Shown here: piece after piece, positions 1 to 63,916 of the stretch
Numbering within the stretch: the first letter of the stretch is position 1
Layout of the letters: each line of letters begins with the position of its first letter
From: an uncultured Candidatus Saccharibacteria bacterium
Lineage (GTDB): Bacteria; Patescibacteriota; Dojkabacteria; B142; JAFGMG01
Length of the DNA stretch: 63,916 nucleotides
Direction: 5' to 3'
NCBI GenBank assembly: GCA_964444125.1
Contig: CAYUFB010000003.1
Span: 1-63,916 of the forward strand
The notes under the pieces: model-generated
What the model saw: the letters and a program-made list of their open reading frames with translations, nothing else
Databases searched by the model: none
What the model was told of the DNA's origin: nothing
Made by a program: the position numbers and the translations under genes

Positions 1-40
1 TATTCTTCTAAATACCCTCTTTCTAACTGTTCAACTTTTT

Positions 41-301
41 ATGGGACAGCAGTGTGGATACAATCATAAGAAAGTAAAACATAGTGAGAACGAATTCGCT
101 AGACCAGACGGTACGCATATCAACGGGGTAGAATCATACTGGTCGTGGACAAAGAGAAGACTTAACAAGTTCAATGGTGTCTCAAAAAGACTTTTCTCAG
201 AATATTTGTTAGAATCAGAGTGGAGGTTTAATCACAGGGATACCTTAGAAGAGGATCTTAAAAAATTAATAAGAAAATTGTAAGTTAACTGGGCAAGACC
301 C
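41..301 (+). mobile_element. IS1595-family (ISXO2-like DDE) transposase 3' remnant with probable right terminal inverted repeat
   Basis: ORF 41-283 carries the IS1595 C-terminal signature HINGVESYWSWTKRRL..F.GVS...F..YL.E.EWRFNHR. Bases 1-40 show no transposase-like sequence in any + frame, so it is truncated. CTGGGCAAGACCC (289-301) after the stop resembles an IS1595 end. Confidence 0.8.
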
Positions 302-322
302 ATAATTTTTAACAGTATTGTT

Positions 323-700
323 ATGAAGAAATCATTGCTTGTTTTGATTATTGTTTTATTATTGATACTAGCAGTATCGGGAATTCTATTTCTCACAAAA
401 GATAAACAATCACAAGATAATTCTAAGGATAATGACGATCAAATTTGCGGTATAGAAAGTTGTCATGGATTAGATATCGTTTGCGGGCCGGGTGTCCCAG
501 AAGTTTGCGATATGATGTATGCATTAGGGGATAACTGTAGACAATTTGCAACTTGTGATATTGTAGATGGAGACTGTACATTTGTTGATAATCAAAAATT
601 TGATACATGCAAATCCTGCATCGAAAATTGTCAGAATCTAAACCCTGAAGGTGGAATTGATGTGTTTGAATGTGAGGCAAAATGTATAGAAAATATTTAG
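323..700 (+). CDS. Secreted/membrane-anchored cysteine-rich hypothetical protein
   Basis: N-terminal hydrophobic signal/anchor followed by a domain with 12 Cys. Confidence 0.75.
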   Translation: MKKSLLVLIIVLLLILAVSGILFLTKDKQSQDNSKDNDDQICGIESCHGLDIVCGPGVPEVCDMMYALGDNCRQFATCDIVDGDCTFVDNQKFDTCKSCIENCQNLNPEGGIDVFECEAKCIENI

Positions 701-856
701 GTTGTTGAGATTAGAATTAATAAGTATAATCAAGTAATTTAATTGTTAAGATTTTCTTCATGAAAAATCTCAGATGGAACAAAACTTTCCGGTTGGTGGT
801 GATATTTATTTTGATTTTAATAGTTCTTTATTTAATTTATTCATTAATATAATAAA

Positions 857-1237
857 ATGGCTATACCAAAAATTAAGCAATTACAAAGTGCTTCTCCCAA
901 GACCAAAAAAGGTCTTTTGGCAGTATTAATTACAGCGTTAGTTCTTCTTCTGGCATCATTTGGGCTTGAATTGACCAATAATGACTGGGATATCGAGAAA
1001 TTATTATCTGGAGAATCCTGGTCTGATTCTAGAGTCAGGCGTGACAAAGATGGCAATATTGTTACTTCCGGTGGTAAATATACTGATGAATACAATTGTG
1101 ATGATTTCGAAACACAAGATGCTGCCCAAAGATTTTTTGAAAAAGCTGGAGGAGTCTCTAATGATACCAATAGGCTTGATGGAGACAAAGATGGCATCGC
1201 TTGCGAAAGTCTTCCAAAGGAAGTTGTTAATGAATAA
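857..1237 (+). CDS. Membrane-anchored Excalibur calcium-binding domain protein
   Basis: One TM helix; C-terminal [13 protein letters not shown]...[15 protein letters not shown] matches the Excalibur pattern. Confidence 0.85.
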
Positions 1238-1258
1238 TTGTGGTTTCGTTTGAAGGGA

Positions 1259-2032
1259 TTAATCCCATAAAGCTTCGTATCCAGAGATTACTGCGATATT
1301 CGAGAGAAACATCCAAATAATGATGTCGTCAAGAGGGTATGTGTGTCCGTAGATATTTAATGGTATTAAATATTCTCCTGGCCACCACCAATGTCCCAGA
1401 TACATTGATAGTGCTTCATGAAATAAAAACATAAGGCCAAAAACGATTGCCGGCAAAATGAGCCTTTTAATAATATGCCTTTTGTATAAACCTAAAAGTA
1501 TAAATATTGGTGGGAAAATTATAATTCCAAGCATATAGTAATCAAATCTTAGTATCCCTGGTTTGATATAGTATAAAGTGAAAGTTCCAATAAATAATGT
1601 TAGATATAGTAATAGCAATACTTTCCATCTTTGTGATATTTTTCTATTGTTATCTCCATCATAGAAAAATTCATAAAAAGTTATTGGATAAATGATATTG
1701 ATGAATCCATATAGCATATTTTCAACAGGGGCTATACCAAGCAATCTTGGAAAGCTGGATTGAACATCCCAGCTGTCTGTAAGTCTTGCAAGCAATTCAA
1801 CCGGGATTATAAATAGAATCGATAGCATGCTGAAAATTAGAATTTTGTTTTTTGATAATGTAATTTGTGAAAACAAATAAACTAACCCTGGTAAATACAC
1901 AATTAGAATGTTGACCATATAGCTTGGCTTAATAGTAGCTACAACAAATAAACCAAGGAAATATAACCCTACTATGACTAAGAATTGCTTTAACTGATTT
2001 TGCCTTATTAAAATATTTGGATTTTTGCCCAT
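1259..2032 (-). CDS. Polytopic membrane protein, lycopene cyclase (CrtYc/d-like) domain, tandem repeat
   Basis: About 7-8 TM segments with twice-repeated E..a....W......lG..P.E/D...+ motif (ELLARLTDSW...LLGIAPVEN; EALSMYLGHWWW...YPLDD). Confidence 0.55.
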   Translation of the reverse strand: MGKNPNILIRQNQLKQFLVIVGLYFLGLFVVATIKPSYMVNILIVYLPGLVYLFSQITLSKNKILIFSMLSILFIIPVELLARLTDSWDVQSSFPRLLGIAPVENMLYGFINIIYPITFYEFFYDGDNNRKISQRWKVLLLLYLTLFIGTFTLYYIKPGILRFDYYMLGIIIFPPIFILLGLYKRHIIKRLILPAIVFGLMFLFHEALSMYLGHWWWPGEYLIPLNIYGHTYPLDDIIIWMFLSNIAVISGYEALWD

Positions 2033-2086
2033 AGAACAATTCTAGAGTATATCTTGAAGAAAAGGAATTAATATTTTTCGAATTGT

Positions 2087-3109
2087 TTATTTCGTCTTAT
2101 CTTCCTCTTGTTTATTTTTTCTCATTATCTTTCTAACCTTCCTTACAATCTTCTTCCAATTGACTGCAACGATGTACGTTACTCCTGCTACAAAAATTCC
2201 CGCTAGTGAATCTATCACATAGTGCTCTGCTCCATACCAGGTGGCGAAAGCTATAAGTAATGGAATTAATAAACTTGGAATAGCTTTCTTGCCATAGAGA
2301 TTGATGAGAAACAAACTCGCATAAAATGGCCAGGCTGTATGATGTGATGGGAAAGCAGCAAAGTCATTCCTGCCATAAGTTGATACCATACTCAATCCAT
2401 CACTTGGTAGATAGTTATTGTGCCAAAGAATTCTGCGAATTTCTACAAGGTATCCATTATCCGATGCCCACCAAGGGGGTGCAGAAGGAAATATCGCATA
2501 AATAAATACATCCACAATAGAGAAAATTGCTAATCCATAAGCATATGGCTTAAATAATTCTCGTTTCTTGACCCAAACAATAAAACCTACTGCAAGCCAA
2601 TACCAGAAAAATGTTGAATAGAAGAAAAAGAGAACGTAGTCGTACCAGCTTGCTATCCAAAAGTCTTTTCTAAGCGCATATTGAAGCTCCACAGATGGGA
2701 TGTCGTCTAAAAAAAAGAATAATGCTCTCTCCCACTTGATAAGAGGCTCAACAATTGGACTAATATTGAATTTATCATGAATATTTACGGCCCAAGCTCT
2801 TAATGCTTCATAAAGATAAAATAACGCCATAGGAGGCATCCAGTCTTTCACAAATTTCCAGCTTTCACCTATACACAATGACATTATAAGCAAAGTCAAA
2901 ATAATAAAGTCCATGCCAAAAGCTCGTTTGAAAATATTTATGATTATCAAAACAATAATCATAATTAATAGGAGGATACGGCGGGAATTTTCATTTTTTA
3001 GAACTATGTCAAATTTCGAAATTATGATGGACAATCTTTCCTTCAAATTTTTCTCCATTTTCTTTTTTGTTATAAATTTAGTCTGACAATTATAAAAAAA
3101 AATCACCAA
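2087..3109 (-). CDS. PAP2-superfamily (Aur1/inositolphosphorylceramide synthase-like) membrane phosphotransferase/phosphatase
   Basis: FPSAPPW, FAAFPSHH and HYVID motifs in a multi-TM protein. True start probably at the later Met (MEKNLK). Confidence 0.85.
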   Translation of the reverse strand: MVIFFYNCQTKFITKKKMEKNLKERLSIIISKFDIVLKNENSRRILLLIMIIVLIIINIFKRAFGMDFIILTLLIMSLCIGESWKFVKDWMPPMALFYLYEALRAWAVNIHDKFNISPIVEPLIKWERALFFFLDDIPSVELQYALRKDFWIASWYDYVLFFFYSTFFWYWLAVGFIVWVKKRELFKPYAYGLAIFSIVDVFIYAIFPSAPPWWASDNGYLVEIRRILWHNNYLPSDGLSMVSTYGRNDFAAFPSHHTAWPFYASLFLINLYGKKAIPSLLIPLLIAFATWYGAEHYVIDSLAGIFVAGVTYIVAVNWKKIVRKVRKIMRKNKQEEDKTK

Positions 3110-3681
3110 TTTATCCAGTAAACTTTAAGGAGGTGGAGGTTATGATGAGAATATATAAAAACGATTAGTATTAGAATAAGGTTTTATTATTGGGAATAAA
3201 AATAGAAACATAGAATCATATCAGGCCAGATATCGGATTCGTCTGGGTGATCAGTCCATAAATTTGATGTTCTATAAAAAATGTACAACTTTATTCAGTC
3301 TATCAAATTTATTAATTACGTATATGGTATCTTGTTGTACAAATAATTTTGAGCTTACTTAGGAGAATTAAGTATACACTTGTTTACTTTCTTGGTTCAA
3401 TATTGGTACATGAAATTGTTTGCAAAACTCTTGCTAAAGCGGTCTCTGTGCTCTTCTGAACATAGATTGTTTTGTATGATGCGATTGGAGAAATCCTAAA
3501 CTTATGTCTCTAGTCTTTTTGTGGATAAGTGTAATCGCAGGATCAAAAAATATAACTTTTCACTCTGAGATAAATATAAGTAAAAAATTTCACTAGACTG
3601 GATTATCATTTTGAAGTAATATTAGTTTGTGACACATTATTAGTCATTTACACGTTATATTGAATTAAATAAGTAAAAAAT

Positions 3682-6621
3682 ATGGCAACATATACAACTA
3701 CGATTAAATCTGGGAATACTAAGAAATCTAGATTTTCCAAAAGATCAAAAAGAAATTATCTATCAGCTTCATCACCAACAAGCAGAATCAGATCTGGTTC
3801 AAAAAATTTGAAAAGATCATTTTCTGGTAGATTGAGTCCAAAGAACAGAAAAAGGCTCAAGAAAGCTATGTATGCGACTATCTCTGCATTTGTCCTGGTT
3901 CTATTTATTGGATTTATATTTACACTTTGGTATCTACAAAAGATAAGCAAAGACCTTCCAAGTCCAGATGAGCCATTTGGTAGCAAAAATGTTGCAAGCG
4001 TGATTTATGACAGAAATGGTACCCAATTGTACAAGGTATATAGTAATGAAAACAGAGATCCTCTGATACTACCCTCAGATGAGGCTAAAATTACAGAAGT
4101 AGTTCCAGAGCATGTAGTTTGGGCTTTTTTGGCAGCCGAGGATGTGAATTTCTATGATCATTCAGGCTTTGACGTCACTTCAATGGTCTCTTGCGGAGTG
4201 AAAAATATCGCCGGTACGTCTACTTGTGGAGGTAGTACAGTTACTCAGCAACTTGTCAAACAAACTGTTTTGACAAGCGAAAGAAGACTAGAAAGAAAGG
4301 TTAAGGAATTATTGCTTTCTATGCAGGTCGAAAGACTTTATACAAAAGATCAAATACTTGCTATGTATTTAACTGTAGCACCAATGGGAAGCAACGTATA
4401 CGGTGTCAATACTGGTGCGAAATTTTATTTCGGGAAAGAACTGAAAGATTTAACAATTGCCGAAGCAGCAATCCTAGCATCTTTGCCACAGAATCCTAGC
4501 GTATTATCTCCTACTCTATCTACCGCACCAGAGAAGTCTGAAGCAATGCTTGCAGCTAGGAAAGAGTATGTATTAAGCCAGATGTTGAGACACAAGGATA
4601 AAATAAATAAAGAAACTGGTATAGATGATTTGATCACAGAAGAAAAAATCGAGGAGGCAAAAAATCAGGAATTAGCTTATCAGGAGCCAAGGATTGATAT
4701 TAAGGCTCCGCATTTTGTCTTTTATGTTCAACAACTGTTACAAGAGAGAGGATATAACAATGGTCAGCCATTTACATTAGCTGAGCTTGAAACCGGGGGT
4801 TATAAGATCAAGACAACCTTAGACTATACGTTGCAGCAAACTGCTGAAAGCGCTGTTACAAATGATGGAATTGGGGTTTATGGTGCAAGATATGGAGGTC
4901 ATAATGCTGCATTGATTACAACTAGACCATCAACAGGAGAAGTATTGGCATATGTGGGGTCTAAAGATTATAACGGCGAAAAGGAAGAAAAACTGTTTGA
5001 TCCAAAAGTAGATATTTTGACTTCTTTGCAACAGCCAGGATCATCGGCTAAACCAATTACGTATTATAACGCTTTTAGAGATGCAGTAGCTGCACCAGGC
5101 ACACAATTGATGGATATTCCAATTAGTATCGGTAATTACACTCCCAAAAACTCTGACGGGCAATTTAGAGGATTAGATAGCGTAAGAAATCATTTAGTTG
5201 ATTCTCGAAATATTCCAGCGTTGATATTGGTTGAAGCAACTGGTGTTGGCAAATACATTGATACAGCCAATAAATTTGGATATACGACATTTACTGATGT
5301 ATCAAACTATGGCCCTTCTATCACTTTAGGAGCTGCTGATGTCAAAGCAACAGAGCATGCACAAGCATTTGGGGTATTTGCTAATAGCGGAGACTTTGTT
5401 CAACAAGAAGTAGTATTAGAGATACAAGATAGATACGGCAAGGTAATTTATGAGCATAAGCCTGAAAGAGTAACAGTAGCTGACAAACAAGCAGTATTTT
5501 TGGTAAACGACGTATTAAGAGGAGTTCCTTCTGCTTCACCAAGTGTATTTGCTGGTGATGGTAGACAAGTTGCAGCCAAAACTGGAACTTCAGAGGAACA
5601 AAAAGATACTTGGTATGTGATGTATAGTCCTGATTTTGTAACCGTTGGATGGCTTGGTAACAATGATAATACTCCAATGAGACGGGGAGCTTTTGGTTCT
5701 ACTAGTGTGAAACCATGGGTACAAAAATACATGTCATCAATACTTGCATATTTCCCTGAAAAAACTAGTTTCTCAAGGCCAGGAGGGATTTCTACTAAGC
5801 AAATTTGTCAAACAGTCAATGGTGAAAAACTTTGTAGTACTGGTCAAGATTTAGTAATAGATGATCGAATGCCACCAGCATACTTATCTAAAAAAAAGTT
5901 CCTAGTGTGCGATGATCAGCCAGATAGGATAGCTCGTGAAATAGATCAACAAACGGGTCATGCAGTAGAAAAAGAATTTATGACATATATAATGCCGGTT
6001 GAATCATTGCAAAAGTTTGCAAACGAATACTTATCCGGGCATGGAATGCTTACCCCAACGGAGATGTGTACAATTGAAAGAAGTCCAAATAGTGGTAAAC
6101 CGTGGGCAACTATCTCATCTCCTACAGCTGGAGCTACATATAGCGATAATTTGAGTATTTCTTTTAACGCTTTTACTGCAAGTGGAATTATAACAAAGGT
6201 CAATGTATATATAGACGGGACTTTTGTAACTGAAGTGAAAAATCTGCCATATAATGGAAGTATTTCGTTGGCTGATTATTCAGAGGGAGCGCATACTTTG
6301 AAGCTTGATGTCCATGATAGCAATGGAAATGTCGGAAGCAACTCAGTTGGATTTGTAGTTTCCAAAGGAAGTTTCCAAATTACTTCTCCAGCATCAAGCG
6401 GTTCTTATACAGTGCCACTTAATGTCACAGCGAAATATAATGGGACTGGTAATCCAGGTGCAGTCAGTCTTTGTATCAATAGTACTTGTTCAATATCAAT
6501 GACAAAAAGTGGTGATAATTATAGTGCTACAATAAATACTCTTGCTTCTGGGACTCACAGCATATTTGTTAGAAGTAGTACTGGACGTACAAGTCCAACT
6601 ATGCAAATAGAGATACCATAA
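3682..6621 (+). CDS. Class A penicillin-binding protein (transglycosylase + transpeptidase) with C-terminal Ig-like domains
   Basis: Transglycosylase motifs AAED..FY.H.GFD, GGST+TQQLVK, RK+KE; transpeptidase SSAK, SRN, KTGT; Big-like repeats at the C-terminus. Confidence 0.95.
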   Translation: MATYTTTIKSGNTKKSRFSKRSKRNYLSASSPTSRIRSGSKNLKRSFSGRLSPKNRKRLKKAMYATISAFVLVLFIGFIFTLWYLQKISKDLPSPDEPFGSKNVASVIYDRNGTQLYKVYSNENRDPLILPSDEAKITEVVPEHVVWAFLAAEDVNFYDHSGFDVTSMVSCGVKNIAGTSTCGGSTVTQQLVKQTVLTSERRLERKVKELLLSMQVERLYTKDQILAMYLTVAPMGSNVYGVNTGAKFYFGKELKDLTIAEAAILASLPQNPSVLSPTLSTAPEKSEAMLAARKEYVLSQMLRHKDKINKETGIDDLITEEKIEEAKNQELAYQEPRIDIKAPHFVFYVQQLLQERGYNNGQPFTLAELETGGYKIKTTLDYTLQQTAESAVTNDGIGVYGARYGGHNAALITTRPSTGEVLAYVGSKDYNGEKEEKLFDPKVDILTSLQQPGSSAKPITYYNAFRDAVAAPGTQLMDIPISIGNYTPKNSDGQFRGLDSVRNHLVDSRNIPALILVEATGVGKYIDTANKFGYTTFTDVSNYGPSITLGAADVKATEHAQAFGVFANSGDFVQQEVVLEIQDRYGKVIYEHKPERVTVADKQAVFLVNDVLRGVPSASPSVFAGDGRQVAAKTGTSEEQKDTWYVMYSPDFVTVGWLGNNDNTPMRRGAFGSTSVKPWVQKYMSSILAYFPEKTSFSRPGGISTKQICQTVNGEKLCSTGQDLVIDDRMPPAYLSKKKFLVCDDQPDRIAREIDQQTGHAVEKEFMTYIMPVESLQKFANEYLSGHGMLTPTEMCTIERSPNSGKPWATISSPTAGATYSDNLSISFNAFTASGIITKVNVYIDGTFVTEVKNLPYNGSISLADYSEGAHTLKLDVHDSNGNVGSNSVGFVVSKGSFQITSPASSGSYTVPLNVTAKYNGTGNPGAVSLCINSTCSISMTKSGDNYSATINTLASGTHSIFVRSSTGRTSPTMQIEIP

Positions 6622-6655
6622 AATCAATACAATAATTAAGATAATTATTGATTAT

Positions 6656-9118
6656 TTATGATTGGCTTCTTAATTCACCTTGGAATGATTTAGTAATTTT
6701 TTCGATGATTTCAGTAATAATTTTGTTTGCCTCTTCTTCTTCTAAGGTATGTGTAAGAGATCTTAATTCTACATTGAATGCTATGCTTTTTTTGTCTTGT
6801 TTCTTTTTGTCTTCGTAAATGTCGATTACACTTATTTGTCGAATAATTTCATCTGTATTATTCTCAATTGATTTTAATATTTTCTCTACTTCAGTCTTTT
6901 TAGGCAACCAAAAACTCAAGTCTCTATACAATGCCGGGAAAGTTGATATGGGTTGATATTTAGTATGATTTGAAAGATTTGATTCAATAATCTTTGTTAG
7001 ATCAATCTCCATAATTGATAAATTACCGTTTATGTTGAATTCGTGTCTAATTTGGGGATGAATATTGCCAATAATGCCTATAGATTTGCCATTCAATTTG
7101 ATTAATCCGCTTTGTACAGGATGGAAGCTTTCAGGAAAATCCTTTGTTGTTCTGCCATTTAGATTTTCTAATTCTAGCTCAAAACCCCATGAGACTATTT
7201 TTTCATAAAAAGATTTAAGGTTTGAGAAGCTATCATTTGTCTTGCTAAAGAAACCTACGCATAGATGATATGGTTGTGCTGGAATGTTTTTTTCAGCACG
7301 ATTATTCTTATCAATAATTCTACTGATTTCAAAAAGAGAAAAATTATCAAACTTATTTTTTATATTTAATTCGAACTTCTCTAGAACTGATGGAATTAGA
7401 CTATTTCTCATATAGCTTAATTCTGGACTTAGTGGATTGGTAATTTTTAAGCAATTACCAATATCAAGCCCTGCTCTTTTGGCTAGCTTTTCGCCTATCA
7501 TCGAATAGCTAAGTATCTCAATACCTCCAAGATTTACAAACTCATTTTGAATATATTTAATATTTTTTCTGGTTAAGTTATCCTTTGATGGCTCAATAGA
7601 TCTACTTGGCAATGATGGTAAAAATTTCTGATAGCCATACATGCGGGCAATTTCTTCCAAGATATCCTCTTTGATATTTATGTCTCTTCTAAAACTTGGG
7701 ATTTTTAGTGTAATTCTATTGGATTCATCCACGAAGTTTAATTTGTTTTCTTCAATCATCTCATCCCCCAATACTTCAATTTGCAAGCTTTCCAAGATAT
7801 CAACTATTTCGTCTTTAGTTAATTCCAGACCAAGGATTTTTTTGACTAGATTCATGTCAAAAGTCAAAGACCTTTCTTCCTCTGGTTCAGGGTAGATATC
7901 TATGATATCAGAAGCGATTTCTCCTCCTGTCAAATCAATAATATTTGTAGATACATTTTTGATTGTGTCTATGACCATATTAGGATCAAGTCCTTTCTCA
8001 AATCTCAGGCTAGCTTCAGTTCGAATTTTTAATTCTCTTGAAAGTCTCCTAATGGTATACATATCCCAGTTTTCGACCATTATTGCAATATTCGTAGTCT
8101 CTTTTGTAACCTCAGTTTCAAGCCCACCCATGATTCCAGGGATACCAATTAACTTCTCATTGTCAGCTAATACAACTAGTCCTTTGGGTAACTTGTGTTT
8201 AACTCCATCAATAGTAATTATCTCTTCACCTTCTCTTGACTCTCTGATTATTATTTTTTTGCCAGCAAGTTTGTCATAATCAAAAATATGATTTGGTTGC
8301 CCTTTGTCAAGCATTGTGTAATTGGAAATATCAACAATATTGTTGACTGGTTTTTGGCCAAGGTGGGCAAGTCTTGCCATTAGCCAAAATGGAGATTGTT
8401 CTACAGAAATTCCGGCAATGGTAATAATTGAGAATCTTTTGCAAATTTTTTCATCTACTTTTCTATCAACTGTTAGAGCTAATTCATTTGTTTTTGTAAA
8501 TGCAGAAGGAGTTCCTTCGTTGTTGATCTCAAGATTAAAATTTGCTGCAATTTCCCTGGCTATTCCAAGGTGTGAAAAACAATCTGGCCTATGAGTCAGT
8601 GATTTGTTTTCAATTTCAAGAATCGTATCTTGCAGTATTGAAGTTAGATCAGATCCTACCGGTTCACTTTTTGATAAAATCATTACGCCTTTGTGCTCGT
8701 CAAATAGGCCTAACTCTTTAATTGAACACATCATACCTTGTGACTTAACTCCTTGTAGATCTTTTTCAATAATCTTATAACTCTTTTGTTCCCCAATTTT
8801 GCCCAACGGATCAAGGATGCTTCCACCTGATAGACAGACTGGCACTTTGTCACCTTTTTGGGCGTTAGATGCTCCTGATACCACTTGTATCGTTTTATTT
8901 GAGCCAATTTCGATCTTGCAGACAAGTAATTTCTCATTTTTTGGATGGGGATCAATTTCTAGAATTTCTCCAACAACAATTTTGTCCAATCCTTCTCCAG
9001 TTTGATAATATTCTTCTACTTCAGCAATTGTATTTGTAAGTTTTTGTGCAACTTCAGCAGCATCTACCTGATCTATAGAGTTTAAATATTGTTGGACCCA
9101 GTTGAGTGATATTTTCAT
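6656..9118 (-). CDS. pheT: Phenylalanine--tRNA ligase beta subunit
   Basis: MKISLNW start, tRNA-binding OB fold, RPDCFSHLGIARE, RFEKG, FDX-ACB C-terminus; adjacent to pheS. Confidence 0.97.
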   Translation of the reverse strand: MKISLNWVQQYLNSIDQVDAAEVAQKLTNTIAEVEEYYQTGEGLDKIVVGEILEIDPHPKNEKLLVCKIEIGSNKTIQVVSGASNAQKGDKVPVCLSGGSILDPLGKIGEQKSYKIIEKDLQGVKSQGMMCSIKELGLFDEHKGVMILSKSEPVGSDLTSILQDTILEIENKSLTHRPDCFSHLGIAREIAANFNLEINNEGTPSAFTKTNELALTVDRKVDEKICKRFSIITIAGISVEQSPFWLMARLAHLGQKPVNNIVDISNYTMLDKGQPNHIFDYDKLAGKKIIIRESREGEEIITIDGVKHKLPKGLVVLADNEKLIGIPGIMGGLETEVTKETTNIAIMVENWDMYTIRRLSRELKIRTEASLRFEKGLDPNMVIDTIKNVSTNIIDLTGGEIASDIIDIYPEPEEERSLTFDMNLVKKILGLELTKDEIVDILESLQIEVLGDEMIEENKLNFVDESNRITLKIPSFRRDINIKEDILEEIARMYGYQKFLPSLPSRSIEPSKDNLTRKNIKYIQNEFVNLGGIEILSYSMIGEKLAKRAGLDIGNCLKITNPLSPELSYMRNSLIPSVLEKFELNIKNKFDNFSLFEISRIIDKNNRAEKNIPAQPYHLCVGFFSKTNDSFSNLKSFYEKIVSWGFELELENLNGRTTKDFPESFHPVQSGLIKLNGKSIGIIGNIHPQIRHEFNINGNLSIMEIDLTKIIESNLSNHTKYQPISTFPALYRDLSFWLPKKTEVEKILKSIENNTDEIIRQISVIDIYEDKKKQDKKSIAFNVELRSLTHTLEEEEANKIITEIIEKITKSFQGELRSQS

Positions 9119-9136
9119 TTAATGACAACTAAATTA

Positions 9137-10165
9137 TTAAAATTGTTTGATAAATCTAATATCCCCTGTGTGAAACAGTCTGATATCTTCGATATTGTGT
9201 TTGAGCATGATCAATCTTTCAAGTCCAAAGCCCCATGCAAATCCAGTGTATATCTCTGGATCAAGTCCAGCTTCAGAAAGTACATTTGGATGAATCATCC
9301 CGCAACCCAAGACCTCCAACCATCCTGTGTTTTTGCAAACTCTACAGCCTTTCATGTCACACAAAACACAGCTTAAAGCCATTTGGCCACCTGGTTCTAC
9401 AAATGGAAAAAAATCAGGCATAAATTTGACTTGAATATCTTTCTCAAAAAAACTTTCGAAAAAAACTTTTAGGGTACCTAGCATATCTTCAAGTGTAATT
9501 CCCTTATCTACATATATTCCCTCTACTTGATAAAAAGTATGCTCGTGTCTCGCATCGGTTGATTCGTTTCGAAAGCACTTACCAGGTACTATTGCACGTA
9601 TTGGAGGAGTATTTGATTTGATAATACGATTTTGCATAGAAGACGTGTGAGTGATAAGTACATTGCCATCTTCTGTCCAAAATGTATCCCAAGCATCTCT
9701 AGCAGGGTGCTCTTTGGGTATATTTACACTCTCAAAATTATGATAATCATCGTCAATCTCATAAGGTAGATATACTTCAAAACCCATCTTGGCAAAAATC
9801 TCTTCTACCCTATTGAGAATCTGGCTAATTGGATGCAGATGACCCTGTTGCATTTTGCTTCCTGGGACTGTAATATCCATCCAATCTTGGATTATGCTTT
9901 TATCTAATTCCTGTTTCGCAAGAAGATTTCTCTTTGTATTTAGTTCATCGCTGATGATATTTTTGGTTTCATTCGCTAATTTCCCGATACTTACTCTAGT
10001 TTGTGAATCTAAGGTTTTTATAGATTTGAGTATTTGATTGAATTTGGATTTTCTAGATAGAAATTGTAACCGAGTTTTATCTAATTCTTCTGTTGTTTGA
10101 GCTTTTTTTATTGATTCTATAGCCTTATTTTTGATTCCTTGTATGTCAGAGCTAATATCAGTCAT
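9137..10165 (-). CDS. pheS: Phenylalanine--tRNA ligase alpha subunit
   Basis: GHLHP, HPARD..DTF, THTS, FPFVEPG, GFAWGFGLERL. Confidence 0.98.
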   Translation of the reverse strand: MTDISSDIQGIKNKAIESIKKAQTTEELDKTRLQFLSRKSKFNQILKSIKTLDSQTRVSIGKLANETKNIISDELNTKRNLLAKQELDKSIIQDWMDITVPGSKMQQGHLHPISQILNRVEEIFAKMGFEVYLPYEIDDDYHNFESVNIPKEHPARDAWDTFWTEDGNVLITHTSSMQNRIIKSNTPPIRAIVPGKCFRNESTDARHEHTFYQVEGIYVDKGITLEDMLGTLKVFFESFFEKDIQVKFMPDFFPFVEPGGQMALSCVLCDMKGCRVCKNTGWLEVLGCGMIHPNVLSEAGLDPEIYTGFAWGFGLERLIMLKHNIEDIRLFHTGDIRFIKQF

Positions 10166-10288
10166 CTTGAATTTGTTAAATAATTATAGGCAATTATATT
10201 AGTTTATATGCTATCTATCAAGTAATATATTATGTTGAAGTCTGATAGTTTAATCTATACAATGATAAATAGTTAATTAATTACATAA

Positions 10289-12151
10289 GTGGTACAGAGT
10301 ACAAGAAATACGCGTCTATATCCTATCATCGGAATGGTTTTGATGATTTTGGCTTTGCCTATGGTTCTTGTATTATTAGATTATGCATTGAACATAAATA
10401 CAGAAGCTGATGAATCCATAACACCCAAGGAAATTGTGATTTCAAACATTTCTGATACAGGAGCTACAATAAGTTGGGTCACAGAGGTGGAGACCACAGG
10501 ATATGTCAATTATGGAACTGCTGCAGATACATTGAATTTAATAGCAAGTGATATTAGGGATTTGAGCAAGAGTGCTCCAGAAAAATACAAAACACACATA
10601 GTCGAAATTAAAAATTTAAGTCCTTCAACTAATTATTTTTTTGAGGTTAAATCTGATGGACAATCATTAGTGGAAGGTGCTAATTTCAAGACTGATGCAA
10701 TAAATGAGTCAGTTCCCTTGCCTAAGACTCTTAAAGGCAAGGTCAATGTCGAAGAACCTTATCTATTGGTTTATTTCTTTGCCGGGAACAACAGAACCGT
10801 TTCAGAAATAAGGTCAACTTATACAGCTAATAATGGTACTTTCACCTATGATATCTCAAATATTCAAACAGCTGATGGTTCAAGTGCATATCCTATGGAG
10901 GGAGCAAAATTTGTTACATATGTAAATGGTCTAGAGAACGGCAAGGTAAGAGTTTTTCACGATACTGACGCTGATCCTGGAAGTTTGACCTTGGATACAA
11001 CGGCCGATATAAGTTTTGACACAACAGTAACTATCCCATCAGACTCAGCACCAAGTACTCCTTCAACACCAACGACTCCAACTACGCCAAGCACGCCAAC
11101 TACTCCTACTTCGCAAGAACCTGGAATATCTTTGATGAATAATATGTTTGCTGACTCAGATGCCTTAACAGATCCGACATTGCCAACTAATGTTTTTGTG
11201 AGCAATGTTTCAGAAACCAGCTTTCAGGTAAATTGGATAACCAAAGAGCCAACAACAGGGCATGTGCTGTATGGCAAGACAAGTCTTGAAAAAAGAGCGA
11301 TGGATCAAAGAGATAGCAATCCCGATGTCAAAAGGTACACGCATAGTGTGACTGTGCAAGATTCTGCAATGACGGCAGGTCAGCAGATACTTTTTAAAAT
11401 TTCCTCAAATAATAAGTATTATGGAGTTAATAATGGTACTTCGGCATACAAATTTATTGCTCCTGCGATATTAGATTCTCCTCCTACCCCTCAAGCGATA
11501 CTTGGAGAACTTGATTATTTATCTGGAAGTGTTTTATCTAATCAAAAAAGGGATTACATAATATATGGCAAAGTAAGTGACCAACAAAGTACCTCTTCAA
11601 TCTTTGTCTCAACTGTGCCTGCATTTAATAGTAATGGTTGGAGTTTAAGTATTGGTGGTGCTAGAAATGCTGACTTATCCAAAGCAATATCTAGTCCTTC
11701 ATCTGTTGAACTCTATGTGATAGGAGAATTTAATTCAAGAGCTCAAAAGTCAATTACTATATCAGAAGATCCAATTGAAGTAAGTATCCAACCTGGATTA
11801 AGTGTGATAAACATTGGACACGATGAAGTGTACCCTTCATTAGACAAGATATCTGGGACAGCGAATGCTTCAAGTAATATAAATTTACAAATCGGGTCTT
11901 TCTCTACTTCTGCAACATCTGATGCTGCAGGAAATTGGACTATCAATCTTTCTGATTTATCACGAGGCAAATATGTGCTCTCCTCATCAAGCTCGGGGGA
12001 AGTTTTGGGGTTATCATTTCAAATTAACCTTGCAGGACTTCCAGAAACAGCTTTTGGGCTATCAAGTTCCACAATTTATCTGATTATTGGATTCGCATTA
12101 CTGACTTTCGGAATATATTTGAAAGTATCGATCAAGAGACAGCAAATTTAA
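10289..12151 (+). CDS. Surface protein with two FnIII/purple-acid-phosphatase-N-like repeats, PT-rich linker and C-terminal LPETA-TM-basic tail
   Basis: Two SN+S.T...+.W.T...TTG.V.YG repeats; (P-S/T-T)n linker at ~11050-11112; LPETA + hydrophobic helix + KRQQI; N-terminal TM; GTG start. Confidence 0.8.
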   Translation: MVQSTRNTRLYPIIGMVLMILALPMVLVLLDYALNINTEADESITPKEIVISNISDTGATISWVTEVETTGYVNYGTAADTLNLIASDIRDLSKSAPEKYKTHIVEIKNLSPSTNYFFEVKSDGQSLVEGANFKTDAINESVPLPKTLKGKVNVEEPYLLVYFFAGNNRTVSEIRSTYTANNGTFTYDISNIQTADGSSAYPMEGAKFVTYVNGLENGKVRVFHDTDADPGSLTLDTTADISFDTTVTIPSDSAPSTPSTPTTPTTPSTPTTPTSQEPGISLMNNMFADSDALTDPTLPTNVFVSNVSETSFQVNWITKEPTTGHVLYGKTSLEKRAMDQRDSNPDVKRYTHSVTVQDSAMTAGQQILFKISSNNKYYGVNNGTSAYKFIAPAILDSPPTPQAILGELDYLSGSVLSNQKRDYIIYGKVSDQQSTSSIFVSTVPAFNSNGWSLSIGGARNADLSKAISSPSSVELYVIGEFNSRAQKSITISEDPIEVSIQPGLSVINIGHDEVYPSLDKISGTANASSNINLQIGSFSTSATSDAAGNWTINLSDLSRGKYVLSSSSSGEVLGLSFQINLAGLPETAFGLSSSTIYLIIGFALLTFGIYLKVSIKRQQI

Positions 12152-12156
12152 TTTGT

Positions 12157-12504
12157 TTATTTGCTTTGTGATTTTTTGACCACTGCTTCGAATGCTTCAG
12201 GATAATCAAGAGCTAGTGCAGCAAGAGATTTTCTATTAAGTTCGATTTTTGATTTGGTCAAATTAGACATGAAGTCACTATAGCGAATGTCAAATTTTGT
12301 CAAACCTGCTGAAATCCTTTTGATCCAAAGCTTTCTAAATTGTCCAGCTCTCTTTTTTCTGTGTTGAAAGCTGTATTGACCAGCATGAAGCAAAGCTTCT
12401 TTGGCTCTTTTGTACAATTTTGAATAACTAAGTCTAAAGCCTTTTGTTTTGGATAAGACTTTTTTATGCTTTTGATGTTTGGTTTTTCCTCTTTTTATTC
12501 TCAT
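12157..12504 (-). CDS. rplT: 50S ribosomal protein L20
   Basis: MRIKRG, FRKLWIKRISA, LNRKSLA; infC-rpmI-rplT synteny. Confidence 0.97.
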   Translation of the reverse strand: MRIKRGKTKHQKHKKVLSKTKGFRLSYSKLYKRAKEALLHAGQYSFQHRKKRAGQFRKLWIKRISAGLTKFDIRYSDFMSNLTKSKIELNRKSLAALALDYPEAFEAVVKKSQSK

Positions 12505-12523
12505 GATTGATTTAATTAAATAT

Positions 12524-12724
12524 TTAAGACATTAATTGTTTAATTTTTTTTGCCTGTGTCTTGGATCCAATAGTACCACCTCTTTTTTGTCTATTCTTTG
12601 TTCTATTTGATTTGTTTGCCTTAAGATGGGCATTATCCATTTGCTTTTTGTGAACGATTTTGCCACTTGCTGTAGCCTTGAATCGTTTTGCAGTAGCCTT
12701 ATGTGTTTTTTTCCCTTTTGCCAT
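12524..12724 (-). CDS. rpmI: 50S ribosomal protein L35
   Basis: KTHKATAKRFKATASGK; synteny. Confidence 0.95.
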   Translation of the reverse strand: MAKGKKTHKATAKRFKATASGKIVHKKQMDNAHLKANKSNRTKNRQKRGGTIGSKTQAKKIKQLMS

Positions 12725-12747
12725 TATTTATTATATAAAAACTATTT

Positions 12748-13299
12748 CTATTTCTTTGGTTTAATAATAATTGACATATTGCGCCCTTCTCTTTTTGGTG
12801 ATCCATCATGTTCGCAACTGTCTGCCAATCTTTCTAATATTTTTGTCATTAAATCCATCATGTGATTGTAGTTCGTCCTTCCTGTTGCTCTAATTCTCAG
12901 TTTAACAGGATGTCCTTTGCCCAAAAACTCTTGCACTTTCTTTAATTTATGTCCCAAATCTCCTTCATCGATAAACGCCTTAAACCACATCTCTTTTTGT
13001 TCAGCGCCTTTGTTCTTTTTCTTCTCCTTCTCTTTCTTGCTTAATTCGTATTTGTACTTCGACCATGACATAATTTTAGCTACAGGTGGAGTTGCTTTTG
13101 GAGCAATCTCAATTAGATCTAATTCACGTTCTGTAGCGATCCTCAATGCATCTTGTGTATTCATCTCGCCAAACACTTCTCCTCCTTCTCCAACTACAAA
13201 TACTCTTGAGGCTCTAATATATGAATTTCTATTTACCCTTTCGATAACTTTATAATTATCTTTTCTAAGGTTACTATTATATTTTGCTATTTTGTTCAA
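12748..13299 (-). CDS. infC: Translation initiation factor IF-3 (non-ATG start, TTG or the in-frame ATA)
   Basis: DLIEIAPKATPPVAKIM, KYKYE, IDEGDLGHK; no ATG near the 5' end, consistent with known IF3 autoregulation. Confidence 0.96.
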   Translation of the reverse strand: MNKIAKYNSNLRKDNYKVIERVNRNSYIRASRVFVVGEGGEVFGEMNTQDALRIATERELDLIEIAPKATPPVAKIMSWSKYKYELSKKEKEKKKNKGAEQKEMWFKAFIDEGDLGHKLKKVQEFLGKGHPVKLRIRATGRTNYNHMMDLMTKILERLADSCEHDGSPKREGRNMSIIIKPKK

Positions 13300-13363
13300 A
13301 AACTAATAATTATACTATGGGATTTTATCAAACTATTGCGTATTTAGCTAGTAGATAGTTGGA

Positions 13364-15112
13364 TTATCTTTCTGACTCCTCCTTAAAGTGTTCATAAAAT
13401 TCATTAATTTTCATAATACCCATGTCTTCTCCAGTTCGAGGGCGAACTGATATAACTTTGCTACTCTCTTCTTGCTTGCCTACTATTATCATAAATGGAA
13501 TTTCTTCTGCTTGAGCATCTCTGATCTTGTTTTCTAATCCTGTTGCCCTTAAATCCATTGATGTGCGAATATTTAAATTATCAAATTCTTTTTTAATCAG
13601 TTTCGCATAGTTATCTTGATTTTGAGATACCGGCATAATCATAGCTTGAGTTGGAGCAAGCCAAACTGGTAAAACTCCTTTATGATATTCAATCAGTAAG
13701 GCAAAAAATCTCTCAATAGAGCCAATAGCTGAATGGTGGATTAAATAGGGCATTTCCTCGGCACCATTTTCATTTGTGAAATGAAGCTTCGTCCTGTTTG
13801 GCATTATTAGGTTCATTTGGATTGTGGCGACTTGCCATTCTTTGCCAAAAATATCTTTGATATGGAAGTCAATTTTGGGTCCATAAAAGTCCGCTTCTCC
13901 AATTGCTTCTCTTGCTACAAGCTTCGATTCTTCTAGAGCTCGAATGAGTATTGTCTCTGCTTTGTGCCATAATTCATCTGAGCCTAGGTAATCATTTAGT
14001 TTTTTTGTATCACGCCTTGCAAATTGTAGTCTATAATCTTTAAATCCGAATGATTTAAGTAGATATAAAGTGAAATTAATAAGCTTTTGAATCTCTTCTT
14101 GTGCTTGATTCGGACTTACAAATATGTGAGCTGCGTCTTGAATAAATTCACGAGTTCTAACCAAACCTTGAAGTTCTTTGCGTGATTCTTCTCTGTATGA
14201 TTTTGCAAATTCAAAAATTTTGAAAGGGAGATTAGAGTATCCTCTTCTTTGAGATCTATACACGTCTATATGATTTGCTGTCGGCATAGGTCTCAACATA
14301 TATAGCTCTTTATCGATTTCAAATGGTTTAATATCAAGATCTTGATAAAATTCAAGATATCCTGTTTCTTTAAATAAACTTACCTTCGAAATGTTTGGGG
14401 TATTAACTTCTTTGTAATCTCTTTTGAGTCTTTCTGCGCGTAAAAAATTTTCAATGATATTTTGGATCTTCATACCTTCTTCAAGCCAGATAGGTAATCC
14501 AGAGCCAATTTTATCTGAAAAAGAAAAATAATTACGTCTTGGACCTATAAACTTGTGTTCTCTTTCTAGTTTTTCTTCTTCCCACTTAAGATGATTATCT
14601 AAATCTTCTTGAGTCTCAAAACCTATTCCTTCAATTTTGTATAGAACTGGTCTGTTTTCATCATTTTTCCAATGAACTTCTTGAATATCAATAAGTTTAA
14701 ATGCACCTAATTGTCCGGTATGGTTAAGATGTGGGCCTCTGCACAGGTCTATAAATTCTTCTCCAGTTTTAAAAAAACTGATTTCCTCATCGGGAATTTC
14801 TTGAAGCAATTCAGTTTTGTAAATTTGGCCTTGTAGGTGCAACATGTCGAAAGCCTCGTTTCTTGGAATTAGTATCTGATTGATTGGCAGCTCTTCTTCA
14901 ATTATTTTGTGCATCTCTTTTTCGATTTTTTGTAGATCAATATCATCTTTTGTAGCATTTATTTCAACTTCATAATAGAAGCCATTTTCAATTGCAGGTC
15001 CAATGCCTAATTTTGCTTCTGGGTATATCCTAAGTACAGCTTGTGCTAATACATGCGCAAAAGAATGGCGCATTTTTTCTAATTTAAGTGAAGTCGGATT
15101 ATCGTTTGCCAT
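13364..15112 (-). CDS. thrS: Threonine--tRNA ligase (no N-terminal TGS domain; divergent Zn site)
   Basis: RHSFAH, DLCRGPH editing motifs; FYGPKIDF, IERFFALLIE, anticodon-binding domain; upstream of infC. Confidence 0.93.
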   Translation of the reverse strand: MANDNPTSLKLEKMRHSFAHVLAQAVLRIYPEAKLGIGPAIENGFYYEVEINATKDDIDLQKIEKEMHKIIEEELPINQILIPRNEAFDMLHLQGQIYKTELLQEIPDEEISFFKTGEEFIDLCRGPHLNHTGQLGAFKLIDIQEVHWKNDENRPVLYKIEGIGFETQEDLDNHLKWEEEKLEREHKFIGPRRNYFSFSDKIGSGLPIWLEEGMKIQNIIENFLRAERLKRDYKEVNTPNISKVSLFKETGYLEFYQDLDIKPFEIDKELYMLRPMPTANHIDVYRSQRRGYSNLPFKIFEFAKSYREESRKELQGLVRTREFIQDAAHIFVSPNQAQEEIQKLINFTLYLLKSFGFKDYRLQFARRDTKKLNDYLGSDELWHKAETILIRALEESKLVAREAIGEADFYGPKIDFHIKDIFGKEWQVATIQMNLIMPNRTKLHFTNENGAEEMPYLIHHSAIGSIERFFALLIEYHKGVLPVWLAPTQAMIMPVSQNQDNYAKLIKKEFDNLNIRTSMDLRATGLENKIRDAQAEEIPFMIIVGKQEESSKVISVRPRTGEDMGIMKINEFYEHFKEESER

Positions 15113-15208
15113 ATTTTATTATTACAGTCTACTCATCTTTTTTCAAGTAAGACTTTTGATTTATATGTTTCACGTTAATATATTGATTTGTAGCATGTTT
15201 CACGTAAT

Positions 15209-15284
15209 TGGTGGGCGGTACAAGATTCGAACTTGTGACCCCACGCACGTCAAGCGTGTGCTCTACCAACTGAGCTAACCGCCC
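15209..15284 (-). tRNA. tRNA-Val(GAC), CCA encoded
   Basis: Minus strand GGGCGGT-TAGCTCAGTTGGTAGAGC-A-CACGC-TTGACGT-GCGTG-GGGTC-ACAAG-TTCGAAT-CTTGT-ACCGCCC-A-CCA; 76 nt; all stems pair. Confidence 0.98.
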
Positions 15285-15357
15285 ACGTCGAAATCTTTTT
15301 CGGCTTCCATAAAGATTATAGATAACTTTACTTCAGCCTCCAAATATTTCTCCTCTT

Positions 15358-15496
15358 AAGTATCAACTCCCTAGTGGTCGTTGATACTTTTAAAAACAAC
15401 AAAGACACCACGATCTAAATATACACTCAAATAATCCTATTTCAGTTTCCATAATTTCCTCCTTTAAGTTTTGATTCCCGTTGGTCATCAAAACTT
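15358..15496 (-). repeat. Two 10-bp perfect hairpins, 108 bp apart, with shared loop GACC..GGGA, each followed by a GGAG(G) SD-like motif
   Basis: AAGTATCAAC/GTTGATACTT (15358-15389) and AAGTTTTGAT/ATCAAAACTT (15466-15496). Confidence 0.75.
15390..15452 (-). CDS. Putative 20-aa small ORF METEIGLFECIFRSWCLCCF
   Basis: AAAGGAGGAAATT directly before the ATG; stop abuts the next hairpin. Confidence 0.4.
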   Translation of the reverse strand: METEIGLFECIFRSWCLCCF

Positions 15497-15533
15497 GTAA
15501 AAGACCATCTTTCCTACACGTCTAGGTATTATA

Positions 15534-16121
15534 TCACTTTTTGTTCTTGATGATACTATCTACGATTCCGTATTTCACTGCGTCACCAGCTGTCATGTAG
15601 AAATCTCTATCAAAATCTTTAAGTATCTTGGCTTTGCTTTGACCTGTATTGTCTGCCAAATCTTGAGCTAATTTGTCTTTGAGTCTAAGTATTTCTTTTG
15701 CAGTTATTTCAATATCACTGGCTTGTCCCTCTGCCCCACCTAGTGGTTGATGTATATGCACAGTACTATTGGGTAGGGCAAATCTTTTGCCTTTTGTGCC
15801 ACTTGAGAGAATCATTGTGCCCATCGAAGCAGTGCTACCTATAGCAACAGTAATGATATCGCATTTGACCAGATTCATTGTATCAATGATCGCAAGGCCT
15901 GCATACACCCCTCCGCCAGGACTTTGAATATACATTTTTATGTCTTTGTTTGGATTTTCTTTTTCAAGAAATAATAGTTGTGCGACTAGTGCGTTTGCTA
16001 CTTGTGAATTGATCTCAGTGCCCAAGAAAACTATTCTGTCTTTTAAGAGCCTTGAATATATATCATACGCTCTCTCTCCGTCTCTGGTTTTTTCAATGAT
16101 TGTAGGTACTAAATATGACAT
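15534..16121 (-). CDS. clpP: ATP-dependent Clp protease proteolytic subunit
   Basis: [32 protein letters not shown]. Confidence 0.98.
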
Positions 16122-16144
16122 TATTTTGGATAATAATATGGCTG

Positions 16145-16153
16145 ATTATACCA
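16145..16153 (-). promoter_or_regulatory. Extended -10 promoter (TGgTATAAT) for clpP
   Basis: Minus strand TGGTATAAT about 25 nt upstream of the clpP ATG. Confidence 0.5.
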
Positions 16154-16167
16154 TTTAATAGTCTACA

Positions 16168-16194
16168 TAAACAAAAACATCCCTTCCGGGATGT
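16168..16194 (-). terminator. Intrinsic terminator
   Basis: Minus strand ACATCCC-GGAA-GGGATGT followed by TTTTGTTT. Confidence 0.8.
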
Positions 16195-16261
16195 CTTTGC
16201 TTGCACTTTTAACTATTTTTACTGCCTTTTGCTTTTTGAGAAATTAATTACTTAACTTCTC
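16168..16261 (-). ncRNA. Candidate ~94-nt small RNA (5' GNRA hairpin, A-rich linker, terminator)
   Basis: Promoter, predicted +1 at the first base of a 10-bp GUAA-loop hairpin, terminator; no ORF longer than 5 codons. Confidence 0.55.
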
Positions 16262-16267
16262 ATGTTC

Positions 16268-16297
16268 ATAATATCAGATACTTTTTCTGAGTGTCAA
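16268..16297 (-). promoter_or_regulatory. Sigma70-type promoter TTGACA-N18-TATTAT with extended -10 TG
   Basis: Minus strand TTGACA ctcagaaaaagtatctga TATTAT. Confidence 0.7.
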
Positions 16298-16444
16298 GCA
16301 ATATGTTCCAAAAATTTATTTTTTCTGCAATGAATGTTACGTGCGCTTGTTCTTGTGGTTGGGGTGTTTGGAGAGATCGTTCAATAAACTGTTTGTGGAT
16401 AATTAGTTAACCGAACTTTTTGTTCAAATTATTACCAAAATTTA

Positions 16445-16966
16445 CTATTTTGATGTAATTGTTAGAGTATCTCCTTGTGATATGTTGTTTTGCTTAAACC
16501 ATCCAGCATTTGTTTCTATTACATATTGAGCTGGCCTTGAAGACGTGTATCTTACTGATGTATCAAGTGGTTTGGCATTTTCTTCGATATTGATGATTGT
16601 ATATCCTTGATCAAGAAAGGCTATATCAAGAGGAATATAGGTATTTTTCATCCAAAAAGTGCGTATTTGACTATCAGGAAATAAAAATATCATACCTGAG
16701 TTCTGATCTAAGCTCTTTCTATTCATCAAGCCTGTTTTGTATTCTTCTTCGTTGCTGGCTTTTTCCAAATACAACAACACATCTCCGGTTTCTGGCGACT
16801 TCATAAGGTAGTCATATTTGTTTTCTGAAAGAATGTTTACTGGGGTGTATTTTTCGTCACTTGATAAAGATGAAATGATTGCAAGAAATAGTAATATAAT
16901 ACTTGTAGGCAATAGGAATAGCAGAAAAAGTAATTTTTTTGAAATTTTGATTTGTTTCATTAACAA
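16445..16966 (-). CDS. DUF192 domain membrane-anchored protein
   Basis: GLMNRKSL....GMIFLF, FWMKNTYIPLDIAF, YVIETNAGW. Confidence 0.92.
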   Translation of the reverse strand: MLMKQIKISKKLLFLLFLLPTSIILLFLAIISSLSSDEKYTPVNILSENKYDYLMKSPETGDVLLYLEKASNEEEYKTGLMNRKSLDQNSGMIFLFPDSQIRTFWMKNTYIPLDIAFLDQGYTIINIEENAKPLDTSVRYTSSRPAQYVIETNAGWFKQNNISQGDTLTITSK

Positions 16967-18765
16967 AAACCTAAACGTTTAAAGTTCTTTTCTATTTCTT
17001 TTTTTGGAAATTCCCAATACACTGGTCTACCATGAGGGCAAGTTGCAGGTTTTTTACATTTAAACAAATCGGATATTAGTTGTCTCATTTCGGTCAAATC
17101 AAGTTTCTTCCCTGCCCTTATGCTCCCATGACAAGCGAGACTTGCAACAAGTTTGTGCAATATTTCAGATTTATCTAGATCGAAGACTTCATTCTCTATT
17201 ACTTCGTCGATAAATCCTTCAAAGTTGAATTTTGATAGAATCGCTGGAATAGAATCAATCTTAAGAGTATCTGAACCAAATATATCTATCTCAAGACCAA
17301 TTGATTTAAATAATGCTAATTTTTCTTCTACCAATTTAACTATATTCTTATCAATATTGATAATTATGGGGACAAGTAATGGCTGACTTTGTACATCTAG
17401 TCCTGTTTGTACCGACAACATAATTTTTTCATAATTAATGCGTTCATGTGCAGCATGCTGATCAACAAATACCAATTTATCCTCTCTTTCAAAAAGTATA
17501 TATGTCAAGAAAAATTGATGAAAGTTATAACTAAACCCCTCGAAATCAAGAGAGTCATTTCTAACTGGATCTTTTGTCATATCCCCCGTTTGTCTGGTTA
17601 GTAGTTTTTTTGTAAAGGCTAGACTTGATTGCACTTGTTTGCCAGAATCTCTTAGTACGTGAGATTTGTTATTTTTTGAAATGGAAGAATAGATCTTTGG
17701 TGGCGATGTAATAGCGCTGTTCCCGTCATATGATTGGTAAGTATTGTCAAGTAATGTATGTTTCACGCGCTCCTGTGCGTTTTTCGAAATAGCGCTTTTT
17801 GTTGCATGTTTCACGGAATAGAATATGCTTTGAGTGTTTTCAAATTTGACCTCCATCTTTCTGGGATGGACATTAATGTCTATCAATTTGGGATCGATTT
17901 TGATATTGAGAAAATAAGGTGGATAGTATCCTTGATGTAATAGAGATTGATAACCTTTTTCTACTGCTTGAGTCACAAGATCAGATTTGATTGTTCGATT
18001 GTTTAAAAAAAGAAATTGCATAGCTCGACTTTTTTTCGATACTTCGGGGCTAGTGATGAAGCCTTCTATCTTTATATCGGGTGCATCATAATATATTGAA
18101 ACTAGCTGAGAAGATATTTTTTTGCCAAAAATATCAAAGATTCTTGTTTTCAATTCTTTGGTTGCCGGTAGATTGTATATCTCTTTTTCGTTGTGAAAAA
18201 GCTTGAAACTAATTGTTGGATGAGCAATTGCGTGGCGGATAAAAATATCTGAAATGAGCTTGAATTCGGTTGCATCGCTTCTTAAAAACTTTTTTCGCGC
18301 TGGAATGGTGCTAAAAAGGTTCTTGACTTGTATGCGAGTCCCTTTAGTTATTGAACCGCTGGATTTTTTTAGTGAATTTTGATTTATTTGGACTCTAGTG
18401 GAGTCTTGATTATTGAATGTCTGTAAATCAATTTCTGATACTGATGCTATACTTGAAAGTGCTTCTCCCCTAAATCCCATGGTGTATAACGTCGCAAGAT
18501 CGTCAATTGTCTTAATTTTTGAAGTCGCATGCTGTTGAAAGGCCATTTCTGCGTCTACTGGTGACATCCCTACCCCATCGTCAATAATCTCAATTAACTT
18601 TTTTCCTGCTTCTTCGATTCTGATTACAATAACGGATGAATCAGCATCGATGCTGTTCTCTATTAGTTCTTTGACGACACTTGCAGGGCGCTCAACAACC
18701 TCACCTGCGGCAATTTTTGCGATCGTTGACTTGTCTAGTTGTCGAATTCTATTCATATAATTCAA
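16960..18765 (-). CDS. mutL: DNA mismatch repair endonuclease MutL
   Basis: KIAAGEVVERPASVVKELIENSIDA, GFRGEALSSI, DQHAAHERINYE, ACHGSI, CPHGRP. Confidence 0.98.
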   Translation of the reverse strand: MNYMNRIRQLDKSTIAKIAAGEVVERPASVVKELIENSIDADSSVIVIRIEEAGKKLIEIIDDGVGMSPVDAEMAFQQHATSKIKTIDDLATLYTMGFRGEALSSIASVSEIDLQTFNNQDSTRVQINQNSLKKSSGSITKGTRIQVKNLFSTIPARKKFLRSDATEFKLISDIFIRHAIAHPTISFKLFHNEKEIYNLPATKELKTRIFDIFGKKISSQLVSIYYDAPDIKIEGFITSPEVSKKSRAMQFLFLNNRTIKSDLVTQAVEKGYQSLLHQGYYPPYFLNIKIDPKLIDINVHPRKMEVKFENTQSIFYSVKHATKSAISKNAQERVKHTLLDNTYQSYDGNSAITSPPKIYSSISKNNKSHVLRDSGKQVQSSLAFTKKLLTRQTGDMTKDPVRNDSLDFEGFSYNFHQFFLTYILFEREDKLVFVDQHAAHERINYEKIMLSVQTGLDVQSQPLLVPIIINIDKNIVKLVEEKLALFKSIGLEIDIFGSDTLKIDSIPAILSKFNFEGFIDEVIENEVFDLDKSEILHKLVASLACHGSIRAGKKLDLTEMRQLISDLFKCKKPATCPHGRPVYWEFPKKEIEKNFKRLGFC

Positions 18766-19758
18766 GTATTAATTGCCATAAAACCAAGTATAACACAGAT
18801 AAATCAAATTCATAATAATCGAATAAACTATAGTTAAAGTAGAGAGAAGGATTGAAATAATCAGATGGGAAATGTTACGTAAATATTAGTACATAAACTC
18901 ACGAAATCACCAAGAATATATATAAGGTATCTTATCCTATAGGAATGCAACGAAAAAAATAGAAGGGTTACGTTTTGAGACTAGTAAAATGACAAAAACA
19001 AGGGGCGACATATACTTTGGTGTGCTAAAGAAGTGCACTGGCCACGGGGAATTCTGTATTACCTTATTCGATTGTCGAGAGGTGCGAGATCTATCTAAAA
19101 TAAATACAAATTAGAATTACATTGAACAGCAATACAGCGTACACAAAACAGCGTTATGGCTTGTAATCTTCAATGTAGTTTCTACGACAGATACGTGACG
19201 TTTTATCTGTTAGGATTAGAACCTTACAAGCGTCAGGAAATCAATTGTAAATAAGTTATTGATATGTTCTAAACCAAATAGAAAGAATCTATACTATTGG
19301 TAGCTATGTTTTATTGACCTGAAGGCATTGATGTAACTTGTTGTAAATTTTTGTTTTCTCAATAGATCCCAATTTTCTCTGCTTGCATTACGATTTTTTC
19401 ATAATAATTGCAGCAATTAATTTAATAATGATATATCCTATAGTAGTAATGTTCGGGTCCCCTATTTTTTACTGTTTGTGATTGTCTTGATCATGCTGCA
19501 GTGTTATTATATTTTGAGCTAGATTCTTGGGTATACTTTTCTCTTTTTTAGATTTAGTACTTCTTTGAGACGTTTCTAGTGTATATGAAATATATTTTTG
19601 TTATTTGTTGTGATTATTGTCCTAGTTTGCAGGCTTCGATTTCTTAGCCGTATTGGAGGTTATCATTGTGTGTGATCATTACGACTATTATTCTTGAATT
19701 ATTGATATTTACTGTAGAATTGTTTCACACTGGGAATTCATGAAACGCCTGTTGGGCG

Positions 19759-20811
19759 CTACCTCTCACCGAGTATGAATATTTCTGACTTTGGTTTGAT
19801 GCCAAGCTTTTTTTCTGCTTCTTTTGTGATTAAATCCATCAAAGCCTCTACATCACTGGCTTTCGCACTTGAGATGTTCTCTATGAAGGCAGCATGTTTA
19901 TTTGAGATTTGCGCTCCTCCTATAGTTTTTCCTTTCAAATTTAGTACTCTATCTATAATATACCCCCAACTTGATGATTCTAGATTTAGCTTAAGTCTTT
20001 CTTCTTCGGAAATATTTTGCCAAACACATCCAGCCGATTTCTGAGGTTGTGCTTTTTTCCTTTTGGTCCATTCTTGATATACATATTTGGCTTTTTCTTT
20101 ATCTCCTTTATGAAGGGTGAATATTCCTTTAAGTATTATTTCTTTTTTATTATGAAATCTTGAATAATCGTAGGCAAAATCGCATTCTCTATTTGAAAAA
20201 GGGACTTCTTCTAAACTATCAAGATCGAGTGCAATGACTTTGTCAACATACTCTGATAGGTAATGAGTGCCTCCATGAATATTGTTATAAATTGCGCCTC
20301 CAATGGTACCTGGAATCCCTCCGAACCATTGAAGGCCGGTTATACCATTGAAGATTAATTTATTTATAGTAGCAGGTAATGATGCGCCAGATTCGATATG
20401 CACAGATATAACCGGCCTGTCACTCTCGTCATAATCAAGATCTTCAAATGAGTAATATTTACTTTCTTCAACTTGATCAAGTCTTGACGCAATCGGTTCG
20501 TTAAGTGATTCTTTTATTGCGGTTTCGCCTTCTTTGATTTGAATATTTGATGCAAGGTTTTTGATTACTAAGCCTCTTATTCCTTTATCTCTAATTAAAA
20601 CATTGCTACCCCATCCAAGCATCGTAAAAGGTATCTCGTATTGTTTTGATAGCTTTATAAGAGCTACAAGCTTGTCTGTAGAATCTACAGTTGCCAAAAT
20701 GTCTGCCGGCCCTCCAATTTTGAAGGTTGTATAGGGGGCAAGCGGCTCATTGAGCTTGTATTCAATTTCGAGTTTTCTTATAGATTCTAAGAATTCTTTT
20801 GAAATGTTCAT
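19759..20811 (-). CDS. murB: UDP-N-acetylenolpyruvoylglucosamine reductase
   Basis: TTFKIGGPA, GWGSNVL, GIPGTIGGAI.NN, QP..SAGCVW.N, ISNKHAAFI. Confidence 0.95.
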   Translation of the reverse strand: MNISKEFLESIRKLEIEYKLNEPLAPYTTFKIGGPADILATVDSTDKLVALIKLSKQYEIPFTMLGWGSNVLIRDKGIRGLVIKNLASNIQIKEGETAIKESLNEPIASRLDQVEESKYYSFEDLDYDESDRPVISVHIESGASLPATINKLIFNGITGLQWFGGIPGTIGGAIYNNIHGGTHYLSEYVDKVIALDLDSLEEVPFSNRECDFAYDYSRFHNKKEIILKGIFTLHKGDKEKAKYVYQEWTKRKKAQPQKSAGCVWQNISEEERLKLNLESSSWGYIIDRVLNLKGKTIGGAQISNKHAAFIENISSAKASDVEALMDLITKEAEKKLGIKPKSEIFILGER

Positions 20812-20816
20812 GGTGT

Positions 20817-20982
20817 CAGTATACAGTATTCAGCATTCAGCGTACAGCGTACAGTATTCCCCGCCAGAGGCGGGACCGCCTTTGGCGGAAGTATCCAGTA
20901 TCCAGTGTTCAGCATACAGTCTAGAGTGTGCAATAACCTTTGCATGGGAGGATAAACTTAACTCACAACTCAATGCTCTGGC
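20817..20982. repeat. Heptamer tandem-array element, copy 1, with a 30-bp GC-rich double-hairpin insert
   Basis: CAG(T/C)(A/G)T(A/T) x6, CCCGCC-AGA-GGCGGG-A-CCGCC-TTT-GGCGG insert, 6 more heptamers, short CTCA... inverse array. Confidence 0.85.
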
Positions 20983-20999
20983 CAAAGGTGGGCAAGCGC

Positions 21000-22907
21000 T
21001 CAGGCTAATACCGCCTTGATACGCCTGACGCCTGCGGATGAACTTTGTTCTTTGATGATTTTAAATTTCCCTGATTTGGCAAGTTCTTTTGTGTTTGTGA
21101 CATGCGGTCCTCCACAAAACTCTTTACTGAAGATTTCTCCATCTGGTTTTTGGACAAAATATACTGATACAATTTCGCCATATTTAGCTCCAAACTCCAT
21201 CTCTGCTCCAAGGCTTTCTGCCTCCTTAATTGGTAGTTCTTTTCTTTGTACTTCCCAGCCTTCATCGATAGCAAGATTAACTAATTCTTCAATTTTTTGT
21301 ATTTGCTCCTCTGATAATTTTTCTGCATATTCAAAATCAATTCTCAGCCTTTCTTTGGTTATATTGCTTCCTCTTTGATGAATATTGGGGCTGACAATTT
21401 TTTGTAATGCTGCAAGTAGCAAATGATGTGCAGTATGAAGCCTTGTTGTCTCTTCTGAATGATCTGCAAGTCCACCTGTGAACTTCTGCTCTGCCCCTTG
21501 CCTGCTTTGATCTTGATGAAGTTCTTTTTCTCTATTAAATTGACTAATAATCATATTTATCTCCTCTTGTGCCAAATCAGCGTCGTCATTTTTTTGATCT
21601 TCAATTTCTTCTATTATCATTTCAAGTGGAAATCCATAGGTCTCAAATAAATTGAAAGCTATCTTGCCGTCAATTGGTTGTCCTTTGCCTGTGATTTTCT
21701 GAAATTCTTTTAGGCCACGCTCTAACGTTCGTCTGAATTTAATTTCTTCTTTTTCTAATTCGTTAAGTATTAAACTTTCGTTTTCTTTTATATGAGGATA
21801 AGAATCTTCATATTGAGCAATCAATATCCCGGCTAATTCTCTTGCAAAATTATCATTTATTTCTAAAAATTTAGCTTGTCTGATCATACGTCTGATAATT
21901 CTTCTTAAGATATAGCCCTGCTCTTTATTTGAAGGCACAACTCCATCTGCTATGATAAATACGCTTGCTCTTATATGATCTGCTATTGCTCTAAAATGTT
22001 TGTTTTGAATTTCTCTTGCCTTCAAGTCATCAATATCTTCATCCTTCCAAACTTTGCCTGATAACTCTTCGATTTTTTTGATTGCACTTTGAAATAGGTC
22101 TGTGTCATAGTTATCCTTAACATTTTGGACAGCTGCGACGATTCTCTCAAATCCTCCACCAAAATCAATATTTTTTGTAGCCATCTCTTCCCATTCAAGA
22201 TTACTATTTAATTTGTATTGAAGAAAAACGCTATTGCCTAATTCAACAAACCTTCCGCTATCATCTGTGATTGAGTGATTCCCGGAGAATTCTGGATTTG
22301 ATACTGCCTGCATATCAAAAAAAAGTTCACTTGAAGGACCACCAAGTTCTCCAACTGCTTCGCCTCTTTGCCACCAGTTGCCTTGCTCTTTGCTTAGACC
22401 AAAGATTCTAAAGTTGCCTTTGGTGATGTCTTCGGGGTTTTCGGTATAATCTGCTTTCAAACCGTATTCTTCAAATAGCTTTTGCCATATGTCTATTGAC
22501 TCTTGGTCTTTTGGAACACTTTTGTTGCCCTTGAAGACAGTGACATAAATTCTATTGATATCAAGCCCAAAATGATTCACGTATAAATCAAGAAAATTTG
22601 GGAGCTGCTCTTCTTTGAAATAATCATTTAGTGACCAATTCCCTATCATTTCAAATAATGTATGATGTGTAGTATCTCCGACCTCTTCTAAATCTTCAGT
22701 TCTAACACATCTTTGGATGTTTGCAAGTTTGTTGCCAAGTGGGTGTTTTTGGCCCATTAGGTAATTAACTAGTGGAAACATGCCTGAGTTTACAAATAAT
22801 AATGATGGATCATTTTGAGGAACTAAAGAAACTCCAGGGATGATAGCGTGTTGTTTGTCTTTGTAGAAATTTATAAAAGCTTCTCTTATCTGTTTCGATG
22901 TTTTCAT
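21000..22907 (-). CDS. alaS: Alanine--tRNA ligase, short form without C-Ala domain
   Basis: DPSLLFVNSGM, HHTLFEMIGN, IDFGGGFER, IADHIRA, GYILRRIIRR, HTAHH and CGGPH editing motifs. Confidence 0.97.
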   Translation of the reverse strand: MKTSKQIREAFINFYKDKQHAIIPGVSLVPQNDPSLLFVNSGMFPLVNYLMGQKHPLGNKLANIQRCVRTEDLEEVGDTTHHTLFEMIGNWSLNDYFKEEQLPNFLDLYVNHFGLDINRIYVTVFKGNKSVPKDQESIDIWQKLFEEYGLKADYTENPEDITKGNFRIFGLSKEQGNWWQRGEAVGELGGPSSELFFDMQAVSNPEFSGNHSITDDSGRFVELGNSVFLQYKLNSNLEWEEMATKNIDFGGGFERIVAAVQNVKDNYDTDLFQSAIKKIEELSGKVWKDEDIDDLKAREIQNKHFRAIADHIRASVFIIADGVVPSNKEQGYILRRIIRRMIRQAKFLEINDNFARELAGILIAQYEDSYPHIKENESLILNELEKEEIKFRRTLERGLKEFQKITGKGQPIDGKIAFNLFETYGFPLEMIIEEIEDQKNDDADLAQEEINMIISQFNREKELHQDQSRQGAEQKFTGGLADHSEETTRLHTAHHLLLAALQKIVSPNIHQRGSNITKERLRIDFEYAEKLSEEQIQKIEELVNLAIDEGWEVQRKELPIKEAESLGAEMEFGAKYGEIVSVYFVQKPDGEIFSKEFCGGPHVTNTKELAKSGKFKIIKEQSSSAGVRRIKAVLA

Positions 22908-23013
22908 GTTTTTGTCGAATTGAAATAATAAAAAAATTATAGCATTTGAACGGATTTCAAGGAAATTATTACAATGTTTGTAGCAAATAACGGAAAGAAA
23001 ATAAACTTTCTTG

Positions 23014-23676
23014 TTATTTCACTATATAACCAAACCCTCTGACGTTTTCAATAAAGTTGTCTGCTTTATGCGTCTGAAGTTTTTTACGGATTCTGTTAAT
23101 GTATACATTGATAATATTTGGATCTTTCTCTTCAGAATGAACCCATACGTTTTCGAGAATTTTGTGTTTTTCAAGAATTTGGCCTCTATTCAATAATAGA
23201 TACTTGATAAGTTGATACTCCTTTTTTGAAAAAGGTATGACGTTTTTATTAATGGATATTTGCATGTTCTCAAAGTCGAAAGCTAAATTGCCAATTTTTA
23301 TATTGCTTCTGATAATGTTGTGGCCTCTTTTGACAAGAGAATTGATACGTGCCATTAGTTCAGGTAGTTCAAAAGGTTTGGTTAAGTAGTCATCTGCTCC
23401 AGCATCGAAAGCTGTCAATTTATCATCAAGAGAATCTCTAACAGTGAGCATAAGGATTGGTGAATGATCGCCCTTTTTGCGAATGGATTGAATAACTTCA
23501 ATTCCAGTACCTTGTTTCAAGTTATAATCAACGATGAATGCTGCAAATTGATTTGGTTGAATTTTTTTTGCTTCATCGAGGCTTTCAAATAATTCTACAT
23601 CTACATTTTCTTTTTCAAACGCTTTAAAAAGAATATAACCAATTTTTTTTGAATCTTCTATAACTGCTATTTTCAT
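23014..23676 (-). CDS. OmpR/PhoB-family response regulator
   Basis: IED..., IVDYNL (phospho-Asp), GADDYLTKPF, ENVRGFGY winged helix. Confidence 0.95.
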   Translation of the reverse strand: MKIAVIEDSKKIGYILFKAFEKENVDVELFESLDEAKKIQPNQFAAFIVDYNLKQGTGIEVIQSIRKKGDHSPILMLTVRDSLDDKLTAFDAGADDYLTKPFELPELMARINSLVKRGHNIIRSNIKIGNLAFDFENMQISINKNVIPFSKKEYQLIKYLLLNRGQILEKHKILENVWVHSEEKDPNIINVYINRIRKKLQTHKADNFIENVRGFGYIVK

Positions 23677-23816
23677 AATGCAAATAGGCTAAGATTGCTT
23701 AATTCTAGCACGAAGATATGTTTTTGCATAATCCAATAGATATTGGTTATATAGCGTTTACAAACAATTTATAGCAATTTGTTTAAATTTAATGTGCCCT
23801 GATATTACTTATTAAA

Positions 23817-24260
23817 TTGATGACTATGGGCAATAATTTAAACCAAAACTACTCTTCCTTGGAGTATACAAACAAGCTTGAATGGAAAATTAATCAAATT
23901 ATTAAACAGCTTTCGCATTTGCAACATGAAAAGGATGAGGAAAGCCTTGTTCTTATGTCTGATTTGACTGCGCAAAGAGATAGGCTCATTGAGCAACTAC
24001 AAAAGGCACAGCAAGTTAAGCAAAATGAGGCTAAGTCCAAAAAAGATAGCACAGGCATAGGCTCCTGGATAAAATTGAAAGAGGGACGTAAGAATATTCA
24101 AATCAACTTGGTGGATGAATATCTAGTAGATGGCAATGTCGGGAAGATCTCCCATAAGTCTCCATTGGGCAGAAACTTGCTAAATAAACGAGCTGGAGAA
24201 AAAATAAAAGTCGAAACGCCTGCTGGCTTGAAAGAATATCAAATACTGGAGATAAAATAA
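23817..24260 (+). CDS. GreA/GreB-family protein (atypical N-terminal coiled coil)
   Basis: C-terminal KISHKSPLGRNLLNKRAGEKIKVETPAG..EYQILEI. Confidence 0.8.
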   Translation: MMTMGNNLNQNYSSLEYTNKLEWKINQIIKQLSHLQHEKDEESLVLMSDLTAQRDRLIEQLQKAQQVKQNEAKSKKDSTGIGSWIKLKEGRKNIQINLVDEYLVDGNVGKISHKSPLGRNLLNKRAGEKIKVETPAGLKEYQILEIK

Positions 24261-24289
24261 AATATTGATTAGTAAGTATTAGAGTCATA

Positions 24290-24319
24290 AAAGGGGACGC
24301 TTTATAAAGCGTCCCCTTT
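24290..24319. terminator. Perfect 30-bp palindrome, probable terminator
   Basis: AAAGGGGACGCTTTA|TAAAGCGTCCCCTTT, 30 bp after the gre-like stop. Confidence 0.6.
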
Positions 24320-24348
24320 CCAATATAATCAGCACTAGAATTATTATT

Positions 24349-25662
24349 TTGTGTATGAGTCAACTAACGGATATTTTTTCACAACTATACGAGCTATCCC
24401 CTAATTCACTAACTAGCCAAGAGTACAATTTAGATACAATCAGTGCATTTTTGAAGCATTTAGGCAATCCTGAGAAGAAGTTGAAATATATCCATGTAGG
24501 TGGTACTTCTGGCAAAGGTTCTACGGTTAAATATATTTCAAGGATTTTGGAGTACCAAGGATTAAAGGTTGGTGAGTTTTATTCTCCGCATATCTTTTCA
24601 GTAAGAGAGCGTATTGAGCTTAATAATCAATGGATTTCTGAACAGGATTTTGAAAAGTCTTTTCTTTTGGTGAGAGAAAAGATGGACACATTTGAAGGTG
24701 AGAGAAAACCGACTTTTTTTGAGACGCTTTTTTGTATGGCTTTGTTATATTTTGTTTCAAAAAAAGTCGATGTGGCAGTTATTGAAGTTGGATTAGGTGG
24801 CAAACTTGATGCAACAAATGTAATTGACGCAGTAGTCAATGTGGTCACAAATGTTGGATTAGATCATACAGAGGTTTTAGGAGATACGGTGGAGAAGATC
24901 GCATCTGATAAAGTACAAATTGTAAAAAATGGCAAAATATTAATTACTGGAGTTAGGAAAAAAACTGTAAAGGGAATATTCGAATTACATGTGACAAAAT
25001 TTAATGCTTCTATACTTTATTTGTCTAAAGATTTCGGATACATAAATCAAGAAGATGGGTTTTTTGATTACTATGATAATAAACTTGAAATTAAGAATAT
25101 AAATACTCTGATGCCTGGTATTCATCAGATTGAAAACGCAACTATTGCAATTAAGGCAGCTGTATCTTTTTTGCACAAAGAGGGCAAAGAAGTTGATAAA
25201 GATAAAATAAAACAAGCAATTGCTAAGGCTACTATGCCTGGGCGCATTCAGATGGTAAGTAGGAATCCCTATGTGATATGGGATGCGGCTCATAATGTGG
25301 ATAAAATGCAAGCATTGGTGAAAACAATTAAGAATGTCGAGAAATCGTTTGTGTTTTTGCTCGCATTTAAGCGTGGACAGAAAATATTTGATATTGCAGA
25401 TGTTATTTATTCAAGTGGATTGAAAATTGACAAGATAGTTTTGACTAAATACAAAGTTAAGCAAGACGTTTCAATTACTTCAGAAGATTATATGATTTAT
25501 CTTGATTATTTTGAAAAAAAGTTTGGAAAGTCGAAGGTGTCAACTCAGCTTGACGCAAAGAAAGCATATAAGGGTTTGAAGAGAAATCTGCAACAAGATC
25601 AAGCATTGGTAGTTACTGGATCATTTTATCTTCTTGATACGATTGCCCGAAATATTGATTAG
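24349..25662 (+). CDS. folC: Folylpolyglutamate synthase/dihydrofolate synthase
   Basis: IHVGGTSGKGS, SPH...RERI, FFE, EVGLGGKLDATNV, DHTEVLG, DAAHN, VTGSFYL. Confidence 0.95.
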   Translation: MCMSQLTDIFSQLYELSPNSLTSQEYNLDTISAFLKHLGNPEKKLKYIHVGGTSGKGSTVKYISRILEYQGLKVGEFYSPHIFSVRERIELNNQWISEQDFEKSFLLVREKMDTFEGERKPTFFETLFCMALLYFVSKKVDVAVIEVGLGGKLDATNVIDAVVNVVTNVGLDHTEVLGDTVEKIASDKVQIVKNGKILITGVRKKTVKGIFELHVTKFNASILYLSKDFGYINQEDGFFDYYDNKLEIKNINTLMPGIHQIENATIAIKAAVSFLHKEGKEVDKDKIKQAIAKATMPGRIQMVSRNPYVIWDAAHNVDKMQALVKTIKNVEKSFVFLLAFKRGQKIFDIADVIYSSGLKIDKIVLTKYKVKQDVSITSEDYMIYLDYFEKKFGKSKVSTQLDAKKAYKGLKRNLQQDQALVVTGSFYLLDTIARNID

Positions 25663-25676
25663 CAAAAACTGATCAA

Positions 25677-26831
25677 TTATTCCTTGATCGCCTTGACGTA
25701 GAAAGTAAATTCTGCAGTTTCTCCGGTAGCAAGCTCTGCTCTACCTTTGAATAGATATATTGGATAGATGTATTGGCTAATGCCATCGGGCAAGAAAAAT
25801 CCAAGTTCTACTTCATTTGGGTTAGCTATAAACCTTGATACTTCAAGAGGTTGATAGCTTCCTAGTGGATCGTTCCCTTGTTTAAGTAATTTTTTCAGTG
25901 AGCCTTTTCCTTCTTTGATATCTTCCCATGCTTCTTCTTTACTTAATAATCTATATACTCCTTTTTGGGAATTAATATTTATGCCTCTTTCGTCAAAATA
26001 TTTAAGTAATTCAACAGAATTGCTTGAACTTTGTCTATTCAATAACTTGATTGAACTGATCCCTTTTTCTGGATTATTTTGATAAATCTTGCCTTGCAAT
26101 GGTCTTGCTGTATCATCAAGTGATTGATCATTGGTGAGACTTTTTAGAGAAACTATCTCCAAATTTAAAAAATATTCATTATTTATAAAATCGGCTTCTT
26201 GGGAGTTAAAAGTTGATGTTAGATTGTTGCCGACTTGTACCTCGTATGTAGTATTTTTGACAATATTTAATGATCTGTATTGAGTTAGTTGACCATATAT
26301 AGTTTGCATGACTTGTTGGGCATCGTCAATATTTCTATATTTGTTTAAATTAGGGATAGAAGTTGAAACAAGGGTAGTATTGCTAAAGGCTGTATCACGT
26401 GTGATTTTGTCAAATTCGTATTTACGCGAGGTATCTTCCCATATTAGTTTAGAATCAGACATTTTATAAGCTTCGGGTGTGAAATTCAAGTATTTGGCAA
26501 AGGACTGCCCCTTTTCTACACTACCTAGTGTTTCTCTAGGACGAGCGAGTGTATAGACATTTACACTGGTTGGGGATTTTTCAAACGTGCCATCTACAGA
26601 AAAAACTGGCTTGGAACCATCAACTATTGTCAAAGATTCAATTTCTGGATAGATAATCTCTCCAAAATCGTTATTTACGAAGGCATAAGGACTATTGGAG
26701 ATATCTTCGAATACTTCCTCTTTGGTAATAATTCTGATTAAGTTTTGTAACAGAATGACAACTAATGCAAAAATCAAAAAATACACTACAAATTTTCTTG
26801 CTTGTTTGGTTGTATCTGATAGTTTTGACAT
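25677..26831 (-). CDS. Hypothetical single-pass membrane protein
   Basis: 384-aa ORF with N-terminal TM; no family motif recognised. Confidence 0.8.
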   Translation of the reverse strand: MSKLSDTTKQARKFVVYFLIFALVVILLQNLIRIITKEEVFEDISNSPYAFVNNDFGEIIYPEIESLTIVDGSKPVFSVDGTFEKSPTSVNVYTLARPRETLGSVEKGQSFAKYLNFTPEAYKMSDSKLIWEDTSRKYEFDKITRDTAFSNTTLVSTSIPNLNKYRNIDDAQQVMQTIYGQLTQYRSLNIVKNTTYEVQVGNNLTSTFNSQEADFINNEYFLNLEIVSLKSLTNDQSLDDTARPLQGKIYQNNPEKGISSIKLLNRQSSSNSVELLKYFDERGININSQKGVYRLLSKEEAWEDIKEGKGSLKKLLKQGNDPLGSYQPLEVSRFIANPNEVELGFFLPDGISQYIYPIYLFKGRAELATGETAEFTFYVKAIKE

Positions 26832-26844
26832 ATGATAATGAGAT

Positions 26845-28173
26845 TTAAGGACTTAAATACCCTGTCTGATTAATAATTCTACTTACTTGATCTGCTGAAG
26901 TGTTGACCTGCTGGCTCCTTGTGACCATTTTCAAGAAGATATCAGCTACTTGTGTACCATCTACCATATACCAAGTTTTAGAGATATTTACTTCATCGTT
27001 GTATACTTTTAGATATTGATGGTTCTCTAACTCACTTCTCATGTCTGGTCGTGGGTAAATTTGACCAAAAGCTCTCTTTTTGGAAGCTTCATCATACATA
27101 AGCCTTAATTGTGTTTGTTGACTCGCGAAATTCAAAAAATCCCATGCGACAGCAGAATTCTTGGAATCGATTGATACTGTCTGTGCCCAATATGTTGACC
27201 ATCCTACTTTTTCGTTTTCAAGAGTGGACAATTGTGGCATCGGGGCAATGCCTACATCAAGTCCCAGTTTGTATGTATCATTATAGCTGATAATATCCAA
27301 AAGTCTCCATGAAGGTGCAATATACATTGCAAGTTTTCCTTCAAGAAACAGTGCTATGTCTTTTTTTAGATTACTATTCCATAGACCTTCGGTTGAATAT
27401 TTAGACATGTAACTAATGCTTTCGTCTGTCGCAGTATCTTGGCCAAAGAGCACTTCCGTTCTATCCTGGCTAAGCATTGAGACATTTGATTGCAATAACA
27501 ACAAATTAAACACATCAAACCAGAATTCACTATCATCGTCTGCTGCAAGAGACAAACCAACTGTTGTATAGGTATTGTTGTTGTCTTTTTTTGTAAGCTT
27601 TTTTGCTTGTTCAAATAACTGGTTCCAGTTATCTGAAGGTAGAGAGTATCCTTCTGCTGACATTAATTTTTTGTTATAAATAATTGCGATCGAATCAATT
27701 CCAAGTGGTATCCCTTTGATATTGCCATCTGGTGCAAAATCCTCTACTACTACAGGATAGAAATTTTTTTGGAAAGTGCCAAAATCTATCACCTGAGATG
27801 GAGGGGTCGTGGTGTAGTTTCTATATCTGCCACCTTCTGTATTATGGATTGTAAAAATATCTGGTGTTGATTCTGGGATTCCATCTGTCAGGATTTTGTC
27901 TAAACTATCTCTATATGTAGAGGGGTCTCTTTGAGAATATTCGATTGTGACATTTGGATATTTGGCCTTATAGGCATCAATAACAGGTTGGACGTTCTCT
28001 TGTGGTTCAAATAAATTCCACCAAATAAGAGTTATTTGTCTGTCTTTGGGAACTACTCCTTGATCTTGTTCTGTGGTTGGTTCATTTTTTTTGCCACCAA
28101 TACAGCCAGTAAGAAATAGACTTATAGAAAGAATTAGAATGATGTTTAGAAATTTTTTCATAGTGATAATCAA
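26845..28173 (-). CDS. ABC transporter (sugar-type) substrate-binding lipoprotein
   Basis: Lipobox LTGC; AIIYNKKL, PSDNWNQL...AKKLT, F..GK.AMY..PSW. Confidence 0.88.
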   Translation of the reverse strand: MIITMKKFLNIILILSISLFLTGCIGGKKNEPTTEQDQGVVPKDRQITLIWWNLFEPQENVQPVIDAYKAKYPNVTIEYSQRDPSTYRDSLDKILTDGIPESTPDIFTIHNTEGGRYRNYTTTPPSQVIDFGTFQKNFYPVVVEDFAPDGNIKGIPLGIDSIAIIYNKKLMSAEGYSLPSDNWNQLFEQAKKLTKKDNNNTYTTVGLSLAADDDSEFWFDVFNLLLLQSNVSMLSQDRTEVLFGQDTATDESISYMSKYSTEGLWNSNLKKDIALFLEGKLAMYIAPSWRLLDIISYNDTYKLGLDVGIAPMPQLSTLENEKVGWSTYWAQTVSIDSKNSAVAWDFLNFASQQTQLRLMYDEASKKRAFGQIYPRPDMRSELENHQYLKVYNDEVNISKTWYMVDGTQVADIFLKMVTRSQQVNTSADQVSRIINQTGYLSP

Positions 28174-28280
28174 AAACTATCTAGTAAACAGTATACAATA
28201 GAGAGATTTGTGAGTACAGCAGAAATTTATTAGTTGCAAACTTGGAGATAAATAATCCAAACATCAAAAATACTCGTTGA

Positions 28281-29459
28281 TTATAATTGTTGACCATTGT
28301 GTGTCACAACAGAAATCCTGTTGGCGCTAGTTTTAGCGGCGATTGATACCCAGATTTGACCACGGTTGATTTCAATTTCTTTGCCAGTTTCGTCGTAGTA
28401 TCTAGTTCGTGTCTTTCTATCAGATTTTTGCCAATAGCCCTTGATCATCTGGCCATCTTGAAAAATATAAACATCATCTTTGCCAATCATATCCAAGATA
28501 ATTCTAGAATGCCCGTCTCTGGCATCACGATAGTCATGGAATTCAACAACGACAACTTTTGGAGCAATCCTCGAATTATCTAATGCATCAATATCTGCTT
28601 TGCCTCCTATTGTTCTAAGGTAGCTATTTGATTCTTTGTCATAATTAAATTCTGCGTGATACTGTGATCCTGCCAAACTTGAATACTGTATCTTTATATT
28701 CGAATTGTCTCCTCTATTTTCTAATTCTTCCTCATTTTTGAATAATAATGGCTTGATATCGCTGGTTTCTTTCCATTTGAGTCTCTCGATCTCTTTGTTT
28801 ATCAAATCAAATCCTGTCATCAAAGAGTGAACATAACCTGCTGATTTAATTCTATCTGGATCTCTATATCTACTTCCAGCTGTCTGCATGCTGTTGATTC
28901 CCCATTGGGATATGTGCAACAAGGTATTTGTCTCAGGGACGGCTTTTTCTTGAGGGGGATAACTTGCCTGTCCTTCGTGTACAAAAACCGGATCGTCAAA
29001 ACCTAAAAAATATTCAAGCATATAGCTTCTGGCACTTCTTATTGGACCCACCTTTGGTACTTGTTGATCGGCGTAATAATACGCGTTATATCTTGTGATA
29101 CCTCCTTCGGCTAGGACTTCAAGAATTAAATCAGCACGTGATAGTCCAAATTGAGGTCTTGAATCAGAATGATTATTTAATGATATTACTACTAATTTTC
29201 GATTTATCATTTCATCAAGTTGGCTTTTGGTTACAAAAACTCCGTTGACAGGGTTTTCCCTATCTCTTATCTCCGGAATCTCAGGCAAAGCTGCTTTGGT
29301 TTTGGCTTTGAGTGTATCAATTGTTTTGTTGATTTCAAAATATGGGAAATCTGACTTATCTTTTTGCACTATAAATACGTAGCTAGAGCTATAGACAGCA
29401 ATTATTGCAAGCAAGGAAAAAAGGATTTCTTTTTTGTATTTGATAAATGGCAGTCGCAT
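28281..29459 (-). CDS. DUF3048 (YerB-like) domain protein
   Basis: RPQFGLSRADL+LE...EGGITR, VGPIRSARSY. Confidence 0.88.
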   Translation of the reverse strand: MRLPFIKYKKEILFSLLAIIAVYSSSYVFIVQKDKSDFPYFEINKTIDTLKAKTKAALPEIPEIRDRENPVNGVFVTKSQLDEMINRKLVVISLNNHSDSRPQFGLSRADLILEVLAEGGITRYNAYYYADQQVPKVGPIRSARSYMLEYFLGFDDPVFVHEGQASYPPQEKAVPETNTLLHISQWGINSMQTAGSRYRDPDRIKSAGYVHSLMTGFDLINKEIERLKWKETSDIKPLLFKNEEELENRGDNSNIKIQYSSLAGSQYHAEFNYDKESNSYLRTIGGKADIDALDNSRIAPKVVVVEFHDYRDARDGHSRIILDMIGKDDVYIFQDGQMIKGYWQKSDRKTRTRYYDETGKEIEINRGQIWVSIAAKTSANRISVVTHNGQQL

Positions 29460-29478
29460 TATATTTCAGAATAATAAA

Positions 29479-31425
29479 TTATCCGTCTTTGGAAGCTAAT
29501 CCATAATCGTCATAGGGTTCAGCTCCAGACATATCGGCTTGAGTTTGTTTTTTTGCTTGTATATCTTCAATATCATCTCCTGCAACTGAAACAGGTGCAC
29601 TTGCTGTATCATCATCGGTTTTTAGCCAATCTGGAATATCGTCTTCTGTCAATTCGTCAAGATCATCGGAGTCTGTTTTTGTTTCCTCTTGGGTAGTAGT
29701 TTCTGCTGGTACTTGATTAACCTCTACTGTTTGACTAACTGTATCTGGTGTTGCGACTGGTTCAACAACATTCTGTGGCTGTGTTGTATCAGCTAGTTCG
29801 GTTTCTTGTATAACGTAGTCATTTTCGTCAAAGGTCAATTCGTCATCTGCAACTGGTGTAGTCTCTGTTGTAACCGGTGTTTGGTAATAATTAGTTGTGA
29901 TATCTGTTGTTGGATCAAGCTCTGTGCTTGTATCTTCGAGATAATAATCTTCTTGATTGTAATCATCATCGTTTCTTCTTTTCCACAAAGTGTATAATAA
30001 CCAAGGGATAAGAATCAAAAGAAGAGCTAGACAACAGATTATCCCTAGTATCAATGCTGTTGATAAGCTGCTTTCACCTTCTTTTTGTGAATTACCGGTG
30101 CTTTTATCAAGTGTGAAGTGCCAGGTTTGATCTGCTTTTTGATCTTTTGAATCAGTTACTTCAAGATAGAGTTTGTGCTTGCCTTCGTTTATCTCTGTAT
30201 TAGAAACGTCGCAGATAAGCTTGTTATCTTCCAGTCTACAAGTATCTGAGATATCCTGATTGTTGAGTTTAAGGATTATATTTTCTATTGATATTGATGC
30301 ACCTTGTGATGGAATAATAATTGCTGAGATTTCTTTGATCTCTCTGATAATTGAATCCGGCTCAGGAGAAAGGGATTTCAATCCGACTGCACTTTCTTTC
30401 TGGCCATCTTCACTTGATACTATAGAAAATTCTTCGGAAATGCTCTCAAAATATGAACCGGCCTCGTCTTGTACAACGGCTTTGACAAAATAGTTGTCAG
30501 TTGAGATTCCTGAGACATCCCATATGTATTCTTTTGTGTTGATGGTAGGTTTCGCTATCGAAATCCATTTTGCACCATCTGAAGAATAGAATAATCCAAT
30601 ATCTTTGACCTCTGATATGTTTTTTATTTCCCATCTAATAATATTATTGGTTCCACTAAAAATTGAATCTTTATTGGGTTCAAGCACTTTGATACTGGTC
30701 AATTCCTTTGTCGGAGCTTCAACAACAGTAATTGTAATCGATTGGGTAGCTTTGGCTCCTCTTGAGTCTGTTACAACGACTAAAAATGAATACACTCCAG
30801 GTTGATCCAGTGTGCCATTTGTACTGATTGCTCCAGTTTGGTTATTTATTAGTAAAAATCCTGGCGCGTTTTGTAAAGAAAACGTAATAGGGTCTCCATC
30901 AGGGTCAGTTGCAGTGACGTTGTAACCGTATGTTTGGCCAACGAGATAAGTATTGTTTGGAGATGTTGATGTTATTTGTGGTGCTCTATTGACTTGATCA
31001 GCAAGAGTTATTGGTCTTGCATCACAGACAGCATAATCACTTTGTCCATTATTTGAAAATGTGACACATACTTTGAAACAATAATTGCCATTTGGAATTG
31101 ATGCAAGATCGAGAATGGGACCGTCGGTGTTCCAGGTTACTGAATATATGCTGTTTGTAGATTTGATAGAATGATTATTGGCTACAATAGTTCCAACCTT
31201 GTTGATGCAGTTTGTCTGAAATAGCGCTACTTCATAAGGTGGTGTGGGATTTTCGTCATCGACAAGTCTAAATGAAATCTGAGATATACCAGATAATGTA
31301 CTTGATGCACGTGGCAAATTGATAGTAAGTTCATCTCCACTATCTGCTAATGGTGCTGCTAAGGCAAACGCAAAGGTGTTAAATAATAAAAGGCTTGTTA
31401 ATAAAATAAATTTAAGGTTTTTCAT
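29479..31425 (-). CDS. Type I membrane surface protein with putative Ig/cadherin-like domains and long acidic cytoplasmic tail
   Basis: Signal peptide; NRAPQITS...ATDPDGDPITFSL..AP..L.IN..TG.I; TM ending WKRR; D/E/T-rich tail. Confidence 0.85.
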   Translation of the reverse strand: MKNLKFILLTSLLLFNTFAFALAAPLADSGDELTINLPRASSTLSGISQISFRLVDDENPTPPYEVALFQTNCINKVGTIVANNHSIKSTNSIYSVTWNTDGPILDLASIPNGNYCFKVCVTFSNNGQSDYAVCDARPITLADQVNRAPQITSTSPNNTYLVGQTYGYNVTATDPDGDPITFSLQNAPGFLLINNQTGAISTNGTLDQPGVYSFLVVVTDSRGAKATQSITITVVEAPTKELTSIKVLEPNKDSIFSGTNNIIRWEIKNISEVKDIGLFYSSDGAKWISIAKPTINTKEYIWDVSGISTDNYFVKAVVQDEAGSYFESISEEFSIVSSEDGQKESAVGLKSLSPEPDSIIREIKEISAIIIPSQGASISIENIILKLNNQDISDTCRLEDNKLICDVSNTEINEGKHKLYLEVTDSKDQKADQTWHFTLDKSTGNSQKEGESSLSTALILGIICCLALLLILIPWLLYTLWKRRNDDDYNQEDYYLEDTSTELDPTTDITTNYYQTPVTTETTPVADDELTFDENDYVIQETELADTTQPQNVVEPVATPDTVSQTVEVNQVPAETTTQEETKTDSDDLDELTEDDIPDWLKTDDDTASAPVSVAGDDIEDIQAKKQTQADMSGAEPYDDYGLASKDG

Positions 31426-31490
31426 TACTAGTTATTTAGATAGACTAAGTATACAATATCATTTGTGATTTATACAGTAAGATGTTTGTT

Positions 31491-34400
31491 TTACTTGCAT
31501 GTTCCAACTAAGCTTGTCTTAGATATTGATCCATAAGTTTCAAGATTTCTGGCTGGCTTTGTTATGTTTATAAATATATTGTGCTCTGTTTCTATTGTGT
31601 AGTAATTATTAATTTTTTCTATGGATGTGATTGTCGATTTGTTTGGGTTATATATTGCATATTCGGAATTTTCAAGACAGTTGATAGTTACTTTTTCATA
31701 TGAATTATCTGCCTTTTCGTCAATCCCCAATACCATTGCTTGTGTCGGGTTTTCAATTGACTTTTGAGCGGTAACTTGATGGGATTGAGTAGTCTTGCTT
31801 GAATCATTATAGACCTCACTAAACTTGATTTCTGATAGATAACCTACTGAAAAAATTATCGACAATGTGAGGCCAAATGCTGCCATAGGGTCGAATTTGC
31901 CTGAAATGGATTTCAAGAAATCCAATATCGATTTCAAAAATGATAATAATCCAAATAATTGATTGCCTACGTTTATCTGACCAGTTAGTTTATCTATCCA
32001 TGAGCCAAAAATGGCGCCGAGGGTGGAACCAATTGTGCTAAATAATATCGTCCCAATCGGGCCTAAGAAGGCAGACCCAATAGCTACTCCTATAATACCT
32101 CCCACCATAGCACCTGCTACTACTCCGGTAGTTAATGAGAGTCCTAGCACCTGTGTAGCTATGATGAGCCCTAATCCCGCACCTAGTGCACTCGTGCCCA
32201 TCAGAAGTCTTGTACTAACTCCAGAAAAGGATAGAAGCATTTTTACATTATGAAGACTATCAAGTGCAGTACCTAAATTAGCCAACATGTGAAGGGGTTT
32301 TCTAAAATTTACCCATTCACCCACTAATCCTTTAATATCTAAATTTGACAAGAATTTCATCTGATTTGAAATCCAGGGAATTGAAGATAAAAGTCCAACT
32401 GATTCAAAGAACGGCATTGAAGCCAGTCTTGCCATCCACTGATTCTCCATAGCTTTGGCAACGATATTGTTTGTGACTCTATCAAGGATCAATCTCCCAG
32501 AATATGCTGTGCCAAAGCCAATTGCTGCTCCAAGAAGTGGATTGCCTAATGCCGTGCCTATTAGAGTCCCAATACCCATTCCATAAAATCCTGCATTAAG
32601 TGATCTGGATGCCGATGATATCCAATGTCTAGGGCCTCTAAATGTCGCAACTGCAGGTCCTTCCATTCTGACACTATTTAGATAGTGCTTTGTTCCAAGA
32701 TAGCCATATTTGCTTTGAAATCTTGCGATAAATTTAAATGGACTAGGCGATCTGGAAGCTAAAGTATCTGATAATAGTTGATTCGCTGTACCTAATAAGG
32801 TCATTGCTCCAGCAACGGGAATTGCAGCAGGCCCTAGCCCAATTGCGGCACCTACTAGACCCGATATCACACCGATTCTAGCTCCGGATCCAACAGCTCT
32901 AGCACCTGCTGTAAGACCATTGTATCCTCTTCTGGCTAACACAAAGCTTTTGCCTACTCTTCCATTCCACATTGCTGTTTTCATTCTAGAGAGTCTTTTC
33001 ATTCCTGTGTATGTATAGGCAGCATCTTTGGCAAATGAAACGGCATTCTTGATAGCATTGACTGCTCTGCCAACAGTAACTTCATATAATCCTCTAAGAG
33101 CAAGTAATGTTTGGCTTCTGGATTTTGATTTCTTTTTCCTTCGCTCATACTCTTCTCTTGTCGAAGTTCTATTGCGCAAGCTAAATCTGGTATTAAATCC
33201 GCGTTTTCTTTTTTCATAATCTCCAAAGCTTACATTAATATTTACCTTATTGGTTATAAAATTTGCAAAGCCTTGATCGACGTTGCTAAAGAAGGTGCGA
33301 ATTTGTCCGGGTTTTTGATTGACCCAGCCTCCAAATCTACTTGATGACCATTTGTCAACTCCAAATCGAACTGGAGCAAATAATCTGCTACCATATACTC
33401 TTCTAGCACCTTGTCTAGTTCCAGTTTTTAATTTGCCAAATCCGGCACTTGTCCACTCGGCTGCAGGTAACAATGTCTTGGCTGATAACGTAACTACAGC
33501 TTCTTTTCTTCTTTCATAGTACTTTTTTCGCATTCCTTCTATAATCTCAGAAGTCCTAAAGCTCATGGAGAAATCTTCCCAATTTTGATCACTGGCAAGT
33601 CTGTATAGTTTTTTGTTTTCCTCTGCTCCACGTTCTCTGTTTAGCGCTGTTATCTCACTAGCTTGATCGCGAATTTTTTGTGTATCGTCTGTGTCATTTA
33701 TGGTATCAATGAATTTATCTACTCTGTATTGCAATGTTCTAATTGCCCTGTCTGCATTTGGATCATCGCTATTGTATAGTGTAGCAAGCAGGTTCTTATA
33801 TCTTTGATTTATCTCTGCAGGAGTTAATGTCTCCGCATCATTTAAGTCCAGTGCCTTTAAAGGATTTGTCTCACTTAAGATCCTTCTTATTGCTCGTTTT
33901 TGCATAGAGCCTGTAACTGTATCTATTTCTTCTAAAACTTCACGTTTAAGTTTTTCACTTCTTGTTAAACTTATTGGCACATCAATACTTGCGAGATTTC
34001 TGACTTCTTCTGAAGCATTGTTAATAGCTTTTCTAAAAAACCTCTCCAATTCTCCAATTTGAGCTTCTTTTTCTACTATTTGAGCTTTTTTGTTACTAAA
34101 TGCTTCTCTCCAGTTTTGTTCTACCTTCGTATTTAGTACTTGAGATCTAAGTGCGTCGACTTCTCTTTTTAGTTTTTTGATCCTGTCTTGGGTTTCAATT
34201 ATGGCTAGATCTGTTTTGAGTTGTGGGATCGGCTCTATCTGGTTTAATATCTGTTCTTTCATGTCTCTATCTCTTGTACTTTCATATTGTCTCTGGAGTG
34301 CTTCACGTAGTTGAAGTTCTTTTTGTCTCTGATCTCTGATTGCCTTTAGCTTAAAGTCAGGGTTTGCCTCTCTTTCCTTTTTTTCTTTTTCTTCTCTTTC

Positions 34401-34964
34401 TTTTTGAGCTTCTTCAGTTTCTTTTGGTTTAGATTTAGGTTTGACAGCCGGTTCATTAGATTGATCCGAAGTCCCTTGTTGATTATCTTTTGGTTCAGTT
34501 GCCGGCTGCGTATCTTCATCAGGATTTTTCGTCACTCTCACATTTTGCTCTGCGGCTTTCTTTCTTTTTAGTTCTGCCTCGATTCTTTCTTTCTCTGCGA
34601 TCTCAGCAGCCAAAGCTTCAGCTTTTGCCTTGTCTTCATCGGGTACAACTGTTGGATCTTCTGGTACATCTTTCTCTAATTTCGAAATTGCTTCATCTAT
34701 TTGGGCTATTCTGGTATTAATTTCATCAAGTCTATCTTGTGCTTTTTTCAATAATTCCTTGCGCTTATCTATCTCTCCTTCGGAATAGGTTTCATTAACT
34801 TGACTTAGTTCTTCTTCTCTTTGTTTTAGCTTCCTTACTGCATCCTTATATTCATATGAATCGAGAATGTTTTTTTTCTGACTTTCTAAACGTGAGAGTG
34901 TAACGCTACTGATAGGTTTTGCTACAAATTTACTTCCTGTGTTTTGAGGATTCGGTGCTGCCAT
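31491..34964 (-). CDS. Large hypothetical protein: coiled coil, Gly-rich hydrophobic helices, degenerate M23-like C-terminal domain
   Basis: ~1157 aa. ATG at 34964 lies 1 nt after the upstream stop (the ORF track starts at TTG 34973). Confidence 0.8.
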   Translation of the reverse strand: MAAPNPQNTGSKFVAKPISSVTLSRLESQKKNILDSYEYKDAVRKLKQREEELSQVNETYSEGEIDKRKELLKKAQDRLDEINTRIAQIDEAISKLEKDVPEDPTVVPDEDKAKAEALAAEIAEKERIEAELKRKKAAEQNVRVTKNPDEDTQPATEPKDNQQGTSDQSNEPAVKPKSKPKETEEAQKEREEKEKKEREANPDFKLKAIRDQRQKELQLREALQRQYESTRDRDMKEQILNQIEPIPQLKTDLAIIETQDRIKKLKREVDALRSQVLNTKVEQNWREAFSNKKAQIVEKEAQIGELERFFRKAINNASEEVRNLASIDVPISLTRSEKLKREVLEEIDTVTGSMQKRAIRRILSETNPLKALDLNDAETLTPAEINQRYKNLLATLYNSDDPNADRAIRTLQYRVDKFIDTINDTDDTQKIRDQASEITALNRERGAEENKKLYRLASDQNWEDFSMSFRTSEIIEGMRKKYYERRKEAVVTLSAKTLLPAAEWTSAGFGKLKTGTRQGARRVYGSRLFAPVRFGVDKWSSSRFGGWVNQKPGQIRTFFSNVDQGFANFITNKVNINVSFGDYEKRKRGFNTRFSLRNRTSTREEYERRKKKSKSRSQTLLALRGLYEVTVGRAVNAIKNAVSFAKDAAYTYTGMKRLSRMKTAMWNGRVGKSFVLARRGYNGLTAGARAVGSGARIGVISGLVGAAIGLGPAAIPVAGAMTLLGTANQLLSDTLASRSPSPFKFIARFQSKYGYLGTKHYLNSVRMEGPAVATFRGPRHWISSASRSLNAGFYGMGIGTLIGTALGNPLLGAAIGFGTAYSGRLILDRVTNNIVAKAMENQWMARLASMPFFESVGLLSSIPWISNQMKFLSNLDIKGLVGEWVNFRKPLHMLANLGTALDSLHNVKMLLSFSGVSTRLLMGTSALGAGLGLIIATQVLGLSLTTGVVAGAMVGGIIGVAIGSAFLGPIGTILFSTIGSTLGAIFGSWIDKLTGQINVGNQLFGLLSFLKSILDFLKSISGKFDPMAAFGLTLSIIFSVGYLSEIKFSEVYNDSSKTTQSHQVTAQKSIENPTQAMVLGIDEKADNSYEKVTINCLENSEYAIYNPNKSTITSIEKINNYYTIETEHNIFINITKPARNLETYGSISKTSLVGTCK

Positions 34965-34965
34965 A

Positions 34966-36159
34966 TTAAACAATCATCAACCCAGGTTTGAGCCCATGAG
35001 TTGCCATAATAATTAAATCTGTCGTGCTTTCTGTTGATAATTTCACTTGATAATATTCTGTGATAGTATCAAGCACATTGCCGATTTCATCAATAGGATT
35101 TACGGTCACTGTGTATTCGTTGTTTACTGCCAGTTTCTCTAGTCTGTCTGCTTCTCGAATTGTTATATAATAAGGATCACGAGGTGTGATCTTACCTTCC
35201 AGGATCATTTTTGATAATTTCTGTAATATGTGACTATAGAAATCTTTTAGTGTCTCAGGCTTTAAATAATCACGTGCATACCTTAATTGTGTGAGGATAT
35301 CTAGAATAAAAATATCAAGAGGGATAATTTCGTCTGCTCTATAAATTAGTAATTCTTCAAGTTTCTTGTCTTTGGCTTGTCTTTTTAGAAAATCTAGAGA
35401 GTTCTTCCTAGCTTCATCTACTGGAATCCCTTTGAATATTTGATCTATGGTAAATAAATACATACTGTCATAAATAACTTGAAGGATCTGAAATCCAATC
35501 TCCTTGATCTCTTTTTCGTGATTGATCGCAAAAAATGCCCAACTAGGAAAATTTATTAGTTCATTATAATAATATCCACCAATTGATTCTAATATGCTAT
35601 ATGTTGCTATCCGAGAAGCTATCAAGTGATACTTGGCTTCGAACTCTTTCGTTGCTTGCATGTCAAAAAAGCCCTTTTCGTCAATTATTAATTCGTATGG
35701 CATATCAATTGTGACTGTTTCTTTGAGTTGTGTTTCACTCTCACGTTCGATTTGAAGCTTCACTTTGTTTTCTTCAGTCATTTCGGGCAGGAAAAATTCC
35801 AGTGAATAAATTGAAAACTCTGGAAGAGATAAATGCCATCTGTATTGTTGCACCCTGTGTTGAGCGTATAGAAAGTTGTATACGACCAAATCAAGATTAT
35901 TCTTTTCAAATTCTAATAGAGCTGGTGGTGGGTAATTGAATACCGGATTTTTGACTGTATCGATATACTCATTCATCAATTTCTTAATCTGTGGATCTTT
36001 TAGAGATTTTTGAATATGTTTTTCAATTTCTTGGACCTTTGGGAGGAAATCTCCATCAAGTGATTCTGGCAACACGAAAACAAAGCCATTAGATTTCAGC
36101 TTTTTGTATAATTGATCTTCAATTTCATTGATTTTTTGATCGATTTTCTCATCATACAT
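34966..36159 (-). CDS. Hypothetical soluble protein (397 aa)
   Basis: Long ORF tightly packed in the operon; no motif recognised. Confidence 0.8.
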   Translation of the reverse strand: MYDEKIDQKINEIEDQLYKKLKSNGFVFVLPESLDGDFLPKVQEIEKHIQKSLKDPQIKKLMNEYIDTVKNPVFNYPPPALLEFEKNNLDLVVYNFLYAQHRVQQYRWHLSLPEFSIYSLEFFLPEMTEENKVKLQIERESETQLKETVTIDMPYELIIDEKGFFDMQATKEFEAKYHLIASRIATYSILESIGGYYYNELINFPSWAFFAINHEKEIKEIGFQILQVIYDSMYLFTIDQIFKGIPVDEARKNSLDFLKRQAKDKKLEELLIYRADEIIPLDIFILDILTQLRYARDYLKPETLKDFYSHILQKLSKMILEGKITPRDPYYITIREADRLEKLAVNNEYTVTVNPIDEIGNVLDTITEYYQVKLSTESTTDLIIMATHGLKPGLMIV

Positions 36160-36171
36160 ATTTATCTTTCA

Positions 36172-37848
36172 TCATTTCGAAGGTTTCTTGGGACCAAATG
36201 GTTGAGTGAATTTACCTACAACAGCAGATGCTCCACCAAATCCACCTGCCAAACCAGTTGGCAATCCCATAAATGGAGCACCACCAACAAGAGCTCTTGT
36301 AGTTCTCTGGCCTGGGGTCAATCTATCTGCATACGCCGGCAATACATTAAGCGCTTGATCAAGTGCATCGGGTATGACTGGAGTCGTCATGAATAACCCA
36401 AAAGCCAAAATCATTTGTACAACACTAATTTGACTTGTTTCTGTGCTATCGAGCACCGCACTGGAATATCCTAATAATGGCGGTAAAAATTTCAATCCAT
36501 TCATAAATTCAGTATGGTGGGTGATGACTATCATAAGCAAAAATACTGCATATACTGCTACAAATGAAAGTGATGCTGATAAAAGAGTCTTGAAATATCC
36601 AAATATAGCTTTGGCACCTTGTCCGGGGATTGCTACTGTAAGCATAATAAATGGTGATATTATGGGATAAAGAACCAATACAAGGTACTTGGTCAAGAAT
36701 TTCAAAAACAGCTTGACTGAGGTAGACAACGCGGCAATTGCAAACATAAGCTGGATAAACACACCGGTAAATCCATTGTCTAACATACCAGTCAATACTT
36801 TTGTGACTACTCCTCCTAAGACATTGGTCTGAGGTATGACAGATTTTGTATCAGCGTTGATTATATCTACATTTGATGTGATAAATATCTCCCATGCACT
36901 CATGGCAGGATCGTCTATTTGAAGATGGTTTCTAGCAGGGTCTTCTTCAGTGCCAAATGTACCCCCAAATTCTTTGACATTTTTAATTTCAAAGCCAAAC
37001 TTATCAAGTGTCGTTGGTGCCCATACGTCTTTGTACCCAGGTGACCAGGAATTTTGGACGAGAACTTGTTGGACCAGATTTGATCCAACTGTGATCATAT
37101 CTATGGCAAGTCCGGATAGCGGATAGCTCAAAGTGATCATAATCAATGCTACAATGATATTTGGGATAGAATTGGCTATTGTAACTTGAGTTTGACCACC
37201 AAGGTTGCTTCTAAATGCTACCATGAAAGCAATTATGATTATGATCAAAATCAAGGCGAGATAAGCAATATTTCTAGTAATTGTCCAAAAAGCCTGAATT
37301 GGCTTAAGGATATTGTATCCAAGTCCAGGATAGTATATCCACGATGCTTCTCCTTCTGTCTGGGCATGAGCTACATGTCCTGTAGTGATTTTTTCCCATT
37401 CTTGTTGTGCGTATACTATGCCACTTGCAGGTGGATTGTGATACATCTGCTGATTGAATGACATGACAGTATCAAGTGCCCCTGGTTGATTGATGTATAA
37501 ATACTGGCCACTTGCTGATGTCAGAGGCTCCCCAGTTTCGCTATCTCTAATCAATAATGGTTGTGGAATTATTTCGTTTTTTAATCCAGAAAGTAAAGCA
37601 CTAATCATATTGCCATCGACGCTTTTAGTAAGCTCTTGTGTGTTTTTATCATAATATACGGATCCATCTCCGGATATATATGTTTTTGCCGCACTATCCG
37701 TACTTTCGTTATTAATAAGATATATATTCCCATCTACATCTTGGATTCGAGTTTTGGCTGCTTGTGCGGGGCTTGTAAATAATGATGTGAATACCAAAAG
37801 TGTAAGTAGTGAAACTAATAATATTTTGGTTTTTGAAAATTTGGGCAT
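36172..37848 (-). CDS. VirB6/TrbL-like polytopic membrane protein (CPR secretion-locus type)
   Basis: Signal peptide, then W...RNIAY..L+L+++++AFM+.FR....Q..VT+.N.+P.I++AL++IT.SY.+.GL.ID and further TM helices, a pattern I associate with CPR VirB6-like proteins (recalled, not searched). Confidence 0.55.
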   Translation of the reverse strand: MPKFSKTKILLVSLLTLLVFTSLFTSPAQAAKTRIQDVDGNIYLINNESTDSAAKTYISGDGSVYYDKNTQELTKSVDGNMISALLSGLKNEIIPQPLLIRDSETGEPLTSASGQYLYINQPGALDTVMSFNQQMYHNPPASGIVYAQQEWEKITTGHVAHAQTEGEASWIYYPGLGYNILKPIQAFWTITRNIAYLALILIIIIIAFMVAFRSNLGGQTQVTIANSIPNIIVALIMITLSYPLSGLAIDMITVGSNLVQQVLVQNSWSPGYKDVWAPTTLDKFGFEIKNVKEFGGTFGTEEDPARNHLQIDDPAMSAWEIFITSNVDIINADTKSVIPQTNVLGGVVTKVLTGMLDNGFTGVFIQLMFAIAALSTSVKLFLKFLTKYLVLVLYPIISPFIMLTVAIPGQGAKAIFGYFKTLLSASLSFVAVYAVFLLMIVITHHTEFMNGLKFLPPLLGYSSAVLDSTETSQISVVQMILAFGLFMTTPVIPDALDQALNVLPAYADRLTPGQRTTRALVGGAPFMGLPTGLAGGFGGASAVVGKFTQPFGPKKPSK

Positions 37849-37931
37849 AATCTAGACAATTTTGATAATCTTCAGAGTCAGTATAGAAAGTTTAGAAAAA
37901 GATAGCAAGCAAGTAAGAAAGAAAATTTTGC

Positions 37932-38525
37932 TTAAAGACTTGATAAATTGACTGGGGGTGGGTTGATAGGTTTATCGTTATTGTTGTAGTCAAGAACTTG
38001 TGGCGGATTTTGACTTGTCGCCGTTTCAATCGTTGCTGATTGAGTTTGAGATTCACTGGGCGAAACTGCTGGTTGCTGGGGTTGGGTTTGCACGGACGTA
38101 TTGTCAGTTTTTTGTTTATTCTTTAGATCTTCAAGAACTTCTTTGTTAATTGATAAATCTGCCTGAACGTATTGTAATACGTCTAAAGCATCCTCTTCGT
38201 TTAGTTTATTTAGTGCCTGAGAAATAATTTTTTGATCATAGATATCTAATGCATCTTTTAATTTTTGTTCAAAACTTTTGCGATCTATTTCAGTGATGTT
38301 TTTTTGAATAATTTCGTAGGCAGTAGTAACATCTGTTAACTCTTCTATTTCGGTCATGACTGTAGATTTCTTTTCTTTAGGTATTGCACCATTTCTAAAT
38401 TGCTCTAAAAAAAACTCGTTAATTATTTCTAAACCACCTTCTAAATAATTTTCATAGTATTCCCTAAGCTCAGGCTCGCTTGAAGGTTTAAATAATTTAT
38501 TGATTATGCCAATATTTAAATTCAT
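37932..38525 (-). CDS. Small acidic helical hypothetical protein with Q/P/T-rich tail
   Basis: 197-aa ORF, E/D-rich. Confidence 0.8.
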   Translation of the reverse strand: MNLNIGIINKLFKPSSEPELREYYENYLEGGLEIINEFFLEQFRNGAIPKEKKSTVMTEIEELTDVTTAYEIIQKNITEIDRKSFEQKLKDALDIYDQKIISQALNKLNEEDALDVLQYVQADLSINKEVLEDLKNKQKTDNTSVQTQPQQPAVSPSESQTQSATIETATSQNPPQVLDYNNNDKPINPPPVNLSSL

Positions 38526-38543
38526 TTTATTTTATTGAAATAT

Positions 38544-41500
38544 TTAAGAACTAAAGCCATACATATTTCTAGTTTGAGTAGAGATGCTATATCCTCTTTG
38601 TTTCATATTTTCTATGAGTGCATTCTCTATTTGACCAAGTATACTAATGTTCCGTTCTATCATGCCCATAAAACTTCCATAGTTTAGATTTCTTTCTCCT
38701 CTTCTTATCCCAAAAGATTCAAAAAGAGCTTCGGTCATTGGATCTTTGTCTGCTGGAAGTTCTCCCGTTTGATTATATATATATGCATCATTAAAGAATG
38801 TTAGGATTTTGTCTTTGTTCGTAACTTTTCTTGACAATTCTTTTAGGGACTTTTCTCTACTTCTAATATCTTTATTAAGCGATCTGATGTATTCGTTATT
38901 CAATTTGCGGAATAATAGTAATCCGGATACCCCAAAAATGGCGCCAAGTCTTATACTTCCGATACCAAGAGGTATACCTACGATACCAAGAGACGTACCT
39001 AGTCCAGAACCAATCAGTGCTGAAGTGAAGCCAATCTTTCCTATTAATTTAAGCTTGTTTCCCCACTTCTTGAGCCTTGTTTTTAATAGTTCAAGTCTCA
39101 ATGTGAATCGATCTCTTTCTTGGTCTTCAATTAATTCTTTTAGATCTTCTTTTTGTTGTTGTATTTTCAATGTTTCTAGTAGAGTTTCTCTTGAAGCATG
39201 TCCAAAAAGATCTTTCCTCTCTGCAGATTCTTTGTATTCTTCTGGATAATTTGTTCTTAAGTAATCGTTGATTTCACTATCCTTAAATCCTAGCTCTGCC
39301 AATTTATCTTTAATTTCAAGTAATTCAATGTACCTTGTTGCTGGACTTCCTTCTGTATTGATTTTGCTAATAACCTCTTGAGCAAGCTTGCCCATAAATT
39401 CGACCCTAGGACTTACTGTAGTGTTTTTGGTACTTTCAATATTTGCTAACTGATTAAATAACTCAACAAATTGATTTCGATCAACTGTATCAGTGTTCGG
39501 GGAGTATCCCAATGCTTCGAGTGCCTTTTCTGCTTCTTTCCTTGCTTCGTCTAATTCTAATCTTGTCACTCCTGGGGCACCAAACGATCGATCAGCTTTT
39601 ATAATAGCCTGGTTTATAGTTCTGACCATATCTTCCCTTCTTCTTGAGTTTAATTCTCTTTGTATTTCATTCATTGTAAGTTCACTATTGCCGATTAAGG
39701 CCCACTGTCCACTTTCTGTAAGAGCTGCGTCAATATGTTTCTGGATATCAGCATCTTCAAGTCCTAATTTCCTTGCTTCTCTTATAGCCTTCAATGCTGT
39801 TTCTTTGGCTTTGTCGATATCTTGTGGTGTGGCTATGGCAAGTGCTTGATCCACTGCATTGACCAACATTCTGATTTTTTCTTCTGCATCAGGAAATTCG
39901 GTATCTATCATCTCTCGATATTTACCAATTAGTTCATTTCTTAGTTGTGCCCTTCTTGTTGGGTTCATTTCTGCAAGATCTATATTCATAGATTGTACAT
40001 CTCGTCTGATGAGGCTTTGAGTTTTTTGGTTGAAACTAGTCGGTGTTTCCGTTATTGATAATATTCTTTTTGCATCTTCAAGTTCTTTACGTTGTGCATC
40101 GGTACGCCTTGCTTCACTAATCCTTTCAATTTCCAAAATTTTCCTCTTTGCATCATTAATCGCAGCAGAATCTACTCTTTTTTTCATCAAAGCTTTGGCA
40201 TTATCTTGTTTTTCTTGTCCAAGTTTTTCTAATAGTGTTTCCCATTCTTCTAGATCAATCTCTTCGGATTTCTGTAGTTCTGCTGGTGTAGGTCCATCAT
40301 CATCAAGACTAGGGGCTGGTACATTCTGGCCGCGCTGTCGATCATCAATATTCTTTATTAGTTGGAGTTCATGCAATGCGTTTATGATATCCTCGTCTTC
40401 AAGTTCTGTAAGCATATTTATGAACGTTTGTTGTCTATTTTTGTCCACAAGTGTTGTAAAAAGTGTATTGATATGATCTGTAAGGCTATTAGGGTCCTCA
40501 ATTAGAGTAATAATAGTTTCATAATATGCGTTGTAAACAAGAGTGCCTGCAGTGGCAGGATATGCATCTCTTAGTTTTTTGGCTACTGAACCTATATTTT
40601 CTTTTTTATCTTTTAATTGATTTATTAATATTTGATCTGCTTTGTATCTTGTTGCATGGTTGAAGTCACCAGAACTATTTGCGTTAATAATAAAAGTTGT
40701 GGCAGAATCAAATTTGTCATCAGCGAATAATTCTTCAATATTTCTTAAGGCATTATTGTTAATGATATCTCCATTTTCTTCTAAATAATATCCTTCTAAT
40801 TCAAGTACGATTTGCGCAGAAAATTTTTCGATATCTGTCATATCTTCCGGTAGTCGTTCTAATAATCGCCCATCCTTTTGCCATCTCTTTTTGTGAGCTT
40901 CTGCAGTAATTGCAAAATCTGATATTTCAATATCTGGCGCAACTCGTTTTTTTAGTTCGGTTAGTTTGTTATACTCTGAACTAATGTCGGCAAGTTTTGC
41001 CTCTGTAAATGACGGGATTCCAAATATGTGACTATGTTGTGTTGCTAAATAATTTAAAATTGTGATCTCTGCTTGTGTCGGAGAACTTAAAGCATTTAAT
41101 GTTGCTATTCTGTGTTCATTGCGCCTGCCATCTGTACTCAGGCCGATTTGTATACATGAAAATAATATTCTGTTTTGTAAATGGTCTGATAATCCTGTAA
41201 GAATTGCATCTTTGTCTTTTCTGTTTTTAATTTGTTTTATTACTTCAACTAAAAGAGTAGGCATAGACTCCAACTTATCTTTGTCTGTGGAATGAATTGA
41301 ATCATTTAGAATAATTGCGAGATTCTCTGCTATTTTTTCCGATGAGTCAGCATTATTGAATATTTCTTGAAAATTAATTTCCTGAGGCGCAGAATTTTCT
41401 CCTGGAGTCGCTGTTCCTGCCTCAACTGGTGCCCCACCTGGAGCTGCATCAGGTCCTGGAATAAGAGCTTCGTCTGTCCCTTCAGATTCTGCGTCAGCAG

Positions 41501-41804
41501 CCTCACCAGAAGCTTCCTCAGTTGCTGGAATAGAACCATCGGATACTACAGATGTCACACCTTGATGTTCATCTGGAGCAGGCGCTTCAGCTGGTGCCCC
41601 ACCTGGTGCGGCTGCTGTTAAATCGGGAATCTCTGCCGGTTTAGGAACTATAGTTCTTTTAGCTTTTTGTGCAGATCTAGAAAGAAGTTCGCCAGCTTTC
41701 TCTTCTGTCATTGGTTGGCCAAGAAACTCTGGCTCTGCTTCTGACATTTCTGGCCGTAGTCCTTTTTCTCCCTCGCTATGATCTGGTAGTTTTGGTGTGC
41801 TCAT
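38544..41804 (-). CDS. Large coiled-coil protein (1086 aa) with acidic Pro/Ala-rich N-terminus and C-terminal Gly-rich hydrophobic hairpin
   Basis: APGGAP.EA twice (16-bp DNA repeat at 41426-41441 and 41591-41606); IGKIGFTSALIGSGLG...VSGLLLF; ATGA overlap with the upstream gene. Confidence 0.85.
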   Translation of the reverse strand: MSTPKLPDHSEGEKGLRPEMSEAEPEFLGQPMTEEKAGELLSRSAQKAKRTIVPKPAEIPDLTAAAPGGAPAEAPAPDEHQGVTSVVSDGSIPATEEASGEAADAESEGTDEALIPGPDAAPGGAPVEAGTATPGENSAPQEINFQEIFNNADSSEKIAENLAIILNDSIHSTDKDKLESMPTLLVEVIKQIKNRKDKDAILTGLSDHLQNRILFSCIQIGLSTDGRRNEHRIATLNALSSPTQAEITILNYLATQHSHIFGIPSFTEAKLADISSEYNKLTELKKRVAPDIEISDFAITAEAHKKRWQKDGRLLERLPEDMTDIEKFSAQIVLELEGYYLEENGDIINNNALRNIEELFADDKFDSATTFIINANSSGDFNHATRYKADQILINQLKDKKENIGSVAKKLRDAYPATAGTLVYNAYYETIITLIEDPNSLTDHINTLFTTLVDKNRQQTFINMLTELEDEDIINALHELQLIKNIDDRQRGQNVPAPSLDDDGPTPAELQKSEEIDLEEWETLLEKLGQEKQDNAKALMKKRVDSAAINDAKRKILEIERISEARRTDAQRKELEDAKRILSITETPTSFNQKTQSLIRRDVQSMNIDLAEMNPTRRAQLRNELIGKYREMIDTEFPDAEEKIRMLVNAVDQALAIATPQDIDKAKETALKAIREARKLGLEDADIQKHIDAALTESGQWALIGNSELTMNEIQRELNSRRREDMVRTINQAIIKADRSFGAPGVTRLELDEARKEAEKALEALGYSPNTDTVDRNQFVELFNQLANIESTKNTTVSPRVEFMGKLAQEVISKINTEGSPATRYIELLEIKDKLAELGFKDSEINDYLRTNYPEEYKESAERKDLFGHASRETLLETLKIQQQKEDLKELIEDQERDRFTLRLELLKTRLKKWGNKLKLIGKIGFTSALIGSGLGTSLGIVGIPLGIGSIRLGAIFGVSGLLLFRKLNNEYIRSLNKDIRSREKSLKELSRKVTNKDKILTFFNDAYIYNQTGELPADKDPMTEALFESFGIRRGERNLNYGSFMGMIERNISILGQIENALIENMKQRGYSISTQTRNMYGFSS

Positions 41805-42067
41805 TTCTTGGCTAAATTTTTATTTAAATAATCAATTAATTCTCCATTTTCGGCTAATTCGTCGAACAATAAAACATTCTCCAAAATCTTGCTGTCTGGC
41901 ATTTTGTCTTTTCTAAGGTTTTTCACCATTTCACGCAAAAAACTATTTGGAATCCTAGTACCAGTTTCCATCATTTTTCTTTTTCTATCCTTGTCGGCAA
42001 CGACTTGTTCAGTAGATCCGTCAGCGATATTTTGTAGTATCTGTTGTGCGTTTAGTGACATAAACAA
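41801..42067 (-). CDS. Small hypothetical protein, paralog of 42118-42375
   Basis: Aligns end to end with its neighbour (LQNI..G.T...V...+...KM.E.G.++PN......MV..LR....P...I...+L.FD.LAE..EL++YL). Confidence 0.85.
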   Translation of the reverse strand: MFMSLNAQQILQNIADGSTEQVVADKDRKRKMMETGTRIPNSFLREMVKNLRKDKMPDSKILENVLLFDELAENGELIDYLNKNLAKK

Positions 42068-42117
42068 TAAATTATTTATTATTCATTATGAATACAATTT
42101 ATAAAAAAAGCAAAAAA

Positions 42118-42375
42118 TTATTGCACTTTTTGTTTTTGTTTTGCTAAATACTCCACCAATTCATCTTTTTCGGCAAGTTGGTCGAAAAATAATATCCTGT
42201 CTACAATTTCATTTTCTGGTACGCCTCTGGCTCTAAGCCTTCCTACCATATTTTGCATCACAGCGTTTGGCACTTTTTTGCCATCTTCAACCATTTTGTA
42301 TTGTTTCTCTTTTGGATCCACAATATCGTCTGTGTTGCCGGCTATTATGTTTTGTAGTGTATTGGTTGGTGTCAT
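42118..42375 (-). CDS. Small hypothetical protein (85 aa), paralog of 41801-42067
   Basis: Start placed at MTPTNT; the track's 18-aa extension just translates the heptamer array. Confidence 0.85.
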   Translation of the reverse strand: MTPTNTLQNIIAGNTDDIVDPKEKQYKMVEDGKKVPNAVMQNMVGRLRARGVPENEIVDRILFFDQLAEKDELVEYLAKQKQKVQ

Positions 42376-42381
42376 TTTGAT

Positions 42382-42578
42382 CAGTATACAGTATTCAGTA
42401 TTCAGCTTACAGTATAGAGCATTAAGCATTCAGCATAAAGCATAAAGCATACAGTATTCAGCATACAGTATTCAGTATCTAGTTTTGAGTCTTGAGTAAT
42501 AGCAAGAAAAATTGCTGATATATAATTCAAAGCTCAAGACTCATAACTCATAGCTCATGACTCAATACTCAACACTCA
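42382..42578. repeat. Heptamer tandem-array element, copy 2
   Basis: 17 in-phase NAG(T/C)AT(A/T)-type heptamers (42382-42500), AGCAA-GAAAAA-TTGCT hairpin, ~7.5 inverse CTCA(A/T)NA heptamers (42526-42578). Confidence 0.92.
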
Positions 42579-43013
42579 CTGTTCAACGCTCTCATCCAGT
42601 TCTTCGTATGCTTGGCGAATTTCTTCATTTTGTTCATCCATTACTTTGAGCAATTCTGCTTTTTGTTCATCGTTAAGACTATCTCTAACCTTCTCTATCA
42701 AATCCATTTCAAGATCTCTCATCTCATCTTCAAATCTCTCCCAGAACTCAGTTAAATCAAACTGTACGTTTTTGTCTAACCATCTTTTGTAATCATCAAA
42801 TTTCTCCTTGGTTAGATTATCTGCATTTTCTAAATAATCTCTAATTTGCTCAAGTTGATTATCATCTTCAATTCTGTCGTTTAGATAAAGAACAAAATTT
42901 ATATTGAATTTGTGTTCTATAAGTCTAGCCAATTCTTCTAGAATATGGACGATTACTTCTTCTTTCTCTCCTGCAATTTCCAGTATTTTTTTTATTAGAG
43001 CAAAATTGAACAT
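42576..43013 (-). CDS. Small acidic helical hypothetical protein
   Basis: 145-aa ORF, very E/D-rich. Confidence 0.82.
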   Translation of the reverse strand: MFNFALIKKILEIAGEKEEVIVHILEELARLIEHKFNINFVLYLNDRIEDDNQLEQIRDYLENADNLTKEKFDDYKRWLDKNVQFDLTEFWERFEDEMRDLEMDLIEKVRDSLNDEQKAELLKVMDEQNEEIRQAYEELDESVEQ

Positions 43014-43026
43014 TATTTATATTAAT

Positions 43027-44370
43027 TTAATAATAGCTTGTAGGTTTTTGTTTTTTTATCCGTTCAGCTTTCATTTTGTTCCTAATGCCTTTGACTCTGT
43101 CGTCGACATATCCAAGAGCTTTTTCGTATTGTTGGGCTTCCTTTGTTTTGTTTTCCAACCTTGCAGCTTTTGCCTGATTGGATATCAAGAATTTCTCCTG
43201 TTCTTTGGTATCGTAGACTGCAAGAAGACCTTTTTTGTGCATAAGATCCTGGATACGTCTTGTAATTTTGTGCATACCATATAGAGCACCAAGAATACCA
43301 ACTCCAGGAATTACTGTCTTGTCGAGTTTGCCTGGTGATGGAAAAGTACCGAAGTCGGGTCTTCCTATATATTGAGAATTGGTATTATTTTCATTTTCAT
43401 TTAAAATAGGAGTAGGGAATTGTCCTTTATAAAAAACTGAACCTTCGCCAAAAATACCCGCAAAAGGAGCTCCTACAACTTTGGTCGCACCAATGGCCAA
43501 TTTGTCAGGATTGACCCCAAGTCCTGCCATCTCCATAAGTCTGCCTGTATACCACATAGTCTTTTGAAATAAGCCACCTTCTTTGAAATTCGTTGTATGA
43601 TAATCAAAAAATCCTGTTTCAATTCCTTTGCCCCATCCTACAATTCTTTGTCCAATATTGAGTAGTGCGTTTTTACCTTTTTCTAATATTGGTCCCCCAA
43701 AAGTTTTAAGGGTCTCAAATGCTTCTTTGGGGTTTGTACCTGCCAAAACACTTCCTCCGAAATATACTAATGCTAGAGGACCTAAGATTTTGATTGTGTT
43801 TTTGCCCAGTCTTTTTATATCTTCTAGAACTTTTCTTCTTGCGCCACTTTGAATCTCAATCGCTCTTTGATATTGTACATCTGATACCTTGAATTTGTCT
43901 TTGATACTTTCAATTACTTCTTTTGCAGTCCTTGTTTCAGGTACGGGTGCTTCTTCAGGTTCCTCTGGTCTTCTACCACGTATTACTACGTTGTGATTAA
44001 CTGGTATATCAATGTCAGCAAGATCTCTTGGATCAACTTGTACACGTTCTGTTGGTGCAGGTCGTCTGACAATAAGACCATCTGGTTCGGCTGCTGCTGG
44101 TTGACGATATTCTTGTGCTGCAGGTTCGGTAGGTCTTGTAACTTGTGTAGCTGGCTCTGTTGGAGTGGTTGGTGCAGTTCGTGCTGGGCTTGATAGTATT
44201 GGAGGAGAATAAGAACTATCCGCAGTCCTACTTTGTGGATTGGCAGTATTAGCTGTTGGAAGTTGTGTCGGTTGAGTTGGCCTTGTAGGAGCTGTTATAT
44301 GTATGGGAACCTCTGCAATAGGTCTTGCATCCATACCTCCAGTTGTCTCTCCAGGATTACCTGACATCAC
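43027..44370 (-). CDS. Hypothetical protein with P/T-rich disordered N-terminus and hydrophobic segments
   Basis: 447 aa; APTRPTQPTQ/PTEPA repeats; ILGPLALVYFGGSVLAG and IPGVGILGALYG. Confidence 0.82.
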   Translation of the reverse strand: MMSGNPGETTGGMDARPIAEVPIHITAPTRPTQPTQLPTANTANPQSRTADSSYSPPILSSPARTAPTTPTEPATQVTRPTEPAAQEYRQPAAAEPDGLIVRRPAPTERVQVDPRDLADIDIPVNHNVVIRGRRPEEPEEAPVPETRTAKEVIESIKDKFKVSDVQYQRAIEIQSGARRKVLEDIKRLGKNTIKILGPLALVYFGGSVLAGTNPKEAFETLKTFGGPILEKGKNALLNIGQRIVGWGKGIETGFFDYHTTNFKEGGLFQKTMWYTGRLMEMAGLGVNPDKLAIGATKVVGAPFAGIFGEGSVFYKGQFPTPILNENENNTNSQYIGRPDFGTFPSPGKLDKTVIPGVGILGALYGMHKITRRIQDLMHKKGLLAVYDTKEQEKFLISNQAKAARLENKTKEAQQYEKALGYVDDRVKGIRNKMKAERIKKQKPTSYY

Positions 44371-44425
44371 AAAAGTATATAATATTTTTTCATTCTAGGC
44401 GAAAATAGGTGGCTTCGCAAGGGGA

Positions 44426-44893
44426 TTATTCAAGTACCTGTCTGACCTTGTCTTCTAAATCACGTTTTTTGGCGATTCTTATTATTTCTAGTTTTTCTGG
44501 AATTTCTTTCAATTTCTTCTGGAAATATCCGAGAAGTTGCATGATGCCATCTTCAGGGCCTGTCTCAAGAAATTCAAAGAAAATGTCTTTTTCGTATTCT
44601 TTGACAATTTTGTTAATTTCATCTTCTAAATCTGGGTAAGTTTTCATGTATATTTTGATTTGATCATGAAGTGCATAAAAACCTCTTTTGTTATCTTCCT
44701 TGTTTTTCGCTTCCAATAATGTGTTTAATTCCTTTACGACTTCCGGGTCTTCTTTGACCATAAATTCCAAGGTTTTCGAGTAAGCATATTTTGAAATAAC
44801 TTCGTAATGAGTATAGATAAACGATTCCTTCTCATGTTCTAGAAGCCCAAGACTATCTGCAATTATGTTTAATGATTTTTCATCTAAAATCAT
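44426..44893 (-). CDS. Small acidic helical hypothetical protein
   Basis: 155-aa ORF. Confidence 0.82.
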   Translation of the reverse strand: MILDEKSLNIIADSLGLLEHEKESFIYTHYEVISKYAYSKTLEFMVKEDPEVVKELNTLLEAKNKEDNKRGFYALHDQIKIYMKTYPDLEDEINKIVKEYEKDIFFEFLETGPEDGIMQLLGYFQKKLKEIPEKLEIIRIAKKRDLEDKVRQVLE

Positions 44894-44919
44894 GAAATTA
44901 TTATTAAATTAATTAAATA

Positions 44920-47900
44920 TTATGTTCCATATTTTTTCAATTGTTCTTTCACACCTTCTCTAATTTTGTCCAAAGTTGATATAACTGTATCATGTTCTGG
45001 AAACCAGTCATCAGGTGCGTCCGTTTGAGACAGATCTTCAAGCCAATAATTGATTTCTTCTCCTGTACTATACATTCTCTCAAGGTCGTATTCTGTGGTC
45101 ACACCTCTTTTCATTGCTGCTTCGAATATACTATCTAATGATTTGATTTCTTTGAGCCTGCCTAGAGCCTTCTTCCTTCTTTCTCCCCATTTCTTTTGCT
45201 CGTGTACAAGCCATGGTTTGAATTTGTATCTTCCATAGAGACTCAGAAGAATAGCTGTAAAAGCCATTGGACTACCTGTGTACATGAGAGTCAGAGTTGA
45301 AGCAAGAAGTGCCAAGTTAGTGGCTCTTTCTGAAAATTTTGCCAATCCTTTGAAATGTGCTGTAGCTGTGTATGCAAAACGTTCAAATTGGGCAACTTTT
45401 TTCACTGCTTTTTGCCAGGCATAGAGATAAGTTTGGGCTGTGTTGAACCTTCTTTCTGATGCTCTATAACCACCTTTGATACTATCCATTATCTTATCCA
45501 CTTCCATCTTGGATTTTGGCAGAATAGCTTCTTGCTCTTGTCTGTATGGGTTACCCCAGCTATCGTCAGGCGAAAAGTTAATAAAACTCTCGAAAAACGC
45601 ATCTTCGGGAGCTTTCGTTTTGCCGTCACGCGAAACTGCTCTTAAGACGTGTTCAAATATCCTGCTTGTTTCTTGTCTATTAAATACTTTTGTTTTGTCA
45701 AAAAACTTTTCATATTTTTCTAAATAGTCTGCAACTGTTGACATTTCTCTGCTTCCTTTAGCGCTATCGATAATTGCTTTTACATAGTCTCGAAAATCAT
45801 CTGTTGCATTGCCACTTGCATCAAATACGTTTATTTTGGGTCCACCGGGAATTTGAACCTCTTGTTTGAATTTGATTATTGGCAAGTGTCTATCTATTCC
45901 TGTGATTGGATCTTTGATCTTCATAAATTCCATATCATACCTTCTATCTGGTGGAATACCTTCTTCTAAAGCCTTTCGCATCTGGGCAAAACGGTACTCG
46001 TCAAGAGCCCATTTGATACCATCGGTTCTAAGTCTGACGTTTTCTGAATCATACCCATCATCTTCGTTGGTACCAAACATAGAGACTGCGTCACGCATAC
46101 TGTCTTGAGATTTTAGACGAATAAATCTCAAGTGAGGATTTTCATAATCTCCAACCACTCTGCCCCACAATGCGTTTGTCGTTTCGTCTGATATATCTGC
46201 TTGTAATTTGCCATTAATAATAAGTGGATTTTTATCAACTCCTTTGACAAGCTCAACACCTCTTGGAATCAAATTGCCCCACTCGTCTCGTAAGTTTTCT
46301 CCTGGGGCTATTGAGACTTTTTTGGTTTGGCCTCTCTCCCTGATTTCAAGATGAATAGTTTTTCCGGTGTTGTTTTGAAGCCAGGCCGTACCATTATCGA
46401 TAAGTTGTTCTTCAGCATAATGTATCAAATTGACCATCTCAAAGAATGAATAATGTTTTTTTTCTTTGGCTGCTTCGTTGTGCTCATGACCAAGTGTCCT
46501 AAATGCCATCAAGCCATCACGTCTTCTGAGATAATCTCTGAAGTCCTCTCCAATTTGTCTTTCCCAATAGAACATTCCTTCTCTCATATAGTCTGGCAAA
46601 TCGCTTCTTCTAGCATGTTTTTTGAAAAATTTGGAAACTTCTTGTTGTCTTTTGCCAGGTCCACGTCTTAGAGAACCTAGCATCAAACTTCTAATCAATC
46701 CTTCATTTGGGCTATATCTCTTGCCATCATAGGCGTAGCTATATTTGGACAGATGTCCTGTCCCAAAGAGCTTATCTTTGGCTACATCTTCTAATATGCT
46801 TAATTCCGAGCTACCTATTCGTGTAGTTTCTTTAAGATCATTGTGGTCTATACCAAACTGATAAGTTTGCCCCTTAAATTCATATTTGACTCCGGATAAT
46901 TCATTTAAGTATCTAAGCATTTCTTGTTGATCTATCTGCCCGTCTGATGCTCCAATTTGGACAAACCATTGTGGCCCCATGGAATATAGTTTGTCGTAAA
47001 CGCCCATTGCAAGACTTGTTGGGAGGTTTTCTCGTTCTTCGGCTATATTGTGTGCGGCATTGTATCCTGGAAGATATTCTTTGAGTCTGTGTTCCATCTC
47101 AGGACTTACCCATGCCCAAAATTTTATAGGCTTAGCGCCAAGATCGGCTGATCCAAGATCTTTTTCGGCCCATCTTCTTAATTTTGGATTCATGCTATGT
47201 GCATATCTAGCTGCTATTGCTCTCTTTCTATTATATGAAGCAAGGCCTGGGATCGGGATATATGTTCTATCCATAATACCTCCTACAATTGGTAATCTAC
47301 CTACTGTCCGAAATCCTTGTATTGTACTTAGTGGCCTAAAACCCCACCCTTCATCTGCAAATTCAAGCCTGGTATTGTATGCGGCTTTGCCTGCTTCTCC
47401 ATACCATGTGATTTTGCCACCCATTTGCTGCGTGTCTGTGTATAGTTGCTTTTTATTTAATGGGTTTGTGCTATCGGTGACCCCGAATAAAGAATCCATC
47501 CCAGATGCTGCGTATTTGATATTCGTATTGTCTTTCAAAGCTTCTTCAATTAGGGGTGATTCTCTATCAGAAAATAATTCAGCATTTTGTATATCTCTAC
47601 TTTCGGTTGGCTTGAGATAAGGGTACATTTCTGCAAGTTGTCTCCTTATACTGGCAAGTTTCTCTTCTGGCAATAGACTTGGATCTTGTTGTTCTAGTAG
47701 TGTGCGCAAATTAAATGCTAATTGTGATCTTCTGATACTGTCTTCAAGTAGTTGCTCACGATCTTTCTTAGCAGGTTCACTGCCTTGGTCTTCTGTTTGT
47801 GCAATTTGTTTCGGCTTGAGTATACGCTCTAAATCTTTGATGAGGTAGTATAGTTCTCTCTCTGCGGGGGTAGGATTAGGATGTTTGAGGATGTACAAAT

Positions 47901-50016
47901 CATCAAGTTTTATCTCGCCTTTTTCTAGCACTTCTTCTGTGATTCTTGAAGATAACTCTCTATAGGCTCTATTAAGCCGGGTTCCTTCTGGGGTTATTTT
48001 TTCTGGATCTACATTTGCCAGTTTATAATCCTTATGAAATTCATCTAGTAGATAATCAGTTGTTTCGTGTTTTTGAAGTCTGGTCCCAACATCATGATTT
48101 AAAGTAGGATTATTTGTTAGTACAATAATATTTACTGATGGAGTGATATTTTTACCTCTTGCAACTGTATCGAAATTAGTTCCCTCTATTAGATTCTTGA
48201 AGTTTATCAGACCTGCATTCTCTATAGTAGCTCCCATTCCATTTGCTTTGATATCTTCAATACTATTTTCTTTCACTCCCAAGGCTAAAAGAAGTTGATT
48301 GTATTCTTCTTCACTTCCTGCTATGAGGTGGCTATTTACGACAAGAGATATACCTGTTGGAGAGATCTCAAGATCCACTATACGTTTATTAAATAGATCT
48401 TCAAGATTAAGATCATTATCCCGGAGGTTAAATAGACCTTTGATGTCATTGTTTAAGGCTTGAATTGTTTGTTTTCTTCTTTCTTCTTGCTTATCAATAT
48501 CTCTGTCTTCCGGGTACCCAACTAACTCCCATGCCATTTGATGTTGTGTTCGAATTTGTTTTGCAAGTTCGAGCATATCTTGTATCTCTTTTTTGTACTT
48601 TTTATTTTTCTCTGAATTCTCGGGGTCTAGGTTTGGTTCTGGAACAAAATCATACTCTCCATTTTCGGTAAAAGTGACATCACCAAGGTTGAATTCCTGG
48701 AGTCTTAGGTACAAATCTAGTTCATCGAAATCTTCACTATTTAAAAGCATTATCATAGTCATGAAATCTTCTCTAGCAGCTGTGATCCGCTCTTCTACCG
48801 GGCCAGTTCTTCTCCATTCTTCATAATTAACAAATTCATCAGCAAGTTCTGCCATTTCTCCCTGTTTCTCTAGATCAACCTTTTCTAGCGAAATCTCAAT
48901 TCTAGATAAGATCTTGGGGTCACTGATAAGCTCGAGTAGACGAATTTGGTTTAGACTTAATGGCTGAATATCCTCTGCTGTTATCTTAGTTGTGAGTAAT
49001 GAAGTAAGATTTCTTTCGGATATTAATAACCTCTGTAATTCTTCTAATCGTTCTTTTTCTGTTTTAAGTAATCCTGGTCTAATTGAATCTTTTTCAAGTA
49101 TTTTTGTAATTGTATTCGTCGTTATCACATCTAGACAAGATTGCTTTGACTCTCCTTCTCTCCCTGTTTCTTTTACCATAAAAGGACTCTCTGATAAACT
49201 TCGAAGCTGATCAATTAATAGAGTGTTTCTACGATTTTGAAGAGCAACTAGTTCATTATTTTCCTCTTTCGTCCTATCAGTTTTCTTCTCCAAAGCTCGG
49301 ATTCTTTTTTCAATTTTTTTAAGATCTCTATGGTTTGCTACTCGTTTGGACTTTTCTTGTCTGGCCCTCTCTTTCTTGTCTATTACTCCTTCAGGTTTTG
49401 AAGTTTCTTGTTTCTTTTCCCCCTTTGCGGATTTTTTATTGTCAGCTTCTACAGTTTGTTCTACTTCGTTGATGTCGATCCCTGCACCTTTCATAGCTTC
49501 TTTTGTTTGTGCAAGTACTCCTTTAAATAATTCTCTAAAGGTATTATCATCCATCCCTTGAGGAACTGCATCTGATTGATTACTTAATGCCTGTAAGGTA
49601 TTGTATGCTTGAAGGATCAATTCTCTTTTTGCCTTCTTATCTGATTCATTTTTTAATTCTGCAAAGTTTGTAGCGCGATTGATTTCTCTGAGGGCAAGTT
49701 CTAGTGGGGCGACATTTTCTGCAGGGATCTCTCCTGTGATCTTTTGTCTCTCAAGCATTAATCTTGCCATCTGGATAAATTCAGGGCGAGGTGGTCTTGA
49801 AGCTCGATCAGATGATTTTTCATTTTGTGATTCAGGGCCTCTTCTTAGTTGAGCACGTTCAAGTTCTCTTGCGATATTTTCTTCTGATTGTCTTTTGGCA
49901 ATCTCTGCTATATCACGTCTACGTTGGCTTTCTGCCTGTTTTTTCTTTTCGGGGCTAGTACCTTGTACTTGCCCTTGCCCTTGTCCCCCTAGTTCGTTTG
50001 ATTCAGCTGTAGACAT
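44920..50016 (-). CDS. Giant hypothetical protein (1698 aa), coiled coils and C-terminal hydrophobic hairpin
   Basis: Uninterrupted ORF; no signal peptide; ATNLALLASTLTLMYTGSPMAFTAILLSLYG near the C-terminus. Confidence 0.88.
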   Translation of the reverse strand: MSTAESNELGGQGQGQVQGTSPEKKKQAESQRRRDIAEIAKRQSEENIARELERAQLRRGPESQNEKSSDRASRPPRPEFIQMARLMLERQKITGEIPAENVAPLELALREINRATNFAELKNESDKKAKRELILQAYNTLQALSNQSDAVPQGMDDNTFRELFKGVLAQTKEAMKGAGIDINEVEQTVEADNKKSAKGEKKQETSKPEGVIDKKERARQEKSKRVANHRDLKKIEKRIRALEKKTDRTKEENNELVALQNRRNTLLIDQLRSLSESPFMVKETGREGESKQSCLDVITTNTITKILEKDSIRPGLLKTEKERLEELQRLLISERNLTSLLTTKITAEDIQPLSLNQIRLLELISDPKILSRIEISLEKVDLEKQGEMAELADEFVNYEEWRRTGPVEERITAAREDFMTMIMLLNSEDFDELDLYLRLQEFNLGDVTFTENGEYDFVPEPNLDPENSEKNKKYKKEIQDMLELAKQIRTQHQMAWELVGYPEDRDIDKQEERRKQTIQALNNDIKGLFNLRDNDLNLEDLFNKRIVDLEISPTGISLVVNSHLIAGSEEEYNQLLLALGVKENSIEDIKANGMGATIENAGLINFKNLIEGTNFDTVARGKNITPSVNIIVLTNNPTLNHDVGTRLQKHETTDYLLDEFHKDYKLANVDPEKITPEGTRLNRAYRELSSRITEEVLEKGEIKLDDLYILKHPNPTPAERELYYLIKDLERILKPKQIAQTEDQGSEPAKKDREQLLEDSIRRSQLAFNLRTLLEQQDPSLLPEEKLASIRRQLAEMYPYLKPTESRDIQNAELFSDRESPLIEEALKDNTNIKYAASGMDSLFGVTDSTNPLNKKQLYTDTQQMGGKITWYGEAGKAAYNTRLEFADEGWGFRPLSTIQGFRTVGRLPIVGGIMDRTYIPIPGLASYNRKRAIAARYAHSMNPKLRRWAEKDLGSADLGAKPIKFWAWVSPEMEHRLKEYLPGYNAAHNIAEERENLPTSLAMGVYDKLYSMGPQWFVQIGASDGQIDQQEMLRYLNELSGVKYEFKGQTYQFGIDHNDLKETTRIGSSELSILEDVAKDKLFGTGHLSKYSYAYDGKRYSPNEGLIRSLMLGSLRRGPGKRQQEVSKFFKKHARRSDLPDYMREGMFYWERQIGEDFRDYLRRRDGLMAFRTLGHEHNEAAKEKKHYSFFEMVNLIHYAEEQLIDNGTAWLQNNTGKTIHLEIRERGQTKKVSIAPGENLRDEWGNLIPRGVELVKGVDKNPLIINGKLQADISDETTNALWGRVVGDYENPHLRFIRLKSQDSMRDAVSMFGTNEDDGYDSENVRLRTDGIKWALDEYRFAQMRKALEEGIPPDRRYDMEFMKIKDPITGIDRHLPIIKFKQEVQIPGGPKINVFDASGNATDDFRDYVKAIIDSAKGSREMSTVADYLEKYEKFFDKTKVFNRQETSRIFEHVLRAVSRDGKTKAPEDAFFESFINFSPDDSWGNPYRQEQEAILPKSKMEVDKIMDSIKGGYRASERRFNTAQTYLYAWQKAVKKVAQFERFAYTATAHFKGLAKFSERATNLALLASTLTLMYTGSPMAFTAILLSLYGRYKFKPWLVHEQKKWGERRKKALGRLKEIKSLDSIFEAAMKRGVTTEYDLERMYSTGEEINYWLEDLSQTDAPDDWFPEHDTVISTLDKIREGVKEQLKKYGT

Positions 50017-50067
50017 GAATTAGAAATAATAAATTATTGTTATTATAGTGAATTTTCATCAATACTA

Positions 50068-51114
50068 CTAGCTCGGTATCTTACTTGCTGCAGTTCTTGT
50101 ATTTTCAAGATTGCCAAGTAATCGTTCACTTGCTTGGCCAAGCTCGTTTTTGATTCGTTTAAGGACATTAGGTTTATCATTATCCGGAGCTTCTTTATAC
50201 ATCTTGATAAGTTCTGCTACTTGCGACCTGTACAATTTTTCCATGTTTTCTATTTCCTCTTTCATACTTCCTAAATGTGAATTTACCTCTCTGTATTGTG
50301 GATCTTCTTTGAGTTTGCGGTATATGTCATTATATACTGTGAACATTCCAGAGGCGCCAGCAGAAACGTAAGTCCAAGCTCCTCCTCCGGTACCAAATGC
50401 GATTGCAGAGATTATCGCTAGTTTCATCAAAGCCTTCATGTAGATTGTCGTCTTATCAATAAAATCCTTATCATCTCTAATTTTTAATTCATCTGAATTG
50501 AGAGTAGATTTTATTGATGTTTCTACCTCCCTAAACATTTGTAATACCTGGTCGTCTTTAACTTGTTCTTGCAGGTCTCTTTTTAATTCCCTTAGAGTTT
50601 TGACGTGTTCTAATGATGTCTCCTTAGTATCCTCAGTGTAATTTAACTCTTCTAGCACCCTCTGGGGTAATTTATTTTGTGCGGCTTCGAGAAATTCTTC
50701 CCGTGTCATGTTTTCATACAAAGAAGGCTCCCCCATTTGTACGTCTTCAGGTCTAACGATTTGGCCATCTGACAGAGGTTTATTTGGATTCTGAGCTTCA
50801 TATAACATTCTTAAATATGTATCGTTCGGAGGGAAACCGGTATTAATAGCTTCTCTGAGTTCTAGTTGATCCGGATGGTCAAATGATCTCATCTGGGCAT
50901 TTGCAAGTTGGTCTCCGGCGTTCTCTGCTCGCGGATCGTGAAATTGCTCTTGCTCACCTTTTACTGGTGCAGTAATTAATTGGTCGCTAAGATTTGGAGC
51001 AGTTCCAGTTCCGCTTCTATCACTCCCTTCTCTAGTCCTATCGGTTGCGCTTTCGTGTCCAGGAAATGTCCCTTCTTGAGCGTGTTGTGTTTGTGTTGTG
51101 TACGTACCTGCCAT
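50068..51114 (-). CDS. Hypothetical protein with disordered N-terminus and coiled coil-hydrophobic hairpin-coiled coil
   Basis: 348 aa; LMKLAIISAIAFGTGGGAWTYVSAGASGMFTVY flanked by heptad-like helices. Confidence 0.83.
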   Translation of the reverse strand: MAGTYTTQTQHAQEGTFPGHESATDRTREGSDRSGTGTAPNLSDQLITAPVKGEQEQFHDPRAENAGDQLANAQMRSFDHPDQLELREAINTGFPPNDTYLRMLYEAQNPNKPLSDGQIVRPEDVQMGEPSLYENMTREEFLEAAQNKLPQRVLEELNYTEDTKETSLEHVKTLRELKRDLQEQVKDDQVLQMFREVETSIKSTLNSDELKIRDDKDFIDKTTIYMKALMKLAIISAIAFGTGGGAWTYVSAGASGMFTVYNDIYRKLKEDPQYREVNSHLGSMKEEIENMEKLYRSQVAELIKMYKEAPDNDKPNVLKRIKNELGQASERLLGNLENTRTAASKIPS

Positions 51115-51165
51115 TGATTAAAAGAGTTAATTAGACTATGAATTACTACTTACTTTATTCAACTC

Positions 51166-51345
51166 AAGTATACAGTATGTAACGTACGGCGTACAGCATA
51201 CAGCATTCAGCGTTTAGTATTCAGCCTCCAGCAAACAGTATATAGTTTTGAGTCATGAGTAATAGTAAGCCAAAATTACTGGCTCAACACTCAATACTCA
51301 CTACTCAAAGCTAGATACTCAACACTCAATACTCATTACTCAACA
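51166..51345. repeat. Heptamer tandem-array element, copy 3
   Basis: 14 in-phase heptamers (51166-51263), AGTAA-GCCAAAA-TTACT hairpin, 9 inverse CTCA-type heptamers (51283-51345). Confidence 0.92.
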
Positions 51346-51348
51346 TTC

Positions 51349-51924
51349 TTATTTCCACACCTCTTCTTCCACTTCTAGTTTGTAGTTTACAAATCTAGCT
51401 GAAACAAAGAACCAGTCACTAAGTCTGTTTAGATATTTCAAGATATTCTCATTCACCTTTGCGCCTTTGGTGAGCCTAACGGCATTTCGTTCTGCTCTTC
51501 TGCAAATTGCCCTAGCAATTTGCACACTTGAAGCGATTTCGTCTCCCCCTGGCAAGATGAAGTACTTAAGTTTTGGCAAAAGCTTCTCCATATCATCGAT
51601 TTCTTTTTCTAGTCTAGTCACTTGATCTAAAGCAATTCTGTCAATGTTTTTTTGAAAAGAAGCCTTGGTAGAATACGATGTAGCAAGATCGGCTCCAACT
51701 TGAAGAAGATCTTTCTGAGTTTGATTTAGTGACTCGATTATTTTCTCAAATTCTTCATTCTCACTATTGGTTTTCAGCTTAGCAAGCAAGGCTCGTATAA
51801 GTCCAATGTGTGAATTTAGTTCATCAACACAACCAATCACTTCCATCCTGACAACAGATTTGCTGACACGTCTTCCGCCAAAAAGTGCTGTGGTGCCATT
51901 GTCTCCAGTTTTAGTATAAATCAT
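51349..51924 (-). CDS. pduO: ATP:cob(I)alamin adenosyltransferase, PduO type
   Basis: IYTKTGD.G.T.L..G.RVSK, G.VDELNS.IG, FILPGG, AR.ICRRAER, YLNRLSD. Confidence 0.95.
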   Translation of the reverse strand: MIYTKTGDNGTTALFGGRRVSKSVVRMEVIGCVDELNSHIGLIRALLAKLKTNSENEEFEKIIESLNQTQKDLLQVGADLATSYSTKASFQKNIDRIALDQVTRLEKEIDDMEKLLPKLKYFILPGGDEIASSVQIARAICRRAERNAVRLTKGAKVNENILKYLNRLSDWFFVSARFVNYKLEVEEEVWK

Positions 51925-51934
51925 CTTTAATTAA

Positions 51935-53872
51935 TTAGTTTAAATGTGGCATTGGGAAATAAACGTCCCTGTTATTTTTTTGTGCCCAAAATTCTTTTTC
52001 AAAAGTTTTTGTTTCCAGATTATACAAGTATATCCCAGCTTGGCCGTTATACGAATTGTTTTGAGAATTTTTTTCAAGAAGCAATAATTGAGAGTTGTTG
52101 ATGAAAAATACTCCATCAAAATTATTATTTACATGATAATTATTCCAGTTTTGAGTTTCTAGATCATAATATCTTGATCCATGAGTCATTATATATCTCC
52201 CTGTTTTATCGAATTTGGGCCATTGATTATCTGCCCAGCCTGAAGTTTCCAATTCACGGACAATATTGATCTTGCCATCATTGATATTTGCTAATAATAG
52301 CTTTGTAGAATTCGTACCTGAAGCACTTATAACTATACTAGTCAAATCATGCACGTCATATTGATAAGTCCACCATTTGCCAGTGTTTTCAAGTGAGTAA
52401 GCTTCGTAGTTTGAAGTGTCATTTATCGAATATTTCTTGAGTGTAAAGATATTATTTTCAGAATTTGTTTCTTCATTTAGATAAACATGTCTTGATAAAT
52501 GATCCCAATTAGCAATAAATCCATTTTCCGAATCTGCAAGATAAGATGATTTGCCACTTGTTAGATCAAATAAATAAAATCCTGCCTTGGTTCCATCAGG
52601 ACTAATATTTAATTTTTCCTCTCTGCCCTCGCAATTACTTTGACATTTTGAGTAATCTAGAATTTGCAATTTGTAAACAAAATATTTTGAATCATTCGAC
52701 CATCCTGAAGATTGGATATCTAACAATGTCTTGATGTTTCCTTGACTACGAATGGCAGGTATCAAGAGATTGATATTTTGGCCTAAGGTGTCTGCAAGAT
52801 AGATTCCTCCATTGTTTTGATACAAAATCCACTTACCATCACTTGAAAGATGTCTTATCCTGATATTATTTAGACTATCTATCTGCCTAAAATCGCTGCC
52901 GTCAAAATTGATACTGTATGTAGAATTATCCATCTGCCATATGAAACGATCCGATACATCTGTAGTTGGCTGTTTGTAAGGTAGTTTGCATTCGAGCCAA
53001 GCTGTTTCGATTAGTTGACTTGTTTTTCTATAAGTATCAGTATTTTTTGAGATGTATTCAGAAAATTCAGCTTTGATAATAAGCAAATTATCACAGTTAG
53101 ATATGTATTTTGTGATTATCCTTACATTGCCTACATTGTTTGTCTCAAAAACAAATCCGTTTTCATCCATTTTGGCGATATTTAAATTAGAGTTTTTGGT
53201 GTTTGCAGAAAAATCTAAAGTGATAGTTTGTTTCGGTCCCTCTATAGAAGTTAAAAATTTTGATTCTTGAGAAGTTGATTCTTGAATATCCCAATTTGCA
53301 GGATATTGAATCCCAAAATTGAATTTTTCGTTATTGTATATCAGCAAGTCCTCAAACAAACTTGAATCTAAAGCCTCAAGGTTCACATCAATTTTGGAAG
53401 TTTTGTATTTAGTTATTTGGACATAGCTTTCGTAATCCTCATATCCGTTCTTTTGGACAAGAATGAAATAATTGCCTTCTTTCAATGATACGTTATATGG
53501 TGTTTGGCCATAAAGTTTGCCATTGATAAAAATTTTGGAATCTTTTGGCGTACTAGTGATCTCAAGTTTGCCTTTTGGACTGATGCCAAATGCACTATTT
53601 ACATTTTCTTTGACAGTAGGAATTGAATAATACGCAGTGACGGTACTTATAAAAAAGCAAAGGAAGACCGAAGCTATCATTGTTGATAAGCTCAGCTTTG
53701 CAAAAATACTGAATAATCCTGGTTTGGGCTCTTGTATATACATCTCCTTCATCAAATCATATTTTTCAAAATTCGTACTTGTAAACAAATTCTCTTTTAA
53801 TTCTTCCTTGAACTTTGATCTGGCCCTTGGCATTCCTGTTTTTTGTATTAATTTTTCTATATTATCTTCCAT
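51935..53872 (-). CDS. Putative anti-sigma factor: TM, PEGA domain, TolB-like beta-propeller
   Basis: Directly downstream of the ECF sigma; PEGA G.LEITSTP....IFING...G.TP...L.EG.Y.I.V.K.GYEDY; repeated S.DGKW/S.DSKY blades. Confidence 0.75.
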   Translation of the reverse strand: MEDNIEKLIQKTGMPRARSKFKEELKENLFTSTNFEKYDLMKEMYIQEPKPGLFSIFAKLSLSTMIASVFLCFFISTVTAYYSIPTVKENVNSAFGISPKGKLEITSTPKDSKIFINGKLYGQTPYNVSLKEGNYFILVQKNGYEDYESYVQITKYKTSKIDVNLEALDSSLFEDLLIYNNEKFNFGIQYPANWDIQESTSQESKFLTSIEGPKQTITLDFSANTKNSNLNIAKMDENGFVFETNNVGNVRIITKYISNCDNLLIIKAEFSEYISKNTDTYRKTSQLIETAWLECKLPYKQPTTDVSDRFIWQMDNSTYSINFDGSDFRQIDSLNNIRIRHLSSDGKWILYQNNGGIYLADTLGQNINLLIPAIRSQGNIKTLLDIQSSGWSNDSKYFVYKLQILDYSKCQSNCEGREEKLNISPDGTKAGFYLFDLTSGKSSYLADSENGFIANWDHLSRHVYLNEETNSENNIFTLKKYSINDTSNYEAYSLENTGKWWTYQYDVHDLTSIVISASGTNSTKLLLANINDGKINIVRELETSGWADNQWPKFDKTGRYIMTHGSRYYDLETQNWNNYHVNNNFDGVFFINNSQLLLLEKNSQNNSYNGQAGIYLYNLETKTFEKEFWAQKNNRDVYFPMPHLN

Positions 53873-53873
53873 A

Positions 53874-54452
53874 TTAATTTTTCATAATTTCTTTGAGAGT
53901 TTGAAGTGCTCTCTTTGATAATGATTTCACTGAATCTACACTTCTTCCTGTGATCTGACATGTCTCTTTGATCGAATATTCTTGAATGTATCTTAATAAA
54001 ATTATTTCTTTTTGATCAGGTTTTAGGTTATTAATTGCTACCCTTAAGTTATCAAGATTGATACTATTAGATACAATTTCTTCAAAATTGTCATCATTTA
54101 TTGTTACAAATTCTCCAAGATTATCAAGTGAAATATTTTGTTGTTTCCTAGAATTATCATAAATTAAATTCCTAGCAATCCTATAGAGCCATGCTGAGAA
54201 ACTATATCCACGCCACTCAAATTTATCAATATTGATAATTGCTTTCTCGAAGGCCTGACTTGTGATATCTTCTGCCAAAGTTTGATCTCCAGTAAGATAA
54301 GCAACATATCCATAAAGTTTATCAAAGTACGCTTCAAATAAAGCTTCAAAATGTTTGATATCCTTTTTGGCTTTTTCTATTATTATTTTTTCTTCCTCCT
54401 TATCTAATCTCTTCATTAGTTTGAGTATATTATCTCTAGACGTTAGTTTCAA
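53874..54452 (-). CDS. ECF-type RNA polymerase sigma factor
   Basis: AEDITSQAFEKA, FSAWLYRIARN, L.PDQKEIILLRY...S+KE...I.G.S...VKS. Confidence 0.93.
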   Translation of the reverse strand: MKLTSRDNILKLMKRLDKEEEKIIIEKAKKDIKHFEALFEAYFDKLYGYVAYLTGDQTLAEDITSQAFEKAIINIDKFEWRGYSFSAWLYRIARNLIYDNSRKQQNISLDNLGEFVTINDDNFEEIVSNSINLDNLRVAINNLKPDQKEIILLRYIQEYSIKETCQITGRSVDSVKSLSKRALQTLKEIMKN

Positions 54453-54511
54453 GCCTTAAAAGGAATAATATTAAAACGGATATATAGACTATAAGTGGCG
54501 CAAAACTGGAA

Positions 54512-55171
54512 CTATTTGTAGGTCTCCAATCGTGCTTTTTCAATTATAATTGGATTTATAGGTTTGTCCGAAGAGTTCGTTTTGGTGGTTGCGATTTTTT
54601 CTACAACGTTTTGACCCTTGATCACCTGACCAAAAACCGTATAATCCCCATCTAGGCCTGATGCTCCAAAATCGTCGTGTACGATATAAAATTGACTGCC
54701 AGATGAGGCTTTTTCAGGATTGACCGCATCAGAAAGTCTTGCTGTTGCTACTGCGCCTGCGATGTGATTTAGTTCTGCAGATATCTCTGCTGGAACTGTA
54801 TATCCAGGGCCACCGGTTCCATCACCTTTTGGATCCCCTGTTTGGATCATAAATCCGGAAATGATTCTATGGAAAGAAATTCCATCATAAAATCCGTCTT
54901 TGACAAGTTTTTTGAAATTTTCTACAGTTTGTGGTGCTTCTTCTTCAAAAAACTTGATATGTATATCACCATAGGAAGTTTCGAGTATTACGATTTCGTC
55001 ACCATTTTCTGGACAGCTTTTCTGACCGGATTTATCCTGGCAGTAGTTATCGGCTTGAATTTTCGTATCTTTTTTTGTAGTTGAATTATCAACAACTTTT
55101 GTATCTTTTTTGCATCCTGTAAGTGTGCTTGCCATGATAAGTATGATTGTTAGAATTAATATTTTTTTCAT
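54512..55171 (-). CDS. Cyclophilin-type peptidyl-prolyl isomerase lipoprotein
   Basis: Lipobox LTGC; GFYDG+.FHR+I.GFMIQTGDP.G.GTGGPGY, GSQFYI, YTVFGQV. Confidence 0.96.
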   Translation of the reverse strand: MKKILILTIILIMASTLTGCKKDTKVVDNSTTKKDTKIQADNYCQDKSGQKSCPENGDEIVILETSYGDIHIKFFEEEAPQTVENFKKLVKDGFYDGISFHRIISGFMIQTGDPKGDGTGGPGYTVPAEISAELNHIAGAVATARLSDAVNPEKASSGSQFYIVHDDFGASGLDGDYTVFGQVIKGQNVVEKIATTKTNSSDKPINPIIIEKARLETYK

Positions 55172-56202
55172 TTTGTGATGTGATTATATAAGAATTTGTA
55201 AATTTCTTCATTAACATTTATATTTCTTGTTACGAATTTTTCTTGATTTTCTGGTCCATAAATAATTTTCAAATTAGTCCTTCCTGGATTTTCTTCAATT
55301 ATTTTTTTTAATTTTTTTATCCATTCTGCGTCATTAATTTGTCTAATATCTATTGTTAAACTTGGAATATCAAGTGAAGTGGAATCAGATACGCTATCTG
55401 GCTGAAATTTTTCTTTGATGACATTGATATCTTCTTCAGGTGGTAAATCTTCTGGAATGATGCCATTGTTTATTAGTAATTTTCTAATTTCGCTGTTGTT
55501 ATGAACGTGTTCTTCTTTGATCAAATCTTGACCAAAAAGTTGTTTTTGTTTGGTCTGATGTGTGGTCATTTCTGTCGCTAGATCTTTGGCCTTAAGTGTG
55601 ATTGTTGGTAAATGATCTGCAAGAGGTTTGCTTTGTGTGATTCCAAATTTACGTTTCATTGTAGCTGTAGGGCTTCCAAATAATGTCGCATCTCCTGCAG
55701 ATCTGATTTGTGCTATCCCTTGACTGGATACTCCATGATCTTTAAGAGTATTAGAAAATTTCTTTTCTGTCTCTTTAAGCTTTTCTCTTGCTTGTACTCT
55801 ACGTGATAGTTGTTGTTGCATATCTACAATCTCCTGGCGTCTGGTTTGTATCGCAAAATAGTTTTGGGCTGAGGCAATAGAGGATTTGTGTGGGTCTCCA
55901 TTTTGAGCGATTACGTAACAAGCGTATCTTGATAGTTTGATATCTTTAATGTTACGAAACGTCTGTTTGTTGGTGCCTGAACCAATCTTGATCTTTTTGT
56001 TGACTTCAACGAAATGATTGGTTTCTTGTTGATAACCTCTTTTTATACTTTCTTTGGCTTTTTTGATAACCTTGAGAAAGTTGCGCCAGTCTTTGTACTC
56101 CAGAAGTGGCATAAGTTCTCTTGCGTACCAATATTCATTATTGGCATTATCTTTGTGTTTGATATCTTCAAATCCATAGCTGGATGTTGATATTTCATTC
56201 AT
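55168..56202 (-). CDS. dinD: DNA damage-inducible protein D (DinD-like) with extra C-terminal domain
   Basis: EYWYARELMPLLEY..W.NF, LSRYACY+IAQNGDP.K..IA.AQ.YFA+QTRRQE, HV.NN.E+R..L...GI.PE.LPPEEDI. Confidence 0.88.
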   Translation of the reverse strand: MNEISTSSYGFEDIKHKDNANNEYWYARELMPLLEYKDWRNFLKVIKKAKESIKRGYQQETNHFVEVNKKIKIGSGTNKQTFRNIKDIKLSRYACYVIAQNGDPHKSSIASAQNYFAIQTRRQEIVDMQQQLSRRVQAREKLKETEKKFSNTLKDHGVSSQGIAQIRSAGDATLFGSPTATMKRKFGITQSKPLADHLPTITLKAKDLATEMTTHQTKQKQLFGQDLIKEEHVHNNSEIRKLLINNGIIPEDLPPEEDINVIKEKFQPDSVSDSTSLDIPSLTIDIRQINDAEWIKKLKKIIEENPGRTNLKIIYGPENQEKFVTRNINVNEEIYKFLYNHITK

Positions 56203-56212
56203 GGCCTTAAAT

Positions 56213-57109
56213 TTATTTAAAAGTATTCAAGATCTCGCTTACGTCTTGTTTTTTTACTTGATATCTTAGGGCATCTGAATTGTAGATATGGGGAATGCGT
56301 TTAAGGAACGCTTCTCTTTCTTTATTTTGGTAAAGAATTCCTAAAGGAATTCTTTCTTGTTCATAGTCACATTTTTGATACGCTTGCCACAAGTCAGTTG
56401 GGTCATAATCTTTTTCGTCTTCGACTTTGTAAATTCTATCTTTATAATAAGCTTGGTCTTTGAATTTATTGTATGTTGGACAATGTTGAAATATCTCAAC
56501 ATAGCTAAATCCTTCGTGTTCGATCGCTTTCTGGAGTAATTGAGCTAGATAGTTTACTTCACCAGTAAATCCTCTTGCTACAAATGAAGCTCTTAAATTA
56601 AGCGCTAATTGTGTTGGATTGATATGATCTTCGACAACTCCGTATGGACTTGAGTTCATTTTTTGTCCTTTTGGTGTAGTAGGTGTTGCTTGTCCAGTAG
56701 TCAGACCGAAATCGCAATTATTATGTACTATTAATGTAATATTGTAATTACTTCTAATGCCATGAATCAAATGATGAATTCCTTCATCTAAAAGTCCACC
56801 ATCTCCTGTAATTGCAATAACTGGTAAATTTTTGTTTGCTAAATGAATGCCAACTGCAAGTGGAATCACTCTTCCATGAAGTCCTTTAAATGCATAAGCA
56901 TTGATTTTATCAGCCATATTGCCATTACATCCGATATCAAAGCAGATAGCAGCTTGAGTTGGAGCAACTTGCATATTGGATAAGGCCATTTTGATCGCTG
57001 TCCAAATTGCAAAATCACCACATCCTGGGCACCATGTGGGCATAATAGGGCTTGCAAAATCTCTAACTGTAATTTTTGATTGATTTGTAGTTGGATCTGG
57101 TGTACTCAT
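56213..57109 (-). CDS. 2-oxoacid:ferredoxin oxidoreductase beta subunit
   Basis: WCPGCGDF, IGC.G, HGR.IP.A.G, TGDG (TPP binding), GLTTGQATPT, QHCPTYN. Confidence 0.95.
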   Translation of the reverse strand: MSTPDPTTNQSKITVRDFASPIMPTWCPGCGDFAIWTAIKMALSNMQVAPTQAAICFDIGCNGNMADKINAYAFKGLHGRVIPLAVGIHLANKNLPVIAITGDGGLLDEGIHHLIHGIRSNYNITLIVHNNCDFGLTTGQATPTTPKGQKMNSSPYGVVEDHINPTQLALNLRASFVARGFTGEVNYLAQLLQKAIEHEGFSYVEIFQHCPTYNKFKDQAYYKDRIYKVEDEKDYDPTDLWQAYQKCDYEQERIPLGILYQNKEREAFLKRIPHIYNSDALRYQVKKQDVSEILNTFK

Positions 57110-58860
57110 TATTTGGAAATTTCTTGAATAATATCTTCGATATAAAATGGTTTACTGTCGTATCGATTTATTTTTTTAAACTGCATTCCTGTCTGTGCTT
57201 TGATTAATTCTGCAAGCTGACCTTCGAAATTTTGTTCTACAACATATACTTTATCCTGGGTATTTCTTAAGCTCTCTAGAATTTGAGTTTTTAGAGGCCA
57301 AATGTATGAATAATGGATAATTTTGAAATTTTTGCCTGCTTCTTTGAGTAATTCTAATGAATCAACTAATGTGGATTTGCTTGAACCCCAAGTGATAAAT
57401 GTGAACTCGGCATCTTTGTCTCCTATTACAATTGGATCTGGCAAATTTGCCTTGATTGTATCTAGTTTTCGCATTCGTTTTTCTAATTGTGCTTTGATTA
57501 CTTTCTCGTCTTCTGTTGAATATCCTTTTTCTATATGCTCGTCACTATTAGCCAAAAATGTGTTATGAATCAGACTTTCTTGCTTATCTGAATGATCTCC
57601 TGGAAACCATCTGTTTGATACGCCATCCTCGGTTATTTGATATCTAAGTTCAGTTCCAGTAAGTGTTTTTGGATCTAGGATTTTGCCTCTGTCTATGGTT
57701 ACTTTCGATAAATCGGGAGATGAAATGGTGTAAGTGCTTTCTGCAATGTATTTATCTGTCAAAATCAAAACTGGTACTTGATATTTCTCTGCTAAGTTAA
57801 ATGCATCTCCTATCAAGAAAAATGCATCCTCAGCATCACTGACACTTAAAACAATTCTTGGAAATTCTCCATGTGCTGTAGATATTGCTAACTTTAGATC
57901 TCCTTGTGCTGTCCAGGTTGGTGCTCCAGTTGCGGCTCCATGTCTTTGTGCAAGTACTACTACAAAAGGAGTCTCTGTGATTCCGGATAATGAAATTGCT
58001 TCACTCATAAGATCAAGACCACCTCCACTTGTACCGCACAATGCTCTTGTGCCAGCGTGATTGGCTCCAATACACATATTTGCTGATGTGATCTCGTCCT
58101 CTGCTTGTTTGACAAGCATCCCGACTTTTGGGGCCCAAGCTGCCAAATTTGTAAGAATTGAGCTTGCTGGTGTCATTGGATATGAGCTGTATAGTTTGAC
58201 TCCAGAGGCTGCGGCTCCAAGTGCCAATGTCTCATTTCCGGTAATTATTAAATTGTCTTTGATTTGATCATTGTTTTTGAAATTCTCTGCAAATTTCTTG
58301 AATTCACCAGTTATTGCGTCATGGCCTGTAAGTGCGGCTTTTTTGTTTGCTTCAATAATCTCCTCACTTTTGTTGAAAACTTCTGCAACAACTTCTAGAA
58401 GAGTATCAATTGGTAATCCTAAGGTCTTCCATACTGCTCCAAGTGTGACGGTATTTTTCATCAAAGCATTGCCACCAGCGCCTGTTGCAAGGTCCAAAAG
58501 TGGTAATGAATATAAATTGACTTTGTACTTTTCAATTAATGCCAACTGTTCTGGCGTAAGAGTGAAAACTTTGTCAATAATCATGACTCCACCATCTTGG
58601 TCAAATTCGTTTATATGAAGATCAATACTTTCTTTGTTTAGTGCCAATAAAACATCTGTATCTTTGCTAATAGAGGCAATTGGATTTGATGATACTTCAA
58701 TCTGGTAAACATTGTGCCCTCCTCTAATTAATGAGGGATATTCTGTATATCCGAAATTATAATAGCCAAGTCTCTTGAGGGCTTTGGAGATAATAATTCC
58801 AGAGCTTTTGATACCCTGCCCAGCTGCTCCTGCAATTTTGATTGTAAATCTATGTTTCAT
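57109..58860 (-). CDS. 2-oxoacid:ferredoxin oxidoreductase alpha subunit (fused gamma domain)
   Basis: IAGAAGQGI, YPSLIRGGH, YPMTPAS, QAEDEI, TSGGGL.LM.E. Confidence 0.95.
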   Translation of the reverse strand: MKHRFTIKIAGAAGQGIKSSGIIISKALKRLGYYNFGYTEYPSLIRGGHNVYQIEVSSNPIASISKDTDVLLALNKESIDLHINEFDQDGGVMIIDKVFTLTPEQLALIEKYKVNLYSLPLLDLATGAGGNALMKNTVTLGAVWKTLGLPIDTLLEVVAEVFNKSEEIIEANKKAALTGHDAITGEFKKFAENFKNNDQIKDNLIITGNETLALGAAASGVKLYSSYPMTPASSILTNLAAWAPKVGMLVKQAEDEITSANMCIGANHAGTRALCGTSGGGLDLMSEAISLSGITETPFVVVLAQRHGAATGAPTWTAQGDLKLAISTAHGEFPRIVLSVSDAEDAFFLIGDAFNLAEKYQVPVLILTDKYIAESTYTISSPDLSKVTIDRGKILDPKTLTGTELRYQITEDGVSNRWFPGDHSDKQESLIHNTFLANSDEHIEKGYSTEDEKVIKAQLEKRMRKLDTIKANLPDPIVIGDKDAEFTFITWGSSKSTLVDSLELLKEAGKNFKIIHYSYIWPLKTQILESLRNTQDKVYVVEQNFEGQLAELIKAQTGMQFKKINRYDSKPFYIEDIIQEISK

Positions 58861-58937
58861 AAAGTTATCTTATGACGAAAAATTCATTCTGTCAATCAAT
58901 GCTAGTTGAAGTTATATATGCTAGAAGTCAACAATAA

Positions 58938-59726
58938 TTAATTTCTTCGGTTTTTGATTGGTAACGATATTTCAAACTCTGTTGGTTGCTGACAATTAAT
59001 TAGTTTGATGTCTCCCCCAAAATCGGTTCGAATAATATCTTGAACTATAGAAAGTCCTAGTCCGGTTCCTGATGATTTTTTTGTACTATAGAAATATCGA
59101 AAAATTATATTTTTTTGAGAAGGGTTGATTCCTTTGCCATTGTCTTGAATCTTGATAATTAAATTATTATCTGAAAATGAGGAAATTATTTTGATAATTT
59201 GATTATCTTTTGGATTTTCTTCGAAAGCGTCAAGGCTGTTATTTAGTAAATTTAGTATTATCTGTCCAAATTTGACGGGGTTGCCTGTTAAGTTAATATC
59301 TTTGATATTGCGAAGTATTCTTGTGTTAGTTTTGCGTATTCTGTAGTCAAGTATCAATAAGATTTTTTGAATTTCTTCTTCTATAGAAAAATTTCTGATA
59401 TTGCAATCGAGTTTTGTTTGATTGAGAAAATTTTGCAGAAGTTTATCTATTTGCTCTACTCCAATTAATGCTGCCTTGATCTCATCACATGTTCCGGCTT
59501 TTTTCTTGTATAAATCCAAATTTAGCCTGATGGTAGTAAGCGGTGTGGCAATCTCATGGCTTAAGGCTCCAGATAGTTTGCCTAGATTGGCTAATTGGTT
59601 GATGCGCATCATCTCGGCTCTTTTGGAATTCTTAAGTCGACTAAAATTGTTCTCTACTTTTTTGTACAATTGAAATGATAATCTTGGTTGATCATCAAAT
59701 ATTAATTGTTTGTTATCTTTTAGCAT
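58938..59726 (-). CDS. Cytoplasmic histidine kinase (HisKA + HATPase_c) without sensor/TM region
   Basis: H-box SHEIATPL, N-box NLLNNSLDA, DNGKGI, GTGLGL. Confidence 0.9.
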   Translation of the reverse strand: MLKDNKQLIFDDQPRLSFQLYKKVENNFSRLKNSKRAEMMRINQLANLGKLSGALSHEIATPLTTIRLNLDLYKKKAGTCDEIKAALIGVEQIDKLLQNFLNQTKLDCNIRNFSIEEEIQKILLILDYRIRKTNTRILRNIKDINLTGNPVKFGQIILNLLNNSLDAFEENPKDNQIIKIISSFSDNNLIIKIQDNGKGINPSQKNIIFRYFYSTKKSSGTGLGLSIVQDIIRTDFGGDIKLINCQQPTEFEISLPIKNRRN

Positions 59727-59894
59727 TTTTCTTGTGATATAGAAAATGGCTGCAAATTTAAGACATGTGGGTCAGTTTATAATGTTTATAGCAGAAAAAT
59801 CATGAACGCGCATTGTATTGCAGCGCAAATTTTGGGGGAAAAACTGAGAGAAATTTTCGAGATATAGAATGGTTCGGTTGTGAATTATTAAAAA

Positions 59895-60658
59895 TCAAAT
59901 TTTTTTTAATAATTTTAGTAAGTAATTTGTTGGATTATAATCGAGAACCATAAATCTTGGATATTTCGGAAGTACCTCAGCATGATATTTCATTGAGAAT
60001 TTGATTCCGTGATAATTAAAGTATACCGTACGATTTTCCATTGTTCTTACCTCCGAGATCTTGCCAGCTTTATCGAATTCTTCCCATTTATTTAATAAAA
60101 TTGGGAAATTTTGAAGCTCTTGTAAAATTATTTCATACCAATGATCCCCTTTCATGAAGCCCATTTCGGTATATGTCCTTTCTAGTGAATCAATTAAGAT
60201 TTTATCCAATTTTTCTTTATCCAAAAACCTCTTTAGTCCAAATTCGTCTTTAAGTAAAATGATTGGGAAGGATTGAAATTGAAGTTGACTCCATTTTTCT
60301 CATCAATCTCGGCTAATAATTTGAAACCTAGCGACATATCAATTAATCTTGATCTATCATCAGTCATGTAGGCAAGTGTTGTCTTTTTTGCAAAATATTT
60401 TTTTGTTTCATCCTTAGCTAAATCGATTTCTTGTTGACTAGCAGGGTTTTGCGTATGACCAATGAGATAAGCAATCTCATAATCATTAAGAGATAGGTAA
60501 TTAGAAATTTGTAAAACAGTTTCTTTAGTTGGATTGATTTTGTTGTTTTCAATTCTACTGATACTGCCTTGTGAAGCATTGATAGCAATTTCAAGATCAA
60601 GTTGGCTAATCTTATTTCTCTCTCTAAAGTATTTTAATTTGTCGCCTAATTCTGGCAT
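59895..60658 (-). pseudogene. XRE HTH + MmyB-like ligand-binding regulator split by a 1-nt frameshift
   Basis: ORFs 60233-60658 and 59895-60224 together align with the intact paralog 60819-61583; adding one A to the A5 run at 60294-60298 joins them. Confidence 0.8.
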
Positions 60659-60818
60659 GATCGGTTCAGTAAGATTATGCTTAATACATAATTATATATC
60701 GAAAAGATTGAAAAATGAAGGAAAAGGGCAAGTAATTATTCTGAAAAAGGTCTTATATATCCAAAATCTTTATATATCTCAAATAATATAGTAAAATCAA
60801 TCACTTTTGCTACATAAT

Positions 60819-61583
60819 ATGAACACAGCAAAGCTTGGGCAAAAAATTAAGTTCTTTCGTGAAAGAGCGAATTTGTCTCAGTTCGAACTAGAAAACGAGA
60901 TTGGAGGTTCTGCGGGCTCCATAAGCAGGATAGAAAATGGAAAAGTGAATCCGACGAAGGAGACTCTTGAAAAAATTGCAAAAGTACTTGCCTTGAATGA
61001 CTACGAATTCTCATATCTTGCTGGTAAATTTGCCGATCCAGTCTCTCCCGCTGAAGTTGATAAGGCAAAATTAGTTGTAGATGAATACTTTTCAAAAAAA
61101 AGCACTTTTGCATATATGGTTGATGAAAGGTCAAGGGTTTGGGCTGTATCAAAAGGGTTCTTGAAATTATTAGGTATGCAAGATTTTGAGGGAATTGCGG
61201 GAAATTCGATACTTGAGTACATTACGAAGACTCAATATGGGGTAAGGAAGTATCTTGAAGGTGAAGAATATGAAAAAATGATGAAGGATCTACTTATTAG
61301 AATGTATCATGAACTAAGTTTTATGATACAAGATGAATGGTACATGCAAACGTTGAATATAATTGAAGATGATGACGTTTTATATAATATCTGGAAAGAT
61401 ATTCAGCTTAATCCTAAAAGAGACTTTAATGATGCTAGTTCCAGAAAGGTAAATTTCAATATTAATAAGATAGCTATCAGTATGGTCTATGGTGTTGAAC
61501 CAGTCTTGCATAATGAGAGATTTCGAGTAGTTGATTATGTCCCGGATAATAAGATAGTTAGATATTTATCAGGCATTTTATAA
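60819..61583 (+). CDS. XRE-family HTH regulator with MmyB-like (PAS-like) C-terminal domain
   Basis: KIKFFRERANLSQ.ELE..IG.S...ISRIENGK.NP; AYMVDERSRVWAVS..F..L; C-terminal V+DYVP. Confidence 0.85.
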   Translation: MNTAKLGQKIKFFRERANLSQFELENEIGGSAGSISRIENGKVNPTKETLEKIAKVLALNDYEFSYLAGKFADPVSPAEVDKAKLVVDEYFSKKSTFAYMVDERSRVWAVSKGFLKLLGMQDFEGIAGNSILEYITKTQYGVRKYLEGEEYEKMMKDLLIRMYHELSFMIQDEWYMQTLNIIEDDDVLYNIWKDIQLNPKRDFNDASSRKVNFNINKIAISMVYGVEPVLHNERFRVVDYVPDNKIVRYLSGIL

Positions 61584-61605
61584 TTAATATTTAAAAATTT
61601 TCTAT

Positions 61606-62868
61606 ATGAAAAAGAAAAAAGTTCTCATCTTCCCTTACTCGAACCAATTAGGAACTACTATCCCATCTATTACACTTGCAAATTTACTAATAGATAATGG
61701 TTTTGAGGTTGAATTTGCTTCAAAGGGCAAATATTCTTTTGTAATAAAGGAAAAAGGATTTGTATTACATGACGTCCCAGAAATATCTTATATGCATTAC
61801 AGGAAATATTTAGATCAAAACAGAATGGATTATTACGAAAAGCATTTAGTAAGATTGATGGTCGATTATGAAGTAGACATGATCAATGAATTAAAACCAG
61901 ATATAGTCGTTGGGCATAATAGGCCTTCTTTATACATTTCAACTAAATTAACGAAAAAGCCTTTTGTTTCGATGACAGTGGCTTCTTTGACAAATTATTA
62001 TGACCAAAGGATTTATATACCTGAGAATCACCCTTTGAATAAAATTATTCCGTTAGTAGATGTTAATTCGCTTGTGCCAGCAATTGTGCCGAAAATTGTA
62101 TACAACATAACTATGAAGCGATTTGCAAAAGGTTTTAACGAAGTGCTTAAAGAATACAATTTATCAAAGGTCAAGTCATATTTGGATTTGAATGAGGGAG
62201 ATATCACACTTCTTATCGAGACCTGGGGTTTGGTTGGATTGAAAAAATTACCATCAAATTTTTATTTTCTTGAACAAGATACAGAAAGTGGCTTTGGAGA
62301 AAAGCCAGCTTGGTATAGTAGTGTACAGAAACTAAAAGAAGGTGGTAAAAAAATTATTGGAATTAGTATGGGGAGTTCTTCTTTTGAGGCATATCCGTTA
62401 GTCTTAAAAGATTTAGTAGAATTTGTATTATCCCAAAAAGATGAGTATATATTAGTATCCAATCATTGTGGGTTGGAAAAAGAATATACAAATTCAAATA
62501 ATATATATATTGAACGTTTTATCCCTCCACTTGATCTTATGAATTTAGTTGATATAGTTATTACACACGGTGGTAAAAATACACTAAATGAGGCTGTTTT
62601 GGCAAAAAAAATGATTATAGGAATTCCTGAACAAGCTGAGCAATTGTGGAATATAAAATATATGGAAAAATTAGGAGTGGTGAAAGTATTATCTAGATTT
62701 GAATTAAGGAAAAATAATAATATATTAACACACAATGTGCAAAGATTATTAAAAGATAGTAAGATGAGGCAAAATGTTGAGAAATTTGTGCAAAATGACT
62801 TAATAAATGAAGACATTTATGATCACAAAGCTACGATAGTAGCAGCTCTGCAACGTTTGAGTAAATAA
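61606..62868 (+). CDS. GT-B glycosyltransferase, GT1/MGT-like (small-molecule or lipid acceptor)
   Basis: L+..G.EV.F, ISMGSS, ERFIP..DL+..VD+VITHGG..T+.EA+......+G+P...EQ..N....EKLG. Confidence 0.88.
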   Translation: MKKKKVLIFPYSNQLGTTIPSITLANLLIDNGFEVEFASKGKYSFVIKEKGFVLHDVPEISYMHYRKYLDQNRMDYYEKHLVRLMVDYEVDMINELKPDIVVGHNRPSLYISTKLTKKPFVSMTVASLTNYYDQRIYIPENHPLNKIIPLVDVNSLVPAIVPKIVYNITMKRFAKGFNEVLKEYNLSKVKSYLDLNEGDITLLIETWGLVGLKKLPSNFYFLEQDTESGFGEKPAWYSSVQKLKEGGKKIIGISMGSSSFEAYPLVLKDLVEFVLSQKDEYILVSNHCGLEKEYTNSNNIYIERFIPPLDLMNLVDIVITHGGKNTLNEAVLAKKMIIGIPEQAEQLWNIKYMEKLGVVKVLSRFELRKNNNILTHNVQRLLKDSKMRQNVEKFVQNDLINEDIYDHKATIVAALQRLSK

Positions 62869-62887
62869 ATTCTTATTAGAAATTCAG

Positions 62888-63916
62888 GTGGGCAATATTG
62901 AATATCAATTGTTATTTGATAATGATTCTTTAGTATTGGTATCTGCTGCGCTATTAAACTTTTCCGTTTTTGTTTATTTATTCTCTAAACAAGTTAGTTT
63001 TGAAGAGGCAAGTAAGAAGTTCTTGGCTTATAGTACTTTATCAGTATCCATATGGATATTGAGCTCGTGGATTAATCATGTTGCACAAGATGTAACAGTT
63101 ATTACTCATTCTTCAAGGTTGTCGTATAGCTCTACTGTTGTGGCATTATTTTGTCTCATTTTCTTTGCGTTAAAATATCGTAATCAAAGTATATCAAATG
63201 TATTTTATCTTTTGATGGCTGGATTATTTTCTCTAATACAGTTTACTCCACTGATAATTGAAAAAGGTATTCCTGCAAGTTTAAGCACAAGGGAAGATGC
63301 TGTGTTTGGGAAATTATATTTTGCATGGTCAATATTAATATTAATATTGGTAGTATATCTAATATATTTATTGTATCTGGCATATAAGGAAAACACTGGG
63401 ATTAAAAGAGAGAAGATAAAATTTATTGTTGGATTTTTATTATTATCAGTAATTCTGACCGTATTTTTTAATTTAGTTTTGCCAAATTTTGGTGAACGCT
63501 CTTTTATTTTTGTAGGTCAGTATTCTACCTTTATTTTTGCCCTTGGAGTTAGTTGGGTGGTAATTCAGGATAGATTATATTCTTTCAAATACACAATCGC
63601 GAAAATTCTTTCAATTTTGGCTGTAGGGACAATTCTATTTTTATTAAGTTGGGGGACTCAGAGAATAGAGCAAGTAATTTTGAAATGGGATATAACGCAA
63701 ATTTTTTCTGGAAGAATAATAATATTAGGTATTTTTGTTGGTTCTGTGGTGGCATTGTATATAGATTATTTGAATCCTCAAGTTCGAACAATGATATTTG
63801 ATCGTTTAGGAATTAGTGTCAGCACGCTTGGTCAATTAGAGAACTGGCTACTAGATAAAACTAACGAAACGATTAGAATAGATATCTATATTGAAACATT
63901 TCTTAAAAAGCTTGGA
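62888..63916 (+). CDS. Membrane sensor with N-terminal 7TM (HisKA_7TM-like) domain, probably a histidine kinase; truncated by the window edge
   Basis: My translation from GTG 62888 is open to the window end (343 codons): multiple TM helices, FG.LYF.W, FFNLVLP.FG, G.YST, W+++Q.RLY..K. The kinase domain itself is not in the window. Confidence 0.7.
   Translation, partial: MGNIEYQLLFDNDSLVLVSAALLNFSVFVYLFSKQVSFEEASKKFLAYSTLSVSIWILSSWINHVAQDVTVITHSSRLSYSSTVVALFCLIFFALKYRNQSISNVFYLLMAGLFSLIQFTPLIIEKGIPASLSTREDAVFGKLYFAWSILILILVVYLIYLLYLAYKENTGIKREKIKFIVGFLLLSVILTVFFNLVLPNFGERSFIFVGQYSTFIFALGVSWVVIQDRLYSFKYTIAKILSILAVGTILFLLSWGTQRIEQVILKWDITQIFSGRIIILGIFVGSVVALYIDYLNPQVRTMIFDRLGISVSTLGQLENWLLDKTNETIRIDIYIETFLKKLG

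Follow-up and report, generated by a model that had tools for sequence, protein, structure and literature searches.

What is the short, promoter-bearing segment that lies ahead of clpP in this genome, a small RNA gene in its own right or a part of the clpP control region? The window analyzed here is the whole stretch of 63,916 nucleotides, and the segment begins with a promoter in the ~150-nt intergenic spacer that follows the DUF192 gene. Read on the minus strand, it has a promoter, a 5′ hairpin, an A-rich unpaired stretch and a terminator with a GGAA loop, in that order. The features of the segment and its neighbors are as follows.

16292-16297, minus strand: −35 hexamer TTGACA, from reading of the sequence and a consensus scan; an equivalent TTGAC(A/T) is found in 34 of 34 distinct homologs.
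16268-16276, minus strand: extended −10 element TGaTATTAT (TG at 16276-16275, TATTAT at 16273-16268), with an 18-nt spacer.
16238-16261, minus strand: 5′ hairpin GAGAAGUUAA-GUAA-UUAAUUUCUC, 10 bp, from the predicted fold; specific to one subfamily.
16226-16237, minus strand: A-rich spacer AAAAAGCAAAAG, kept in two of three subfamilies in the alignment and different in the third.
16201-16225, minus strand: invariant core GCAGUAAAAAUAGUUAAAAGUGCAA, defined by identity across loci and mostly unpaired by prediction.
16169-16202, minus strand: intrinsic terminator from the predicted fold, with a 15-bp stem, a GGAA loop and the U-tract UUUUUGUUU (16177-16169).
16145-16153, minus strand: clpP promoter with the extended −10 element TGGTATAAT, read from the sequence; it is outside the small RNA and marks its downstream boundary.
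16121-15534, minus strand: clpP (Pfam CLP_protease).
16966-16445: DUF192 gene, upstream of the small RNA, as is mutL.
15209-15284: tRNA-Val, downstream, together with thrS and infC; from a search for tRNA and tmRNA genes.

The predicted start is G16261, located 7 nt past the −10 element and forming the first base of the 5′ hairpin. A first-pass annotation of this DNA had described a TTGACA-N18-TATTAT promoter with a TG extension and a start near G16261, and all of these elements are present on the minus strand. The hairpin that it placed at G16261 and the GGAA-loop terminator with its U-tract are likewise found, both in the sequence and in the predicted fold. In a consensus scan this promoter is the top promoter-like site between 14 and 19 kb, with 11 of 12 matches and the TG. 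Over the whole window, three sites with at least 11 of 12 matches are observed and 3.3 are expected; for sites that have the TG as well, one is observed and 0.24 are expected. The promoter match in a single sequence is therefore weak evidence that does not go beyond chance, and as a result the case rests on comparison with relatives. It is the recurrence of the entire arrangement in every homolog that places the unit above chance.

There is no other terminator-like site between the DUF192 stop (16445) and the promoter of the small RNA. The same spacer contains a perfect match to the DnaA-box consensus, TTATCCACA, at 16394-16402 (minus strand). This box is present as a single copy, is missing from locus L001 and has no GC-skew switch nearby; it is probably a chance match. 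A DnaA-box reading of the locus was rejected because both a GC-skew switch and conservation of the lone perfect box are lacking.

The predicted RNA, of 93-98 nt, folds at −32.7 kcal/mol, with a z score of −8.5 relative to shuffled sequences. Its predicted length is ~93 nt in the window and about 70-96 nt across the family. The A-rich stretch (16237-16203, minus strand) leaves ~36 nt unpaired. This stretch had been described as an unstructured A-rich linker of ~45 nt; its composition and its unpaired state hold, while its length does not.

The unit recurs in relatives of this bacterium. A clpP-anchored scan, with one genome per species, places the window among Dojkabacteria-type Patescibacteria; the best ClpP identity is 82%. 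Over all 19 loci of related Patescibacteria that were sampled by way of clpP, 13 have the unit. The 25-nt string GCAGTAAAA(A)TAGTTAAAAGTGCAA is located upstream of clpP in six of the 11 closest species representatives, and each of these copies has TTGACA and a −10 element before it and a terminator after it. A search of metagenomes was made with an exact pattern, on both strands and independently of clpP, imposing only 20 positions of the core. Of its 46 matches, 34 have the promoter, the terminator and the mutL-clpP context, and the remaining 12 are evident chance matches. The gene order in the 34 contigs is mutL-(DUF192)-RNA-(0 to 1.1 kb)-clpP-(tRNA-Val)-thrS, all on one strand. The small RNA is always located between mutL/DUF192 and clpP, on the same strand, and it is retained without DUF192 in four loci (L082, L090, L091 and L114). 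The pattern search found no second copy of the small RNA. The carriers include the complete genomes OY969472.1 and OZ246402.1.

A covariance model built from 34 distinct sequences recovers only the same seven loci among 81 clpP-anchored sources, at 73-93 bits. In a second sample, made up of contigs with ClpP homologs of 71-80% identity, seven of eight are carriers, at 63-90 bits. The scores over the clpP-anchored samples are bimodal, being either 63-93 bits or nothing, with no intermediates. The model detects no divergent homolog in 73 other clpP loci (Chloroflexota, Saccharimonadia, Kiritimatiellia and others); two weak matches were dismissed, one as a coding region and the other as a plain terminator. 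A phage origin was rejected as well, since viral contigs gave no match. The family is confined to a Dojkabacteria-type clade of Patescibacteria.

The loci L005, L007, L008, L009, L011 and L133 are non-carriers, and two of these have another unit in the slot. In L005 (AP024679.1, a complete Dojkabacteria genome), a consensus promoter and a terminator are kept at 3850-3930, between DUF192 and clpP. The unit has lost UAGUUAAAAGUGCAAG, the 3′ half of the core, and its transcript would be only ~45 nt long. It looks like a natural deletion derivative, and the loss indicates that at least one lineage can do without the core; this natural deletion could be exploited experimentally. In L008, the same slot (3790-3900) is occupied by an unrelated unit of a promoter, two hairpins and a U-tract, which may be a different small RNA.

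There is one part of the RNA that hardly changes among the carriers. The core GCAGUAAAA(A)UAGUUAAAAGUGCA, of 24-25 nt, is the same in six genome loci, 34 metagenome loci and seven further clpP-anchored contigs, bar a few changes. They amount to a 1-nt indel in the A-run, a C in place of G1 in L084, and a U in place of the final A in L129 and L130. Within the carrier set, sequence identity drops to 64% for ClpP, 33% for MutL and 28% for ThrRS. The C and the A that flank the search pattern were not imposed by it, and they are fixed in every match that has the RNA context. The mean unpaired probability is 0.69 for the core, compared to 0.23 for the terminator. The A-rich linker is therefore the constrained and presumably functional part of the RNA. 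As a stretch of 24 bases that is identical across very distant relatives, the core probably contacts something fundamental. The invariance of this unstructured segment is rRNA-like. In a single-copy gene with a near-consensus promoter it is an unusual property among bacterial small RNAs, and it is a sign of an interaction under strong constraint. The core is a direct and not an inverted repeat, and it is not palindromic. It does not, therefore, look like dif or parS, and that reading was rejected.

The promoters of the 34 distinct homologs have a 16-18-nt spacer and a −10 element, most of them with a TGn extension; the −35 position of L010 was judged by eye. The terminators are long and GC-rich, and are followed by 7-9 U. 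The first-pass annotation had proposed a search for covarying stems upstream of clpP in related genomes, and such covariation is found in the terminator: 92.9% of the cells in the family alignment are paired, and 11 of the 12 pairs are changed on both sides. None of 500 shuffles reached these values, and no slid register comes close. The terminator loop varies across the family (GGAA, GACA, GCAA, GAAA and UUCG).

The 5′ part of the RNA is of three types. In type 1, which includes the window, there is a 5′ hairpin of variable sequence. Hairpins of other sequence are found at the same place, with the arms GAAGUUAA/UUAACUUC, GGAAUUCA/UGAAUUCC, GUAAUC/GAUUAC and others. In type 2 there is no hairpin, and the RNA start is ACAAUUNAAUAAAGC. 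In type 3 the RNA start is AGAAAAGUUAA, and an element AACUAUUU follows it in L089, L093 and L099. About 13 of the 34 members are without a 5′ hairpin; the predicted hairpin is an optional, lineage-specific element. The emphasis that had been placed on it stands in part: the hairpin is present here, but in only about a third of the family, and its GNRA loop is not conserved. Near the 5′ end of the RNA, all three subfamilies have a second element, A(A/G)(U/C)UAA (GAAGUUAA, ACAAUUAA and AAAAGUUAA), that resembles AGUUAA of the core. Several subfamilies also carry an element complementary to UAGUUAA of the core.

The position of the unit raises the possibility that it is a cis-acting leader or attenuator of clpP, which would consist of a second clpP promoter and a conditional terminator that is relieved by something binding the core. 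In agreement with this, the unit is directly upstream of clpP and on the same strand in most loci, and some contigs from RNA-labeled runs pass through the terminator. However, clpP has its own extended −10 element in carriers and non-carriers. In the window this is TGgTATAAT, 24 nt before the ATG at 16121, and nearly every related locus, whether or not it has the RNA, has TGnTATAAT or TATAAT before clpP. The separate extended −10 element of clpP that the first-pass annotation had suspected is thus kept across relatives. Moreover, about 10 loci have unrelated genes between the RNA and clpP, over 0.4-1.1 kb, the inserted genes being a PLDc_N-like membrane protein, a nucleotidyltransferase-like ORF and an opposite-strand ORF (L004). 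The small RNA is not a clpP leader, as it tolerates intervening genes, of which one is on the opposite strand. The length and GC content of the terminators and their 7-9 U also argue against a conditional terminator. No conserved alternative antiterminator pairing is possible, as the terminator arms vary while the core does not. We consider a leader highly improbable, and the mere clpP attenuator that had been named as the alternative outcome is contradicted by the separate clpP promoter and the intervening genes. It is even less probable that the core acts as DNA, in the form of a CtsR-box-like operator with the tandem heptads AGTAAAA and AGTTAAA, the promoter and the terminator being incidental. 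The CtsR box of clp genes, which we take to be RGTCAAA-NAN-RGTCAAA, has its heptads exactly 3 nt apart and overlaps the regulated promoter. Each heptad of the core is one position off the CtsR consensus heptad, and the element adjoins clpP, a classical CtsR target. The spacing of the heptads is, however, 2 nt, or 1 nt in the indel variants, compared to the fixed 3 nt of the CtsR box. In addition, the site does not cover the clpP promoter, which follows 25 bp to more than 1 kb downstream of it, and all copies have a strand-specific promoter and a U-tract in fixed orientation.

A very small protein, or a non-stop mini-ORF, could start at the invariant GUG, with the core as its Shine-Dalgarno-less initiation region. 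The core does resemble the A/U-rich regions that are typical of gene starts in this genome, where Shine-Dalgarno sequences are lacking, and GUG-CAA is invariant. On the other hand, no stop interrupts the GUG frame before the U-tract ends in 31 of 38 members, the same number as for both other frames, and the seven others have in-frame stops 9-24 nt after the GUG. The conservation at the peptide level ends after the first two codons, and the variation downstream tracks RNA pairing and not codons. With a 1-nt indel inside the core and three equally open frames, the small RNA is not coding, and a peptide has a negligible probability among the explanations considered here. The independent non-coding unit that the first-pass annotation had suspected is therefore borne out: its own promoter and a covarying terminator are found in ~38 distinct homologs, and it is separable from clpP by 0.4-1.1 kb. 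We regard the unit as very probably a genuine, independent and conserved non-coding RNA gene.

The membrane protein that is inserted in some of the loci (L002, L097/L106, L101, L115 and L127) has ~113-130 aa, ends in ...FVYKDAQKSG...LLYFLVGKKK and gives a weak Pfam match to PLDc_N.

Known RNA families do not account for the unit. At the gathering threshold, a scan of the whole window against Rfam gave only the tRNA-Val, and a permissive scan of 16000-16600 gave only chance matches, with 15-18 bits compared to thresholds of 40-117. This agrees with the first-pass annotation, which did not recognize the RNA as a member of a known family. ARAGORN found no tmRNA. Searches of the literature, including with the sequence itself, gave no match to the small RNA and no described small RNA for Patescibacteria (candidate phyla radiation). 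SRP (4.5S) RNA is a long hairpin that has the domain IV internal loops below a GNRA loop. It was rejected as an identity for the GGAA hairpin, whose terminator stem is perfect, covaries and has no internal loops, whose loop varies, and which has no Rfam SRP match. Hfq class II small RNAs have ARN repeats and a U-tail and are found in Hfq-encoding genomes. As judged by eye, the A-rich stretch has only an irregular ARN pattern, and no Hfq was found in the 64-kb window.

The public data from RNA runs consist of assembled contigs only. The strain of the window is found in one DNA run and partly in one RNA-labeled run, whose contigs do not cover the small RNA. Contigs that contain the core come from more than 20 RNA-labeled runs, of sludge, wastewater, sediment and soil. 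One of these contigs ends within 2 nt of a predicted start and others cross the promoter or the terminator, and DNA carry-over or read-through is possible. Three metatranscriptomes, with a depth of only 2-7, contain clpP and thrS fragments of a carrier strain and have no contig that covers the small RNA; small RNAs are usually lost from such libraries. We infer that a discrete transcript exists.

How might the RNA function? The best explanation of the whole, to which we give a probability of roughly 0.55, is that of an independent small RNA gene whose core acts in trans, likely with a protein or ribonucleoprotein partner. A strong σ70-type promoter would fire at ~G16261, and the intrinsic terminator would stop transcription near 16169. 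The terminator hairpin, together with the 5′ hairpin in this lineage, would then serve as end-protecting clamps that hold open the ~36-nt A-rich single strand between them. The working part would be the core, GCAGUAAAA(A)UAGUUAAAAGUGCA, displayed in an unpaired state and acting in trans. Its likeliest partner would belong to the basic gene-expression machinery, as a conserved protein or ribonucleoprotein that recognizes the sequence itself. The RNA may be a titrating decoy or a stable component of a ribonucleoprotein, and would form no long antisense duplex. The metagenome search, which included the opposite strand, found no complementary sequence in another context and no complement of at least 20 nt, and a long perfect antisense target is thereby excluded. 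It is this absence of a long complement together with the extreme conservation, and only these two, that leads us to prefer a protein or ribonucleoprotein partner over short-seed pairing. The 64-kb window encodes no obvious candidate for an RNA-binding partner.

The main rival to such a partner is base pairing, in which the core would use short overlapping seeds (<20 nt) against U-rich sites in mRNAs or in a stable RNA. The layout of the RNA, in which a 5′ hairpin and a terminator flank a conserved segment that is unpaired, is the classical one for trans-acting small RNAs. In L089, L093 and L099, the upstream AACUAUUU pairs with AAAUAGUU of the core, which indicates that this segment is used for pairing in at least some lineages. 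A specific version of the pairing model would have the RNA cover a boxA-like site. Read in antisense, the core gives UGCACUUUUAACUA, which is similar to boxA of rRNA-operon leaders, taken here as UGCUCUUUAACAA, at 12 of 14 positions with one indel. boxA, the NusB/S10 site, is a GCUCUUUAACAA-like sequence on the transcribed strand of the rRNA leader. At the small RNA locus the boxA-like string is on the non-transcribed strand.

Several observations count against pairing, however. Among 8,516 segments scanned in the 64-kb window there is no outstanding target and no outlier beyond the scanning expectation, and 283 kb of DNA from carriers gave no conserved site. In the clpP mRNA, the best predictions differ in place from locus to locus, and the metagenome contigs lack a complement of at least 20 nt, as described above. 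The seeds of known small RNAs are conserved over ~8-15 nt at this depth, not over 24 nt. Moreover, A-rich seeds cannot pair with the ribosome-binding regions, which are A/U-rich here and without Shine-Dalgarno sequences. We therefore regard pairing as a tentative alternative, and an unlikely one. Two specific targets were rejected: the clpP mRNA, where the sites are inconsistent and a recurring 10-nt match to the AQLLFLE codons is found in only four loci, and a 10-nt match at ~42.1 kb in the window, which is merely the 3′ end of a small protein gene.

A bolder proposal makes the RNA a housekeeping-grade partner of the core expression machinery in a lineage whose translation starts without Shine-Dalgarno sequences. 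It could be a mimic of an mRNA leader that would occupy 30S subunits or protein S1, or an antisense or decoy for a site of the NusB/S10 boxA type. We consider this rather doubtful. If true, it would account for a 24-nt unstructured segment that is invariant in an rRNA-like manner, and the RNA would be a new class-specific 'stable RNA' alongside 6S, SRP RNA and tmRNA.

The window has other unusual features. Almost none of its 38 large ORF starts (for example 3682, 10289 and 16121) has a Shine-Dalgarno sequence, the upstream regions being A/U-rich, and many genes have a TATAAT only 20-35 nt ahead of the start codon. This combination implies that leaders are short and that initiation does not depend on Shine-Dalgarno sequences. 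Tandem arrays of 7-nt period (CAGCATA/CAGTATT, CTCAATA) are found in intergenic DNA upstream of genes at 42382-42478, 42522-42578, 51283-51343 and ~20812-20850, and similar heptad arrays are found in L095 between the RNA and clpP. From 31491 to 50016 there is a run of large ORFs (1160, 397, 558, 1086, 447 and 1698 aa) without a Pfam match, adjoined by a weak lysozyme-like (Pesticin) Pfam match. These ORFs may be a surface or secretion gene cluster.

Patescibacteria have genomes of ~1 Mb with few regulators, and are mostly uncultured. With one copy per genome and a fixed gene neighborhood, the small RNA family is a compact marker of its clade, and it could give a first view of RNA-based regulation in Patescibacteria.

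A comparison can be made here with several known systems. Terminator-type leaders of stress and protease genes share with the unit the position upstream of clpP and the layout of promoter, leader and terminator. In comparison, clpP has its own promoter here, the unit can be uncoupled from clpP, and there is no alternative structure. DapZ and MicL, which are of the 3′-UTR type with an internal promoter, are similar in that the small RNA shares the first terminator after the upstream mutL-DUF192. The promoter is intergenic here, however, and not within the upstream coding sequence, and the unit persists without DUF192. CsrB/RsmZ and 6S RNA are strongly expressed; the decoys and 6S RNA resemble the family in having a near-consensus promoter and in conserving sequence rather than antisense complementarity. 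The many GGA hairpin loops of CsrB-type RNAs and the ~180-nt rod with a central bubble of 6S RNA are absent here.

The Hfq-independent small RNAs RsaE/RoxS of Gram-positive bacteria have short C-rich motifs that pair with Shine-Dalgarno regions, whereas the motif here is 24 nt, A-rich and with no target found; there is no sequence similarity between them and no Rfam match. As in the present family, RsaE/RoxS have their own promoter, a length of ~70-100 nt and, flanked by a 5′ hairpin and a terminator, an unpaired motif that is conserved, and both families are found by conservation and not by a complex fold. The small RNA upstream of clpP is a previously undescribed family of a known kind of element.

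Follow-up and report, generated by a model that had tools for sequence, protein, structure and literature searches.

In the window (the entire 63,916-nucleotide stretch of DNA that was analyzed, from an uncultured, ultra-small bacterium of the CPR/Dojkabacteria type), three gene pairs lie on the minus strand, each consisting of a gene for a large protein followed closely by a gene for a small acidic one (1698 → 155 aa, 447 → 145 aa and 1086 → 197 aa; Table 1). Profile alignments and structure models support the assignment of the 155-, 145- and 197-aa proteins to one superfamily, as deeply diverged paralogues. Because the small proteins are mutually related and the pairs recur in other genomes, the cassette pattern is beyond chance. 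The best explanation of the whole, to which we would give a probability of roughly 45%, is that the small proteins serve hairpin-anchored proteins as cognate partners in the cytoplasm, in the role of chaperones or adaptors. About 12 kb of a tiny CPR/Patescibacteria genome is devoted to three orphan giants and their respective copies of the small protein, and a block of hypothetical genes becomes a defined, testable system offering three natural cognate/non-cognate pairs.

Gene pairs and their surroundings

The coordinates, lengths, order and minus-strand orientation of the six ORFs all agreed with the original prediction, as did the spacing within the pairs: gaps of 13–26 bp had been claimed, and we measured 26 bp (1698/155), 13 bp (447/145) and 18 bp (1086/197). 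The 197-aa gene is in-frame with the 1086-aa gene, with two TAA codons between them. RNA-seq contigs from a biogas-fermenter run matched the locus at 99–100% identity; they fell within the 197, 447 and 1698 genes and spanned the 155/447 and 348/1698 junctions.

Table 1. Features of the three-pair locus, with positions counted from the first letter of the window
Feature	Position	Strand	Basis
348-aa hairpin protein without small partner	50068-51114	-	ORF
1698-aa large protein	44920-50016	-	ORF
155-aa small acidic protein (155 family)	44426-44893	-	ORF, AF2 model
447-aa basic membrane protein	43027-44370	-	ORF
145-aa small acidic protein (145 family)	42576-43013	-	ORF, AF2 model
Heptamer-array repeat	42382-42578	not assigned	Tandem Repeats Finder
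Two paralogous ~85-aa proteins	41801-42429	-	ORFs 42118-42429 and 41801-42067, BLASTP
1086-aa large acidic protein	38544-41804	-	ORF
197-aa small acidic protein (197 family)	37932-38525	-	ORF

The 1698-, 447- and 1086-aa proteins have no sequence similarity to one another and are alike only in a Gly-rich, moderately hydrophobic hairpin near the C-terminus; a signal peptide is absent. In the 1698-aa protein, the N-terminus is disordered and a C-terminal domain of ~830 aa is conserved; there is also a Gly-rich hydrophobic hairpin at ~1562–1595, as well as a tail of ~100 aa. This protein had no match in Pfam, NCBIfam, PHROG, PADLOC or the PDB, and its orthologues were found in the related metagenomic loci L007 (39% identity), L009, L018, L020 and L026. 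In the 447-aa protein, a P/T-rich disordered N-terminus precedes Gly-rich hydrophobic segments (192–212, 290–314 and 353–369) and a basic, coiled C-terminal tail; this protein belongs to a BLAST-connected family of 341–447 aa that sits upstream of 145-family genes in all contexts. The 1086-aa protein is disordered at the N-terminus and helical in its body, with a Gly-rich hydrophobic hairpin of 45 aa (920–965) and a 121-aa tail; its orthologue in L007, 915 aa long, shares 29% identity with it over 507 aa (E 2e-48). Comparison with relatives shows conservation in the C-terminal part of the large proteins, whereas their N-terminal part varies or is disordered.

The net charges of the N- and C-terminal hairpin flanks were +7/+7 (1698), 0/+4 (447, taken around the last hydrophobic segment) and +4/+7 (1086), the C-terminal flank being basic in every partnered protein and the N-terminal flank in 1698 and 1086, while the flanks of the unpartnered 348-aa hairpin were acidic or neutral (−4/−2). 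This correlation of basic flanks with the presence of a partner is one among four proteins, and the positive-inside rule alone would give basic flanks.

The large–small pair is inherited and moved as a unit. A 447-like gene is followed by a 145-like gene in 11 of 12 lineages (related metagenomic loci), a 1698-like by a 155-like gene in six of six, wherever the upstream gene is visible, and a 1086-like by a 197-like gene in two of two, with gaps of 3–43 bp. The anticipated co-variation of the pairs across genomes was borne out in 13 related lineages with one exception (L020): in L020/L021, a 145-family gene comes directly after a 155-family gene, with no 447-like gene in front. Relative to the window, L001, L007, L009 and L018 carry the 447/145 module inverted in situ; L026 has it upstream of the 1698-like gene, L022 has it in duplicate, and in L014, L019 and L023 it directly follows ftsZ, the module remaining intact in every inversion, relocation and duplication. 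The order ftsQ/ftsA, ftsZ, a gene for 348–383 aa, a gene for 152–184 aa, sortase, rpoD is conserved in the latter three loci and partly in L027, and the ftsZ-adjacent members of the 145 family are only 24–32% identical to the 145-aa protein. In the window's own clade, the module is away from ftsZ.

A programmed invertible element was considered for the 447–145 module and rejected, as there are no flanking inverted repeats; a prophage or mobile-element origin was discarded too, because the locus sits in the core chromosome, in conserved core-genome synteny. One breakpoint of the inversion coincides with the heptamer array (period 7, 12 and 6.6 copies), which occupies the space from the stop of the 145-aa gene to the gene that comes next. 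Between the second and third cassettes, in front of the 1086-aa gene, stand two ~85-aa paralogues, which match each other in BLASTP (1e-22), lie outside the small-partner superfamily and were called by JGI as 85 and 86 aa. For the 103-aa ORF, the ATG near 42375 is the probable start, and the second ORF overlaps the start of the 1086-aa gene by 4 bp. This protein is present in one copy in L007 (129-aa ORF) and in L026 (89 aa). The 348-aa protein has orthologues in L007 (304 aa) and L009 (328 aa). Downstream of the locus come a polytopic membrane protein, a protein of 1160 aa whose hydrophobic helices are Gly-rich (and which has a weak PHROG tape-measure match, E 4e-4) and an Ig-domain surface protein.

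Properties and relationship of the small proteins

The 155-, 145- and 197-aa proteins have pI values of 5.0, 4.3 and 4.45 and net charges of −9, −23 and −14, respectively, and none contains a hydrophobic segment. Acidity alone is not distinctive, since most proteins of the locus share it. The AF2 model of the 155-aa protein (pLDDT 83.5) has six helices, at 5–14, 19–48, 50–60, 65–85, 87–111 and 114–130; that of the 145-aa protein (pLDDT 85.4) also has six, at 4–13, 18–47, 51–62, 69–82, 87–110 and 115–144. The 197-aa protein consists of a helical core of ~140 aa and a Q/P/S/T-rich tail. Hence, of the description of these proteins as helical and acidic, acidity held for all three and an all-helical structure for the two that were modelled (145 and 155 aa).

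The 145 family is the best conserved and most widely spread of the three. HMMER searches over 1.84 billion representatives, clustered at 50% identity, returned 20 matches (20 clusters) of 82–192 aa, 18 of them 143–192 aa long, and the cluster members were named "hypothetical protein" or not at all. The superfamily as a whole is restricted to a Dojkabacteria-type (CPR) lineage and previously undescribed; literature searches on DUF5663, Dojkabacteria and Patescibacteria T4SS effectors or chaperones brought up no description of these genes. With so narrow a distribution, the impact should be mainly on CPR biology and membrane-protein chaperoning. The 145-aa protein is 54% identical to its L007 orthologue, a value equal to those of the neighboring adenosyltransferase and sigma-factor genes, whereas the 447-like partner is 32% identical between the same relatives. 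Homologues of the 155 family occur in L001, L007, L009, L018, L020 and L026, and a homologue of the 197-aa protein is encoded in L007 (25% identity, E 5e-13), 16 bp after the 915-aa gene. A word-based homologue search had returned a single 41% relative for the 155-aa protein and self-matches only for the other two; two-sequence alignments, used in early scans of contigs from metagenomes and genomes, gave no match, and the 19-sequence alignment of the 145 family offered no stretch conserved enough for a search pattern.

The cassette proteins gave nothing meaningful in Pfam, NCBIfam, PHROGs or PADLOC. A suggested likeness to DUF5663 found no backing: hmmscan reported no match to this Pfam family for the three small proteins (E ≤ 1) or for 19 members of the 145 family (E ≤ 0.1), and nothing beyond small size is demonstrably alike. 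PDB sequence and profile searches yielded nothing, and Foldseek with the two models gave best E values of 0.45 and 2.5 against the PDB (TM ≤ 0.38, none a chaperone) and no match better than E 0.45 in the PDB and BFVD together. As modelled, the small-protein fold matches nothing in the PDB, BFVD or Pfam.

Pairwise BLASTP between the small proteins found nothing (E 27, 2.5 and 0.33). When family profiles were aligned with hhalign, the scores were 28.0 over 118 columns for 145 vs 197 (probability 32%), 27.6 over 124 columns for 145 vs 155 (26%) and 30.3 over 119 columns for 155 vs 197 (43%). The alignments were colinear and nearly full-length, ~120 of 140 residues in all three pairings, and their scores lay 5–9 SD above those obtained with shuffled columns (100 shuffles per pair, maxima 15.7–20.6); reversed sequences reached maxima of 11.8–19.6. 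Scores climbed as the 155 profile grew from two to four to six sequences. When compared with 148 natural decoy segments of 145 aa, the 197 core ranked first with both other profiles, and in hhalign the 197 family bridges the 145 and 155 families. HMM cross-matches were enriched, the 10 best of 190 ORFs including 7 of the 9 members that belong to the other two families, a statistic that treats related sequences as independent. Profile–profile similarity over the whole domain exceeds the nulls as a statistical excess, short of formal proof (probabilities 26–43%).

The two AF2 models (two of the three small proteins, compared by helix boundaries) show the same six-helix layout with near-identical boundaries. 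Under the sequence-derived alignment, their secondary structures agree at 0.89, against 0.77 ± 0.03 for a circular-shift null in which one of 145 shifts reaches 0.89. Together with the profile alignments and HMM cross-matches, these models favor the notion, present in the original prediction, of remote paralogs. It could be argued that the small helical proteins are unrelated, their likeness stemming from composition and from a convergence of helix lengths, with cassettes that arose by coincidence. The failure of BLASTP, hhalign probabilities that are all below 50% and the frequency of acidic helical proteins in the locus speak for this possibility, which we consider quite unlikely given the colinearity of the alignments and their distance from the shuffles, the first rank among natural decoys, the coincidence of loops in two independent models under a sequence alignment, and the independent conservation of the pairs.

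Possible roles of the pairs

According to the explanation that we prefer, each small protein would bind, as a dedicated partner, the large protein whose gene lies immediately upstream, i.e., the 1698-aa protein for the 155-aa, the 447-aa for the 145-aa and the 1086-aa for the 197-aa protein, with both members made from the same transcript. We infer a physical binding in which the small protein would recognize the hairpin and the juxtamembrane region, and a holdase or adaptor activity by which the late-emerging hairpin would be kept soluble and be escorted or regulated until membrane insertion; the small protein may also remain bound as a subunit. Three observations count against the partner interpretation: the 348-aa hairpin protein manages without a partner, the 145-family gene of L020/L021 has no 447-like gene in front, and Foldseek revealed no likeness to known chaperones.

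A rather unlikely alternative is that the small proteins are permanent structural or regulatory subunits, rather than transient chaperones, of membrane scaffolds that serve the cell itself, perhaps in division or in the envelope; the 447/145-type pair would then be an ancestral FtsZ-neighboring membrane tether with its soluble subunit, while the 1698/155 and 1086/197 pairs would be derived complexes with a scaffold function on the cytoplasmic side of the membrane. This would suit the ftsZ–pair–sortase–rpoD order, found with family members only 24–32% identical to the 145-aa protein, the position in the core chromosome, the high conservation of the small partner, and the basic segments next to the hydrophobic stretches, which predict both termini in the producer's cytoplasm. 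However, the adjacency to ftsZ is only positional and is not found in the window's own clade, Pfam and PDB searches detected no similarity to ZapA/B, SepF, DivIVA, EzrA or ZipA, and a scaffold function leaves unexplained why three unrelated clients should each need their own paralogue. The repeated position of the oldest module behind ftsZ nevertheless provides a lead into division or envelope organization.

By analogy with known systems, the pairs might instead consist of secretion chaperones and effectors, the large proteins being exported into the membrane of a host cell, e.g., through the Patescibacteria type IV secretion system, and the small ones shielding the hairpin and delivering the client. 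Chaperone-requiring effectors with membrane domains are an established concept (PMC7773334, PMC12981334). The hairpins, Gly-rich and only moderately hydrophobic, in proteins devoid of a signal peptide, the small, acidic and adjacent partners, and the membrane, Gly-rich-helix and Ig-domain proteins that come after the locus are consistent with export, and in L019 a T4SS_pilin gene (PF18895) is located ~7 kb away from the pair. On the other hand, no secretion-system component was detected in the locus, neither a VirB4 ATPase (or any ATPase) nor a VirB6/TrbL/PrgH homologue. The 558-aa polytopic protein and its L007 orthologue had no Pfam match, VirB6/TrbL included, even at E ≤ 10, and the 397-aa protein, its L007 orthologue and the 1160-aa protein had no relevant one at the same threshold. 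Furthermore, the 145 family is conserved like housekeeping genes, and the pair lies behind ftsZ in a core division cluster in 4–5 distant lineages, which is unusual for effectors. Finally, the fold is unlike that of any known secretion chaperone: no family or fold match to type III chaperones of class I, II or III, Eag/DUF1795, IcmS/W or WXG100/Lap-type helpers emerged from Pfam, NCBIfam, Foldseek PDB or PDB profile searches. Overall, export of the large proteins seems unlikely, and we regard as less likely still the specific proposal of a new structural class of chaperones, represented by the small proteins and dedicated to membrane-hairpin effectors that the ultra-small epibiotic bacterium would export, by type IV or another route, into its host bacterium's membrane. 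If the latter were true, the pairs would be the first effector–chaperone candidates for this lineage, and the 1698-, 447- and 1086-aa proteins, each with a paralogous escort of its own, the first candidates for host-membrane effectors in a CPR organism of the Dojkabacteria type.

The original prediction had likened the small proteins to both secretion chaperones and immunity proteins; a dedicated, chaperone-like role fits, whereas immunity does not. Toxin–immunity pairs, in which small acidic proteins would neutralize toxic domains of the large ones, could account for a small acidic ORF tightly downstream of a large ORF and for the unassigned domains of the large proteins, but they are very improbable, and an immunity role is unlikely, because mutually homologous small proteins accompany non-homologous large ones, the conserved C-terminus and variable N-terminus are the reverse of polymorphic toxins, the 145 family is conserved to the degree of neighboring housekeeping genes and better (54%) than its partner (32%), the synteny is with the core genome and not a mobile island, and no toxin, defense or immunity family was matched in Pfam, NCBIfam or PADLOC. 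A defense-system reading was likewise rejected.

Comparison with known systems

The partner interpretation has its closest formal counterparts among chaperones and adaptors of secretion systems. The Eag (DUF1795) chaperones of type VI secretion pair with prePAAR effectors that bear transmembrane domains (PMC7773334, PMC12881460). As in our locus, a small dedicated protein is encoded beside a large protein with membrane segments, the pairing is one-to-one with different clients, and a shielding of hydrophobic segments in the cytoplasm is proposed. Unlike Eag, the small proteins described here have no DUF1795 match and a predicted six-helix, all-alpha fold without a PDB match; Eag binds N-terminal membrane segments in Gram-negative type VI systems, whereas here the hairpin is C-terminal, the locus contains no secretion system and the organism is a CPR bacterium.

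Class II type III chaperones (SycD/IpgC/PcrH type) are acidic, all-helical proteins of ~150–170 aa, encoded beside hydrophobic translocators. Their clients resemble ours in having helical or coiled regions and a hydrophobic hairpin, with no signal peptide. These chaperones are, however, TPR proteins, and Foldseek found no such match in the PDB (best E 0.45–2.5, TM ≤ 0.38); moreover, no type III secretion system is known from this lineage or was seen in it.

IcmS, IcmW and LvgA are adaptors of the type IV coupling complex, IcmSW acting on Dot/Icm effectors, and type IV effectors with membrane domains exist (PMC7280309, PMC12981334); Patescibacteria do possess a type IV secretion system (PMC12102498). 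These small acidic adaptors bind effectors, among them several with membrane hairpins, and pass them to the secretion ATPase. The small proteins of our locus match them neither in sequence nor in fold, and no type IV secretion gene was detected nearby in the locus. The two arrangements also differ in that IcmSW serve many effectors, whereas here each client has one adjacent paralogue of its own.

Organization of the locus

The original prediction had described a large gene followed by a small acidic partner gene, three times in succession, and this description proved correct. Within the pairs, the large gene is separated from the small one by 26 bp (1698→155), 13 bp (447→145) and 18 bp (1086→197). 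The small proteins have pI values of 5.0 (155), 4.3 (145) and 4.45 (197), and none contains a hydrophobic segment. The 1086- and 197-aa genes share a reading frame, the spacer between them (38526-38546) being TAA-ATA-TTT-CAA-TAA-AAT-AAA.

Genes of the locus, in transcription order
Feature	Coordinates	Strand	Position
348-aa hairpin protein	50068-51114	-	first
1698-aa large protein	44920-50016	-	second
155-aa small protein	44426-44893	-	third
447-aa large protein	43027-44370	-	fourth
145-aa small protein	42576-43013	-	fifth
ORFs of 103 and 88 aa	42118-42429, 41801-42067	-	between the 145-aa and 1086-aa genes
1086-aa large protein	38544-41804	-	after the 103/88-aa ORFs
197-aa small protein	37932-38525	-	after the 1086-aa gene
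558-aa polytopic membrane protein, 397-aa and 1160-aa proteins		-	3' of the 197-aa gene, in that order

The 348-aa protein has a hairpin architecture like that of the clients (the large hairpin proteins that precede a partner), but lacks a small partner of its own. The 103- and 88-aa ORFs are mutual paralogues (BLASTP 1e-22), belonging to a family distinct from the three small partners. This family, of ~85 aa, is duplicated in the window (41801-42429) and single in two related loci, L007 (14903-15292) and L026 (18333-18602). Its gene always lies 5' of a 1086-like gene, the window copy overlapping the 1086 start by 4 bp, so that small proteins are encoded on both sides of the 1086-type client.

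The window is core chromosome of low G+C content (~35%), with genes for AlaRS, ThrRS, MutL, MurB, a Mur ligase, GreA and PFOR. Immediately 5' of the locus are genes for a PduO-type cobalamin adenosyltransferase, a PEGA protein and an ECF-type sigma factor. The 1160-aa protein (31491-34973) gave a weak PHROG match to phage tail tape-measure proteins (E 4e-4, residues 845-1067) by way of its hydrophobic, Gly-rich helices, and it has no further phage gene in its vicinity.

The window's DNA is present in anaerobic-digester metagenomes. RNA-seq contigs from a biogas fermenter, at 99-100% identity, fall inside the 197, 447 and 1698 genes and span the 155/447 (44359-44689) and 348/1698 (49800-50306) junctions, consistent with transcription through the locus, although DNA carry-over in the library may contribute.

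Kinship and fold of the small proteins

Pairwise BLASTP among the 155-, 145- and 197-aa proteins revealed no similarity (E 27, 2.5 and 0.33), and the comparison was made through their families of homologues. When a two-sequence 145 profile was run with HMMER against 1.84 billion representatives, we obtained 20 matches (17 below 1e-10) of 82-192 aa, 18 of them within 143-192 aa. The 19-sequence alignment of this family showed a conserved N-terminus, MFNFALIxKILE, and conserved residues W78, F90, L113 and Q128; several members carry low-complexity C-terminal tails, as does the 197-aa protein. The 155 family comprised six sequences gathered from related loci, and the 197 family had one homologue, located 3' of a 1086-like gene in L007 (25% identity, E 5e-13).

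Profile-profile alignments (hhalign) were colinear and nearly full-length in all three pairings: 145 vs 197 (score 28.0, 118 columns, probability 32%, residues 2-129 / 3-124), 145 vs 155 (27.6, 124 columns, 26%, residues 12-140 / 13-139) and 155 vs 197 (30.3, 119 columns, 43%, residues 8-130 / 5-126). Column shuffling (100 trials each) lowered the scores to averages of 11-12 (SD ~2) and peaks of 15.7-20.6, and reversed profiles scored 11.8-19.6. The 145-155 score went from nothing with two 155 sequences to 25.0 with four and 27.6 with six, a rise expected under true remote homology.

When 148 natural 145-aa segments of the window's ORFs served as decoys, neither the 145 nor the 155 profile placed any of them above the 197 core. 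When 192 ORFs, taken from the window and the related loci, were searched with the family HMMs, sequences of the two other families topped the non-self lists; with the 197 HMM, seven of the nine other-family members were in the top ten, although these members are mutually dependent and the nominal p-value is overstated. The small proteins had been proposed as remote paralogs, and the colinear alignments, exceeding shuffled, reversed and natural-decoy nulls, together with the HMM cross-matches, uphold that proposal. We consider it likely, with a probability of roughly 0.8, that the three families form one superfamily with one fold, to which the 197 family provides the sequence bridge.

Structure prediction yielded a model of the 145-aa protein (pLDDT 85.4, pTM 0.67) with helices 4-13, 18-47, 51-62, 69-82, 87-110 and 115-144, and one of the 155-aa protein (pLDDT 83.5, pTM 0.66) with helices 5-14, 19-48, 50-60, 65-85, 87-111 and 114-130, plus an additional C-terminal helix at low confidence. 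Through the hhalign alignment, the secondary structures of the two models agreed at 0.89, compared with 0.77 ± 0.03 for a circular-shift null in which 1 of 145 shifts reached the observed value.

Foldseek searches of the PDB with these models came no closer than E 2.5 and 0.45 (TM ≤ 0.38), the matches being mixed helical proteins (CpxP, Shroom2, Smac, designed bundles), and BFVD returned nothing. As modelled, the fold would be without a known match in the structure databases searched. The suggested likeness to DUF5663 did not hold: Pfam returned nothing, DUF5663 included, for the three proteins (E ≤ 1) or the 19 sequences of the 145 family (E ≤ 0.1). The small proteins likewise drew no match from NCBIfam, PHROGs, PADLOC or PDB profiles.

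Pairing of large and small genes across lineages

Related loci were found through exact-protein look-ups and pattern scans, and in them the pairs co-occurred almost without exception. A 145-like gene follows a 447-like gene in 11 of 12 evaluable lineages, a 155-like gene follows a 1698-like one in 6/6, and a 197-like gene follows a 1086-like one in 2/2, with spacings of 3-43 bp. The sole exception is L020 (3659-4601)/L021, where the order is 1698-like→157→147→unrelated large gene, meaning that a 145-family gene lies directly 3' of a 155-family gene and no 447-like gene is present. The pairing of the small proteins with their clients is solid, and their paralogy is well supported.

The setting of the pairs varies (lengths in aa; an inverted pair is one encoded by the opposite strand). 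L007, a GTDB genome from the organism that also yielded L004, has 304→1706→157, an inverted (437→147), then 129→915→197-like→527→394. In L009/L005 and L018, the adenosyltransferase gene is followed by (328), 1834/1839→170/202, an inverted (394/423→143/180) and unrelated giants, and L001 has the same convergent arrangement. L026 shows the adenosyltransferase, (352→154)→(1724→155)→760→89→1111+, and in L025 a 162-aa gene comes after a 447-like C-terminus. The tandem in L022 (2847-5418) of (341→178) and a second 447-like gene suggests module duplication. In all contexts, the 341-447-aa proteins form a single BLAST-connected family.

In the organism of L005/L009, a giant of >3000 aa (L008:1-8691; L009:1194-8691), without similarity to any window protein, replaces the third cassette (103/1086/197).

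Compared with four related lineages (L001; L007:12970-14748; L009:8780-10432; L018:4501-6351), in which module and 155-like gene converge, the window's 447-145 module (42576-44370) is inverted in place, an orientation backed by three independent assemblies. We looked for inverted repeats flanking the module and found none. One breakpoint is the junction 3' of the 145-aa gene (42382-42578), made of two heptamer arrays, CAGCATA x12 and CTCAAGA x6.6, where DNA contigs of sequencing run X1 also end. The 103-aa ORF is annotated as starting within the arrays, but it probably begins at an ATG near 42375, which gives 85 aa.

A different setting was found in L014 (7555-10462), L019 (1685-4549) and L023 (188-3115), where ftsQ/ftsA-ftsZ is followed by genes for 348-383 aa and 152-184 aa, a convergent sortase gene and then rpoD; L027 (322-2901) shares this arrangement as judged from its right-hand side. 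The synteny is kept at 24-32% identity. At least three distant lineages, and probably five, have this 447-like/145-like module, the oldest, directly 3' of ftsZ, a recurrence that suggests a function in division or in the envelope of the cell itself.

In L019, about 3.4 kb from the ftsZ-linked pair, the stretch 7979-14549 contains a small ORF, a gene for a Clp-type AAA+ ATPase of 859 aa and a PF18895 T4SS_pilin gene, with several small ORFs 3' of the latter.

The clients and a possible role for their partners

The clients showed no mutual sequence similarity in all-against-all BLASTP, and none has a signal peptide. Their N-termini are disordered and enriched in P, E, T and Q, and each client carries, in its C-terminal part, a Gly-rich and moderately hydrophobic hairpin (30-45 aa) together with a helical tail of 80-120 aa. 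The 40 residues after the hairpin (in 447, after the last hydrophobic segment) are basic in all three partnered proteins, and the 40 before it are basic in 1698 and 1086, both acidic outside these flanks. The before/after charges are +7/+7 (1698), 0/+4 with a tail of +10 (447) and +4/+7 (1086), compared with -4/-2 for the unpartnered 348-aa protein.

In the 1698 family, a C-terminal domain of ~830 aa (window 44923-47418, residues ~867-1698) is strongly conserved, with invariant motifs VGDxENPxLRFIxLxSQD, LRTDGIxWA and SWxxPYRxE and no Pfam or PDB match; it could be an enzyme or binding domain of a new type. Between the window and L007, identities were 54% for the adenosyltransferase, 53% for the sigma factor, 54% for the 145 family, 32% for 447, 39% for both 155 and 1698, 29% for 1086, 25% for the 197 core, 50% for 558 and 41% for 397. 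Partner and client change at parallel rates in two pairs; the 145 family has diverged far less than its client.

Because the clients are unrelated save for the hairpin region while their partners are related, the common target is most likely the hairpin with its basic flanks. The simplest account is that duplication gave rise to a diversified family of small cytoplasmic proteins, with each member dedicated to one hairpin client and encoded after it. We infer that the partner would recognize the hairpin and basic flanks, serving as a holdase, an adaptor or a stable subunit.

The original prediction had drawn an analogy with secretion chaperones and immunity proteins. The small proteins may serve as secretion chaperones, a less probable reading; no machine component was detected at the locus, and the 558-aa protein had no VirB6/TrbL match even at E ≤ 10. 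Immunity is unlikely, given that the partners are akin while the clients are unrelated, that the clients have conserved C-termini and variable N-termini, that a toxin domain is absent and that the locus sits in the core genome.

A single locus offers three natural cognate/non-cognate pairs. No paper or database family describing these proteins was found in the literature and databases. A new, lineage-restricted protein family of unmatched fold would here serve in an arrangement of a known kind, in which a small protein is dedicated to the client whose gene lies next to its own.

Follow-up and report, generated by a model that had tools for sequence, protein, structure and literature searches.

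Tandem arrays of heptanucleotides have been known in cyanobacteria since about 1990. Other short repeats of bacterial genomes, among them REP/BIME/REPIN, Correia (CREE/NEMIS), ERIC and MITEs, are co-transcribed, and some serve as RNase III substrates or stop exonucleases. The IVSs of 23S rRNA can carry an ORF, and ORF-less IVSs exist too. In Coxiella, the IVS has a 28-bp terminal-inverted-repeat stem, which RNase III cleaves, with an S23p (four-helix-bundle) ORF in its loop, and it has been termed a selfish element (PMC4990558). The corresponding family, PF05635, resembles Avd of diversity-generating retroelements, the partner of a nucleic-acid enzyme (PMC10053308).

Two groups of heptamer repeats have been described in some detail. 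One study placed TAACTGA repeats of Beggiatoaceae, Cyanobacteria and Bacteroidetes immediately upstream of start codons and proposed a post-transcriptional role for them (MacGregor, 2015; PMC4679880). In Xanthomonas, GGGAATC/GGGGAYT repeats include 70–75 convergent inverted pairs able to form stem-loops, and a search for a role came up empty (Rehm et al, 2015; PMC4692102). The same paper cites a 2007 report that heptameric repeats are over-represented among bacterial simple repeats.

Here, we describe a two-array heptamer element in a stretch of 63,916 nucleotides (hereafter the window) from a Candidatus Dojkabacteria genome. Its kind has been described before, as Xanthomonas GGGAATC pairs, cyanobacterial STRR and TAACTGA repeats; what is new is a member in a new phylum. 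Like the STRR/GGGAATC/TAACTGA class, the window copies consist of in-phase degenerate 7-nt units, intergenic and often abutting start or stop codons. That class occurs in Cyanobacteria, Bacteroidota and some Proteobacteria, whereas the host here is a CPR bacterium. The window units, CAGYATN and ACTCANN, differ from TAACTGA, GGGAATC and STRR1-3 and fall into no named sub-family. The element shares with 23S rRNA IVSs (Coxiella, Leptospira; PMC4990558) a terminal-inverted-repeat stem with a PF05635 ORF or nothing in the loop, and a sporadic distribution. Those IVSs lie inside rRNA helices, whereas the window element lies between protein genes and has no ORF; RNase III excision has been shown for IVSs, and their stems are not reported as heptamer arrays. 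Finally, the element resembles REP/BIME/REPIN, Correia, ERIC and MITEs in being short, non-coding, multicopy, genome-specific, palindromic and located at gene junctions, and differs from them in that its arms are 7-nt tandem arrays giving multi-register pairing.

Results

Three gene junctions are filled by opposed heptamer arrays

AlaRS homologues identify the host as Candidatus Dojkabacteria (CPR), with best relatives 59–65% identical. The gene content of the window is housekeeping (pheST, thrS, infC, clpP, mutL, murB, alaS, a class A PBP), leaders are AT-rich, and only three of 45 genes have a Shine-Dalgarno-like motif. No RNase III gene was seen in the window.

A preliminary description, made from the DNA letters without database searches, had reported three copies of a dispersed element with two inverted arrays around a short hairpin. 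Our inspection of the sequence agrees with it in position and layout: three gene junctions of the window are filled by related non-coding repeat copies, each with two opposed arrays of 7-base units, and all flanking genes lie on the minus strand. On the plus strand, every copy has a CAGYATN array followed, after a short central hairpin, by ACTCANN units in the opposed orientation. Read in the sense (minus) direction, the order is stop codon, (UGAGUNN)x7-9, short hairpin, (NAURCUG)x14-17 and start codon. The repeat is ~190–200 nt long, the sense-strand unit of the start-proximal array is ATACTGA, and this arm is about twice the length of its partner. The copies and their neighbors are as follows.

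Copy 1, 20817-20982: between minus-strand genes alaS (upstream) and murB (downstream)
19759..20811, minus strand: murB, downstream of copy 1
20817..20923, minus strand: start-proximal arm, 6 + 5 units split by a 31-nt GC-rich insert
20859..20889, no strand assigned: nested insert, a 31-nt GC-rich twin hairpin, CCGCCAGAGGCGG + CCGCCTTTGGCGG
20929..20978, minus strand: central hairpin (TGCAA..TTGCA) and decayed stop-proximal arm
21000..22907, minus strand: alaS, upstream of copy 1, the short 635-aa CPR form
Copy 2, 42382-42578: between minus-strand 145-aa ORF (upstream) and 85-aa ORF (downstream)
42118..42375, minus strand: 85-aa ORF, downstream of copy 2, with the same start in the independent L001 gene call
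42382..42500, minus strand: start-adjacent arm, 17 in-phase units, CAGYATN on the plus strand (NATRCTG on the sense strand)
42501..42532, minus strand: centre of 32 nt with a 5-bp hairpin, AGCAA-GAAAAA-TTGCT, at 42502-42517
42533..42578, minus strand: stop-adjacent arm, ~6.6–7 units, CTCANNA on the plus strand (TGAGTNN on the sense strand)
42576..43013, minus strand: 145-aa ORF, upstream of copy 2
Copy 3, 51166-51345: between a minus-strand PduO-type cobalamin adenosyltransferase gene (upstream) and a 348-aa ORF (downstream)
51166..51263, minus strand: start-proximal arm, 14 units, the inner 35 nt being 31/34 identical to copy 2
51264..51282, minus strand: central hairpin, GCCAGTAATTTTGGC on the sense strand
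51283..51345, minus strand: stop-proximal arm, 9 units, CTCANNA on the plus strand

In copy 2, the TGA stop of the 145-aa ORF (42576-42578) is part of the first sense-strand unit, and the array stops 6 nt short of the downstream ATG at 42375; an independent gene call also gives a gap of 200 nt. Its start-proximal units follow CTNNATN on the sense strand (CTCAAGA, CTGAATA, CTGTATG etc.), and it contains the 15/16 inverted repeat noted earlier. The arm of copy 1 ends 5 nt from the murB ATG at 20811. Copy 3 begins 5 nt past the TAA stop (51349-51351) of the adenosyltransferase gene, and its other end lies 51 nt from the next ATG. The earlier statement that each copy runs from just after a stop codon to just before the next start is thus accurate for copies 1 and 2 and fails for copy 3. 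The window copies combine multiple in-phase head-to-tail 7-nt units, intergenic placement often touching start or stop codons, and the inverted pairing of arrays known from Xanthomonas.

The GC-rich twin hairpin of copy 1, with two matches against 0.05 expected and none elsewhere in the window, may be a second, nested small element. The decayed stop-proximal arm of this copy retains ~2.5 units (ACTCACA ACTCAAT GCTC; sense GAGTTGT/GAGTTAA), which resemble the GAGTTAA-type units of a Dojkabacteria relative, L125, at the same AlaRS-MurB junction. A sequence related to the twin hairpin, GGCCAAAGGTGGG, adjoins the alaS stop codon (20975-20987), and a similar hairpin, GTCGCCTTTGGCGAC, lies beside a heptamer array at L125:19075-19100. 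AlaRS itself (21000-22907) stops at the tRNA_SAD domain, a form common to all close relatives.

Several other features of the window are recorded here. The 85-aa and 145-aa ORFs flanking copy 2 had no family matches. They lie in the region 31491-51114, where twelve successive minus-strand ORFs, including proteins of 1698, 1160 and 1086 aa, gave no Pfam or PHROG matches apart from two weak ones: a Pesticin/lysozyme-like match at 37932-38525 and a below-cutoff YgaB match in the 348-aa ORF. We rejected a prophage reading of this gene block for its lack of PHROG matches. Between murB and mutL (18766-19758), ~1 kb has no ORF longer than 44 aa in a genome that is otherwise compact; the same place in another relative, L182, is a 1.3-kb gene-free gap with no sequence similarity to it.

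The period-7 signal is confined to the three copies. The period-7 scan proposed in the preliminary description, run as a sliding scan over the 63.9-kb window, found 126 windows with self-similarity at ≥33/49 positions, all within copies 1–3. At the same threshold, periods 5, 6, 8 and 10 gave none and period 9 gave 17. Allowing ≤1 mismatch, CAGYATNCAGYAT has 23 matches against 1.08 expected, every one inside copies 1–3. ACTCANNACTCA has 20 matches in the window against 4.57 expected. Tandem Repeats Finder reports arrays of period 7/14/21 at the three copies, with 70–77% matches, i.e. degenerate units. Rfam covariance models matched nothing relevant, either at gathering thresholds or at permissive E-values. 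A CRISPR array, already dismissed in the preliminary description for want of spacers, is ruled out: CRISPR requires 24–48-nt repeats with unique spacers, and these 7-nt units are contiguous.

The copies belong to one dispersed repeat family

Copies 2 and 3 are colinear end to end, with 31/34 identity in the centre outside the arrays. A start-proximal terminus is common to copies 1 and 2, at 30/33 identity (...CTGAATACTGTATACTGA). At least seven further contigs from the same metagenome run, at 7–11x depth compared with 10.3x here, carry matching pieces, mostly termini. Because the copies are colinear, have a common terminus and recur on further contigs, we interpret them as a dispersed repeat family and not as three independent slippage tracts. 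With three copies in 64 kb and the further contigs, the family shows the many near-identical copies per genome that are typical of MITEs and REPINs. Judged by sequence, the three loci are paralogous copies of a non-coding dispersed repeat specific to this Dojkabacteria genome, and the dispersed, two-array inverted element first proposed is supported. Having non-array sequence in common, as paralogous whole elements do, sets them apart from the STRR/GGGAATC/TAACTGA repeats.

No target-site duplication is convincing at the ends of copies 1–3, no transposase occurs among the scanned ORFs of the 64-kb contig, and no RAYT or transposase partner of the element was identified on it. Other samples carry identical sequence without 7-nt indels, and we found no whole-element presence/absence polymorphism between close strains.

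The alternative of neutral simple-sequence repeats would have these arrays arise by slippage in place in AT-rich spacers, immobile and functionless, with arms that look inverted only through near-palindromic units (AGTAYT / ARTACT, core AGTACT). The literature describes heptamer arrays with 7-nt-step indels, for which no regulatory role was found. We consider this explanation unlikely. It does not account for the conservation of non-array parts between copies (centre and terminus), and enrichment of period 7 only is not what it would be expected to give. The degeneracy of the arrays argues against recent slipping, and the organism encodes MutL.

Predicted stems are strong in two copies and generic in kind

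Because the two arrays are near-complementary (6/7 positions; on the sense strand a G.G mismatch recurs periodically), each copy could form a long imperfect stem in many registers, in RNA or in either DNA strand. Sense-strand RNA is predicted to fold at -58.2 kcal/mol for copy 2 (z -4.3 vs shuffles) and -62.4 kcal/mol for copy 3 (z -5.1), whereas copy 1 is no better than shuffles (z -0.4). Copies 2 and 3 thus have inverted terminal repeats that can pair into a long stem, whereas this capacity is weak in copy 1.

Permuting units within the arms gave a mean of -51.1 +/- 3.5 kcal/mol for copy 2, with 9 of 300 permutations as stable as observed, and -59.2 +/- 4.0 for copy 3, with 40 of 200 as stable as observed. 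By this unit-permutation test, position-specific arm covariation in copies 2 and 3 is weak or absent. Since permuted units are nearly as stable, the stem is generic and multi-register, and its stability is no proof of selection for a particular stem. The long multi-register hairpin of the preliminary description is therefore correct as a fold, although its stability is almost wholly generic unit complementarity and not position-specific pairing. That stability depends on the units and not on their order is also what in-place slippage would produce.

In copies 2 and 3, sense RNA is 16–20 kcal/mol more stable than antisense because of G.U pairs. As these copies are paralogs, this counts as effectively one observation; copy 1 and most relatives, including L125 and a further one, L183, do not show it, and 116 mixed elements gave no clear bias (61 vs 52).

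Stable stem-loops placed after stop codons raise the idea that the elements terminate or attenuate transcription from one gene to the next. Across the wider set of arrays analyzed below, placement is enriched downstream of genes (61 convergent vs 27 divergent junctions), and in some relatives a canonical terminator lies within the loop of an element (L183:16206-16365). The stems in the window, however, are AT-rich and mismatched and have no U-tract after them, promoter and terminator consensus scans found nothing in copies 2 and 3, and the flanking genes are packed tightly on one strand in an operon-like manner. We regard this as very improbable.

Relatives carry the same architecture with different units

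We compared relatives through loci of 12.7–22 kb. Relatives have the same architecture with their own 7-base units, and most elements run from stop codon to ATG.

L183: three hairpin elements, (AAGTTNT/AGGTTNT)n...(NNNAACTT)n, running TAA to ATG; 220 bp of unrelated repeats between AlaRS and MurB
L125: heptamer arrays at three sites, with a different unit at each; a 141-bp heptamer hairpin of GAGTTAA type between AlaRS and MurB
L126: one heptamer element; a gene other than murB after alaS
L123: one AT-rich period-7 tract that is not an inverted pair; a gene other than murB after alaS
L181: no heptamer element in 22 kb; another gene inserted at the AlaRS-MurB junction
L182: no heptamer element in 22 kb; a plain 14-bp spacer at the AlaRS-MurB junction

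A comparison of occupied and empty sites, which the preliminary description had suggested, is thus available at the AlaRS-MurB junction: the window and L125 are occupied, and the empty 14-bp spacer is seen in one distant relative, L182. The AlaRS-MurB spacer of L183 (L183:11906-12125) consists of direct copies of GTTGTCC(C/T)TTTTCATCACG plus a palindrome, not heptamers. A Saccharibacteria MAG, L004, has one element, 5'(GAGTATT)n(AATACTG)n3', whose polarity matches that of the window copies. In copies 1 and 2, as in L183, L125 and L004, arrays come within 5–6 nt of an ATG. At a related Bacteroidota locus, L153, metatranscriptome contigs cover rplL and the downstream gene and not the array, which poor assembly of repeats may explain.

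Inverted heptamer pairs across bacteria show a strong bias in arm polarity

A scan for (CAGYATN)x4 in one genome per species gave at least 120 matches; among the matches listed are Bacteroidota, Chloroflexota, Calditrichota, Verrucomicrobiota, Planctomycetota, Desulfobacterota, Cyanobacteria, CPR and others. When metagenomes were scanned for the two-arm pattern, 54 loci were recovered. Many heptamer arrays are solitary or have a unit that drifts gradually along the array (e.g. L129), and ~50 are inverted pairs. The preliminary description had held that copies elsewhere without the inverted layout would point to simple slippage microsatellites, and this applies to half of the picture. Solitary or gradually drifting arrays and the long pure (GAGTACT)n tracts that also occur fit slippage in place, against which stand the recurrence of the inverted layout and its strong 5' G-rich polarity. 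Of 51 inverted pairs whose base composition is skewed, 42 have their G-rich arm on the 5' side (36 loci vs 6; p = 3e-6), and the polarity is the same from either strand. We know of no published mention of it.

Among 206 arrays with callable neighbors, 118 lie between co-directional, 61 between convergent and 27 between divergent genes. These data bear on two further explanations. In one, the start-proximal array is functional: its (A)UACUGA units would bind a putative post-transcriptional factor (S1, Csp, CsrA-like) or form a standby site, with the opposed array as an anti-sequence tuning access; the factor-binding or standby model is the one put forward for TAACTGA repeats. The closeness of array ends to start codons in the window and relatives is consistent with this, as are the scarcity of Shine-Dalgarno-like motifs and an arm about double its partner's length. 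The sense unit ATACTGA moreover differs from TAACTGA by the swap of two adjacent bases and lies in the same 'forward' orientation as reported for repeats directly before start codons (PMC4679880). We nevertheless judge it improbable: 51 nt separate copy 3 from its start codon, orientation across 52 elements in several phyla is at most weakly biased, with no clear preference (30 vs 18), the 61 arrays between convergent genes are not expected from it, no binding protein is known, and units vary between sites within the L125 genome.

In the other explanation, the elements act as DNA, and transcription is irrelevant: the arrays would be putative protein-binding sites, possibly for the four-helix-bundle protein, or cruciforms or slipped structures for recombination, inversion or cassette exchange. 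Polarity that is equal on both strands and arrays in all gene contexts would fit, as would membership of Avd, the partner of a nucleic-acid enzyme, in the four-helix-bundle family (PMC10053308). So would the inverted compound arrays 6 kb apart around several genes in a Lentisphaerae contig, L036, and dense arrays on virus-classified contigs. We think it distinctly unlikely, given that no recombinase is consistently nearby, that arrays are under-represented between divergent genes (27/206), and that sense RNA of copies 2 and 3 is much stabler than antisense via G.U pairs, which is unexpected for a purely DNA element.

The Lentisphaerae MAG has compound arrays of the form (GAATGCT)n(ATAATTC)n (L036:57-182, 6082-6249; L007:397-518), and the pair in L036 surrounds a DNA methyltransferase-like ORF and a response-regulator/sensor gene set. 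The virus-classified contigs with very dense heptamer arrays are L193, L194, L213, L214, L219 (IMGVR_UViG_3300028840_003139) and L212; one 40-kb contig has ~25 arrays. No four-helix-bundle relatives were detected in the array-carrying viral contigs.

Inverted heptamer arrays bracket four-helix-bundle genes elsewhere

The preliminary description mentioned 7-bp arrays flanking genes for four-helix-bundle (IVS) proteins and saw no such gene here, and we found both points to be true. In loci selected for their arrays, a profile search placed all six PF05635/TIGR02436 genes between arrays, Bacteroidota and Chloroflexota MAGs included. In L125, a four-helix-bundle gene is bracketed by GAATCAN/NTGATTC units. 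In a sample taken blind to arrays, by tblastn of one such protein against plasmids, inverted heptamers lie on both sides of 6–7 of 8 cyanobacterial genes. The unit of these cyanobacterial brackets varies by locus (GGGAACA, GGGAAAA, GGGTGTA, GGTGACA, GCAGAAG), and the cassettes are typically inserted between co-directional genes. On plasmid pANA02 of Anabaena sp. 90 (L191), one cassette with GGTGACA/TGTCACC arrays lies between cas6 and cas4. The position of these genes exactly between the arms is a further point against slippage in place.

Within the window, an iterative jackhmmer profile search of all ORFs ≥60 aa found no PF05635/TIGR02436 gene. The centres between the inverted arms are only 19–32 nt long and hold no ORF, and the arms are heptamer arrays like those around four-helix-bundle genes of the same lineage (L125). 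In the sample examined, gene-less inverted pairs outnumber gene-bearing ones ~6 to 1. On the evidence of these sequences, the window copies are the gene-less version of the inverted-pair form of intergenic heptanucleotide arrays.

Among the papers available to our search, none gave a link between heptamer arrays and the four-helix-bundle gene. Neither this bracketing nor the 5' G-rich polarity is mentioned in the available parts of the reports on GGGAATC (PMC4692102) and TAACTGA (PMC4679880) repeats. Avd belongs to the same four-helix-bundle superfamily as the gene bracketed elsewhere, and one locus, L059, has a weak DivGenRetAVD match far below the family cutoff. Unlike a diversity-generating retroelement, the window lacks a reverse transcriptase, a template/variable repeat pair and an Avd gene.

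Discussion

We tentatively favor, at not quite an even chance, the reading that the window elements are ORF-less, IVS-like hairpin cassettes in operon junctions, co-transcribed with their neighbors, processed as RNA, and mainly selfish or near-neutral. An element would insert in the very short spacer between two co-transcribed genes and be transcribed along with them. Its stem would then act like the terminal-inverted-repeat stem of an rRNA IVS, or like REP or Correia hairpins, as an RNase III substrate or exonuclease barrier, so that the two cistrons would no longer share one fate. Ahead of the start codon, the longer start-proximal arm would leave A/U-rich units single-stranded, in a host that appears to make no use of Shine-Dalgarno sites. 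The element is probably maintained for the most part as a selfish or near-neutral insertion. RNA-level processing or stabilization is the most likely consequence of such an element, and selfish persistence the most likely reason for its existence.

A bolder conjecture, possible but doubtful in our estimate, joins the heptamer hairpins and the gene for the four-helix-bundle (Avd-like, 'IVS protein') family into one pan-bacterial cassette system. Such a system would have a fixed polarity with the G-rich arm 5', insert in operon junctions and rRNA helices, be excised at the RNA level, and spread via gene-less MITE-like derivatives, of which the three window copies would be examples. Its arms would be made or recognized by a dedicated mechanism and not by slippage.

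The finding adds to the hosts of heptanucleotide arrays a CPR lineage whose genome is tiny and compact and in which junk DNA should carry a cost. Three regularities, namely paralogous whole elements, the bracketing of four-helix-bundle genes and 5' G-rich polarity, make the problem of these arrays more testable, and in various phyla it is usually the inverted-pair form that brackets four-helix-bundle genes. Should the RNA-processing reading be true, these elements would be a general means of segmenting operon transcripts in bacteria without Shine-Dalgarno sites.

Follow-up and report, generated by a model that had tools for sequence, protein, structure and literature searches.

A conserved glycosyltransferase and 7TM kinase gene pair beside remote MmyB-like regulators in a Dojkabacteria-like bacterium

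Dojkabacteria and other CPR bacteria have yet to be cultured, depend on hosts and have few recognisable signalling systems. A group of kinase, regulator and glycosyltransferase genes at the end of a 63,916-nt stretch of DNA (the whole of which is here called the window) from an ultrasmall, Dojkabacteria-like bacterium raises the question of which of these genes belong together and what molecule they might sense or modify. The gene set described in the original prediction at 58938-63916 is real: a kinase, two XRE regulators, a GT1 glycosyltransferase (GT) and a membrane ORF were all found at the coordinates given for them, as were the gaps of 22 nt between regulator and GT and of 19 nt between GT and membrane ORF. 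The features of the locus are as follows.

58938..59726, minus strand: soluble histidine kinase (Pfam HisKA and HATPase_c)
59814..59829, no strand assigned: 16-mer TGTATTGCAGCGCAAA, candidate operator or promoter element (sequence kept in L006)
59895..60224, minus strand: broken regulator paralogue, C-terminal PAS-like part (alignment to the plus-strand paralogue)
60233..60658, minus strand: broken regulator paralogue, N-terminal part with XRE HTH (HTH_3 7.8e-9)
60692..60778, plus strand: direct repeat TTATATATC(N)AAA in three copies, candidate promoter elements or sites for a regulator (repeat count)
60807..61583, plus strand: intact regulator with XRE HTH and PAS-like domain, distantly MmyB/MltR-like (Pfam, AF2, Foldseek)
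61606..62868, plus strand: GT1 (GT-B) nucleotide-sugar glycosyltransferase, 420 aa (Pfam, AF2, Foldseek)
62888..63916, plus strand: N-terminal membrane part of a predicted HisKA_7TM histidine kinase, cut by the contig end (hydrophobicity, orthologues)

No terminator-like sites were found on the plus strand between the regulator, GT and 7TM kinase genes. None of the RNA runs searched for the locus contains it. PADLOC defence models gave no match for the GT or the kinases, and generic HTH matches only for the regulators.

In considering which of these genes stay together, we compared the locus with related ones. The GT gene adjoins a 7TM kinase gene in at least seven lineages (the window, L006, L023, L007/L011 of Ca. 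Dojkabacteria PAT1, L025, L031 and L032), which form a small sample and not a systematic census. The two genes are separated by 3-59 nt or by one small hydrolase-like gene, and identities among the conserved pairs are 27-66% for the GT and 21-53% for the kinase. When kinase homologues were chosen blind to their context, both (2/2) proved to have a GT1 gene 3-10 nt upstream. An XRE regulator accompanies the pair in three to four lineages, four of the seven cassettes having none. L006 and L023 lack the second regulator, which in the window is broken. The soluble kinase has an orthologue of 39% identity in L006, and its gene is absent from L023. The conserved core is the GT1-7TM kinase pair, and the soluble kinase and second regulator are variable. 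Co-conservation, which had been predicted for all five genes as one circuit, thus holds for the GT and the 7TM kinase but not for the five-gene unit.

The genes might alternatively be unrelated in function, their arrangement being local synteny from close relatives. POR genes flank the locus in the window, in L006 and in L023 alike, so these three loci are not independent, and the lack of conservation of the soluble kinase and second regulator points the same way. We nevertheless disfavour this explanation as very unlikely, as the adjacency of GT and kinase is kept in L007, L025, L031 and L032, where every other neighbour is different and the GTs are only 27-31% identical.

The divergences of GT and kinase are not congruent (r = 0.12), and partners have accordingly been exchanged. 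Beyond the CPR, genes of this GT family occur singly and in changing surroundings in Bacteroidota and Methylococcaceae, and the GT can therefore function without the kinase. In L029, a gene of this kinase family lies behind another enzyme-like gene (538 aa, with a faint PaaK-like P-loop), with a LysE exporter and a pair of divergent regulators alongside, an arrangement that fits a pattern of modifying enzyme plus sensor. The expectation that the operon would run on into synthase genes was not borne out, since in L023, where the locus is complete, the gene of the 741-aa kinase is the last of the operon; after it come a small ORF that is not conserved and a RuBisCO gene in convergent orientation.

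The ORF at 62888-63916 contains 8-9 hydrophobic or transmembrane (TM) segments and is open at the end of the window. Because the protein is polytopic with only short loops, it is probably an intramembrane sensor. Its identity is 53% to the kinase of L006 and 50% to that of L023. By these comparisons, the ORF is the N-terminal part of a predicted HisKA_7TM kinase of about 740 aa. The HisKA and HATPase_c core was found in the orthologues of L023, L007, L025 and L029; that of the window copy would lie beyond the contig end, which falls in low coverage (depth about 4). The predicted 7TM sensor is supported by the multi-TM ORF and by the 741-aa orthologue in L023, which matches HisKA_7TM (PF16927) with 31.3 bits; the window fragment itself scores 26.5 bits, just below the gathering score of 28.6. 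Like other PF16927 kinases, the orthologues have a 7TM region, a cytoplasmic linker (faintly matching GAF), HisKA and HATPase_c, whereas the window copy departs from this norm in its score, in being cut, and in having two extra TM segments after the 7TM region. No response regulator adjoins the 7TM kinase in any of eight loci (the window, L006, L023, L007, L025, L029, L031 and L032), nor the soluble kinase in the window, and no receiver domain (Response_reg) was found in the kinase orthologues; the kinase is not a hybrid. The nearest response regulator in the window is an orphan of the OmpR type at 23014-23676.

The regulator upstream of the pair in the window is 258 aa long from TTG 60807, or 254 aa from ATG 60819, the start chosen by the gene callers. 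Its XRE HTH is matched by HTH_3 (8.5e-11) and HTH_31 (2.3e-9) of Pfam. In a Foldseek search with its AF2 model (pLDDT 87.9), the top PDB matches were 3pxp_A and 3pxp_B (MltR; E 1.4e-9, full length, 282 columns, TM 0.55/0.50), the next being to single PAS or HTH domains only (E>=3e-3). A profile of the regulator family, which comprises about 197 representative clusters (E<=1e-30), matches 3pxp residues 42-218, past the HTH (E 1.9e-6). No match to PF17765 (MLTR_LBD/MmyB) was found in the window regulators or in their 16 closest relatives, and five of 60 wider family members match it (E<=1; best E 5.3e-5). The original designation of MmyB type consequently stands only as remote homology, on the 3PXP fold, the family profile and those five matches, and not as a Pfam match of the window proteins themselves, which form a distant MmyB/MltR-like branch. 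Like MltR (Caur_2278, PDB 3PXP), the intact regulator has an XRE HTH of five helices at its N-terminus, then a linker helix and, at the C-terminus, an alpha/beta domain of PAS-like type, but it has about 255 aa against about 290, is 14% identical and lacks the PF17765 match. It belongs to a CPR branch, whereas the MmyB-like family has been described mainly from actinomycetes (PMC3406030). A lipophilic ligand is known only from MltR, a fatty acid that in the crystal was myristic acid (PMC3406030). By analogy with MltR, the XRE regulator may bind a fatty-acid-like ligand, and from the divergent promoter region it would regulate the three-gene operon to which it belongs.

Because the pairing is kept in at least seven lineages and is joined here by a fatty-acid-sensor-like regulator, enzyme and sensor probably share a lipid-like molecule. 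We propose, with evenly balanced confidence, that the GT and the 7TM kinase are an enzyme-sensor pair that acts on one membrane-associated lipophilic molecule. The core would be a two-gene cassette of a cytoplasmic GT1 with a small-molecule or lipid acceptor and a polytopic 7TM kinase, in which the hydrophobic substrate of the GT or its glycosylated product would be the cue read by the kinase in the membrane. The kinase would then signal to a response regulator encoded elsewhere, for which the OmpR-type protein at 23014-23676 is a candidate, and in the window lineage the cassette appears to have been placed behind the MmyB/MltR-like XRE regulator.

In LuxM/LuxN and CqsA/CqsS, an enzyme gene likewise has the gene of a polytopic membrane sensor kinase as its neighbour. 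The likeness of the cassette to these systems and to DesK/Des is an analogy of layout only, in that a small-molecule or lipid enzyme is found by a multi-pass intramembrane-sensing kinase with no adjacent response regulator; their enzymes are of other families than GT1, and the cassette kinase is not a hybrid. A quorum- or host-cue-like pair, in which the GT would produce a glycosylated lipophilic signal and the adjoining kinase would be its receptor, could account for this layout in seven lineages. It could also account for the swapping of the enzyme partner among lineages (GTs of 27-66% identity, GT plus a hydrolase-like protein, another enzyme in L029), as signal diversification would look, and for the LysE-type exporter that adjoins the regulators in L003 and L029. 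We consider such a pair unlikely, however, as no receiver domain was found in the kinase, the window locus has no exporter, GT genes of this family are found on their own in Bacteroidota as well, and there is no sign of secretion or density dependence. We know of no GT1 among autoinducer synthases, which also counts against it. Autoinducer pairs would be recognised by a synthase of a known family together with a hybrid kinase that bears a receiver domain, and the cassette has instead a GT1 and a kinase with no Response_reg match. A circuit that senses and modifies a signal, as first envisaged, is supported in part, by the GT1 type, the remote MmyB likeness and the conserved GT-kinase pair, but neither as a five-gene unit nor with downstream synthases. 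Nothing in the analysis supports a signal that is diffusible or of the quorum type, quorum sensing being a possible but unproven function.

The enzyme of the proposed enzyme-sensor pair matches Glyco_tran_28_C, UDPGT and the MGT subfamily (1.4e-15). Its AF2 model (pLDDT 88.2) matches GT1 structures in Foldseek with E 1e-21 to 1e-17 and TM 0.65-0.72, and its structural neighbours TuUGT202A2, OleI/OleD, YojK, CalG and UGT51 are natural-product, xenobiotic and sterol GT1s; the family profile matches UGT202A2 at 1e-21. With these enzymes and YjiC the GT shares the GT-B fold and the UDP-sugar motif HGG..T..E..P.Q.EQ, the donor motifs THGGxNT..E and PEQAEQ being conserved and H321, G322, G323, T326 and E345 invariant. 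Its identity to known GT1s is 14-20%, however, and no PDB sequence relatives of the N-terminal acceptor domain were found. MurG was rejected as an identity for the GT (TIGR01133 20.7 bits against a cut-off of 250, PRK12446 21.6 against 339), as was a cell-wall enzyme by fold, with no MurG structure among the top 50 Foldseek matches. As had been anticipated, the GT is not an ordinary cell-wall enzyme, and it is a predicted small-molecule-type GT1.

The best relatives of the GT in sequence and structure (TuUGT202A2, OleI/OleD, YojK/YjiC and the MGT subfamily) are detoxifying or self-resistance enzymes. The GT might accordingly glycosylate an incoming lipophilic antimicrobial or xenobiotic, in the manner of Mgt/OleD and YjiC/YojK, while regulator and kinase detect the compound or membrane damage. 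MmyB-like regulators have been associated with antibiotic and fatty-acid metabolism (PMC3406030), and the GT is patchily distributed over phyla (Dojkabacteria, Bacteroidota, Methylococcaceae), as is often the case for accessory resistance genes. Yet a resistance function seems improbable, as the GT falls far short of the family thresholds (57 bits where MGT requires 260, and 33 where Mgt requires 700), its acceptor domain stands apart in sequence, and its tight, old bond with one kinase family would be unusual for resistance GTs.

The apparent lack of the catalytic His also sets the GT apart from these enzymes. Known GT1s carry this residue in a GHxxP loop, whereas the window GT family reads QLG(T/S)xxP; the N-terminal loop of the GT is FPYSNQLGT where GxGH is expected, and QLG(T/S) occupies the catalytic-His loop position in 10 of 10 family members. 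In the alignment of YojK GHINPS with GTTIPS, which is the sole alignment to reach the loop and scores -1.0 bits over this segment, the His aligns with Thr17. The canonical catalytic His thus appears to be replaced by Thr/Ser, and because its position aligns to Thr17, if weakly, GT activity is not assured. The GT1-fold protein might then be the kinase's cytoplasmic ligand-binding or signal-making partner, not a metabolic enzyme, and CPR cells would make and/or read a glycosylated lipid cue shared with host or kin, a proposal that we regard as quite unlikely. The basis offered for it is that the canonical His is apparently lacking and the UDP-sugar site is intact.

A further explanation follows the logic of DesK/Des, with the kinase sensing a bulk membrane property and the GT converting scavenged diacylglycerol, or else a lipid resembling sterols or hopanoids, into a glycolipid. 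The intramembrane-type sensor with its short loops is consistent with such homeostasis, as are the match of the GT to Glyco_tran_28_C, the sterol glucosyltransferase UGT51 among its fold neighbours, a hydrophobic stretch at 147-165 of its N-domain, and the lipase-like alpha/beta-hydrolase genes that adjoin the GT in L007, L025 and L009. Glycolipid synthases of the MurG, MGD and UgtP types are, however, absent from the top 50 structural matches, and we give this explanation a rather slim chance.

The pairing of a GT with an intramembrane-type kinase offers a concrete handle on the sensed molecule, by way of two short DNA regions and three proteins that are soluble or can be reconstituted. Should that molecule prove to be a lipid of the host or a glycolipid that the cells make themselves, the pair would bear on how episymbionts perceive their hosts, and if the GT is indeed a signalling partner, ultrasmall CPR cells would possess a signalling system founded on a glycosyltransferase. 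Even if the shared-ligand reading is wrong, the locus remains a well-delimited example both of a new branch of MmyB-like regulators in the CPR and of a clade of GT1 enzymes whose active-site loop is unusual.

The two regulators had been taken for divergent twins; their paralogy stands, but the minus-strand copy is split by a frameshift. It consists of two ORFs in different frames, of 141 aa (HTH, linker helix and first strands) and 109 aa (C-terminal), which in a joined reading are 39% identical to the plus-strand paralogue. The shift is a net -1 nt within 60236-60299, an interval that includes an A5 run at 60294-60298. The C-terminal fragment is in its own frame, open from 60299, aligns to residues ~135-258 of the plus-strand paralogue and retains the invariant R-F. 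The frameshifted sequence is identical in Logan contigs of three independent runs (X1, X2 and X4) and in two JGI samples. This second, divergent paralogue would be a copy that was frameshifted recently.

Within the 148 nt between the regulators lie three of the five window copies of TTATATATC(N)AAA, for which 1.25 copies are expected window-wide and none of 100 shuffles reached five. The related intergenic region of L006 has two copies of GATATATA, and one copy each is found upstream in L029, L004 and L025. The TTATATATC(N)AAA copies are candidate regulator sites or promoter elements.

The soluble kinase (262 aa; HisKA 3.3e-8, HATPase_c 9.8e-19) consists of a DHp and a catalytic domain only, with no sensor domain and no hydrophobic or TM segments. 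Its H-box reads SHEIATPL, and the other boxes (N, G1, F and G2) are in place. It may be viewed as a neighbour that varies between lineages and has upstream a conserved 16-mer of its own, TGTATTGCAGCGCAAA, which contains TTGC-N3-GCAA, lies 88 nt upstream of the kinase start and occurs once in the whole window. In L006 the 16-mer is found exactly at 7067-7082 and with one mismatch at 6844-6859; in L023 it is degenerate. This candidate operator or promoter element is kept despite protein identities of just 39-64%.

The gene content proposed for this region, comprising a sensor-less kinase, two regulators, a GT1 glycosyltransferase (GT) and a 7TM sensor, was borne out by an ORF listing of positions 55000-63916 together with Pfam and NCBIfam scans. 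The features are as follows.

55168-56202: gene for a Bro-N-domain protein (~345 aa)
56213-58860: POR alpha and beta genes (two-subunit 2-oxoacid:ferredoxin oxidoreductase)
58938-59726, minus strand: histidine kinase, 262 aa; Pfam HisKA (3.3e-8) and HATPase_c (9.8e-19)
59814-59829: 16-mer TGTATTGCAGCGCAAA, containing TTGC-N3-GCAA, 88 nt upstream of the soluble kinase
59895-60224, minus strand: broken regulator paralogue, second ORF, 109 aa; frame open from 60299
60233-60658, minus strand: broken regulator paralogue, N-terminal ORF, 141 aa, with the HTH
60807-61583, plus strand: XRE-HTH regulator, 258 aa from TTG
61606-62868, plus strand: GT, 420 aa, 22 nt after the regulator
62888 to the window end, where it is still open, plus strand: HisKA_7TM ORF, 19 nt after the GT

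As no hydrophobic segment was found in the 262-aa kinase, this protein is a soluble kinase that lacks a sensor. Gene callers begin the plus-strand regulator at ATG 60819, which yields 254 aa. On the plus strand, no terminator-like site was found between the regulator, GT and 7TM genes. A search for RNA evidence of their co-transcription listed no run. The module region has no matches to Rfam families, and the idea of a riboswitch or another RNA element between the genes was rejected. A defence system was likewise rejected, with no defence match from PADLOC.

Two divergent regulator paralogues are present as predicted, but the minus-strand copy consists of two ORFs in different frames. When joined, these align with the plus-strand regulator along its entire length (39% identity) and retain most of the residues that are invariant in the family. 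The two frames are separated by a net −1-nt frameshift inside 60236-60299, and candidate sites are an A5 run at 60294-60298 or a position near 60270-60280, either of which gives family-like lengths. An identical split sequence occurs in two JGI samples and, with zero differences, in Logan contigs for three sequencing runs of an anaerobic-digester study. Assembly error is therefore ruled out as its origin, and the split is a property of the population. Programmed −1 frameshifting is also unlikely, since on inspection the overlap zone carries no X XXY YYZ heptamer and the A5 run is short for slippage. The frame downstream of the lesion remains open for 135 codons despite the AT-rich DNA, which indicates that the frameshift is recent or that the pieces are still in use. 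Regulators of this family are often paired or tripled in related genomes, in divergent or tandem order (loci L003, 7097-10552; L029, 351-1978; L021, 3-1003), and thus the pair in the window is an old arrangement. Among these pairs and triplets, only the window has a frameshifted copy.

The assignment of these regulators to the MmyB type was upheld, as remote homology, by fold and by wider-family profile, but not by Pfam, as PF17765 has no match in the window protein or in its 16 closest relatives. An AlphaFold2 model built from a 16-sequence alignment (pLDDT 87.9, pTM 0.82) predicts an HTH, a linker helix and a PAS-like beta-alpha-beta domain. A Foldseek search of the PDB with this model returned 3PXP (MltR) first, over the full length (E 1.4e-9), and the remaining matches were six orders of magnitude worse and covered a single domain each. 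MltR, crystallised with myristic acid, provides the type structure for the MmyB-like regulators, a family that has been reported as mostly actinomycete (PMC3406030). An exhaustive profile search placed ~197 representative clusters in the regulator family at E<=1e-30. PF17765 matches 5 of 60 sampled members (best 5.3e-5), and a profile of the 60 sequences matches residues 42-218 of 3pxp (E 1.9e-6). Together with the fold match, these results identify the regulators as a sizeable, distant CPR branch that is MmyB-like.

The GT matches Glyco_tran_28_C (2.1e-7), UDPGT (2.4e-4), the MGT subfamily (1.4e-15) and the MJ1255/VC2487 family (7.8e-14). When its family profile was compared with the PDB, GT1 enzymes were matched in the C-terminal donor domain only, most strongly UGT202A2 (1e-21) and YojK (2e-17) and more weakly YjiC, UGT51, CalG2 and OleI. 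An AlphaFold2 model (pLDDT 88.2) has the GT-B fold, and every one of its 50 best structural neighbours in Foldseek is a GT1 of the small-molecule, natural-product or sterol kind, with MurG absent from them. murG models score ~21 bits against cut-offs of 250-339. The concern that this protein might be MurG or another ordinary cell-wall enzyme is ruled out by these scores and structural neighbours. A detoxifying role for the module, like that of Mgt/OleD or YjiC, has been weighed and seems unlikely.

Conservation among 10 members of the GT clade, down to 27% identity, extends to the donor motifs H321, G322, G323, T326 and E345 and to an N-terminal loop, P10..Q14 L15 G16. GT1 enzymes usually carry GxGHxxP with a catalytic His. 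Residues 1-20 of the clade (window 61606-61665) hold FPYSxQLG(T/S)xxP in its place. In the sole alignment that covers the loop, a segment not significant in itself, GHINPS of YojK aligns with GTTIPS. The position of the catalytic His thus appears, as a lead from sequence comparison, to be occupied by Thr or Ser throughout the clade, and the invariant residues Q14, D99 and R106 could be stand-ins for it. The boldest reading, in which the His-less GT is itself the co-sensor or signal maker of the kinase, strikes us as quite improbable. A metagenome scan with the GT profile found three loci, all short.

The 7TM gene is real, and comparison with its orthologues in relatives L006 and L023 shows that the ORF is the front of a histidine kinase. 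It has 8-9 hydrophobic segments and scores 26.5 bits against HisKA_7TM, slightly below the gathering score of 28.6. The L006 kinase (53% identity to the window protein) runs into a HisKA H-box at residue ~483, and the L023 kinase (50%) is complete at 741 aa, with HisKA_7TM above the gathering score (31.3 bits), a faint GAF, HisKA and HATPase_c. Short loops between the membrane segments point to an intramembrane-type sensor. Membrane-lipid homeostasis, as with DesK/Des, is one role considered for the module and is in our judgement distinctly unlikely. Nothing extends past the window end (63880-63916), which has low coverage (depth ~4) and no repeat; both JGI contigs end at one identical base, and Logan contigs end earlier still at depth ~4. 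A search for kinase homologues gave about 80 or more, none of them a full-length version belonging to the organism of the window. The missing ~400 kinase codons are simply unassembled.

Conservation of the module was evaluated at homologous loci in relatives.

Gene arrangement at related loci (GT identity to the window protein in brackets)
L006 (64%): POR genes, soluble kinase, one regulator, GT, 7TM kinase
L023/L024 (62%): POR genes, 89-aa ORF, one regulator, GT, 741-aa kinase, 92-aa ORF, convergent RuBisCO
L021 (76%): GT preceded by two tandem regulators
L007/L008/L011, Ca. Dojkabacteria PAT1 (52%): GT, 278-285-aa hydrolase-like gene, 743-777-aa kinase; no regulator
L025 (53%): as in L007
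L031, L032 (27-31%): GT1 ending 3-10 nt before the kinase; no other neighbour in common
L029: 538-aa enzyme-like protein before a same-family kinase; divergent pair of MmyB-like regulators and LysE exporter alongside

Co-conservation of the proposed module holds for the GT-kinase pair, which occurs in seven lineages, but the regulator is present in only three or four and the soluble kinase in two; its place in L023/L024 is taken by the unrelated 89-aa ORF. Paired regulators occur in L003, L029, L021 and the window. L031 and L032 were picked solely for kinases on long contigs, and these kinases are 43-45% identical to that of L023. The divergences of GT and kinase are not congruent (r = 0.12); with adjacency kept, this indicates that the partners have been reshuffled. 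That the genes are neighbours by chance is disfavoured and seems very improbable. The expectation that conserved genes would follow the kinase failed, as the small ORFs downstream are mutually unrelated. No response regulator adjoins the cassette in any compared locus; an orphan regulator of the OmpR type is encoded at 23014-23676.

The protein upstream of the L029 kinase (2594-4210) is not a GT. It carries a P-loop-like SSGYGGKP motif and has no Pfam or PDB match; a faint NCBIfam match to PaaK (E 0.01) makes a PaaK-like enzyme class a possible lead. In both L023 and L029, the kinase gene faces a convergent gene for the RuBisCO large subunit. The module is bordered by POR genes in the window and in its two nearest lineages (L006, 3186-5914; L023, 40-2703), and a Bro-N-domain gene lies a few genes from the cassette in the window and in PAT1 (L007, 13911-14951), where the remaining neighbourhood differs. 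Outside CPR, the GT clade occurs without the kinase in Bacteroidota and Methylococcaceae. In two CPR lineages (L007, 9277-10113; L025, 9267-10124), the gene immediately after the GT and ahead of the kinase encodes an alpha/beta-hydrolase or hydrolase-like protein (263-285 aa), and an alpha/beta hydrolase also adjoins the GT in Methylococcaceae (L009, 8194-8985). This recurrence suggests a functional link between GT and hydrolase, although the window has no such gene.

The best-supported statement concerns structure: a GT1 of the small-molecule type is joined in a conserved cassette to a kinase of the intramembrane type. In the window's lineage, this cassette would have come under the control of a fatty-acid-sensor-like regulator. 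As the simplest mechanism, to which we give about an even chance, enzyme and sensor would both handle one lipophilic molecule associated with the membrane. Pairing of a signal synthase and its receptor, as in LuxM/LuxN or CqsA/CqsS, is an improbable alternative. The function of the module is one that we infer, and the sample of GT-kinase adjacencies is small. Each component falls within a known superfamily. Three features appear to be undescribed, namely the conserved pairing of a GT1 with a 7TM kinase, a CPR branch of MmyB-like regulators as the presumed local controller of that pair, and the unusual loop of the GT; full-text literature on HisKA_7TM, and on Dojkabacteria with kinase and glycosyltransferase, yielded nothing relevant.

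Two sequence elements are leads as candidate regulator or promoter sites. Three of the five window copies of TTATATATC lie inside the 148-nt divergent intergenic region at 60659-60806; 1.25 copies are expected in the whole window, and none of 100 shuffles reached five. Related GATATATA copies lie upstream in L006, L029, L004 and L025. The second element, TGTATTGCAGCGCAAA, is unique within the 64-kb window. Three lineages that share only 39-64% protein identity carry it in the intergenic region between kinase and regulator: besides the window copy, there is an exact copy in L006 (7067-7082), a second one there with one mismatch (6844-6859), and a degenerate form in L023 (~3075-3092).
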